Part shown: positions 1 to 38,662 of the stretch, in pieces
How the letters are laid out: every line of letters begins with the position of its first letter
Position numbering within the stretch: the stretch's first letter is position 1
NCBI GenBank assembly: GCA_035559535.1
Contig: DATMBG010000055.1
Span: 1-38,662 of the forward strand
Reading direction: 5' to 3'
Source of the DNA: Candidatus Limnocylindrales bacterium
GTDB taxonomy: Bacteria > Moduliflexota > Moduliflexia > Moduliflexales > JAUQPW01
DNA length: 38,662 bases
Notes under the pieces: generated by a model
The model's input: only the letters and a program-made list of their open reading frames with translations
Told to the model about the DNA's origin: nothing
Databases searched by the model: none
Translations under genes and position numbers: made by a program

Positions 1-21
1 GGCGTAAACGGAGGGACGTAA

Positions 22-813
22 ATGCCAGAAGTTCAGTCGCAGGGAATACGCATCAGCTACGACGACCAGGGCCAAGGAGAGCCGGCGCTCCTCTTCATGC
101 CTGGCTGGTGTGGTAGTCGCAGGGTCTTTGACGAACTCGCCCGGCGTTGCGTCCGATGGAGGCGCACACTTGCCATCGACTGGCGCGGGCATGGACAGTC
201 GGAGAGACCCACCGATGATTTCGGCGCCGGTGACCTCGCTACCGATGCCCTCGCCGTGATCGAGGCGAGCCAGGCGGACCTGGTGCTGCCGGTCGCGCTG
301 TCCCATGCGGGCTGGGTCGCTATCGAGCTGCGCCGCAGGCTGGGTGCTCGTATCCCCAAGCTCGTGCTGCTAGACTGGATCGTTCTGGACCCGCCGCCGC
401 CCTTTCTTGGGGCGCTGCAATCGCTCCAGGATCCTGCGCGATGGCAGCAAACGCGCGAACAACTCTTTTCCATGTGGCTTCAGGGACTGGACATTCCTGC
501 GTTGACCCACTATGTGCGGGAGGATATGGGTTCCTACCCCTTTGAGATGTGGGCGCGCGCGGGCCGCGAGATCAGCGGTGCATATGCGAAGGCCGGGAGC
601 CCCCTCCAGGCCCTGGCCAGCCTCGACCCTCCTGTGCCGGTGTTACACCTGTATGCCCAGCCAGAAGACCCGGGATACTTGGCCGCACAGCAGTCGTTTG
701 GTGCCGCGCATCCGTGGTTCCAGGTCTCGAAGCTAGAAGCGCGGAGTCACTTTCCCATGTATGAAGTACCCGGCGAGATGGCAATGGTTATAGAGAGATT
801 TGTTGCGGCTTGA
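22..813 (+). CDS. Alpha/beta-hydrolase-fold cofactor-independent 2,4-dioxygenase of the HOD/QDO/AqdC (3-hydroxy-4-quinolone-cleaving) subfamily
   Basis: Motifs MPGWC, DWRGHGQS, VALSHAGW (S-H-x-G-W elbow instead of GxSxG), LDW (acid), LQDPARW, FSMW, EMWARAGREI, HLYAQP, HPWF and SHFP (catalytic His) run colinear with HOD as I recall it. SD-like GGAGG at 10-14. GC-rich relative to the backbone. Confidence 0.85.
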   Translation: MPEVQSQGIRISYDDQGQGEPALLFMPGWCGSRRVFDELARRCVRWRRTLAIDWRGHGQSERPTDDFGAGDLATDALAVIEASQADLVLPVALSHAGWVAIELRRRLGARIPKLVLLDWIVLDPPPPFLGALQSLQDPARWQQTREQLFSMWLQGLDIPALTHYVREDMGSYPFEMWARAGREISGAYAKAGSPLQALASLDPPVPVLHLYAQPEDPGYLAAQQSFGAAHPWFQVSKLEARSHFPMYEVPGEMAMVIERFVAA

Positions 814-827
814 TTCATGCGTGCCAC

Positions 828-887
828 GCCTAACAACAGCATCCAGCGGACGGCGCTCCGCGCCGCCGCTGATGCTGCGCGTTAGGC
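828..887 (+). mobile_element. Integron attC recombination site (60 bp)
   Basis: R'' GCCTAAC (828-834), L'' CATCCAGC (840-847), L' GCTGATG (868-874), R' GTTAGGC (881-887). It forms an imperfect palindrome with one extra base in L'' and a second unpaired A, and lies just after the stop of the upstream gene. Confidence 0.92.
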
Positions 888-900
888 GTTCGTAATATAG

Positions 901-2505
901 ATGCAGGGGGTTAATATGAGCAAAACGGTAGATTTAGAAGAAAGACAAGTTGAATTGCTGTGGCAAAGAGTTGCGCCACTTGGGTTGTCGCGCCGGAAGT
1001 TTCTGGCTTTGTTGAGCAACGGAGGTGTAGCAGCCGTGCTTGCAGCTTTCCCGCCGTCGGTCTCGTGTTTCCTTGCTAAGCCGGTTAATGAATTAGTCTA
1101 CGCAGAGACAACGTCGGATGAATGGATTTATACATCGGCGACCAAGCTAGCACAAGCTATTCGTGCCAAAAAAGTCTCTTCGGAAGAGGTGATCAATGCC
1201 TACCTCAAGCGCATCGAAGCCGTGAATCCCAAGCTTAACGCGGTCGTGCAACTGACAGGGGATGCAGCCCGTGCCCAGGCTCGCGAAGCTGATGCCGCTC
1301 TTGCAAAAGGGGACATCAAAGGGCCGCTTCATGGTGTTCCGATAACGATAAAGGATTCTCTGGACACAGCAGGTATCATCAGCACAGGGGGTACTAAAGG
1401 GCGTGCTTCCTTTGTGCCGGTTCAAGACGCACCTCCTGTGGCACGACTACGGGCTGCAGGGGCAATTCTGTTAGGTAAAACCAACACTCCAGAGCTGACA
1501 CTTGCTTTTGAAACCGACAACTTGGTCTATGGGCGTACGAACAATCCCTATGACCTATCACGTACTCCTGGTGGCAGTAGTGGGGGTGCAGCAGCCATTA
1601 TTGCGGCAGGAGGGTCGTCTTTAGACCTTGGGAGTGACACTGGGGGAAGCATCCGATTACCAGCCCACTTCTGCGGCATCACTGGTATCAAACCAACCTC
1701 AGGACGAGTGCCCAGGACAGGCCATATTATCCCCTTTGGTGGGGCGATGGGTGCGCTAACACAGATTGGTCCATTGGCCCGGTTCGTAGAAGACCTGATC
1801 TTGACACTTCCAGTCATTGTCGGCGTAGACTGGGTCGATCCGGAGATCATCCCGATGCCGCTTGGTGATCCTAGAGCCGTTAATCTCAAGAGCCTGCGGG
1901 TGGCTTTCCACACGGATAACGGTATTGCGACTCCTACACCCCAGACTATTGAAGTGGTGAAGGCAACCGCAAAAGTTCTCTCCGAGGCAGGCATGGCTGT
2001 GGAGGAAGCGCGTCCTAAAGGTATTGAGCAGCACGCCGAGATCTACGGCGGCCTTTTTGCAGCAGACGGCGGTGCTTGGGTACAAAGATTGCTCCAAATG
2101 GCTGGAACAACCGAGATGCACTCCTTCATGCAGTGGACGCTGGAGAAGAGATTACGTCCCAATGCAATGACGAACGTCCAGTTCGGGGAATTAATGTTCA
2201 AGTGATCCTCGTTCCGTAGTGCCATGCTTTCCTTCATGGAGAAGTATGATGTAATCATCTGTCCCGTGAACGCCTATCCTGCTATACCCCACGATACCTG
2301 GCGTGACAAGCTCCCCACTTTTAGTTACACGAGAACCTATAATGTGACTGGATGGCCAGGTGTGGTGGTTCGGGGCGGCACTTCGCCTGAAGGTTTGCCC
2401 ATTGGTGTTCAGGTGGTGGCTCGTCCCTGGCGTGAGGACGTGGCATTGGCAGTAGCTCAGCATATCGAAACCACTTTAGGAGGTTGGAAGCGTCCTCCGC
2501 TTTAG
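901..2505 (+). pseudogene. Amidase-signature family amidase with Tat-like signal, interrupted by an in-frame TGA at 2203-2205
   Basis: ITIKD, GGSSGG and GSDTGGSIR give the Lys-cisSer-Ser triad, and SRRKFL is a twin-arginine motif. ORF 2224-2505 is in the same frame and supplies the canonical amidase C-terminus (DVIICPV...YTRTYNVTGWP...GLPIGVQVVARPWREDVAL). Confidence 0.85.
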
Positions 2506-2551
2506 GCATATAAGGATTCCGATATATATAGTAAGATTTGGAGAAGCAACC

Positions 2552-2779
2552 ATGGATACGAAAATGGTTGACGTGCGTGAAGCACAAACGAACTTAACAG
2601 AGATATTGTCATTAGTAGCTGTAGGTACAGAAATCATCCTTACTGAAGGGGGTAAGCCGATTGCTCGCTTGGTACCAATTACAGCCCCACGCGTGGCAGG
2701 ATTACATGCTGGAGCTATCTGGACGAGTGATGATTTCGATGAACCTCTATCGGAAGAATTCTGGACAGGTGCTCCATGA
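2552..2779 (+). CDS. Type II antitoxin, Phd/YefM family (VapB-like)
   Basis: N-terminal VDVREAQTNLTEILSLV...EIILTEGGKPIARLVP and C-terminal IWTSDDFDEPL. Its stop overlaps the toxin start (ATGA). Confidence 0.88.
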   Translation: MDTKMVDVREAQTNLTEILSLVAVGTEIILTEGGKPIARLVPITAPRVAGLHAGAIWTSDDFDEPLSEEFWTGAP

Positions 2780-3162
2780 AGTTACTCTTGGATACTCACA
2801 CCTTCATCTGGTGGGACAGTGAACCAAGCAAACTTTCACCACAAGCTCTGGTTCTGTGTCAAGATCGAGGGAATAGTGTATTGCTTAGTGTTGCAAGTGT
2901 GTGGGAGATGCAGATCAAACTCCAACTGGACAAGTTGAGGCTTACCTTACCTTTAGCAGAAATGATTGAAAGTCAGCAGCAAACTAATAATATCGAAGTG
3001 CTTCCTATTACGCTCACACACGTTTTGACGCTGGGAGAGTTGCCATCCCATCACAAAGATCCCTTTGATCGTCTGTTGATTGCTCAAGCGAAAGTTGAAG
3101 GTGCTGTGTTGGTTAGCAAAGATCCGATATTTGCCATGTATTCCATCCAGGTACTTTGGTAA
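2776..3162 (+). CDS. vapC: Type II toxin, PIN domain (VapC family)
   Basis: MKLLLDTHTFIWW, SVASVWEMQIK, HKDPFDRLLIAQA and LVSKD acidic PIN motifs; translationally coupled to the antitoxin. Confidence 0.92.
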   Translation: MKLLLDTHTFIWWDSEPSKLSPQALVLCQDRGNSVLLSVASVWEMQIKLQLDKLRLTLPLAEMIESQQQTNNIEVLPITLTHVLTLGELPSHHKDPFDRLLIAQAKVEGAVLVSKDPIFAMYSIQVLW

Positions 3163-3249
3163 GCAGTAGGTCTGGCTAAGGGAAACAGGCTTGCAGGCGA
3201 GTCTCCCCAAGCTCAGTATCGAGTCAAGCGAAGGAGGGGTGGAGTGCTC

Positions 3250-3351
3250 GCCTAACACACACTGAAGCTGACGGGAAGGGGGCGCGGAGGGAAGGGGTTG
3301 AAAACCACGTCCTGTTCGCCCCCTTCCCGCAGCTTAGCTTTTCCGTTAGGA
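3250..3351 (+). mobile_element. Integron attC recombination site (102 bp)
   Basis: R'' GCCTAAC (3250-3256). L'' CTGAAGCTG (3262-3270) pairs with CAGCTTAG (3330-3337) with one extra base. Inner stem CGGGAAGGGGGCG/CGCCCCCTTCCCG. R' GTTAGGA (3345-3351). Confidence 0.88.
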
Positions 3352-3627
3352 TGTAGCAGGAGGTCACATATTTGGCTGTGATACCTATAGATACGGGAAT
3401 ATCATTTCATTAAAAGTAGCCGGTACAACTATCGGCTTATCCAATTTTTCTATCTTCCAACCCTTTCGGGCTACCGCAGTAACTCCCCTGCCGATCCTTA
3501 GTAATTTTGTACCGGTTACTGATGGCAGATTGAAGGAGCAAACGGCCGGATTTGCTTTAGTATAAGAACAATTTTGTATAGCTGCTCTACTCTTTCTGCA
3601 ACATGTTCACCGAAGATGGGGTATTAT

Positions 3628-3663
3628 AAAAAAGGCCAGACACCTAAACGGCTCTGGCCTTTT
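3628..3663 (-). terminator. Intrinsic terminator downstream of HU (potentially bidirectional)
   Basis: AAAAAAGGCCAGA-N12-TCTGGCCTTTT hairpin with A/T tracts on both sides, about 40 nt after the HU stop. Confidence 0.8.
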
Positions 3664-3701
3664 GGTAGAGAGCTTATGGGTTCAGCTTAACAACGGACTC
3701 T

Positions 3702-3986
3702 CTACTTTTTAGCTTTGGTTGCTGCTTCTCTAAGTTTAGCTCCGGCAACAAATTTAGGAACCTGTTTGGCCGGAATTTTCAGCTCTTTACCTGTGCTGGG
3801 ATTTCTTCCTATTCTCGCTTTCCGTTTTGCCACAGAGAAAGTTCCAAATCCTACCAGGGTCACTTTTTCTCCCTTTTGTAGGGCACTCATGATGCCTTTA
3901 ATGGTTCCATCAATGGCTTTTGCAGCCTGGGCTTTGGTTAAATTTGCTGCTTCAGCGACTCTTGAAACAAGATCTCCTTTATTCAT
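3702..3986 (-). CDS. hup: DNA-binding protein HU
   Basis: MNKGDLV...VTLVGFGTF...ARIGRNPSTGKELKIPA...PKFVAG; strong SD AAGGAGGAG upstream. Confidence 0.97.
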   Translation of the reverse strand: MNKGDLVSRVAEAANLTKAQAAKAIDGTIKGIMSALQKGEKVTLVGFGTFSVAKRKARIGRNPSTGKELKIPAKQVPKFVAGAKLREAATKAKK

Positions 3987-4258
3987 AAGTTACTCCTCCT
4001 TGTAAGAAAAATAAAGCTAATTAGGAACACTGTTGACTCCTTGCGCCGGCAAAACCCAAGGAGAAAGGGATCTAATTACCCTGGGGGTTCAGATCCCTCT
4101 AGGAAGAGGAATTTAGACAAGGTAGGATTATAAAGTCAACAAAAATTTATAGATAAATAAAAAAAAATATAAATAATGGGGTTATAAGTTTGATGAAAAA
4201 CCTCATGGGTAGGGCATTTTCGCGGAAAGTCCCTGCCAATAAAAATTTCCAAATTTTT

Positions 4259-5770
4259 TTAATTTTTGATCTGATTTTTAGATTTAGCTGCAAAAAATTT
4301 TTTAACCTCTTCTTTATCACTGAACGGTATTTTTTGATTTCCGATAATCTGATAAGCTTCGTGTCCTTTTCCGGCTAAAACGACCACATCTCCTGGTTGA
4401 GCCAGACTTAGGGCCTTCTGAATAGCTTCTCGACGATCCACAATGGACTCAAAGGGGCAGGCGGTTCCTGGATTAATTCCGGCTTCGATTTCTCGAATGA
4501 TGGCCCAGGGATCTTCGCTACGAGGATTATCTGAAGTAATCAAACAATAATCCGACAGGGTCGTGCCAATAGCTCCCATAAGAGGTCGTTTCCCTTTATC
4601 TTTATCTCCTCCACATCCAAATACGGTAATGAGTTTCCCGGTTTTAATACCTCGCGCCGTCTTTAGAATGGTTTCCAGCGCATCGGGTGTGTGGGCATAA
4701 TCTACAATGACCGGAAATCCCTGGCCACAATCGACCATCTCAAATCGGCCCTCTATACTGGTAAATCCTTCGATCCCTTTTTGAATGGCCTCCAGACTCA
4801 ATCCCTGGGAGTATCCCACGGCTATAGCGGCTAAGGCATTATACACATTAAATAAGCCCAGAATTTTTAAGTTGATTTCCAGGTGCCTGTCCTGAGGTAA
4901 TCGAACCTTAAAGGAAGTTCCCATAGGCCCCAGGTGAATATCGTATCCTTGGATATCTGAGGGATTTTGAATTCCGTAAGTTAAAACCGGAGCCCGGGTG
5001 GCCTGAACAAACAGAGAGCAGGAGGGATCATCGGCATTAATAATTCCGATTACCTGTTCTTTTTCATAGGCCCCAAGGCTTTCGAAAAGGCGCATTTTGG
5101 CTTTTTTATACGCCTCTACCGTTTTATGATAATCCAGATGATCCCGGGTTACATTGGTTAAGACCGCCACATCATAGTCGATTCCATAGGTTCGATCTAA
5201 GTCCAATCCGTGGGAAGAGGCTTCCATAATGAAGATATCCACCTGATGATCCCGCATTTGAGCTGCCAAGTGGAAAAGATCTAAGGAAAGGGGAGTTGTA
5301 TAAATCGCGGGTAATTTCTCATCTCCTATAAAGTATCCGACGGTTCCCACAACACCCGGTTTATGTCCACCGGCTTTGAAGATTGCCCGGATCAAATGGG
5401 TCGTAGTGGTCTTTCCATTGGTCCCTGTGACCCCAATAACCTTCATCCCCTTCAAGGGATAGCCATAAAATTTATCGGCCATCCGTGCAAGGGCTTTTTT
5501 TACATCCCCTATTCGTACTCGGGTGCAGGGGGTTGTTACAGGGATATCCTTCTCCATAACCACGCTGTTTGCTCCTCTCTGGAGGGCTTCTTCGATGTAT
5601 TTGTGACCGTCGATCCAGATATTATGGATCAAATACTCTTCCATGGCTACATAGAGAAAATCCTTTTTTACCTGAGTGTAGTCATAGGTAAGACCCTTTA
5701 TTTCTATATCAACACGTCCACTGATCCAGTGGACATCGGGAATATATTTCAAAAGCTCCTGTAAAAGCAT
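4259..5770 (-). CDS. murE: UDP-N-acetylmuramoyl-L-alanyl-D-glutamate--2,6-diaminopimelate ligase
   Basis: GVTGTNGKTT P-loop, TTP, MEASSHGL, TNVTRDHLDYH, VDYAHTPDA, DNPR (meso-DAP specificity motif) and LAGKGHE. Confidence 0.93.
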   Translation of the reverse strand: MLLQELLKYIPDVHWISGRVDIEIKGLTYDYTQVKKDFLYVAMEEYLIHNIWIDGHKYIEEALQRGANSVVMEKDIPVTTPCTRVRIGDVKKALARMADKFYGYPLKGMKVIGVTGTNGKTTTTHLIRAIFKAGGHKPGVVGTVGYFIGDEKLPAIYTTPLSLDLFHLAAQMRDHQVDIFIMEASSHGLDLDRTYGIDYDVAVLTNVTRDHLDYHKTVEAYKKAKMRLFESLGAYEKEQVIGIINADDPSCSLFVQATRAPVLTYGIQNPSDIQGYDIHLGPMGTSFKVRLPQDRHLEINLKILGLFNVYNALAAIAVGYSQGLSLEAIQKGIEGFTSIEGRFEMVDCGQGFPVIVDYAHTPDALETILKTARGIKTGKLITVFGCGGDKDKGKRPLMGAIGTTLSDYCLITSDNPRSEDPWAIIREIEAGINPGTACPFESIVDRREAIQKALSLAQPGDVVVLAGKGHEAYQIIGNQKIPFSDKEEVKKFFAAKSKNQIKN

Positions 5771-5837
5771 AAGGGTAGGAGAAAGTAGGAGAGTGGAAGC
5801 GCATCCTTTCTTCCATCCCCCGGCTTTCTCCTTTTAT

Positions 5838-6890
5838 CTATCCCCGGGCCCAGTTAATGGCATCTAATAATTTTTGTGCACCGAATTTGATACAATCCGT
5901 TGTGGGTAATCCCGTTAGAGATTCGGTCTTCTCGATCTCTCGAAGGGCCTCTTCCTTTGTGAGATCAAAACAATTGAGGGAGATTCCGATGACTCTAGCC
6001 TTCTTAATAGGTAAAGAAAGGGATTCATAAAGTGCCACGATTTCCTTTAACGGGGGAATGATGATTTTCGAATCCCGGATATATTTACGGGTAGGCTGAT
6101 GACAAAGGATCATGTGGGAAGGCATTGTACCATGGAGGAGTGACAAGGTTACACCGGAGTATCCGGGGTGGAGAACAGAGCCCTGACCTTCTACCAGGAT
6201 TAAATCATGACCTGGAGCATTTTCTAAAATCAGTTGCTCGGCAGCACCTGACATAAAATCTCCAATTACCCGGTCAATGGCGATCCCAAAACCTGCTATC
6301 ATGATTCCTGTCTGCCCCGTGGGGATATAAATTGCTTTTCGTCCCTGCTGATTGGCAAGTTTTGCAATTTCAATGACGGTGGATTTTTTTCCTACCACAC
6401 AATCACTTCCCACCGTTAAGACGATTTGAGCGGGAACACCGGCGGCAAGGGCAGATCCTACCCGTAAATTATCGGGTGCTTTTCGCACATCCCAGATTTT
6501 TCTGTTATGGCGTTTAGCCACTTCTGCAAATTCCGGATCATCTTCAATCATGTAATGCAAGCCGCTGATGATGTCCATTCCGTGCTCTAAGGCAAACAAA
6601 ATATCCTTTCGCCACTCCGGAGGCAGCCCCCCGCCGCGAGGAGCTATGCCAAGTAATAAAGCCTCGGGTTTAAACACCAGGGCTTCTGAGATACTTTTAA
6701 CGAAAGGAATCCCTGCTCCTATGCCGATTACCTCTGCTACGTCCTTCTCCGTTCGGGTACTATCGACAACAGCCACAATGGGGTTTTTTCCATATCGAAT
6801 CATGCCTTCTGCAGTTTTAGAGTGTCCTCGTGCAAATTCTCCTTCTGCGTAAATTAAGATCCTGCTTTGAGGATTATATTTCATGTGCAT
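5838..6890 (-). CDS. DUF1611 family P-loop protein (DgcN/D-glutamate N-acetyltransferase-like)
   Basis: SKTAEGMIRYG, LGIAPRGGGLP, IISGLH, IWDVRK, VLTVGSDCVVGK, TGQTGIMI, DFMSGAAE and VEGQGSVLHPGYSGVTLSLLHG match the family as I recall it. Confidence 0.88.
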   Translation of the reverse strand: MHMKYNPQSRILIYAEGEFARGHSKTAEGMIRYGKNPIVAVVDSTRTEKDVAEVIGIGAGIPFVKSISEALVFKPEALLLGIAPRGGGLPPEWRKDILFALEHGMDIISGLHYMIEDDPEFAEVAKRHNRKIWDVRKAPDNLRVGSALAAGVPAQIVLTVGSDCVVGKKSTVIEIAKLANQQGRKAIYIPTGQTGIMIAGFGIAIDRVIGDFMSGAAEQLILENAPGHDLILVEGQGSVLHPGYSGVTLSLLHGTMPSHMILCHQPTRKYIRDSKIIIPPLKEIVALYESLSLPIKKARVIGISLNCFDLTKEEALREIEKTESLTGLPTTDCIKFGAQKLLDAINWARG

Positions 6891-7158
6891 AACCCGATCT
6901 CCCGGCCCCTTCCGATCTGGGCGTTTTCAAGGGTATCTTTTTAACTACCTACCCATCAAGCTAAGAAGGGGAAAAGCCTTATTTTCGGCCTGAACATCCC
7001 CTTTGTCCCCTTTCCGGGGCAGGTTTTTGGACCTACCCCCTCCAACTCCCCTTCCCTCGTCCAGCCTGTTTCCAGCCAAAAGGACCCAACCTGAACAGGG
7101 TACAGGGGATCTGGTAACTGCCCTTTCAAGCGATCCGGGGAAAGGGCCAGAGGAGAGG

Positions 7159-8277
7159 TTAAACTGATTTCATCTCAAGGATATTAATCATTTCTTTTAA
7201 CAACCGCTCGGTTGCATCTACTCTACCCAGAGCCTTACTCCGGATGTGCATATCGTTTAATTTTTCTGGATTTTTAATAAAAGTTATCAGATGCTCGGCC
7301 AGAACTTTTCCCGATAAATCCTGATTCAGGATGACTTCAGCAGCTCCGGCAGCAACCAGACTTCGGGCATTCAATTCTTGATGGTTGTAAACTGCGTAAG
7401 GGTAAGGAACCAGAATAGCCGGTTTCCCACAGGCCGTCAGCTCTGCGATGGTTGTAGCCCCAGCACGACAGATAACTAAATGGGTTCTGGCATACACTTG
7501 AGGGATAGAGTCAATATACTTTTGAAGCTCTCCTGAAAATCCTGCCAGGCGATAACCTTCCACAACCCGATCAAAATCGGCTTCTCCGGTTTGATGAATA
7601 AAATGAACAGAATTCTTCCAGGGAGCCAAATAAGGTAAAGCTTCCAAAACAGCCATATTGATTTTGTGGGCCCCCTGGCTTCCTCCGAATATGAGAATAT
7701 GGAGCTTTCCATCCTTTAAAGGAGGAAATGTTTCCCCGGCCTGAATAATTTCCCGACGGACCGGATTACCGGTCAAAACCGTCTTCCCTTTAGGGAAAAA
7801 CTTTTCGGTTTCAGGAAAACAGATGGCAATTTTATCTACCGATTTACTGAGCAGGCGATTGGTCAAACCCGGATATACATTGGGTTCCAGGATCATGGTG
7901 GGAATTCTCATAAAATAAGCCGCGTAAACCACCGGTCCAGAGGCATAACCTCCGGTTCCCAAGACACCCACCGGATTCAATTCCTTGAGCAACCCTATGG
8001 CCTGGAGAAAAGAGCGCGGCAATTTCAAGCAAGATTTCAGCGTTTGCAGAAATGTAGCCCCTTTGAGCCCTGCCACGTCAATGACCCTGAAGGGAAATCC
8101 CTCCCCAGGAACAATTTTGGCTTCAAGCCCCTTTTCGGTCCCTACAAAAATAACCTCCCATTCCCGAAAACGCCTGCGGATCTCCTGAGCTAAAGCAATT
8201 CCAGGATAAATATGTCCACCGGTCCCTCCCCCGGCGATGACAAAATTACTGGGCAGATAAATACACGTAGGTTCCAT
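7159..8277 (-). CDS. murG: Undecaprenyl-PP-MurNAc-pentapeptide GlcNAc transferase
   Basis: AGGGTGGHIYP, GTGGYASGP, TGNPVR, GGSQGA, HQTG, CRAGATT and HQELNA. Confidence 0.97.
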   Translation of the reverse strand: MEPTCIYLPSNFVIAGGGTGGHIYPGIALAQEIRRRFREWEVIFVGTEKGLEAKIVPGEGFPFRVIDVAGLKGATFLQTLKSCLKLPRSFLQAIGLLKELNPVGVLGTGGYASGPVVYAAYFMRIPTMILEPNVYPGLTNRLLSKSVDKIAICFPETEKFFPKGKTVLTGNPVRREIIQAGETFPPLKDGKLHILIFGGSQGAHKINMAVLEALPYLAPWKNSVHFIHQTGEADFDRVVEGYRLAGFSGELQKYIDSIPQVYARTHLVICRAGATTIAELTACGKPAILVPYPYAVYNHQELNARSLVAAGAAEVILNQDLSGKVLAEHLITFIKNPEKLNDMHIRSKALGRVDATERLLKEMINILEMKSV

Positions 8278-8283
8278 GGCTTT

Positions 8284-8312
8284 AAGGTATTAAACCTTCT
8301 GGAAAGGGTCAA
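8284..8312 (-). promoter_or_regulatory. Candidate sigma70 promoter for murG (would give a leaderless mRNA)
   Basis: Minus-strand TTGACC (8312-8307), 17 nt spacer, TACCTT (8289-8284). The ATG is 6 nt downstream with no adjacent SD. Confidence 0.45.
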
Positions 8313-8383
8313 GGGTTATTTTTTGAATTTAACGGAAAAAACGGGTTTCCTGAAAAACATAGATATCCTTTGGAAAGTTCTAG

Positions 8384-8692
8384 TATCCATTCGAAAACAA
8401 CGGTCTCGGCTGGTCACCAGACCAGGCTGCTTATCACATCAGCCGGTTGTGTGAGCTTTTTCAACTTCATCCTGAGCATCCTGGACTTTTCGAACGGTGG
8501 CTGCGACTAGCAAAGCAAGCTGCCATCCACGGTAAGCGTGCTTATGACGCACGGATTGCAGCATTCATGGCTCTCTATGGGATTGAGTTTGTGCTTACCC
8601 TGAATCCAAATGATTTTCACGGCTTCGGAGTAAACGTAGTGGAACCGGACACGCTCGTCGACGGTCCCTTAGACCCCCCCTGGTTGAAATAG
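8384..8692 (+). pseudogene. N-terminally truncated PIN/VapC-type toxin remnant inside the dcw cluster
   Basis: The frame opens after TAG 8381-8383 and reads YPFENNGLGWSPDQAA...GKRAYDARIAAFMALYGIEFVLTLNPNDF, the C-terminal two-thirds of a PIN domain. The first acidic motif (LDTN-type) and a proper start are missing. It is antisense to dcw and more GC-rich. Confidence 0.75.
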
Positions 8693-8794
8693 GTGATCTC
8701 TCACCGCCGACTCTTGTCCCAACTGCCTCGCGCAATGGACCGGCAGGGAACAGATTTCGACCTTCGGTTTGCGCTTTCGCAATTCACAAAAAGA

Positions 8795-9988
8795 TTACTT
8801 ATTTTCTGCATTCCTGGTTACTTTTTTGGAACTATAGCGGGAAATACTCAATAGAATTCCCACGCTGGTGGAGCAGACTAACAGGGAAGAACCTCCGTAG
8901 CTGATGAAGGGAAGAGGAAGCCCTTTGGTGGGGAGCAGTCCGGTGACGACCCCCAGGTTGATGAGAAACTGGGTTCCGATGAGTAAGGTAAGTCCAATCG
9001 CCATCAACATCCCGAAAAGATCCGGTGCTTGTAAGGCAATCCGAATTCCACGCCAGATTAAGATACCAAAAAGCCCCAGGATCAAAAAACTTCCCAGTAA
9101 ACCTAATTCTTCACCGATGGTTGCAAAAATAAAATCGGCATAAGGCTCTGGTAGATAAAACAATTTTTGATGCCCCTGTCCCAAACCCACTCCGCTGATC
9201 CCTCCGTTCCCCAGGGCAATTAAAGACTGAATGAGCTGGTATCCCGAATCCATAGAGTCCTTCCAGGGGTTCAAAAAGGCCAAAAGACGTTCCCGCTGAT
9301 AGGGAACTCGCCAAATAAGAAAGCCGAGTCCCGGCCCGGCTATCAGAAAAAGACCCAGAATATATCGCAGGGGAATCCCGGCCACAAAAAAAAGTCCTAG
9401 AATGATGATAACCAAATTGATACTGGTTCCTAAATCCGGTTGTTTGAAAATAAGGCCGAAGAAAAGACCTAAAATAATTAGTCCTGGAAGAAAAGTTTTA
9501 GAAAAACTTTTAATCTTCTCCTGTTTTTTGCTCAAGACATGGGAAAAATAAAGAATCAAGGCCAGCTTTGCAAACTCGGAGGGTTGAAAGAGGACCGGTC
9601 CAATACTTAACCAACGTCGTGCATTGTTGAGGACTACCCCTAAACTTGAGAACAGGGTAAGTACCAGTAACGTGAAAGCCAGAGTCAGAAAAGGGTAGGT
9701 TAACCAGCGCAGGTAAGGGTAGGGAATATAGCTAAAAAGAATCAGACTAAACAGGCTGGGTATCAGTACGATCAGATGCTTTTCTAAAAAGAGAAAAGAG
9801 TTTTTCCCTCCGAATTTACTACTCACATAGATGGCACTGGTGCTGTAAACCATAACAAGGCCCACTCCCATGAGTAAAAGGACGGTAATAAGTAAGATAT
9901 TATCCTTCGTTTGGGGTTCGTTGCCTTGTTGTCCGTTCTGGCTTGTTCGTCGTCCCTTATTCAGGGACCTTTGTTTGTTATCCCTCAT
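8795..9988 (-). CDS. ftsW: SEDS family peptidoglycan polymerase FtsW
   Basis: GLVMVYSTS, ARRW, FQPSEFAK, QPDLGT, GYQLIQS, YLPEPYADFIF, GEELG and LPTKGLPLPFISYGGSS. Confidence 0.96.
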   Translation of the reverse strand: MRDNKQRSLNKGRRTSQNGQQGNEPQTKDNILLITVLLLMGVGLVMVYSTSAIYVSSKFGGKNSFLFLEKHLIVLIPSLFSLILFSYIPYPYLRWLTYPFLTLAFTLLVLTLFSSLGVVLNNARRWLSIGPVLFQPSEFAKLALILYFSHVLSKKQEKIKSFSKTFLPGLIILGLFFGLIFKQPDLGTSINLVIIILGLFFVAGIPLRYILGLFLIAGPGLGFLIWRVPYQRERLLAFLNPWKDSMDSGYQLIQSLIALGNGGISGVGLGQGHQKLFYLPEPYADFIFATIGEELGLLGSFLILGLFGILIWRGIRIALQAPDLFGMLMAIGLTLLIGTQFLINLGVVTGLLPTKGLPLPFISYGGSSLLVCSTSVGILLSISRYSSKKVTRNAENK

Positions 9989-10058
9989 CGGATGCTTTGT
10001 AGGGAGAGTTGAGATAATACCATCATAAATGGTGGAATAACAGACCCTTATCGATGGA

Positions 10059-11147
10059 TTAACGTAGTTTCAGGGTGGCTAAACTGATTAGAGCCAGGAT
10101 AATCGCGATAATCCAAAACCGAACGATAACTTTAGGTTCTGGCCAGCCTAGCAGCTCGAAATGATGGTGAAGGGGGGCCATACGAAAGACTCTTTTTTTG
10201 GTCAATTTAAACGAGGCTACCTGGATAATAACCGATAAAGCTTCTACGACGAATAAACCGCAGATGATAACCAACAGCAGCTCATGTTTGGTCAGAACCG
10301 CAACAGTTCCCAAAGCCCCTCCCAGACCTAAGGAGCCGACATCTCCCATGAAGATCTGGGCCGGGTAGGTATTAAACCATAGAAATCCTAATCCGGCCCC
10401 GAAGATAGCCCCACAAAAAACCGTAAGCTCACCGGCTCCCCGAACATGCCAGATATTTAGATATTCGGCGATGATGGCATTTCCTGAGAGATAGGACAAA
10501 GCGGCATAGGTCAAAACGGCGATAATGGTAGGCCCTATAGCCAGTCCGTCCAATCCATCGGTTAAATTAACTGCATTGGAAGTCCCCACGATTACCAGGA
10601 CGACCAAAGCGATATAGAAAATACCCAAATCGGGTTGAATTTCTTTAAAGAAAGGAATACTCAGTGTGGTAGAAAAAAAGCCATCGGCCTTAACATAGAG
10701 GTAGATCCCAATAGCCAGGGCTACTGTTACCTGAGCCCCCAATTTATATCTGGCCTTGAGACCCAAAGACCGTTTTTTGATGACCTTCAGGTAGTCATCT
10801 ACAAAACCGATAGCCCCATAGCTGAGGGTAGAAATTAAAGCGATCCAGATATGGGGATTAGTTAAATCCGCCCAGAGCAGGGTAGGTATGATAACAGCAA
10901 TAAGGATCAAAATTCCTCCCATAGTGGGAGTCCCTGCCTTTTTGTAGTGGGAAGTGGGTCCTTCCTCTCGAATATATTGGCCAATTTGATATTCCCTTAA
11001 TTTTTGGATAATCCAGGACCCCAAAGCTAAACTGATAATGAGGGCCGTCAGGGTCACACAAAAGGATCTAAAGGTGATATATCTAAAAATCCTTAGAAAG
11101 GAAAGAGGTTCATAGACATGAAGAGGGTAAAGGAGATGGTAAAGCAT
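10059..11147 (-). CDS. mraY: Phospho-N-acetylmuramoyl-pentapeptide transferase
   Basis: [37 protein letters not shown] and MAPLHHHFE. Confidence 0.98.
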
Positions 11148-11172
11148 GTTACGTATTCGCCGAATTCCGGGT

Positions 11173-12741
11173 TCAGTGGGTCGTTATCAATCCTTTAACG
11201 ATCTTCTCCATTTTCATTCCCCGAGAACCTTTGATCAGTACGGTATCACCTTCCTTTAGTTCGTGCTGGAGTTTTTCTATAATTTGTTCGTGGGAGTCTG
11301 CCAGGAATATGCGGTTCGGCTCCATACCTTTTTCCCGGGCTCCCAAAGCAATAAACTGAGAATAGGGACCCAAAACCCAAAGCAGGTCGATCCCCAGGTC
11401 TGCAACGGCTTCTCCAACTCCCTTGTGGGCCATTTCACTCCACCTTCCCAATTCCAGCATATCTCCGAGGACCGCAATCTTTCGCCCGACCCCTGGGATC
11501 TCTTTTAAGGTTTTCAAGGCCATTTTCATAGAGCTGGGGTTGGCGTTATAGGCATCATTTAAAATGAGGATCCCTTTGTGAGAAATAGTTTCCATGCGCA
11601 TGGGAGCCGATTGAAAATTTTCTAACCCCCGCTGAATTTCCGACAGATTTAGCCCAAGGGCGTGGGTTGCTGCGGCTGCAGCCAGCGCATTGTAAATATT
11701 ATGATAGCCCATGACAGGAAGGGTGATGGAGCATTTTCCTCCATTAATCCGAAGGTTAAAGGTATAGGTTTTATTTTCGGAAAGAATTATGTCCGTGGCC
11801 GACACATTCGCTTCCCAATTAATTCCAAAGGTAATCAACTTACATCGGACTTCTTGAACCATAGAAGGGAAAAAAGTATCATCCGCATTAAGTACGGCTA
11901 CTCCATTCAGGGGTAAAGATTGAATGAGCTCCACCTTTGCTTTCATGATGGCTTCAATAGAATCAAAAAATTCTAAATGAGCTCCACTGATATTGGTAAT
12001 AATTCCTACATCGGGTTCTGCTATTTCGGCCAGGCGTTTAATCTCTCCGGCTTTACTCATTCCCATCTCGAGAACCCCTGCTCCATGGGCATCTGTCAGG
12101 GATAGGAGGGATAAAGGAAGCCCGATTAAGTTATTCCAATTTCCTTGAGATTTTAAAGTTATATAACGCTGACTCAGAATGGAGGCAATCATCTCTTTAA
12201 CCGTTGTTTTTCCATTACTACCGGTAACTCCGATGAGGGGTATGTGGCGGTATTGCATGCGATAAAAATGAGCCAGATTTTGAAGCGCTCGGAGGGTATC
12301 TTCAACTTGAATGACAAAGAAATCCGGGTTTAAAGCCTCCCTTTGCAAACGATGGAAAGAGGTTTCGTCGCTGAGAATAACTCCCTTTGCTCCTTTTTGA
12401 AGAGCTTCTAAAATAAAATCGTGGCCGTTGAATCGTTCTCCAATGAGGGCTATAAAGACTTGACCGGGTTTTAGAGTACGACTATCGATGGAAAAGCCAT
12501 CTGGTTCCCCGGTTTTTAACTCTTGAAGAAGTCTGCCCTGAGTAGCCGTTAAGATGTTGTCGATCAGCCTAGCCATACCTGTGGAGACACGGGGTTTTTG
12601 AGACACGGAGACGCGGGGACGCAGGGATACAGGGTCCATCTTTATATCCCCGTATTCTCGGGTCTCCGCATTTCTGTATCCTCGTGCTCTCGTATCTCTA
12701 TATCTCTGTAGTTCTTTATTCTGTCGTTTTTTTATTTTCAT
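11173..12741 (-). CDS. murF: UDP-MurNAc-tripeptide--D-Ala-D-Ala ligase (the conserved protein likely starts at ATG 12576)
   Basis: [55 protein letters not shown] and KGSRGM. The first 55 codons derive from 8-mer repeats. Confidence 0.95.
12580..12712. repeat. 8-mer short tandem repeat arrays (GAGACACG/GGGACGCA-like) arranged as an inverted pair
   Basis: GGAGACACGGGG...GAGACACGGAGACGCGGGGACGCAGGGATACAGGG is followed by complementary degenerate units (CCCCGTAT TCTCGGGT CTCCGCAT TTCTGTAT CCTCGTGC TCTCGTAT). Related units occur at 12802-12863 and 18745-18810. Confidence 0.75.
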
Positions 12742-12761
12742 TTTCTTTATAATACCTTAAG

Positions 12762-14645
12762 TCATTGCGATGCAGCCATCTGACGCATGGGTAGTAGGAC
12801 AGCGGCCTCTGCATCCCCACGTCCCTGTGTTCCCGTGTCTCTATGCCCTCGCATCTCTGTGTCAGCACGTCCTAACATTTCTGTTGCTTCACGTTCCTCA
12901 CCCGGTGGAACCTCCAGATAAGGAAGGACCCGCTCTACGATTCTTCTAAAGACAGGGGCTGCAATGGTTCCGCCCCAAGGAGATTCTCCTTCCGGTTCAT
13001 CGATAATAACCGAGACTACAATCTTAGGATTTTCAGCCGGCGCAAAACCTATAAAAGAGGTTACTAGCCGGGTATTTGAATAATTAGAAGTCATAAAGTC
13101 AAACTTCTGAGCTGTTCCTGTTTTACCGGCTACCCGATAACCTGGAGTGGCTGCCCGCTTACCGGTTCCTTCTTCAACTACCTGGGTCAAGATTCTGGTC
13201 AGGATAGCACTCGTCTCCTTCGAGAGGACCCGACGAACCACCTGGGGTTGATTTTTAAAAACCAACTTCCCTTCCGCGTCTTCAATATGGTCTACGATAA
13301 ACGGTTTCATGAGGAGTCCACCATTAGCGAGGGTGGCAAACGCCAGAGTCATCTGAATAGGGGTTACCGAGACTTCTTGTCCTATGGAAATAGCCCCGAT
13401 GGATACCTCAGACCATTTGTCCAGCTCGTGGACAGTTCCGGTTACTTCCCCGGGTAAATCGATTCCGGTCTTCTCACCAAACCCAAAGGCCTTGATATAC
13501 CGGTAAAAGCGCTCTTCTCCCAGCAATCGACCCAATTTGATGGCTCCGATGTTGCTGGAATGGATCAGAATATCTTCCAACGTCAGGTAGCCGAATGCCC
13601 GCCAATCTCTAAAAATACGTCCACCTAAACCCATGGCCCCTCTTTGTCCATCAAAAATATCCTCGGGTCGGGCCAGCTTCTCCTCCAAAACCCCGGCAGT
13701 CTGGACAATTTTAAAGGTGGATCCGGGTTCATAATCCCAGGTAACGGCCCGGTTTCGATACCGGTCCTGTCCATAATTCTGAAAACTATTAGGATTAAAG
13801 TCCGGCCTATTTACCATAGCCAGGATTTCCCCGGTGTGGGGATTCATGACAATAATCGATCCTCCCCTGGCATGGGTTTCGACAAAAACCTTCTCTAACT
13901 CGCTTTCAACCACATGCTGGATGTTTTTATCCAGGGTCAGAATTACATGATTACCTGAATTGGAGGCGGTGAGTTCCCAACTCCGTAGTGAATTTCTCCT
14001 GGCATCTGTTTGAATGGAACGCCATTTAGCTTTTCCCCTTAAGTAAGAATCGTAAAAAAACTCGATTCCTTCCAATCCTTTATTATCATAGCCGTTTACA
14101 TCCCATCCCACAAATCCTAAGACATGAGACGCTAAATTTTTCTGGGAATAAAATCGCTTTGTATCCGGAACCAGAACGATATTTTCTCCCGAAGGTTTTC
14201 TTCTATCTCCAGGACCTGCTTTTTCTTCACAACAGGCTTCAAATTCCTCCGGTGACAACTTGCGCTTAATGTACTGGATCGATTCCCCTTCTGAAGAACC
14301 TGTAGAAGTTGGCACCGAATTGCCGGTAGGGCTCGATGGTTTCAGGATAACCGAGGTCGTATTTAAACTTACTGCAAGAATATTTCCCTTTCGATCCAGT
14401 ATCTTACCTCTTACCGGTAATAACCGGATTCGGCCTTCGGACTGTTTGGCCCCTCGCTGTTGATACCACTCTCGATCTATAACCTGCACCTGAATCAACC
14501 TGTAAGCAATAGCTCCCAGACAGAGAAAGGTAATGCCCATGAGCAATAAAATACGTTTTCGGGCCTCTGCAAACTCAGCCCCCGTTCGGGCGTTACCCAT
14601 TTTATTTTCTGTTTCCCGCTTATTCTCCATTTTCTGATGATTCAT
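12762..14645 (-). CDS. ftsI: Class B penicillin-binding protein (FtsI/PBP3)
   Basis: N-terminal TM, RGKILDR, GLEGIE, LTLD, GEILAM, EPGSTFK (SxxK), SSN (SxN) and GKTGTAQK; canonical position after ftsL. Confidence 0.95.
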   Translation of the reverse strand: MNHQKMENKRETENKMGNARTGAEFAEARKRILLLMGITFLCLGAIAYRLIQVQVIDREWYQQRGAKQSEGRIRLLPVRGKILDRKGNILAVSLNTTSVILKPSSPTGNSVPTSTGSSEGESIQYIKRKLSPEEFEACCEEKAGPGDRRKPSGENIVLVPDTKRFYSQKNLASHVLGFVGWDVNGYDNKGLEGIEFFYDSYLRGKAKWRSIQTDARRNSLRSWELTASNSGNHVILTLDKNIQHVVESELEKVFVETHARGGSIIVMNPHTGEILAMVNRPDFNPNSFQNYGQDRYRNRAVTWDYEPGSTFKIVQTAGVLEEKLARPEDIFDGQRGAMGLGGRIFRDWRAFGYLTLEDILIHSSNIGAIKLGRLLGEERFYRYIKAFGFGEKTGIDLPGEVTGTVHELDKWSEVSIGAISIGQEVSVTPIQMTLAFATLANGGLLMKPFIVDHIEDAEGKLVFKNQPQVVRRVLSKETSAILTRILTQVVEEGTGKRAATPGYRVAGKTGTAQKFDFMTSNYSNTRLVTSFIGFAPAENPKIVVSVIIDEPEGESPWGGTIAAPVFRRIVERVLPYLEVPPGEEREATEMLGRADTEMRGHRDTGTQGRGDAEAAVLLPMRQMAASQ

Positions 14646-14997
14646 GGTTGACCATCTTTTTGATATCTACAAATTGAATCTGTCCTTTTTTGGGAAGGAC
14701 CAAACCTTGCTGCCTGGCTTTAGATTCGATTGAGGTGAGTATTTTTAAACTGTTCAATTCAAGCTCATAAGCCTTTTTTTCCTCTTCGAGCTTTCGTTTT
14801 TTTTCTTTTAAGGCAATAATCTCATAATTTAAGGTATTTAAACGAATCTGCTGTTCCACATATAATAGCAGAACCCCTAACAACAACAGACCCCAAATAC
14901 TGTAAGGGAGAAATTGCCGAAAGCTATAAGCTCCTTTTTTCTTGTCCATTTTAGCCTGGAGGATGGATCGTTTTATCCACCGGGACGGTTTAACCAT
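14620..14997 (-). CDS. ftsL: Cell division protein FtsL
   Basis: Basic N-terminus, a single TM, then a coiled coil ending IESKARQQGLVLP; lies between rsmH and ftsI. Confidence 0.8.
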   Translation of the reverse strand: MVKPSRWIKRSILQAKMDKKKGAYSFRQFLPYSIWGLLLLGVLLLYVEQQIRLNTLNYEIIALKEKKRKLEEEKKAYELELNSLKILTSIESKARQQGLVLPKKGQIQFVDIKKMVNHESSENGE

Positions 14998-15071
14998 CCA
15001 TTTACCATTTTATCTCATCCTTTCCGGTTGTTTTATAAGGAGAACTCCCAGAGAAGGACCTTTTTATGGAC

Positions 15072-15284
15072 TAAGCCGGTCTAAAGATGACACTGATCTT
15101 GCATGGGAGAAGCTCCAGGATCATTTAGCAGCACAGGTAAAAAGCAAGAGTTCAAAGCCTTACTTGTGATTTGTTCGCAACCAAAAATCATGAACCACCA
15201 AGGAGGAGTAGGACAGTGGCCCTTGATTTTGGATCTTTATAAGCAACTCCATGCAAAAACCAGTGTCATCTCCAGACCGGCTTA
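15072..15284. mobile_element. MITE-like element with ~35 bp imperfect terminal inverted repeats flanked by TA
   Basis: Left end TA-AGCCGGTCTAAAGATGACACTGATCTTGCATGG; right end CCATGCAAAAACCAGTGTCATCTCCAGACCGGCT-TA. It lies between rsmH and ftsL, which are normally adjacent. Confidence 0.65.
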
Positions 15285-15347
15285 ATCTAGCAGGTAACAG
15301 GTTGTAGGAGAAAAACAGTTACTTCCAACCCCCTGCCTGCTATATAC

Positions 15348-16316
15348 TTATATCTTCTCCGCTACCCTTAATTTAGCACTTCTGGAACGAGGATTCTCTT
15401 TCTGCTCCTCTTCCGAAGGTGTTATAGGACGTTTATGGACAATACGTATGACGGGTTTTCGTCCACACACACAGGTTGGAAACCAGGGCGGACACTGGCA
15501 CCCCTTGGCCAGATTCAAAAAAGTCTCTTTAACTATTCGATCCTCCAGGGAGTGAAACGATATGACACAAAGTCTTCCTCCTGTTTTCAGAAATGAAACA
15601 ACTCGTTCTAAGGATTCTTTTAAAAAATCTAGTTCCTGATTAACCTTAATTCTCAAGGCTTGAAAGACTTTTGTGGCCGGGTGAATTCCTTTGGATTGAA
15701 ACCGTTTAGGTATTGCAGCTTGCACGATTTGTGCAAGTTGACCCGTCGTTCGAATCTCTCCGGCTTTTCGTTCTTCAACAATTTTTCGACTGATGGATCG
15801 GGCCCAGCGCTCCTCTCCCCATTTAGAAAAAATCTCCTGAAGCTCCTCTTGAGATGCTTTGTTGACCACATCGAAAGCGGTAAGTTTTTGGGTTTGATCC
15901 ATCCGCATATCTAAAAAAGCATCTTTTTGGAAGCTAAAACCACGCTCAGCACGATCTAGCTGAAGAGAGGAAACCCCTAAATCGAACAGGGCCCCTTTCA
16001 AATAAGCCCGATTTGCCTTTATCTCTTCTTCTCCAGAGCGAAGAAATACCACCCTTGCCAACTCTAAAATTTCCTCGACGTCTTTATAATTTCCATGATA
16101 AAGTTGAACCCGTTCTCCAAAGGGTGCTAACCTCTCTTTAGCCAGTCGTAAAGCTTCTGCATCCCGATCAATTCCTATAACCCGATTACCGGGGTTCTGT
16201 TTAAGGATTGCTTCTGCATGCCCTCCCACTCCCACCGTACAGTCCAAATAAAAACCCGGCTCCTCAACCTTCAGCTCCCTGAGGACCTCTTTGAGAAGCA
16301 CGGGAACATGGATCAT
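15348..16316 (-). CDS. rsmH: 16S rRNA m4C1402 methyltransferase
   Basis: HVPVLL, DCTVGVGGH, DLGVSSLQLD, RGFSF, LDMRMD, HPATKVFQALRI, ISFHSLEDRIVK and NPRSRSAKLR. Confidence 0.98.
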   Translation of the reverse strand: MIHVPVLLKEVLRELKVEEPGFYLDCTVGVGGHAEAILKQNPGNRVIGIDRDAEALRLAKERLAPFGERVQLYHGNYKDVEEILELARVVFLRSGEEEIKANRAYLKGALFDLGVSSLQLDRAERGFSFQKDAFLDMRMDQTQKLTAFDVVNKASQEELQEIFSKWGEERWARSISRKIVEERKAGEIRTTGQLAQIVQAAIPKRFQSKGIHPATKVFQALRIKVNQELDFLKESLERVVSFLKTGGRLCVISFHSLEDRIVKETFLNLAKGCQCPPWFPTCVCGRKPVIRIVHKRPITPSEEEQKENPRSRSAKLRVAEKI

Positions 16317-16374
16317 TTTTCAGAAGTCAGGAGTCCAAAGTCAGCCTGTTCTGACCTCTAACTCCCGGGTTCTA

Positions 16375-16821
16375 TCATATCCCGATTCCGGCTAAATAAG
16401 ATCTAAATTCTTCTGTATGATGTTTCGTCTCTTCTAATTTACTTATAAGTTTATTTTTATCCCAGACCTCAATAAATTTCAACTTTCCAATCAAGGTTAT
16501 ATCCCGGGTCAAACCCACATGATCCCTTAAGGTTTGGGGAATCAGAACACGGCCTGCTTTATCCAGGGTACATTCACAACTGTAATAGGAAACCTGGAGC
16601 ATAAAACTATCGATATGTTGATCCATGGAGGGAAGCTGTGCGATCTTAGCTTCCACTTCTTCCCACTCTTTGAGGGGATAGATTCGAAGATTTTGTCCGT
16701 CGGCCAGGCTCACCAGGTAAAGTTGGTCGTTGTACTTTTCAGCCAGTATCTCGCGGTATTTGGCAGGAAGGTTGAACCGCCCTTTTGGATCTAGTGTGTG
16801 ATCGTATCGACCTCGGAACAT
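16375..16821 (-). CDS. mraZ: Transcriptional regulator MraZ
   Basis: MFRGRYDHTLDPKGR and LDKAGRVLIP (two DxxGR motifs); first gene of dcw. Confidence 0.97.
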   Translation of the reverse strand: MFRGRYDHTLDPKGRFNLPAKYREILAEKYNDQLYLVSLADGQNLRIYPLKEWEEVEAKIAQLPSMDQHIDSFMLQVSYYSCECTLDKAGRVLIPQTLRDHVGLTRDITLIGKLKFIEVWDKNKLISKLEETKHHTEEFRSYLAGIGI

Positions 16822-16850
16822 ACATCACCCTTCCCTATCTTCCTTTCCAC

Positions 16851-16926
16851 GACACTTTGCTACACTTTACTTCACTTTACCCCACCGACGATAACGTAGG
16901 TTACGTAATAGTTGTAGACGTGTCAA
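16851..16926 (-). promoter_or_regulatory. dcw promoter with four tandem MraZ-binding (GTG-core) repeats
   Basis: Minus-strand TTGACA (16926-16921), 17 nt, TAACCT (16903-16898). Then GTGGGGTAAA GTGAAGTAAA GTGTAGCAAA GTGTC with a 10-nt period (16885-16851). Confidence 0.85.
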
Positions 16927-17133
16927 GAAAAATGTTTAAAATAAAAACAAAAGCCATCAGGAATTTAATCCGATGGCTTAAGGATCTTACTTCCAACTTC
17001 TTTTTATAAGCCTATTTAGAACCCCTGGGAAGGGAGGGTGGGAAAAGTAAAAATGTTCTCTGGGACCTCCTTCTTTCTCTGTTTTTTTAGATAAAAGAAT
17101 TAAAAAAAGCTATTTTTAATTCTTAATCAACTT

Positions 17134-18732
17134 TTAAATCTTAATCAACTTAACCACCTGCATCTCCGGGATTTGTCGGAGTCTGGCCAGCACTTCTTCG
17201 GGAACATAATCATCTACCGTGAGGATACTGATGGCCGTTCCACCCCGTTTCTCCCGTCCCAACTGCATTCCTGCAATATTGATTCCGGCATCTCCGAGGA
17301 TAGTTCCAATTTTACCGATCATTCCGGGTATATCTTTGTTGACATGGATTAACATGTACCCCTGGAGATCTGCTTCCACATGGAGGTGATCGACCCGGAC
17401 CAGTTTCAATTCCTTTTTTCCGAGAATAGTTCCGGCGACCGAGTAAGTTTTCTTATCGGTTTTAAGGGTTACCGTGATTAGGCTGGCATAATCTTCGCTG
17501 CTGGAGATTTTGGATTCGACCACGTGAATGCCACGTTCTTTTGCGATGATGGGCGCGTTGACAAAATTTACGTTGGAGGAAGTAATAGGATCTAGCAATC
17601 CCTTCAAAACGGCTACCGGGATAGAAGAGGTTTCGTGCTTTAAAATCTCACCGGTAAGCTGAATCTGGACTTCCTCCATATGTCCTTCGGACCACTGGGA
17701 AACAAAGCTTCCCAATTTTTCGCTCAAAGACAGGAAAGGAAGTAAATAGCTGGCCGATTCCGGGGGAATGGAAGGAAAATTCGCGGCACTGAAAGGAATA
17801 CCCTGTTTTAAAAACTTGACAAACTGCTCGGCAATGGCGATGGAAACATTAATTTGAGCTTCTTTAGTAGAAGCCCCCAGGTGGGGCGTACAGATGACAT
17901 TATCCAGCGCGATAAGCGGAGAATGGGGTGGCGGAGGCTCCTCCTCGAAAACATCCAAAGCCGCACCGGCCACATGACCCGATTGGAGGGCTTCATAGAG
18001 TGCTTGCTCATCGATCATCTCTCCCCGTGCACAGTTGATGATTCGAACGCCTTTTTTTACTTGAGCCAGGGTTTTTGCGTTTAAAAGATGTCGGGTATCT
18101 GGAGTCAAGGCAGCATGGAGAGAAATATAATCCGACTCCCGGAACAGCCGATCCAATTCCACCAATTCTATCTCCATTTTAGCTGCAAGCTCTGTGGAGA
18201 TATATGGATCATAGGCAATGACCCGCATATTAAAACCTTTCATGGCCCGTTTAGCAACCTCTGAACCGACACGACCCATTCCGATAATGCCCAATGTTTT
18301 TCCGGAGAGTTCTACCCCTTCAAATTTTTTCCGTTCCCACTTATGCTGTTTCATGGAGGCATTAGCTTGAGGAATATTTCGAGAAAGGGCCAGTATCATG
18401 GAAAGGGCATGCTCGGCTGTGGTGATGGTATTGGCTCCGGGCGTATTCATTACCACAATCCCTCTCTTACTGGCCGCCGATAAATCAATATTATCCAATC
18501 CGGTTCCTGCCCGACCGATGACCCGCAGGCGTTTTCCGGCTTCAATGACATCAGCATCCACTTTGGTCGCACTCCTTACGATGAGCCCCTCATACTCCTG
18601 GATACAGGAAATCAGCTCATCTCGAGACATACTGGTATGAACATCGGTTACGATGCCTTCTTTCTGAAGAATTTCAACTCCCTCGGGTGAGAGTCCATCG
18701 CTCACGAGTACTTTTATCATAGAACTGCTCAC
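17134..18732 (-). CDS. serA: D-3-phosphoglycerate dehydrogenase (type I, ASB+ACT domains)
   Basis: LIVRSATKV, IGRAGTGLDNID, GMGRVG, INCARG, ALDVF, TPHLGAST and a C-terminal ACT domain NKDIPGMIGKIG. Confidence 0.97.
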   Translation of the reverse strand: MSSSMIKVLVSDGLSPEGVEILQKEGIVTDVHTSMSRDELISCIQEYEGLIVRSATKVDADVIEAGKRLRVIGRAGTGLDNIDLSAASKRGIVVMNTPGANTITTAEHALSMILALSRNIPQANASMKQHKWERKKFEGVELSGKTLGIIGMGRVGSEVAKRAMKGFNMRVIAYDPYISTELAAKMEIELVELDRLFRESDYISLHAALTPDTRHLLNAKTLAQVKKGVRIINCARGEMIDEQALYEALQSGHVAGAALDVFEEEPPPPHSPLIALDNVICTPHLGASTKEAQINVSIAIAEQFVKFLKQGIPFSAANFPSIPPESASYLLPFLSLSEKLGSFVSQWSEGHMEEVQIQLTGEILKHETSSIPVAVLKGLLDPITSSNVNFVNAPIIAKERGIHVVESKISSSEDYASLITVTLKTDKKTYSVAGTILGKKELKLVRVDHLHVEADLQGYMLIHVNKDIPGMIGKIGTILGDAGINIAGMQLGREKRGGTAISILTVDDYVPEEVLARLRQIPEMQVVKLIKI

Positions 18733-18744
18733 TTCATAGGATCC

Positions 18745-18810
18745 AGAGACATAAAGACGCGGTGATATGGAGATTTCCTATATCACCGCGTCTTCATATC
18801 TCCACGTCCT
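18745..18810. repeat. Intergenic inverted repeat built from 8-mer repeat units between der and serA
   Basis: AAGACGCGGTGATAT...ATATCACCGCGTCTT stem; the units resemble GAGACACG/GAGACGCG. Confidence 0.7.
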
Positions 18811-18813
18811 TCC

Positions 18814-20148
18814 TTATTCTCGTCTCCCTCGAAAAATAAGCCGAATCGGGGTACCTTCAAAGCCTAGATGCTCCCGAATCTGGTTCTCTAAATACCGCTT
18901 ATAAGAAAAATGAATTCCCTGGGGATAATTACAAAATATAATAAAGGTAGGGGGCTTGATGTTAACCTGAGTGATATAAAAAAGCTTTACATATCGCCCC
19001 TGGAAGGATGGCGGTTGAAAGTTTTTAACTGCCGACTCTAAAATTTTATTTAACTCAGAGGTAGAGACTTTTTTAGTATACTCGGCAAAAACCCGATCTA
19101 CCCATTCTATGATTTTAAAAACCCGCTTCCCTGTTAAAGCTGAAATGAAGAGGATGGGAGCATAATCGAGATACTTAAACCGTTGTCGGATCTTTTCTAT
19201 ATAGGGTTGGGTTGAAGGGTGATCTTTTTCAACCAGATCCCATTTATTGACCACCAGGATACATCCCCGACCGGCCTCGTGGATATGTCCGGCAATACGC
19301 ACATCTTGGTCTGTAACCCCTTCCCCGGCATCAATCATCATCAAAGCAATATCGCTTCGCTCCAGACTTCGAAAGGCACGGACTACACTATATCGTTCAA
19401 CGGCTTGATTTATACGACTTTTCCGTCGAATTCCGGCAGTATCAATCAAAATATATTTTCGTCCGTTAATGATAATCGGGGTATCGATGGAATCCCGGGT
19501 GGTACCGGGTTCATCAGCCACCAAAACCCGCTCTTCTCCTAACAGATAGTTTACCAGAGAAGATTTTCCCACGTTGGGTCTTCCAACGACGGCTATCTTA
19601 ATGGATTCCGCTTCCGCCTCTTCCGGGAGGTTATCCTGAGAAGGAAGTTGTCGACAGATAGCATCTAACAGTTCATCCAGTCGGTAGCCATGCTCTGCCG
19701 AGATAGGATAAATTTTGTCAACTCCCAGCTTATAAAACTCCAAAACTTTATCTTCCTGCTTGGAACTATCGATTTTGTTTACTACATAAAAGACTGGTTT
19801 ATTAACTTTCCTGAGGATCTGAACCACATCATAATCTGAAGGAACCAGCCCTTCTTTTGCATCCATCAGAAAAACAATGGCATCGGCTTCCTCCAGGGCT
19901 ATCTGAGTTTGCCGACGCATCAGAGAAAGCATTTTATCCTTGGATTCTGGTTCCAGTCCCCCTGTATCGACTACATCAAACCTGTGACCCACCCATTCAC
20001 ATTCTCCATAAATCCGATCTCGTGTAACTCCCGGCAGATTTTCAATAATCGCCCTTCGTTTTCCGATAAGTCGGTTAAATAAGGTGGATTTCCCCACATT
20101 AGGCCGTCCGATGATGGCAACCACAGGCTTTGTTTTATTAGACGTCAT
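18814..20148 (-). CDS. der: Ribosome biogenesis GTPase Der (EngA)
   Basis: Two GRPNVGKS P-loops, DTGG/DTAG, NKID/NKWD and a C-terminal KH-like domain with GFEGTPI. Confidence 0.98.
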   Translation of the reverse strand: MTSNKTKPVVAIIGRPNVGKSTLFNRLIGKRRAIIENLPGVTRDRIYGECEWVGHRFDVVDTGGLEPESKDKMLSLMRRQTQIALEEADAIVFLMDAKEGLVPSDYDVVQILRKVNKPVFYVVNKIDSSKQEDKVLEFYKLGVDKIYPISAEHGYRLDELLDAICRQLPSQDNLPEEAEAESIKIAVVGRPNVGKSSLVNYLLGEERVLVADEPGTTRDSIDTPIIINGRKYILIDTAGIRRKSRINQAVERYSVVRAFRSLERSDIALMMIDAGEGVTDQDVRIAGHIHEAGRGCILVVNKWDLVEKDHPSTQPYIEKIRQRFKYLDYAPILFISALTGKRVFKIIEWVDRVFAEYTKKVSTSELNKILESAVKNFQPPSFQGRYVKLFYITQVNIKPPTFIIFCNYPQGIHFSYKRYLENQIREHLGFEGTPIRLIFRGRRE

Positions 20149-20301
20149 GGTGGTTTAAAAAATTTAACTCAATAAATCTTCTGGTTTCATTCAAACCCAT
20201 GCAACCCGGTATGCTTTTATTTACATCATACCCTGGGAATTCGTCAAGGTTAATAACAGGACACCCAGGTCCAAAGAATTAAGCGTGAGAAAAGAATTTA
20301 C

Positions 20302-20330
20302 TTGAAGCCTTCCAGGTCTTTTGCTAGTAT
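20302..20330 (+). promoter_or_regulatory. Candidate sigma70 promoter for the substrate-binding protein gene
   Basis: TTGAAG, 17 nt, TAGTAT preceded by TGn (extended -10). Confidence 0.55.
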
Positions 20331-20397
20331 GGTTAAACTTTTATTCATTTCTTTATAGGGTAGATATGGTATGGGGTTTAAAGGAGGCTTTTAAACT

Positions 20398-21684
20398 ATG
20401 GAACATTTACTTATAAACCGTCGCCAATTCATTAAAAGGATGGCCGGAACCCTGGCAGGGTTATCCAGTTTTGCTATTTTTCGGCCTGCTCAGGTTACAG
20501 CAACAACTCCTGAGCTGACCATGCTTAGCTGGAATCATTTTGTTCCGGCCTTTGATGAAAAATTGAAAGAAGTAGCTGCCAGATTTGCCAGAGAAGCAGG
20601 AGTCGTGGTTCGAGTAGACCACATGCCCCATTTGCAAATTCCGGCTAAATTAGCTTCGGAGATTCACGCCCAGGCCGGGCATGATATTGTTTGGATGGCC
20701 GAAGGATCTCCCTGGCTTTATCACGAACATTTAATAGATGTGGACGATGTCGTCGTAGCGTTGGGGGAAAAACAAGGCGGGTTCTATTCCTTTGCTAAAG
20801 AGGGGGCTTTTGTAAAGGACTCATGGAAAGCGGTTCCCTGGTATTGGTTTGCCTTTCCAGGGTTATACCGGGAGGACCTCTTCGGACAGGCGGGGCTTCA
20901 GGCTCCCGATAGTTGGGAAGATCTTTTAAATGCCGGACGGATTTTGAAGAAACAAGGACATCCGGTAGGAATTCCTATCAGCCAGTGTACCGATGCTTAT
21001 AACACTTTCTGGGCAGTTCTCTGGGGATTTGGGGGGAAGGTTCTGGAAGCAGACGGAAAAACCATCGCTTTAAATTCTCCCGAAACGGTCACAACTCTGG
21101 AGTATTATAAGAGTTTGTATGAAGAAGCTATGGATCCAGAAGTCCTATCCTGGGATGATGCCGGTAATAACCGGTTTCTTATATCCGGAAAGGGATGCTG
21201 GATCCACAATCCCATCAGTGCCTACTTATCCGCCGTTGACAAGAAAATGGATATTGCCAACAAAATCGGTATTCACTCGACTCCCAAAGGACCTGCCGGA
21301 AGATTTGTAGCACTTCCTATCCATGAACTGGGAATTTGGAGGTTTTCAAAAAATCAAGAACTGGCAAAAACCTTCCTTCAATACTTGATAGAACCCGAAA
21401 ACTATGTGGAGTTAATGATAGCAGGGGAGGGATTCAGTCAGGGGGTTTTCAAAGCCTATGAGAATCATCCCCTGTGGATGGAGAATCCGAAGTTTAAAAT
21501 TCTACCTGGGGAAGCCAGATTTGCTCACTCCCAGGGCTGGCCTTCTCCGCCCAATCCCTACATCCAACGGATCGATAATTTATACATCTTGCCTAATATG
21601 GTTGCTAAAGTTGTAAACGGAACCCCGATTAAAACGGCCATAGCCTGGGCCGAAGAGGAAATTAAAAGAGTTTTAGAAAGTTAG
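20398..21684 (+). CDS. ABC transporter extracellular solute-binding protein (carbohydrate-type family 1), Tat-exported
   Basis: NRRQFIK Tat motif; WNHFVP, AVPWY, YREDLF, PDSWEDLL and SWDDAGNNR; SD AAGGAGG. Confidence 0.88.
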   Translation: MEHLLINRRQFIKRMAGTLAGLSSFAIFRPAQVTATTPELTMLSWNHFVPAFDEKLKEVAARFAREAGVVVRVDHMPHLQIPAKLASEIHAQAGHDIVWMAEGSPWLYHEHLIDVDDVVVALGEKQGGFYSFAKEGAFVKDSWKAVPWYWFAFPGLYREDLFGQAGLQAPDSWEDLLNAGRILKKQGHPVGIPISQCTDAYNTFWAVLWGFGGKVLEADGKTIALNSPETVTTLEYYKSLYEEAMDPEVLSWDDAGNNRFLISGKGCWIHNPISAYLSAVDKKMDIANKIGIHSTPKGPAGRFVALPIHELGIWRFSKNQELAKTFLQYLIEPENYVELMIAGEGFSQGVFKAYENHPLWMENPKFKILPGEARFAHSQGWPSPPNPYIQRIDNLYILPNMVAKVVNGTPIKTAIAWAEEEIKRVLES

Positions 21685-21837
21685 AAGAACAGAAAGGAAG
21701 GAAAGAATGGAAGAATGAAGGACTCCCTCCACAGAATCTCCAGAGGGTTTCCTTCCCTCCCATTCTTTCAGAAATAATTAAATTAAACCCACACCCTCCC
21801 AAAGCCAGGGGGTTTCTTTGAGCTCTTTTATACCGTT

Positions 21838-22209
21838 CTACGCCCGATTCTTTGTCTTATAATCCTGAATAGCCGTTTGAACGGCGTCCTCTGCCAACAT
21901 AGAACCATGAACGGTTGCCGGTTCAAGTCCTCCAAGAGCTTTGTCGATATCTTTATGTGAGATTTTAAGGGCTTCTTCCAGGGTTTTTCCTATCAGCATT
22001 TCTGTAACAACCGACCCGCTGGCTATGGCTGCCGGACACCCGTAGGTTTTAAATTTTGCTTCATAAATCTTATCCCCTTTAACCCGGATGTGTAAGCTCA
22101 TGATATCCCCACAGGCAGGATTGGTGACCCTTCCCTTGCCATCTGCATCTTCGATTTCACCCACATTTCTCGGATTTTCAAAATGATCGAGAAGTTGTTG
22201 GTTATACAT
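21838..22209 (-). CDS. iscU: IscU/NifU-type Fe-S scaffold-like protein (third Cys replaced by Gly)
   Basis: LDHFENPRNVG, NPACGD, FKTYGCPAAIAS and TVHGSMLAEDA. Confidence 0.85.
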   Translation of the reverse strand: MYNQQLLDHFENPRNVGEIEDADGKGRVTNPACGDIMSLHIRVKGDKIYEAKFKTYGCPAAIASGSVVTEMLIGKTLEEALKISHKDIDKALGGLEPATVHGSMLAEDAVQTAIQDYKTKNRA

Positions 22210-22267
22210 CCAACCAAAACAGTCCTGGGTCTTAAGTGACAGGTCTCATAAGTCTTTTTCTTATCAC

Positions 22268-23752
22268 CTAATACCCAGAACTTACTTCTTTAAGTTTTTC
22301 CCGAATAATCTCCCAGGCTCGACGGACATGTTTTTCTTCGGTACGTATATTACCGATGGCCAGGCGCAGGACGTACCGATTGTGTAACCTGGTGTGGGAC
22401 AAAAACACTTCATGGGTTCCGTTAATTGCCTCTAACAGGCGTTCATTCAAGTGGTTTAAGGTCTCTTCCTGATCCATATGGGGTGGGTGAGCCCGGAAGC
22501 AAATGGTACTGAAAGGAGTGGGAGTCATACGCTCGAAATTTGGGTCAGCATCGATCCATGCCGCAAAATCTTGAGCCAGTTGGATATGTTTACGGATTCG
22601 GGCCGCTATTCCCTCCCATCCGAAATATCTGAGCACAAACCACAGTTTTAGGGCTCTGAAACGTCGACCCAACTGAACCCCATAGTCCATGAGGTTCTCT
22701 ACCTGATGGTCCTGAGATGTACGAAGGTATTCCGGAACCAGGCTGAAGGCTCGCCGCAATATCTCCGGTTTACGGGTGTAGAAAGCACTGAGATCTACAG
22801 GCACAAACAGCCATTTGTGGGGATTCGTTACCAGGGAGTCCGCCCGATCACAACCTGCAAGGACATGACGCATTTCCGGTATCACTGCCGCCATCCCTCC
22901 GTAAGCTCCGTCCACATGTAGCCATAACCCTTCCCGTTCACAAATTTCTGCAATTTCAGGAACAGGGTCTATACTGGTAGTTGAAGTCGTACCCACCGTC
23001 GCGACCACACAGAAGGGCCTCCATCCTTGACGTCGATCCTCGTTAATAGCCTGAGCCAGAGCCTTCGGTTGCATCCGAAACCCTTCGTCCACGGGAATCT
23101 TGCGAACACCGGCCAGACCTATACCCAGGGTGATGGCGGCTTTATCCACAGAGGAATGGGCCTGTTCTGAAGTATAAAGCCTTAACCGGGGTACTTCAGT
23201 TCGACCTGCCAGACCTTGTTCGCGAATCTGTAAATCCATCAATTGCTCCCGTGCAGCAGCTATGGCGTGAAGGGTACTGATAGACGCCGTATCATAAATA
23301 ATCCCCCAGAACTCCTGGGGTAAACCCAGCATTTGCCGTAACCAGTCCAGGGTTACCTGCTCAAGTTCTGTGGCCGATGGACAGGTCTTCCATAACATGC
23401 CGTTGATGTTAAAAGCAGCACTGAGCAACTCCCCAAGTATACCCGGCCCACTGCCGGTGATGGAAAAATAGGCAAAGAAATTAGGGTGATTCCAATGGGT
23501 CATGCCAGGGAGGATAATTCTATCCACATCTGCCAGAATCGTTTCCATGGGCTCACCCAAGGTAGGCGGTAAGGATGGTAATTGGGCACGGATATCCCCG
23601 GGGGCTACATCTGGAAGTACCGGGTACTTCTCGATCTGTTCCAGATAATCGGCTATCCAGTCTACCAGTTGATGGGCAAATCGACGGAACTCCTCAGAGG
23701 GTAAATCCCCTAAGGAATGGGTTGTAGAGTTTGAAATATCCGGTTTTGTCAT
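22268..23752 (-). CDS. PLP-dependent group II decarboxylase (aromatic-L-amino-acid decarboxylase-like)
   Basis: PGMTHWNHPNFFAYF, PSATELE, HSSVDKA, ATVGTT, WLHVDGAYGG, NPHKW (PLP Lys) and LGRRFRALKLWF. Confidence 0.92.
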   Translation of the reverse strand: MTKPDISNSTTHSLGDLPSEEFRRFAHQLVDWIADYLEQIEKYPVLPDVAPGDIRAQLPSLPPTLGEPMETILADVDRIILPGMTHWNHPNFFAYFSITGSGPGILGELLSAAFNINGMLWKTCPSATELEQVTLDWLRQMLGLPQEFWGIIYDTASISTLHAIAAAREQLMDLQIREQGLAGRTEVPRLRLYTSEQAHSSVDKAAITLGIGLAGVRKIPVDEGFRMQPKALAQAINEDRRQGWRPFCVVATVGTTSTTSIDPVPEIAEICEREGLWLHVDGAYGGMAAVIPEMRHVLAGCDRADSLVTNPHKWLFVPVDLSAFYTRKPEILRRAFSLVPEYLRTSQDHQVENLMDYGVQLGRRFRALKLWFVLRYFGWEGIAARIRKHIQLAQDFAAWIDADPNFERMTPTPFSTICFRAHPPHMDQEETLNHLNERLLEAINGTHEVFLSHTRLHNRYVLRLAIGNIRTEEKHVRRAWEIIREKLKEVSSGY

Positions 23753-23958
23753 TTATAATCTCAAAACTATCGAAGCGCCACGTATTCAGAGATTTAAAAT
23801 AACTTTTTTAAGATCTCCGTACACGCTAGGCTTTTGAGGCTTAGAAATTAAATCCTGATTCCATGATAATTAATTCTATGTAAAACTGACATGGGGAGAA
23901 AAAAAAAGCAACAGGATTTTTGGAGTTTTGATGAAGATCGTTAAAACTGGCACTAAAT

Positions 23959-24273
23959 ATGCTTAAATTTAAAGAAGTATGTTTGAAAAGGAAACTCCTA
24001 GGGAGCAAGAAGTGTGGAAGGCTCTCGAGAGAAGAGAGGAAGATCCTTAAAACAGGATTAGATCCCATGATCCAGGAGGTGAGGAAAGTGCAAAATCCAT
24101 CTCATTCCACCGATTCAGAATATGCTTTGATTCGTGAGGTATTGAAAAAACTTTCAACTACCCAACATAGTCTGGAGGAGAGATTGAAAGCTTTAGGAGT
24201 CATCTTAAATGAAGAAGAAACAAAGAGTTCCTCTAAATCTGATCCAAAACACCCGGAGAGTAAAAAACCTTAA
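23959..24273 (+). CDS. Hypothetical protein
   Basis: 104-aa ORF filling the gap between two minus-strand genes; charged and helical, with no recognised motif. Confidence 0.5.
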   Translation: MLKFKEVCLKRKLLGSKKCGRLSREERKILKTGLDPMIQEVRKVQNPSHSTDSEYALIREVLKKLSTTQHSLEERLKALGVILNEEETKSSSKSDPKHPESKKP

Positions 24274-24293
24274 ACAGGGGAATGAAAGTTAAT

Positions 24294-25043
24294 TCATAGC
24301 CGGCCTTCTTTTAAAAACTGTCGGATCTCTTCCAGGTGAATGGCAAGTCCGTAGTGGGTTACAACCGAAGCAGACCGCCCATAACCTGGTTGAGAAAGAC
24401 CGACCCGGCTCACAATGCCTACTAATTCTTTTTTCTTATTGAAGAGGGGGGAACCGCTATCTCCAAAAACGGTCCCCCCATTAAATTGAAGCAATCTGGT
24501 CCCTCTTACCATCTTTTCATCGATGAATTGACCGATTTGGATGGAGGGGCTATAGCCATAGTAGTCTCGATCGGCGAACAGACTGGCATCGGCGGAGAGG
24601 AAGTTGGAAACCAAAATGACATCCTCAAAAAAGTTAACCTTTTTGGCCAGGCGGGCGTAACTTGAGAACGTATAATCCGTTTTAATCAAGCAGAGATCTT
24701 TCTCCCGGCGAATAAAGACTACCTGTCCTTTGATGGTATGATGGGTGAAATCCGGTGGCATATAAATATAGAGCGTTTGCTCCGTTTTTCCCGGAGGTTT
24801 CCAGATAAGATGGGCCGTGGTCAGGACAAGATGGGGGGATATAGGAACCCCTCCACCTCCCTGTTCAAGGCTGACCAACAAATATTTGAGCTGTTCAATA
24901 TCTGAACGGTCAAGCCGATGAGTACACCCAGATAGGCAGATGAAGAATAAAAAGAGCCAGGGGAAGCGACGAACGTGAAACGCCGGGCGAGGAAGAGTGA
25001 AAGCGGAAAGAGGAAGAATTAAAGACAAAAGAAAATGGCTCAT
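24294..25043 (-). CDS. Trypsin-like (S1) serine protease, probable lipoprotein
   Basis: LTTAH, DLCLIK and GDSGSP catalytic triad motifs; hydrophobic stretch ending in the LSGC lipobox. Confidence 0.8.
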   Translation of the reverse strand: MSHFLLSLILPLSAFTLPRPAFHVRRFPWLFLFFICLSGCTHRLDRSDIEQLKYLLVSLEQGGGGVPISPHLVLTTAHLIWKPPGKTEQTLYIYMPPDFTHHTIKGQVVFIRREKDLCLIKTDYTFSSYARLAKKVNFFEDVILVSNFLSADASLFADRDYYGYSPSIQIGQFIDEKMVRGTRLLQFNGGTVFGDSGSPLFNKKKELVGIVSRVGLSQPGYGRSASVVTHYGLAIHLEEIRQFLKEGRL

Positions 25044-25159
25044 GTCCCTGCTATTTTTAAGAATTTTGTTAGTCCTTTTAAGAGTCTTGAAATCCCTATT
25101 AGCCGGAAAAATCTTTAGGAGCTTTACCTTTATTCTACCTTTTCTATCCCTTTTGCCTT

Positions 25160-27799
25160 TTACTTTTCACCTTTTGTTTCGATGAGGGCAGCGACTTTAG
25201 CGGTTAACTCCTCTAATTTCTTTTTCATCTCTTTATTTTCATCTCTGAGGGATTCCAACTCCTTCTGGAATTCTACCTTGGGAGATTTTTCTCCGGCCTT
25301 CTCCTGAATGGCTTTAATGGCTTTCTGGGCTGCACGCCTGATCAAACTAAGGGGTTCGCTCTCGGCCAGCTTCTCCAGTTCTGGAATGGCTTTACGATCT
25401 CCCAGGGTAGCCAGAGCGTCAACAACCGCCCGACGTACTCGATGATGGGGATCTTTAAGGAGAGGTACCAGATGCTCTCGAATTATCTCCTTTTTATCTT
25501 CCAGGCTATCCCCTAATTTCCCCAGAGCTTTCGCAGCAGCCATTCGAACTTGATAAGGTTGGCCATAGGCCGTGTATTTCATTCCGACTTCGATTCCCCT
25601 GGGATCTTTGAGTTCTCCCAAGGCATTGAATACCGAGGAGCGAATAACCTCTGCCCAAGAATCCTGTTTTAATCCTTCCAGGATGAAGTCGTAAACTCCG
25701 GTCAATTTTGTTTTAGCGGCTGCTTCTAAGGTGCCACCTAGGGTAAAATAACTTTCATCTTTGGCAAAAACTTCCTTTAAAACGGCAATAACCGATTCCT
25801 TTTTGAAGTTTCCCAAAGCATCCACGACCCCCCTTCGAACTCGAGAGTCTGGATCTTTAAGGCCTTCCAGTAAGGCCGTTAAAGCTTCTTCGGTTCCGAT
25901 TTCACCCAAAGCTTTGGCGGCTGCACGTCGAACCCCGTAAAACTTATCTCCCAACAGGGTCTCTTTCAAAGAGGTCACCACCGCGGAATGACCTATAATC
26001 TTTCCTAATCCTTCACAGGCTTGGATCCTTCCGGCAATGGTCCTGGCGTGCTTAACCTGGTAAATCCATTCTTCCTTGGGTTTATCGAATTTAAGGGTTT
26101 TTAGAATCCAGTTACCGGGGTCAAAGAGTACCATAAGCGGTCTGGAATCGGCAGGAAAGAAAAAGGTCTGTTCGGCTTTTTCAACGGTTATTTTGTGGGT
26201 CCGGCTTCCTTCCCGGGTGGTGATTTCGATTTCGACAGGCATTCGGAAAATCGGAACCTGTTCGTCCGTTTTTTGAGTCTGTTTCACATTTAAAACGACC
26301 ATACCTCCTGCCTGAAGTCCGGTATCAGATGTCCGGTATCTGAGATCTTTCCCTTTTTCCGACTCTGGACTCTCTGAAGAAGGTTCCCAACTCCATTTGA
26401 CCTCGAATTCCGGATGGCCTGCTTTATAAAACCATTGCTTAAAAAACCATTCCAGGCTCATTCCGGTTGTCTCTTCAATCACCACTTTGAGATCGTTGGT
26501 TTCCACATTTTTTCCGGCGAATTTTCGTACATAAGCCGGAATTACCTTCCAGAATAGCTCATCGGAGAGAACATATCGAAGCATATGTAAAGCCCAGGCC
26601 GCTTTGTTATACGAATGTGCGTCGAACATATCTTCATGGTCTGTATACAGGTTCGTTACAATGGGCCGCTTGTACTTCTCGGTTTCCTTAAAATACCCTT
26701 CTGCTTCTTCCATCATCCGATAATGGAACTCATCCACACCCCACTTGTACTCATAGTAGAGGGGATCAAAATAAGAAGCAAATCCTTCATTTAACCACAG
26801 ATGCTCCCAGCTTTTAGTGGTCAGCAGATCCCCAAACCACTGATGGGCCAGTTCATGGGCCACCAGAGCATCACTCTTATAGTCCAGATGGGCCCGGGCG
26901 TCATGAAGGGTCGTATGGGTGAGAATCGTCAAGGTGGTATTTTCCATTCCTCCCCAGGTGAAATCATACACGGCCACCTGGGCATATTTGGCATAGGGAT
27001 AACGATAACCGGTCTTTTCCGAAAAAAACTTCATCATATCCGGGGTATTTTCAAAGGAACGCTGGATTTTATCCTCATCTCCCCGGGGAACATAGTAAAT
27101 AATAGGAATATCTTCATAATAATCGGTCTTTTCACTGAACTCTCCAACGGCAATATTTACCAGGTAGGTAGGATGGGGAAATTCATGGAACCAATGAAAC
27201 GTTTTGGTCTTTCGGATGGGATCATGGGTAACCTCCAGGAGTTTACCGTTAGACAGGCCAATATACTTGTCTTGAACCGTTAAAAGGACCTCTGAAGTAC
27301 ACCGGTCATTCGGAGCGTCATAACAGGGAAACCAGTGGCTGTTGTCCTGAGCTTCTCCCTGGGACCAGATTTGATAAGGCTTGTGGGGATAGGCTTCATC
27401 GGGTTGTACAAAGAAAAGACCCTTTTTGGGGAACCCTTCATAATCTATGGAAACGATTATCTTTTGTCCACTTTGATAAAATTGACCCAGGTCTATGCGG
27501 AGCTTGCCCTCGGACGCCGTAAACTCTAAAACTCTCCCCTCCTGATCGGTAACTTTTAGAATGGTTAAATCCACACTATCCAGTTCTACCCAACGAAAAT
27601 GGTCGTTTATGGGATAAAGAGTTAAAGTTACCCGTCCCATAACCTTCCTGGCCGGTTCGTCAAAGGAGAGTTCTAGCTTCAAATGCTCGGTATGAAAGGT
27701 TTTATCACGGGTATAATGCTCTCGGGAAAAGGCATCGGTAAAGGATTTACTATTCGGGATATCTTCAAAATAGAAACGTTCTTCGTTAATTTGATACAT
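25160..27799 (-). CDS. M1 family aminopeptidase with C-terminal HEAT repeats and coiled coil
   Basis: WSQGE, WFPCYD, GGMEN, HELAHQWFGD...WLNEGFASY; repeated VRRAAAKALG-type HEAT units. Confidence 0.93.
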   Translation of the reverse strand: MYQINEERFYFEDIPNSKSFTDAFSREHYTRDKTFHTEHLKLELSFDEPARKVMGRVTLTLYPINDHFRWVELDSVDLTILKVTDQEGRVLEFTASEGKLRIDLGQFYQSGQKIIVSIDYEGFPKKGLFFVQPDEAYPHKPYQIWSQGEAQDNSHWFPCYDAPNDRCTSEVLLTVQDKYIGLSNGKLLEVTHDPIRKTKTFHWFHEFPHPTYLVNIAVGEFSEKTDYYEDIPIIYYVPRGDEDKIQRSFENTPDMMKFFSEKTGYRYPYAKYAQVAVYDFTWGGMENTTLTILTHTTLHDARAHLDYKSDALVAHELAHQWFGDLLTTKSWEHLWLNEGFASYFDPLYYEYKWGVDEFHYRMMEEAEGYFKETEKYKRPIVTNLYTDHEDMFDAHSYNKAAWALHMLRYVLSDELFWKVIPAYVRKFAGKNVETNDLKVVIEETTGMSLEWFFKQWFYKAGHPEFEVKWSWEPSSESPESEKGKDLRYRTSDTGLQAGGMVVLNVKQTQKTDEQVPIFRMPVEIEITTREGSRTHKITVEKAEQTFFFPADSRPLMVLFDPGNWILKTLKFDKPKEEWIYQVKHARTIAGRIQACEGLGKIIGHSAVVTSLKETLLGDKFYGVRRAAAKALGEIGTEEALTALLEGLKDPDSRVRRGVVDALGNFKKESVIAVLKEVFAKDESYFTLGGTLEAAAKTKLTGVYDFILEGLKQDSWAEVIRSSVFNALGELKDPRGIEVGMKYTAYGQPYQVRMAAAKALGKLGDSLEDKKEIIREHLVPLLKDPHHRVRRAVVDALATLGDRKAIPELEKLAESEPLSLIRRAAQKAIKAIQEKAGEKSPKVEFQKELESLRDENKEMKKKLEELTAKVAALIETKGEK

Positions 27800-28292
27800 G
27801 TTTAAAACGCAACCTGTAAAACGTAACCCTTGCCTTACTTTATTATTTGATCTGTACGTTTTACCTTCTGCGTTGTAGTTCTTTAAGGATATAAGCTATT
27901 TATTCTCCTTAAACAAATAACAGTGGAACCCTCAGGCTTGTCAAGCACTTTGTATTCCTACCTATTTAACAGGTGAGGTCTAATACTCCCTGCTTCCCTC
28001 TAACTTTTAGGAATAGGGTTTTTTCTAACCTACCCTCCCTACCCCTCACAGACACCAGGATAAGCTGAAAAGCCCTGTCAGGAGTAAACAGTTGGTAGCC
28101 CCGACTTCCGTCAGGGGATTCCGTCATTCAGGATTTTCTTCAAGCTCCAAAGGAAGCTCCCCCCCCCTGACGTTAACCATTACCCACATTTTTTCATTTC
28201 AGGGGATTAATAACTGGTTTAGCTATCTTGCCGGTTGAGTAGTGAAATGTCTCGAATCCCCTTCGTGAGGGCAAGCTCCCTCTTTTTGCAAG

Positions 28293-28319
28293 GTGGGTCA
28301 ACCGGGACGGTTGACCTAC
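28293..28319 (-). repeat. GTAG-type REP palindrome within a cluster of REP-like elements (28070-28470)
   Basis: The minus strand reads GTAGGTCAACCG-TCC-CGGTTGACCCAC. Nearby are GTAGCCCCGACTTCCGTCAGGGG (28095-28117) and CCCCTGACG copies. Confidence 0.55.
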
Positions 28320-28602
28320 TAACCGTTTTGAACCCATCCTCCCAAATCGAAAAATGTGGGTAAAGATAAGCCCCTGACGTGGGAAGGGGGAACTCGGGGA
28401 TGACCTGGGTTTCCATTCTCTCTTTCCCTCACAGGGAGGGGAGGATCCGAGGGGTTAGAGGGGTATCCCTATTCGCTAGGATATTGGATAAAATTCGCGA
28501 GGGGTCTACTTTTCTTGTTGACTTTCTCTTTATAGGGGAACACATATTAGAAGTACGGCTCATGTGTCCGTTGTTCGGTACCTTAGTTCTGGAGGATGAT
28601 CC

Positions 28603-29271
28603 ATGAAAAATATTCAGACTTTTGTTTTTGATGCTTATGGAACCCTCTTCGACGTTCATTCCGTTGTAGAGGCTTGTAATAGAGCCTTTCCCGGGCGGGG
28701 TGAGGCCTTGAGTCAACTTTGGCGGGCCAAGCAATTGGAGTACACCTGGTTGAAAACATTAATGGGGCATTACGAGGATTTTTGGCAGGTAACAGAAGCT
28801 GCACTTACCTTTGCCTGCAAAACTCTCAATCTCCAGGCTCCCATCGACCCTCGTCCCTTACTTATGACCGCTTATCTTCGACTGGACCTTTATCCAGAAG
28901 TCTTAGAGGCCCTGACTTCCCTGGCTTCCTTTCCCCTCTCTATCCTTTCCAATGGCTCTCCTCGCATGCTTCAGGCTGTGGTTCAAAATGCAGGTTTAAA
29001 GGGAAGATTTGTACAAATTATCAGTGTAGAAGAGGTTAAAGCTTATAAACCAAGTCCCCGGGTTTATGAGCTGGCTCCTCAAAAATTAGGTATACCCAAG
29101 GAAGCCATCTGTTTTGTTTCTTCTAACTCTTTCGATGTTATCGGTGCGAAGGCTTTCGGATTTCAGGTATGTTGGGTCAATCGAACAAATGCTCCACTGG
29201 ATGAATTAGGATTCCTGCCGGATGCCCAGGTAAGCCGTTTGACCGAACTTAAACAGCTTGTTGAAGACTGA
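28603..29271 (+). CDS. Haloacid dehalogenase type II (HAD superfamily)
   Basis: FDAYGTLFD, WRAKQLEYTW, ILSNGS, YKPSPRVY and FVSSNSFDVIGA; SD GGAGG. Confidence 0.94.
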   Translation: MKNIQTFVFDAYGTLFDVHSVVEACNRAFPGRGEALSQLWRAKQLEYTWLKTLMGHYEDFWQVTEAALTFACKTLNLQAPIDPRPLLMTAYLRLDLYPEVLEALTSLASFPLSILSNGSPRMLQAVVQNAGLKGRFVQIISVEEVKAYKPSPRVYELAPQKLGIPKEAICFVSSNSFDVIGAKAFGFQVCWVNRTNAPLDELGFLPDAQVSRLTELKQLVED

Positions 29272-29376
29272 TCCCCGTAAATCCCCTTTCCTTCCTGGGA
29301 AGGGGGATAACTTTTCAGAGAAGCCGGCCTGGAATAAGAACAGCAGATTTTTCCAGATGCAGGGTAAGAAACAAAT

Positions 29377-29411
29377 AAAAAACCCGTCTTCTTAAAGAAA
29401 ACGGGTTTCTT
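29377..29411. terminator. Bidirectional terminator-like hairpin between convergent genes
   Basis: AAAAAACCCGTCTTCTTAAAGAAAACGGGTTTCT. Confidence 0.65.
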
Positions 29412-29443
29412 AAATTCCTCCCTAAAGTTTAAGGAAATAAATT

Positions 29444-29782
29444 TTATCTCTTTCCCACGGATCTTTTACTTGCTTTGATAGGATCTACAGGGCCAGAAGG
29501 TTGTTGAATTAAAGCTTTTTCTTTTTCCTTCTGTTCCTCAACCGCTTGAGCTACTTTTTTATCAAATAATCTGATATAATCTTGTCTAAGAGATTCAACG
29601 GCAGCTTTTTTACCCGTTGTAGGGGATTTCTCCGAAATAACTTTCGGATTGCCGTTCCCATTAGAGATAATCAAACTAAATTCTTTATATAAAGTTCCAT
29701 TTTCCCGAACATCTCGTTCGGTTAGCTCAAATCGGGTGTTTCCTACCTCTTTTTTTCTTAAAATCACGGTTTCCGTATCCAT
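29444..29782 (-). CDS. Hypothetical protein
   Basis: 112-aa ORF with strong SD AGGAGG and an upstream TTGACA-17-TAATTT promoter. Confidence 0.7.
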   Translation of the reverse strand: MDTETVILRKKEVGNTRFELTERDVRENGTLYKEFSLIISNGNGNPKVISEKSPTTGKKAAVESLRQDYIRLFDKKVAQAVEEQKEKEKALIQQPSGPVDPIKASKRSVGKR

Positions 29783-29919
29783 TTAAAGGCCTCCTATGAA
29801 GGTTTGGGCTGGTTTTACTTATAAAAGTTCATTCAGAGCAGCCCCTCCGATTGAACTGTTGCTTATCTTTACAAGCAACGGGTGTGTTTCTAAATTATCC
29901 GGAAATTTTCCAGTATTCA

Positions 29920-29948
29920 AAATTAATGCCTGTTTCTTAACCTGTCAA
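29920..29948 (-). promoter_or_regulatory. Candidate sigma70 promoter for 29444-29782
   Basis: Minus-strand TTGACA (29948-29943), 17 nt, TAATTT (29925-29920). Confidence 0.6.
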
Positions 29949-29997
29949 ATTTTTTTTAACCTTTGTATCCGTATCCATTTAGTTAGGTAGAAAAAGA

Positions 29998-30080
29998 AAC
30001 GCCCCCCATCCCCCCTCCAGGAGGGACTGACATAGGGTTGCTGCTGCTGAATCCCCCCTGGAGGGGGGATGGGGGGCGTT
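29998..30080. repeat. GC-rich long inverted repeat (REP-like)
   Basis: AACGCCCCCCATCCCCCCTCCAGG (29998-30021) is perfectly complementary to 30057-30080. Related CCCC..CCCT..AGGG elements occur near 7030-7158, 28425-28465, 29272-29308 and 37887-37928. Confidence 0.8.
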
Positions 30081-30319
30081 CAGACAGAAAAAGGGACATC
30101 TACTAAATTGTTACAGTTACTAATCTTTTGTTTTGACCCTTCCTATGATCCTACCACTTCAATCAAATTCTGGGAAGAACCATTTGATTGGATGTAGTTC
30201 TGGAAATTGTAGAGAGGACGGGAGAGGAAAATGATGAAAAGGGTGAAATTAACCTTGACAATTTTAAAAGAAAGCGGTTGACTATAAGTCAGGATATGAA
30301 ATTATAGGGGGTCTGTCCG

Positions 30320-30682
30320 TTGGTCCAAAGCGTACAAAGAAAAGAATTATTCTTCCTTCTTTTACTGTTATACCTGGGATTTCTAGGTTATGGGAATCTT
30401 TGCCTGTTTGATCATCCTCTAGACTTTTCCCACCCTGGGGAAATCTCGGATTTTCCTTCCTCCCATCGGCACCATGAATCCAAGGATTCAAGAAGTCTTG
30501 CCCACTCCTGTTTGGTAGTACAATTTCTCCTTTTAACCTCGATAGTTTCCGGCCTATTCCTTTTTATTTTTGCCCTACTTATTTCTCCCTGTAATTGGAT
30601 ACGAAATGAAAAAGTTTATCGAGCCCCTATTCTCTCCTACGCTAATCGATCCCCCCCTGGCTTCTTCAAACCTGCCTTTTAA
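30320..30682 (+). CDS. Small membrane/exported protein with His/Cys motifs and C-terminal RSPP (DUF2946/CutF/CruR-like candidate arrest peptide)
   Basis: TTG start with AGGGGG SD; hydrophobic N-terminus, GYGNLCLFDH, HRHH, HSC and RSPP at 30647-30658. Paralogous to 32166-32555. Confidence 0.7.
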   Translation: MVQSVQRKELFFLLLLLYLGFLGYGNLCLFDHPLDFSHPGEISDFPSSHRHHESKDSRSLAHSCLVVQFLLLTSIVSGLFLFIFALLISPCNWIRNEKVYRAPILSYANRSPPGFFKPAF

Positions 30683-30942
30683 ATATTCTTTACTTTACTT
30701 TGGCGGTTTTTGTTAAAGCCTTAAAATTTAACACGAAGATCAGAGAAATCAGAGGGAAGTAAGGGATTACTTCTTTTTAGAAAGACTTTTGTGTTCTTCT
30801 TGTTAAAGATTAAGGCTGTTTCTACAAAGGTAAAGAAGGCTAATTCTTGTGTAAAGACTCTTTCTGTCTACTTTCCTCAGGTTAGGGAACTAGGTTATAC
30901 AGGGGGCTATAATGCCCATTCTTCAAGGAGGTGTGTTACTCT

Positions 30943-31491
30943 ATGAAAGGGGTTTATCTTTCCAATCTACCTTTAAGTGCCAAGGTATTCTGTACTTTGT
31001 TCCTTTTGGGAATCGGTTTAGGATCTTTGGCTGCCTTTACCCAGGCAGCCACTGCTGTTGGCCTTTCTTATGAAGATGTAAAGAGTAGTTTGGCTCCGGA
31101 AATGCCCATGACGCATATGGGTCACGGACAGATGAGCATGGAAAAGGAGATCGATATCAGTCAAATCCGTAACACTGCCAAAGTCTGGATTCGGACTCCC
31201 CTCTTGATTCAGACAAGCCATACCCATCTCTTCGGTCAAACCCTTATTGCTGGACTGCTCGGACTCATCTTCCTTTTTTCTTCTATAGAGGAGTGGAAGA
31301 AAGCCTTGATTCTGGCCCTTCCCTTTATCGGAACCATCTTAGATATTGGCGGTATGTGGCTGACCCGGTTTGTCTGGCAACCCTTTGCCGTGCTGGTTTT
31401 GATGGGTGGAAGTATCTTTGCCCTGGGTTATGTAATGATTGCTGTCATTTCCCTTTATGAACTCTGGCTAAAAAGGGGAGCCCCTATATAA
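30943..31491 (+). CDS. Four-TM inner membrane protein with Met/His-rich loop and HxHLFG motif
   Basis: ATG 30943 follows SD AAGGAGG (the ORF track starts at GTG 30931). EMPMTHMGHGQMSME loop, TSHTHLFG and four hydrophobic segments. Confidence 0.8.
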   Translation: MKGVYLSNLPLSAKVFCTLFLLGIGLGSLAAFTQAATAVGLSYEDVKSSLAPEMPMTHMGHGQMSMEKEIDISQIRNTAKVWIRTPLLIQTSHTHLFGQTLIAGLLGLIFLFSSIEEWKKALILALPFIGTILDIGGMWLTRFVWQPFAVLVLMGGSIFALGYVMIAVISLYELWLKRGAPI

Positions 31492-31530
31492 ACCGTAGGT
31501 AAGTCGTGACAGGAAAGGAGGTCTTTAGGT

Positions 31531-32139
31531 ATGAAGAAAAAATATAAACAGGTTATGTTTCTAACCGGGTGTATGTTATGCTTTTCTTTTATAGTCCAGA
31601 CAGGAATCACCCTCGCTCATATTACCCCTCCGGTGGTTCTCATCTCTGATCGGGATGCCGTGCTGAGTATGACCGACGGGGCTAAAAAGTTCTTTGTTCG
31701 GGAAGTCAGGTTAAAACCTGAAGAACGGGAAGCCTTACGAAACCAACTGGGATGGCAGGCTGATGAAGAGTTTTATCGATTTTACCTGGGTCGGGATGAG
31801 CAGGGAAAAATGGTCGCCGCAGTGGCCTTTATGACCGAGTTTACCATCCATGGCCCGGTCCGGGTAGCCGTTGGATTAGGCCCCGATGGGAAAGTCAAGG
31901 GTGCAAAGGTCGTGGAAATGACCGAAGAAACCTATCCCTGGCTCAAGCCACTTCTGGATCAGGATTTCACTCAAAACTATATCGGATTGGATAGCCATGG
32001 AAACTTCACGGTTGCCGGGGCCGGTCAGGCCGGTGGACAGGAAAATATGACCCTCTTTTATGGTCAAATTGTTGCCAACCTTATCCAACGTGCTGCGGCT
32101 CTCTTCGATATTGCGGTCCTGAAGCGAGGGGATATCTGA
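31531..32139 (+). CDS. Exported FMN-binding-domain-like protein lacking the flavinylation motif
   Basis: SD AAGGAGG; signal peptide ending ITLA/HITPP. HGPVRVAVGLGPDGKVKGAKVV...FTQNYIG resembles the FMN_bind fold, but no [S/T]GA[S/T] is present. Confidence 0.65.
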   Translation: MKKKYKQVMFLTGCMLCFSFIVQTGITLAHITPPVVLISDRDAVLSMTDGAKKFFVREVRLKPEEREALRNQLGWQADEEFYRFYLGRDEQGKMVAAVAFMTEFTIHGPVRVAVGLGPDGKVKGAKVVEMTEETYPWLKPLLDQDFTQNYIGLDSHGNFTVAGAGQAGGQENMTLFYGQIVANLIQRAAALFDIAVLKRGDI

Positions 32140-32165
32140 TGGGAAGCTTTAAATAAAACCCTTTT

Positions 32166-32555
32166 TTGAATGAAATCCTTTCTTTTATGCAGAAGAAGTT
32201 GTTTTCCTGGGTAAAAATAGTCCTTCTGGCCTATTTAGTTTTCCTGGGCTATGGGACCTTCTGTTTAGTGGACCATGAATTAGACTTTAAACCGGGAATC
32301 TCTCTGACTTCTTCCAGGTTAGAACCTTCCCAACCTTCTCCGTCCAATTCGAGGGATCAACATCCAGAGTCTTCCCATCATATCTGTGTCTTTTTACTTA
32401 ACCTTATTTCAGGAAGCCTGACCTCTCAAGTAAATCTTTTAAGTAAAATCCAGGAATTCCCTCTGGATACTTTTATTCGAATCGAAAGCCTTCATCTATT
32501 TTTTGATCTCTCCTTTAAAAGTCGAGCTCCTCCTTTACTCCATAGCTATCGATAA
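32166..32555 (+). CDS. Small membrane/exported protein with His/Cys motifs and C-terminal RAPP (second paralog)
   Basis: Start at TTG 32166 or ATG 32187; LLAYLVFLGYGTFCLVDH, HHIC and RAPP at 32523-32534. Confidence 0.72.
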   Translation: MNEILSFMQKKLFSWVKIVLLAYLVFLGYGTFCLVDHELDFKPGISLTSSRLEPSQPSPSNSRDQHPESSHHICVFLLNLISGSLTSQVNLLSKIQEFPLDTFIRIESLHLFFDLSFKSRAPPLLHSYR

Positions 32556-32743
32556 GCCACAAGGTTGAGATTTCATGTGAGCTTGTTCATGGTTTTAAAC
32601 CTGTATTCCAGATTCCCTTTTTTACGTTTGAGATTGGGATAGAGGTTGAGGGTACTTGATCTGTGCTGTGCCTGTACCGATGGGTTCTTAAAACTCGATG
32701 TGTGCCTATTTCCAGGTTTAGCGGGTTATGACAACAACTAACC

Positions 32744-34297
32744 TTGCTGGCCGCTTACAGTAGAGAGGAGGAAATTATGTGGACTCAGTCGGATTTAATA
32801 CCATCTGATCACTCCATGGATGGGAGTAATAAAAGAGTCTCAAAATCTCAAGGTCAAAGCTTTTTTCATCAAAAGGGTCCCTATGACAGGGATGAGTTCC
32901 TTGTAAAATCGAAGGGAAGAAAAAAGAAAAACCTTTTATCCCCTTATCTTCTCTATATTCCGGGGCTACTCCTTTACATTATGACCTGGTCTACCTGTGG
33001 TCTGGCTCAGGAGTCTAAGGAACGGGAGATCTCGCTATCTCCTACCTCACCCGGTCGAGAGACCCCCTTAGATCTTGCAGGACTTCCTAAAGAACCTGTG
33101 GGTATAAAGATCAATGGTTTCATCGTGGGATCCTTGAGTTATAATTCCCGTATTCAGATAGTTCCGGAATTTGCCGGTAGTGCTCCGGCTCTGGCCAATC
33201 CTGGAGCGACTAATTTTAGTTTCGACAAATTCGGCCTGGCCCTTTCCAGGACTTTTGCTTCCTGGCTTTCAGCCAGTGGAGCTATCGAGGTAGAAAGTCA
33301 CAGGAACCGACATGCCCATGGCTTCAACCCGGAGTTCGGCTGTCCGGAAGGTGGAACCAGTCCTTGTATTGAGAGATTCGGATCCGAGGAGCCCGAAATT
33401 GAAGTTGGGCTGGATAAATTTAATATTACCGGTATAGTCCCGGTTGGGAATGGGCTTTCCCTCTCCTTGGGAAGATTTGACGTTCCGTTCGGTATCGAAC
33501 GGCATGATGAACCCCTGTTGCTCACGGCTACCAACTCCGAGGTCTTCCGTTTCGGTCGCCCGCAAAAAGTAACGGGATTCTGGACGGCTTACCAAGTAAA
33601 TCCTAAAGTAAACTTCGATGTCTTCCTCGTGAACCGCTGGGAGTCTGAGACGACGGAGGATGACTTTAACGATAACAATAAAGGAAAAACCGTCGGAGGC
33701 CGCATTGGTTTCACCCCCTTGCCGACCACAGGCCTTTTAAACTTTGGCATCGGAGGTATCTATGGTCCCGAACAAGAAAATAACGATTCGAGTAAACGAT
33801 GGGTGATAGACCTTGACGCTACCTGGAATCCTATCTCCAAATTCCTTTTGACGGGGGAATTTGTCTTCGGAAGCGAATCAGATTTTGAAGCCCGACAAGT
33901 CGGCCAGCCTATCTTTCAGGCCCCAATACAGGGAGATGTAAGTTGGTTTGGATTTTATTTGCTGGGCCACTATGATGCCCGACCCTGGTTGGGTTTTTCC
34001 CTTCGTTATGGCTACTTTGATGATCAGGATGGGGCAAGAACCGGAATCCAGCAAAAGCTCCAATCCCTGACTTTTGCTCCCGTCATCCATCTCTCCCGAT
34101 TGATTCCAGATCTTCGTCCGACCGGTGCTACGTTTGCACGAACTCGTCATCCCATTGATTGGGTCGACTTGAAGTTTGAATACCGTTACAACCACTCCAA
34201 TCGACCTGCCTTCTCCGATGAAGAGCCAGGAGTAGATATTCTAGAAGCCGATAAAACAAGTCATCAATTTCAGTTCCAGGCGGTTGTCAACTTCTAA
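32744..34297 (+). CDS. Outer membrane beta-barrel porin (putative beta-barrel porin-2/phosphate-porin-like) with His/Cys-rich loop; likely start ATG 32777 or later
   Basis: SD GAGGAGG before 32777; hydrophobic signal ending CGLA. LGRFDVPFGIE, DNNKGKTVGGRIG, LKFEYRY, amphipathic beta strands and a terminal Phe (QAVVNF). Confidence 0.82.
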   Translation: MLAAYSREEEIMWTQSDLIPSDHSMDGSNKRVSKSQGQSFFHQKGPYDRDEFLVKSKGRKKKNLLSPYLLYIPGLLLYIMTWSTCGLAQESKEREISLSPTSPGRETPLDLAGLPKEPVGIKINGFIVGSLSYNSRIQIVPEFAGSAPALANPGATNFSFDKFGLALSRTFASWLSASGAIEVESHRNRHAHGFNPEFGCPEGGTSPCIERFGSEEPEIEVGLDKFNITGIVPVGNGLSLSLGRFDVPFGIERHDEPLLLTATNSEVFRFGRPQKVTGFWTAYQVNPKVNFDVFLVNRWESETTEDDFNDNNKGKTVGGRIGFTPLPTTGLLNFGIGGIYGPEQENNDSSKRWVIDLDATWNPISKFLLTGEFVFGSESDFEARQVGQPIFQAPIQGDVSWFGFYLLGHYDARPWLGFSLRYGYFDDQDGARTGIQQKLQSLTFAPVIHLSRLIPDLRPTGATFARTRHPIDWVDLKFEYRYNHSNRPAFSDEEPGVDILEADKTSHQFQFQAVVNF

Positions 34298-34625
34298 GAG
34301 GATGAAATCCTGGGGAAATTAAAGGGCTTATTCCATGATGCCAAGACAAAAATCGGTTTTCTCCTTCTCAGTTTGGATTTTCTATCTGCTTTTTCTCGAT
34401 TATAGAACTGTTTGTCTATTCGTCTGTCTATTTGATCATGGAATAGGCCTGTTTCCTGAATAGATAGGGTAAATTATTTTTTGTATTTTCTCCCTGAGGG
34501 GATAAAATTAAATTTATCAAGTTGCTGTTAAAGCAATAGCTGATGAAAGTCCTTATGGAAAGAAGAGGTGGAGAATCGGGAATAATCAGGTTTACCCGAT
34601 TCGACTCCCTCTTTATGAGGAGCAA

Positions 34626-35042
34626 ATGAAACTAAAAAGATTGTTCCCTATAGCCGGGATCCTATTTTTCGTACTGTCCTGTTGGGTTTCTACAATGGGA
34701 TATGCCGCCGATGAGGTTCCCAGAATAACAAAAGAAAAGCTTAAAGAAATGTTCGGTAACCCCGATTTGATTATCCTGGATGTCAGAACTGGTTCAAGTT
34801 GGGAAAGCAGCAGGGAAAAAATTAAAGGGGCGATCCGAGAAGACCCCAAAAGTGTAAACTCTTGGGCCGACAAATATCCTAAAGATAAAATTTTGGTTCT
34901 TTATTGTTCTTGACCTGATGAAGCTACCAGTGCCCGGGTGGCACGGGAACTCCTCCGTAAGGGATTTACCAGGGTTTATGCCTTGAAAGGTGGATGGAAT
35001 GAATGGGTAGAGGCTAAATTCCCAACAGAACCCAAAGATTAG
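34626..35042 (+). CDS. Exported rhodanese-related selenoprotein (CxU motif; TGA 34911-34913 read as Sec), 138 aa
   Basis: After LVLYCS-TGA the frame continues PDEATSARVARELLRKGFTRVYALKGGWNEWVEAKFPTEPKD-TAG, the missing half of the rhodanese fold. A SECIS-like hairpin lies directly downstream of the TGA. Confidence 0.85.
34927..34946 (+). promoter_or_regulatory. Candidate bacterial SECIS element
   Basis: CC(A)GTGCC-CGGGT-GGCAC-GG hairpin; the G-containing apical loop starts 21 nt after the UGA. Confidence 0.65.
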
Positions 35043-35251
35043 GTATCTGATCCCCTAAAGATCAGGGATAGTTTTAGATACCTTAAAAGAATGAAAAAAA
35101 TAACTATTTATCCTTTACAAATGGAATTAGATTTGAGAATATAATTTGAAGTGTTAAAGGGTTGTAATCCAACATGGAAGCACAGCCTACTAGATGCCGG
35201 GGGTAAATTTCTAACTGGAAGGAAAGGTATCTAGGTGGTTTAGGAAGAGGT

Positions 35252-36568
35252 ATGGAAAGCAGAGTTACACGAAGAGAATTTTTAAAGAAAGTGGGGCGAG
35301 GTGGTTTTGGACTTTACCTGAGTACATTGCCCGTAAGTTTAATATCCTGTACCCAGGCTGAGAAAAAAACCTTTTCATCATTCCAGGAGGTTTATAGAAG
35401 TTCATCTAAAAACCTGTCTAAAACCGATTTAGAGTTACTTCGATATCCTTACCTTCAATGCCCTACCACTTCTTCGATGAAAATTGCCTGGAAAACAAAA
35501 AGTTCCTGTAAAGGTGAGATCCGATACGGACTGACACAAGATTTAGAACAGATTGCAAACGGTCTTTCACCTACAGAGTGCCATCTCGTGACGCTTCTAG
35601 ATCTTCAACCGGATACCCAGTACTATTATCAGATTTTTGGCGATGGAGCCCCCCTGACAGAAATGGAAACTTTCAAAACAGCCAAACCGTGTAGTTCTAA
35701 AAGTTTCTCCTTTATCGCATTTGGAGATTCCGGTAGTGGTAATACGGATCAATATCGGGTCGCAGAGGTCATGAAAAGTTTAAATTTTGACCTGGCTATT
35801 CTGACGGGAGATATTGTCTATCCCAATGGGGATACTGCCTACTATGAGTCTAACTACTTCCGACCCTATCGAGACCTGATAAAAAAGGTTCCCTTCTTTC
35901 CTTCACTGGGAAACCATGATCTGGATTCCAAAAACGGACAAGGTTACTTAGAGGCATTTGATGTTCCCGCTAATAATCCTCTGAATTCCAAACGATATTA
36001 TACCTTTAGATATGCCCATGCTCTGTTTATAGCCTTAGATAGTAATGAAGGGCTTTTATATAAACCGGATCAAATTCAAGGAAGTCCTCAATATAAGTGG
36101 CTGGTTCATGAACTTCAGAAGGCCGAGAACGACCCGGAGGTCAACTGGCGATTTGTCTTTTTTCACCATCCCCCTTATAGTGGAGGATACCACGGTCAGG
36201 GAGGTCAGAAAGAACGGCTGGCCCAGCTCAGGAAAACCCTGGTTCCAGTATTGGAGAAATACCAGGTGGATATGGTGTTTAATGGCCACGATCACCACTA
36301 TGAGAGATCTTATCCCATAAGGGACGGCAGTATAGAAAGTGAACCTGTTTCCGATACCCAGGGGATTGTCTATATTGTAACCGGTGGGGGGGGACGGGGA
36401 AATAATTTCTGGCGAAGCCGTCTAAAGAAAGGGCCCTGGTGTGCCTATATTGAAGATACTTTCCATGTAACCTATGTCGAGATTGATGGAAGCCTCCTCA
36501 CCCTTAAAGCCATTAATGATCGGGGAGAAGTTATAGATAAGGCTACGATTCAGAAATCCAGGATTTAA
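35252..36568 (+). CDS. Purple acid phosphatase-like metallophosphoesterase, Tat-exported lipoprotein with FN3-like N-domain
   Basis: TRREFLK Tat motif, LISC lipobox; GDSG, GDIVY, GNHD, HHPPY and GHDHHYER motifs. Confidence 0.9.
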   Translation: MESRVTRREFLKKVGRGGFGLYLSTLPVSLISCTQAEKKTFSSFQEVYRSSSKNLSKTDLELLRYPYLQCPTTSSMKIAWKTKSSCKGEIRYGLTQDLEQIANGLSPTECHLVTLLDLQPDTQYYYQIFGDGAPLTEMETFKTAKPCSSKSFSFIAFGDSGSGNTDQYRVAEVMKSLNFDLAILTGDIVYPNGDTAYYESNYFRPYRDLIKKVPFFPSLGNHDLDSKNGQGYLEAFDVPANNPLNSKRYYTFRYAHALFIALDSNEGLLYKPDQIQGSPQYKWLVHELQKAENDPEVNWRFVFFHHPPYSGGYHGQGGQKERLAQLRKTLVPVLEKYQVDMVFNGHDHHYERSYPIRDGSIESEPVSDTQGIVYIVTGGGGRGNNFWRSRLKKGPWCAYIEDTFHVTYVEIDGSLLTLKAINDRGEVIDKATIQKSRI

Positions 36569-36628
36569 ATGTCTGCACCGGAAGCTTCTCCGGGATGCAA
36601 GGCGCAGCTATAGGGGAGAGAAAACAGT

Positions 36629-37387
36629 ATGGCCGACAACAACCACCGACATTTGACTAAAAGAGAACGTCGGGAATTGAGACGGGAGGAAAAAAAGCAA
36701 GCCAGATTACATGAACAAAAACAAGAACAACGGAAACGCCTACGCAGGCGGATTACCCTCTGGTTTTTTGTGTTGCTCGGCGTTGGCGGTGGGATCTTTG
36801 GAATGATCCAGTTGGCCAAAAATCCCTCTTCCTACAAAGCCTCTCCACCAACCTCCCTAGACTCAACTGCAGGTTGGACCAAAGGCAATAAAGATGCAAA
36901 GGTTACTCTGATCGAATACAGCGACTTTCAATGTCCTGCTTGCCGTAATAGCTATGCCTGGGTTAAAAGATTAACCCTGGAATTTAACGATAAAATGCAA
37001 TTTGTCTATCGCCATTTTCCCCTCAAGCAAATTCATCCCAACGCAGAATTGGCTGCACGCGCTGCCGAAGCCGCCGGCAGGCAGGGTAAGTTTTGGGAAA
37101 TGCATGACATGCTTTTTGAAAATCAGAGTAGTTGGGCAAATCGGTCCGATGCCGGGGAGATTTTTATAAAATATGCTCAATCCCTTAATCTCAGTGTGGA
37201 ACAGTTTAAAAATGATCTCAACTCCAGGGAAGTGCGAGAAAAGGTAGAAAACGATTATCAGCACAGTATTCAATCCGGTATAGACGCCACGCCAACTTTT
37301 TTTCTTAACGGAAAGAAAATTCAAAACCCCAGAAGCTATGAAGAGTTTAAAAACCTCATCCAGCAGGCCATTCAAAGTAATTCCTAA
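36629..37387 (+). CDS. Membrane-anchored DsbA-family thiol-disulfide oxidoreductase
   Basis: TM anchor, EYSDFQCPAC, YRHFPL, QGKFWEMHD and GIDATPTFF (cis-Pro). Confidence 0.93.
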   Translation: MADNNHRHLTKRERRELRREEKKQARLHEQKQEQRKRLRRRITLWFFVLLGVGGGIFGMIQLAKNPSSYKASPPTSLDSTAGWTKGNKDAKVTLIEYSDFQCPACRNSYAWVKRLTLEFNDKMQFVYRHFPLKQIHPNAELAARAAEAAGRQGKFWEMHDMLFENQSSWANRSDAGEIFIKYAQSLNLSVEQFKNDLNSREVREKVENDYQHSIQSGIDATPTFFLNGKKIQNPRSYEEFKNLIQQAIQSNS

Positions 37388-37793
37388 CTCCATTGTTCTT
37401 GCTTTTCTCATCGTCAGTCTGGTAGGTTTTTTAGATGCAACCTACCTGACTGCCAAACATTACCTGGGGGAAGTTCCCACCTGCTCCCTCCTAGAAGGTT
37501 GCGAAAAGGTCCTCACAAGCCCCTATGCGACCCTGGGAAGGGTCCCTGTAGCCCTGCCCGGAGCCTTGTATTATCTGGTTATTTTTCTCTCCCTGGTTGC
37601 TTACGTGGATACGCCACGAAGGAGTATCCTCCGTTTTACCGCCTATTTGACTTTCTTTGGCTTCCTGACTTCGCTGGGGTTTATCTATCTTCAACTTTTT
37701 GTTCTTAAGGCTGTTTGCCTCTACTGTATGGCTTCGGCAGCAAGTTCCATCGTTTTATTCGGTCTGGGTATTTATGTGTTGAAATGTCGGTAA
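37338..37793 (+). CDS. Vitamin K epoxide reductase (VKOR) family protein
   Basis: CSLLEGCEKVLTSPYA loop cysteines, CLYC and four TMs; overlaps the DsbA gene by 50 nt. Confidence 0.92.
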   Translation: MKSLKTSSSRPFKVIPNSIVLAFLIVSLVGFLDATYLTAKHYLGEVPTCSLLEGCEKVLTSPYATLGRVPVALPGALYYLVIFLSLVAYVDTPRRSILRFTAYLTFFGFLTSLGFIYLQLFVLKAVCLYCMASAASSIVLFGLGIYVLKCR

Positions 37794-38261
37794 AGTACAC
37801 GATGATCGGAGCTTAACCACTGAAAACAAAAAATCCGGTGCTTATACCAGGTCGGTCTTGAAATGCCTTCTAAAGGATAAGGACCGCCCACCCCAGCCCT
37901 CTCCGCATGGGAGGAGGGAAAGGGAGGGATTGCCTGCTTGAGGCCATGCAGGGTCGTACCTGAAAACCCCTCTGAATGGTAGAAATAACTCCCCAGGATT
38001 GCCCCATTTAAGGATCATCGCAAGGATCGTTCCTCCCTACTTTTGCCGCATTTCCATCAACCGGAAGGATCTCTTTGTAAATTCTCCATAAAATTTATTA
38101 CTATTTTTCTTGACAAACAGTGTTTCGTATTATTTATTTTTAAAAAACCACATAAAAGATATTATTTATTTTTATAAAGTATTACGATTGGTGCAATTTA
38201 AAACCCTATGTCAGGTTCCACTCATAAATCCTCCTGGTATTTCCGTTATCTTATGAGTGGG

Positions 38262-38296
38262 GATAGTCCCTGGCCTGCCTCAGGGACTATCTTTTT
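38262..38296 (+). terminator. Intrinsic terminator upstream of the SMP-30 gene
   Basis: GATAGTCCCTG-N8-CAGGGACTATC-TTTTT (11-bp perfect stem plus U tract). Confidence 0.8.
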
Positions 38297-38422
38297 CCAG
38301 ATTGATTCTGGATCTTATCTTTTCAGGGAGGTATCAACTCAGAAGATAATCAGGTGGTCGTAGGTAACTATTCCCTTGTCTTTTATCTTTACCTTCATCT
38401 CATCTGAAGAAAGGAGTCGATT

Positions 38423-38662
38423 ATGTTATCTTTTCGTATAAGGAATTTCCCTTTGATAGGTATTATCCTTATCGGTGTGATCTTCATAAACCTATCTGCC
38501 CTGGAAGCTGAGGAGAAGATGCCAACCGGGGATCCGAGTATTATTCCACCTGGAGCCAAACTTGAGAAACTCTTCGAGGGAGGTTGCGTCCTCACCGAAG
38601 GGGTAGCCGCAGGCCCGGATGGAATGATCTACTTCAGTGACATTACCTTTACCTTCCGGTGT
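38423..38662 (+). CDS. SMP-30/gluconolactonase/LRE family protein (exported; truncated by the window end)
   Basis: SD AAGGAG at 38411-38416. Translation MLSFRIRNFPLIGIILIGVIFINLSALEAEE...IIPPGAKLEKLFEGGCVLTEGVAAGPDGMIYFSDI. Absent from the ORF track because it has no stop in the window. Confidence 0.85.
   Translation, partial: MLSFRIRNFPLIGIILIGVIFINLSALEAEEKMPTGDPSIIPPGAKLEKLFEGGCVLTEGVAAGPDGMIYFSDITFTFRC

Follow-up and report, generated by a model that had tools for sequence, protein, structure and literature searches.

Paralogous Small ORFs Ending in R-[AS]-P-P as Candidate Metal-Sensing Arrest Leaders in a Candidatus Limnocylindrales Bacterium

Introduction

In the RAPP-type class of arrest peptides (ApdA/ApdP/SecM), the ribosome is arrested once R-A-P occupies the P site and Pro the A site, and a change of the Arg abolishes arrest. 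SecM of Escherichia coli has the motif RAGP, monitors secretion, and controls the next gene. RAPP/RGPP arrest peptides include ApdA, ApdP, and seven examples from Streptomyces lividans (PMC12992588; PMC10951233). Small RAPP/RGPP ORFs are reported upstream of metal genes, with SLIV_16130 and SLIV_18480 as the metal-related S. lividans examples, and RSPP is described as "partially permissive" for ApdA/ApdP arrest (weaker than RAPP) and as under-represented in proteomes (PMC12992588). Since these surveys took only RAPP and RGPP, natural RSPP members such as those described here would have been missed.

Two leaders are linked to copper. CruR of Bordetella pertussis (Bp2923; Pfam DUF2946/PF11162) lies upstream of the TonB-dependent transporter BfrG and has neighbors that include Sco-type and AhpC_TSA-type genes; its copper regulation depends on RAPP, the spacing from CXXC to RAPP is 45 residues, and the output is Rho-dependent termination (PMC9426467). 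In Rhodobacter capsulatus, CutF precedes the gene of the multicopper oxidase CutO (bioRxiv 10.1101/2025.02.05.636593; PMC9973294). Its stalling is induced by copper, and the proposal is that periplasmic copper binding keeps the ribosome on a proline motif in the C-terminus and thereby unmasks the ribosome-binding site of the next gene (bioRxiv 10.1101/2025.02.05.636593). The arrest-leader principle is already known; the unannotated sequence family described here is not.

Results and Discussion

Leader ORFs and Downstream Genes

The window (the whole analyzed stretch of 38,662 nt of contig DATMBG010000055.1) contains two small ORFs, leaders 1 and 2, each located upstream of envelope genes (Table 1). 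BLASTP aligned them with 32% identity over 125 columns (E-value, 3e-11), and in the 5.6-Mb genome each of the two matches only itself and the other. Judged by their sequences, leaders 1 and 2 are true paralogues. All of the features attributed to the pair in the preliminary description were found, i.e., the common stretch (LLYLGFLGYGNLCLFDHPLDF in leader 1 and LAYLVFLGYGTFCLVDHELDF in leader 2), the His-rich linker, H-x-C (H62/C64 and H65/C67, respectively), and the C-terminal R-[SA]-P-P, and the distances of about 220–260 nt to the envelope genes were measured as 260 and 223 nt. Leader 2 lies inside the gene row instead of heading it and begins 47 nt past the stop of the gene before; a clear Shine-Dalgarno is not visible in its sequence. 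With TTG 32166 as the alternative start, the product would have 129 aa. In both the same-genus genome and P0004, the orthologue begins at the ATG equivalent to 32187.

Table 1. Positions of the leaders, their motifs, and the adjoining genes and spacers in the window.
Feature	Position	Strand	Description
Leader 1 Shine-Dalgarno AGGGGG	30306..30311	+	8 nt 5' of TTG; kept in the same-genus genome
Leader 1	30320..30682	+	120-aa ORF; TTG start; ends in YANRSPPGFFKPAF
Leader 1 segments			N-terminal membrane helix, residues 9-31; His-rich loop; second hydrophobic segment, residues 58-95
Leader 1 C28-L-F-D31-H32 codons	30401..30415	+	outer end of helix 1; Cys, Asp, His invariant (11/11)
Leader 1 H62-S-C64 codons	30503..30511	+	invariant H-x-C
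Leader 1 R110-S-P-P113 codons, CGA TCC CCC CCT	30647..30658	+	putative stall site
Spacer, leader 1 to membrane-protein gene	30683..30942	+	260 nt
Membrane-protein gene	30943..31491	+	182 aa; four-helix; family Aq_1264_TM (PF27139)
Exported or anchored protein	31531..32139	+	202 aa; RnfG/NqrC-like (FMN_bind) fold
Leader 2	32187..32555	+	122 aa from ATG 32187; ends in FKSRAPPLLHSYR
Leader 2 H65-I-C67 codons	32379-32387	+	
Leader 2 RAPP codons, CGA GCT CCT CCT	32523-32534	+	
Spacer, leader 2 to porin	32556..32778	+	223 nt; 188 nt if the porin begins at TTG 32744
Outer-membrane beta-barrel porin	32779..34297	+	Pfam BBP2, 1.6e-24
Truncated third leader	34335..34463	+	42 aa; ends in LLFLDYRTVCLFVCLFDHGIGLFPE; keeps N-terminal helix and C-L-F-D-H, without the remainder

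The Aq_1264_TM protein encoded behind leader 1 (Shine-Dalgarno AAGGAGG at 30924-30930) has a conserved PEMPMTHMGHGQMS loop (Met/His loop) and an invariant TSHTH. In the RnfG-like protein, the N-terminal helix is followed by A-H-I-T-P-P, of which A29, H30, T32, P33, and P34 are invariant and I31 is conserved to at least 90%. The porin start was taken as ATG 32779 behind GAGGAGG (at about 32765-32771); the frame is open from TTG 32744.

The downstream genes are conserved together with the leaders: metagenome contig L023, the leaders of which are about 45% identical, keeps the arrangement of a leader, the membrane pair, a second leader, the porin, and a further leader. The same-genus (sister) genome has four leaders, and up to four stand in one locus; its leader 3 precedes a cytochrome c gene (1e-9) with a cupredoxin-like domain, and its leader 4 a SCO1/SenC copper chaperone gene (Pfam, 5.9e-33). 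Because SCO1/SenC and the cupredoxin-like gene are found behind these extra leaders, and the downstream membrane protein possesses the Met/His loop, copper is favored and would probably be the metal sensed; the context thus points away from a different metal, which the earlier suggestion (Ni/Co/Zn/Cu) had left possible.

Conservation of the Leader Family

The comparison set is small, and its members are close relatives: it consists of 11 sequences, 30–87% identical to leader 1, with DNA from three genomes or contigs. A database search found 7 family proteins among 1.84 billion. Thirteen residues are invariant in all of the 11 sequences (leader 1 numbering: Y24, G25, C28, L29, D31, H32, H62, C64, L70, E97, R110, P112, and P113), and they hold at 30–45% identity between paralogues, in four types of paralogue from three genomes or contigs. 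The Cys/His and R-x-P-P positions on which the preliminary description relied are among them: C-x2-D-H, located where the N-terminal membrane helix ends, is invariant (n = 11), and so are H-x-C and R-x-P-P. The Cys of H-x-C and the Arg of R-x-P-P have exactly 45 residues between them in 11/11 members, with zero indels between the two motifs. The motif reads RAPP in five members and RSPP in six. In the nine leaders with DNA, it is written with CGA, CGC, or CGG for Arg, TCC or TCT for Ser, and CCC, CCT, or CCG for Pro; these synonymous codons indicate that the protein is conserved and not an RNA word.

The tail that follows PP is unconserved and comprises 6–7 residues in nine of the 11 sequences (seven in leader 1), 1–7 in 10, and 24 in one frameshifted copy. 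The R110-S-P-P113 codons of leader 1 sit within a run of seven C; the sister genome has nine, and this +2 C insertion, which also occurs in a contig of run X5, alters the frame after PP. By hydropathy only, an N-terminal hydrophobic segment lies within the first ~45 residues in all members, and the net charge ahead of it is positive in 10 of them. A second hydrophobic segment was detected in 9/11 (hydropathy threshold, 1.5); the shortest has 23 residues, and the length of most suffices to cross the membrane. Compared with the same-genus orthologues, leader 1 has a dN/dS of 0.19 and leader 2 one of 0.52, the comparison figure for eight neighboring genes being 0.07–0.17.

Motif Avoidance in the Genome

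Observed and expected motif counts were compared in 3480 ORFs of at least 200 aa. RAPP, RSPP, and RGPP were observed 1, 0, and 1 times, with 15.5, 12.8, and 16.3 occurrences expected (pooled, 2 vs. 44.6; Poisson, about 4e-17). The control motifs AAPP (14 observed, 19.3 expected), ASPP (13, 15.9), KSPP (10, 12.8), and RTPP (11, 11.8) came closer to expectation. The genome avoids RAPP/RSPP/RGPP, an indirect indication of the presumed arrest. Genome-wide, only four non-embedded ORFs of at least 100 aa have R[AGS]PP no more than 12 residues before the stop, namely leaders 1 and 2 and two paralogues that lie upstream of zinc-type uptake genes.

Comparison with Described Leaders

The leaders resemble CruR in being small ORFs that carry an export or membrane signal at the N-terminus and a C-terminal motif a few residues ahead of the stop, in having a thiol-containing motif 45 residues ahead of the C-terminal R-x-P-P (R-A-P-P in CruR), and in the long spacer that is followed by outer-membrane uptake or copper-chaperone genes. 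They differ in that H-x-C and C-x2-D-H stand where CruR has CXXC, RSPP replaces RAPP in 6/11 members, most members have a full second hydrophobic segment, the outer-membrane gene codes for a BBP2 porin instead of a TonB-dependent transporter, and up to four leaders are present per locus. By analogy, they may share with CutF a co-translationally exported leader with a C-terminal proline motif; CutF, however, has CXXXC and an EF-P-dependent PPP in contrast to R[AS]PP. The Arg-x-x-Pro core close to the stop of a leader ahead of the gene it would control is likewise analogous to SecM, although SecM monitors secretion, not metal, and has a longer arrest sequence. With ApdA, ApdP, and the S. lividans peptides, the common features are a RAPP-like motif at the C-terminus, the nature of small proteins, secreted or in the membrane, whose genes lie upstream of others on the same strand, the exclusion of the motif from the remaining proteome, and, in the metal-related S. 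lividans examples, conserved Cys/His.

A match to the DUF2946 profile (PF11162), raised in the preliminary description, was not obtained for seven family members at E ≤ 1 or in a six-frame search of the genome at E ≤ 10. Alignment of the 11-sequence family with 18 DUF2946 proteins by hhalign gave a probability of 1.6%, with only 12 columns around RxPP aligned. CXXC is absent from 11/11 family members, in which H-x-C is invariant in its place. In this sample of 18 DUF2946 proteins, 47–49 residues lie between the first Cys and the Arg in 14, the corresponding number between the His and the Arg being 47 in the leader family, and the second Cys is missing in four (C-P-F or C-C variants). Of the proposed relation to CruR/CutF-type leaders, the spacing, R-x-P-P, Cys/His, and the conserved arrangement of downstream genes stood, whereas the profile match did not.

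Proposed Mechanism and Output Step

It is fairly likely that the leaders are regulatory upstream ORFs of the CruR/CutF type, i.e., metal-sensing arrest leaders, and that they form a new sequence family. The translated leader would insert its N-terminal helix into the inner membrane with the N-terminus inside. The helix would then present the Cys-x2-Asp-His of its outer end to the periplasm, where H-x-C, emerging with 45 residues between it and the peptidyl-transferase center, would also be exposed. We infer that the ribosome pauses while Arg-(Ala/Ser)-Pro occupies the P site and the second Pro the A site, and that the persistence of the pause is governed by whether or not a metal, most likely copper, is held by the exposed Cys/His; metal binding would alter how strongly membrane insertion or export pulls the nascent chain. 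A paused or released ribosome would presumably determine the expression level of the genes past the long spacer. Leader 1 would control the Aq_1264_TM protein together with the RnfG-like partner, and leader 2 the porin; in the sister genome, leader 3 would act on the cytochrome c/cupredoxin-like gene and leader 4 on the SCO1 copper chaperone.

The candidate output steps are unmasking of the ribosome-binding site and Rho-dependent termination. The leader-to-gene spacers of every copy measure 223–820 nt. No conserved structure was established in the spacer 30683..30942, and no conserved RNA switch was found across the leader/gene pairs compared. In predicted folds, the porin Shine-Dalgarno is able to pair with the leader 2 RAPP codons GCUCCUCC, and control tests supported this pairing weakly. 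In only 2/8 leader/gene pairs does the downstream Shine-Dalgarno find its best partner in the stall codons, and, when the stall zone was blocked in a partition-function model, the Shine-Dalgarno was clearly opened in only 1/6 (from 0.05 to 0.21). An unmasking stem may be assumed for leader 2 at most. The spacers are not C-rich (C/G, 0.60–1.07) and thus show no obvious site for Rho loading.

Alternative Explanations

The leaders might instead be stable two-helix inner-membrane proteins, such as metal-binding accessory subunits or chaperones for the envelope proteins encoded downstream, with R-x-P-P as a cytoplasmic interaction motif of no role in translation. Helix 1 (Y-L-x-F-L-x-Y-G-x-x-C-L-x-D-H) is indeed conserved far beyond the needs of a generic signal, the second hydrophobic segment fits a two-helix protein, leader 1 evolves like a normal protein according to its dN/dS, and the pairing and partition-function tests demonstrated no RNA switch. 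A harmless motif, however, hardly explains the near-absence of R[AGS]PP from the rest of the proteome. The constant position of the motif 1–7 residues from the stop (bar the one frameshifted tail), the unconserved tail in which a frameshift is tolerated, the spacer behind every leader copy and the 45-residue spacing, the same as in the experimentally studied CruR (PMC9426467), also argue against this explanation, which we regard as unlikely.

It is quite improbable that the leaders are arrest peptides that sense membrane insertion or secretion capacity (Sec/YidC, cf. SecM, MifM, and ApdA/ApdP) or the periplasmic thiol-redox state, and not metal. The second hydrophobic segment would end about 15–25 residues ahead of the stall site, so its insertion could pull the nascent chain; DsbA-like and VKOR genes further downstream in the window (36629-37793) suit thiol-redox sensing, and RAPP leaders ahead of DsbA/thioredoxin genes are reported (PMC12992588). 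Nevertheless, the genes directly after the leaders encode the Met/His-loop membrane protein, the porin, the cupredoxin-like protein, and SCO1, none of them Sec, YidC, or Dsb, and invariant Cys, His, and Asp in two clusters are typical of a metal site.

That the ORFs are untranslated, as chance frames or remnants of decaying genes within spacer DNA, is scarcely credible: leader 2 without a clear Shine-Dalgarno, the fragmentary third copy, and the near-absence of the family from databases would suit this reading, but the 13 invariant residues, the synonymous codon use at the motif, and dN/dS below 1 contradict it.

The truncation of the third leader (Table 1), a copy that had escaped the preliminary description, was left by a 3.5-kb deletion, as mapped against the same-genus genome.

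Leader ORFs and Their Family

The two paralogous ORFs of about 120 aa ending in R-[SA]-P-P, which had been pointed out in the preliminary description, were confirmed: leaders 1 and 2 share 32% identity (E-value, 3e-11), and the motif is present in all 11 leaders aligned (RAPP in five, RSPP in six). Within the 5.6-Mb assembly to which the window belongs as contig C55 (genome G000), each of the two matches solely itself and the other. A word-indexed search returned two relatives, and a profile of seven sequences matched seven proteins (E-value ≤ 0.001) among 1.84 billion representatives; the family is thus very small. Among 41 genomes (G000 and 40 relatives), real matches were found in G000 and its same-genus sister genome (G001) only. 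Eight further genome matches (E-values, 0.08–0.6) were not counted as real, and a candidate from the genome scan, L022, was rejected as a chance match within a mutS-like gene. Synteny with the window was seen for contig C145 of the sister genome (L019), on which four complete leader copies are located, and the metagenome contig L023 carries three, with ~45% identity to leader 1; a second metagenome contig, L024, is identical to L023 in sequence.

Coordinates of the leaders and of other features
Feature	Contig	Coordinates	Strand	Remarks
Inverted repeat	Window	29998–30080		29-nt arms with 97% complementarity, separated by 25 nt; leader 1 follows after about 240 nt
Leader 1 (ORF1)	Window	30320–30682		120 aa; TTG start, AGGGGG 8 nt upstream; C-terminus ..YANRSPPGFFKPAF, then stop
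Weak hairpin and U-run	Window	about 30756–30785		Partly kept in sister genome
Aq_1264_TM gene and RnfG-like partner	Window	30943–32139		
Leader 2 (ORF2)	Window	32187–32555		122 aa; open frame from TTG 32166, start in orthologues is the ATG equivalent to 32187; C-terminus ..FKSRAPPLLHSYR, then stop
Third leader copy	Window	34335–34463		42-aa stump
Rhodanese-like gene	Window	34626–35042	+	In-frame TGA at 34911–34913
Block 1, lacking in window	L019 (sister genome)	7305–10829		3.5 kb; window 34420/34471
Block 2, lacking in window	L019 (sister genome)	11988–15432		3.4 kb; window 35052
G+C-rich element	L019 (sister genome)	about 3455–3835		~380 nt
Tandem short units	L023 (metagenome)	11800–12166		After leader 3
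RAPP leader	C31 (L043) of G000	4428–4742	+	
ABC-3 (ZnuB-type) permease gene	C31	5274–6137		
ZnuA gene	C31	6625–7584	−	
Outer-membrane-like protein gene	C31	7675–8901	−	408 aa
RAPP leader	C31	9070–9381	−	
Fur-family gene	C31	10835–11290		Adjoins the C31 leaders

In the 11-sequence alignment, Y24, G25, C28, L29, D31, H32, H62, C64, L70, E97, R110, P112 and P113 (leader 1 numbering) are invariant, so that the Cys/His and R-x-P-P conservation raised earlier is borne out. In all 11 leaders, 45 residues lie, without a gap, between the Cys of H-x-C and the Arg of R-x-P-P. The tail that follows PP is 6–7 residues long in nine leaders, a single residue in leader 4 of the sister genome and 24 residues in its leader 1. 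The Ser-Pro-Pro codons of leader 1 (30650–30656) form a run of 7 C. In the sister genome this run comprises 9 C, and the frames directly after PP therefore differ between the two genomes. The same CC insertion is found in a contig from sequencing run X5 covering leader 1, which may or may not stem from the same population as the sister genome. Such a homopolymer at the proposed stall site could favour slippage. C28 was also considered as a lipoprotein Cys, and this was rejected: the residues preceding it (G-N-L, G-T-F, G-T-V or G-T-L) do not fit the lipobox.

Selection on the Peptide and Avoidance of R-x-P-P

Between G000 and the sister genome, leader 1 has 22 synonymous and 16 non-synonymous differences (dN/dS, 0.19), leader 2 has 10.5 and 18.5, respectively (dN/dS, 0.52), and eight neighbouring genes have dN/dS values of 0.07–0.17. 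The R-x-P-P codons vary synonymously among the leaders of the family (CGA/CGC/CGG, TCC/TCT, GCT, CCC/CCT/CCG), and four paralogue types have 13 residues in common at 30–45% identity. Based on the dN/dS values, the synonymous motif codons and the 13 kept residues, we conclude that the leader frames are read as protein and that the peptide is under selection.

Motifs were counted in those 3480 ORFs of G000 that reach a length of 200 aa and together comprise 1.49 million residues. RAPP was observed once (15.5 expected), RSPP was not observed (12.8 expected) and RGPP was observed once (16.3 expected), which amounts to two occurrences of the three motifs versus 44.6 expected (Poisson, about 4e-17). 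The control motifs AAPP (14 versus 19.3 expected), ASPP (13 versus 15.9), KSPP (10 versus 12.8) and RTPP (11 versus 11.8) were counted in the same set. G000 thus reproduces the proteome-wide avoidance of stalling motifs described by Fujiwara et al. (PMC12992588), and avoidance of RSPP is as strong as that of RAPP. R[AGS]PP no more than 12 residues before the stop was found in 43 ORFs of 30–199 aa, the majority of which are embedded in longer frames; only four non-embedded ones have at least 100 aa, namely both leaders of the window and a pair of paralogues encoded on contig C31 of the same genome.

Architecture in Comparison with CruR, CutF and DUF2946 Proteins

To our knowledge, studies of nascent exported peptides that report periplasmic metal to their own ribosome are limited to CruR and CutF; the principle of arrest leaders as such is published. 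CruR (PMC9426467) is a DUF2946 protein with an export signal, a CXXC motif, 45 residues, RAPP and three residues to the stop, followed by a long spacer and a TonB-dependent transporter; changes of RA or PP abolished the downstream expression, and changes of CXXC abolished the copper response. For CutF, a preprint (bioRxiv 10.1101/2025.02.05.636593) describes a stall at the C-terminal PPP with copper bound in the periplasm, which melts a stem covering the cutO ribosome-binding site.

For comparison, DUF2946 proteins were collected from 81 alphaproteobacterial genomes; 14 of these genomes yielded 18 proteins, which were aligned. Between the first Cys of their motif and the Arg there are 47–49 residues in 14 of the 18, and the tails comprise 1–9 residues; in the leader family, 47 residues separate His from Arg and 45 separate Cys from Arg. 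The two layouts are therefore co-linear: a membrane helix is followed immediately on its outer side by a first Cys, then after about 30 residues by a second ligand motif, and after another 45 residues by R-x-P-P with a short tail. On the other hand, the DUF2946 profile (PF11162) did not match the leader family, hhalign gave a probability of 1.6% with R-x-P-P alone aligned, and a forced global alignment, which places H-x-C on CxxC, carries no statistical weight. Judged by this analysis, the leader family would work like DUF2946 proteins, yet it is not filed under DUF2946 because the sequence relation is undetectable. A family with this 45-residue geometry, a His/Cys sensor and a natural RSPP, yet without such a relation, would mean that the sensing design extends beyond DUF2946 and that some of its members escape searches based on RAPP/RGPP or PF11162. 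The initial proposal of CruR/CutF-like arrest leaders with a different ligand set is largely right in kind, whereas the relatedness to DUF2946 that came with it is not upheld.

An N-terminal hydrophobic segment is present in all 11 leaders and is preceded by a positive net charge in ten. Nine have a further hydrophobic stretch, the start of which coincides with H-x-C or follows it closely; in the leader 2 copies of G000 and the sister genome this stretch is below the hydrophobicity threshold. With Pro112 in the P site, H62 would lie 50 residues back; following the reasoning applied to CruR/CutF, this distance would roughly span exit tunnel and translocon together. From their position at the outer end of helix 1, C28, D31 and H32 could meet the emerging H62 and C64 in a putative four-ligand site.

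Downstream Genes and the Likely Metal

Leader 1 is followed after 260 nt by a gene for a 182-aa membrane protein of the Aq_1264_TM family (PF27139; feature score, 0.97), for which 932 relatives were found; in a 24-sequence sample, homologues are 73–93% identical to the window protein. H93 and H95 are invariant in this sample, and M54, M56 and H61 of the PEMPMTHMGHGQMS loop are nearly so. Among 151 genomes of the sample of relatives, the protein occurs in two, both of the same genus. The next gene encodes a 202-aa protein with weak FMN_bind/RnfG matches, whose AlphaFold model (pLDDT, 89) resembles RnfG and NqrC (Foldseek E-values, 1.3e-4 to 8e-4; TM, about 0.5). Inspection by eye did not reveal the flavin-attachment motif in it. 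Directly after its N-terminal helix, A29, H30, T32, P33 and P34 are invariant, and it may be speculated that signal cleavage exposes an N-terminal His copper site. Sampled homologues of this RnfG-like partner are 56–95% identical to the window protein.

Both proteins are unusually conserved, and the source labels of the metagenome bins in which they occur name several different lineages. In at least one record the locus tags of the two are adjacent, which suggests a fixed gene pair.

Leader 2 starts 47 nt downstream of the gene for the 202-aa protein, and a BBP2 porin gene (E-value, 1.6e-24) follows it after 223 nt. In the sister genome, leader 3 precedes a cytochrome c gene (1e-9) with a cupredoxin-like domain and then a gene for a 519-aa membrane protein, and leader 4 precedes SCO1/SenC (5.9e-33). 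The Cupredoxin_1 match of the gene after leader 3 has 23.7 bits, under the 27-bit cut-off, and its match to the NosZ C-terminal region (7.3e-7) is far below the cut-off of that model. Because of SCO1, the cupredoxin-like domain and the Met/His loop, copper is probably the ligand, provided that the leaders are metal sensors in the first place. The earlier suggestion of a different metal is accordingly wrong or unproven. The leaders thereby offer a first clue to the function of Aq_1264_TM and its RnfG-like partner, two envelope proteins that lack annotation although they are conserved very widely; this clue points to copper.

The two leaders on contig C31 are small membrane ORFs (103/104 aa) that are paralogous to each other (40% identity; E-value, 2e-14) and unrelated to those of the window. 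They share L-H-P-Y-x-H..L-E-x-L-G-L-D-x-N..C-x-W, have a C-terminus ..SRAPP with 5–7 further residues, and both are present in the sister genome. One is located upstream of the permease gene, the other upstream of the genes for the outer-membrane-like protein and ZnuA, which supports the view that RAPP leaders are linked to more than a single metal system in this lineage.

It is possible, if rather doubtful as a whole, that the window leaders constitute an independent family of nascent-chain metal sensors, with a two-part ligand site, a modular array and a metal-specific "arrest-leader code". The ligand site would then be shared between Cys-x2-Asp-His, at the outer end of a helix that has already inserted, and H-x-C as it leaves the translocon; metal bound there would clamp the chain and thereby determine the force on a natural RSPP/RAPP stall. 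With up to four leaders per locus, each envelope layer would have its own checkpoint (the inner-membrane pair, the porin, the cupredoxin protein and SCO1), and the unrelated RAPP pair at zinc-type uptake genes would suggest a general code in the lineage.

RNA Signals

In a consensus fold of three leader 2 spacers (z = −1.14 for the whole fold), GCUCCUCC of the RAPP codons, at 32526–32533, pairs with GGAGGAG of the porin gene. The stall window is the top partner of the downstream Shine-Dalgarno in only two of eight leader/gene pairs (ranks 286/578, 11/547, 708/971, 1/553, 57/781, 1/1117, 250/610 and 83/693). An occlusion model, applied to a set without leaders 3 and 4 of the sister genome and the plus-strand leader of contig C31, opened the Shine-Dalgarno in one of six pairs. 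Pairing of the RAPP codons with the porin Shine-Dalgarno is thus a weakly supported hint for leader 2 only. In the leader 1 spacer, into which ~380 nt are inserted in the sister genome, the consensus fold depends on L023, with which the alignment is poor.

A search for RNA runs over 30250–34350 returned none; the contigs compared there, among them that of run X5, are DNA. No Rfam family reached its gathering score in 29700–35300, where sub-threshold "miRNA" matches correspond to the hairpin of the G+C-rich inverted repeat. Promoter-like sites (8 versus 7.3 ± 2.9 in shuffles) and terminator-like sites (11 versus 7.6 ± 3.3) gave no signal. No C-rich Rho site stands out, the C/G ratio of the spacers being 0.60–1.07; the leaders themselves are rich in C in their 3' halves, owing to their Leu/Phe/Ser/Pro codons.

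Rearrangements and Neighbouring Genes

Compared with the sister genome, the window lacks two blocks. Block 1 comprises most of leader 3, the cytochrome c/cupredoxin-like gene and the gene for the 519-aa membrane protein, and block 2 comprises leader 4, SCO1/SenC and a gene for a 264-aa protein; the leader 3 and leader 4 units were lost from the window by deletion. The G+C-rich element of the sister genome coincides with the start codon of the Aq_1264_TM gene, the start region of which is duplicated on both sides, and separates this gene from its Shine-Dalgarno. Similar short units are arranged in tandem in L023, with frames reading ..SALTPGPSPTLWERGVG...

The in-frame TGA of the rhodanese-like gene follows right after ..LVLYCS, and the frame runs on to its end. 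Read-through extends the Pfam Rhodanese match from residues 36–95 (E-value, 7.8e-06) to 36–129 (4.2e-15). The TGA is also present in the sister genome, and G000 has a tRNA-Sec (anticodon tca); the gene is a candidate selenocysteine rhodanese.
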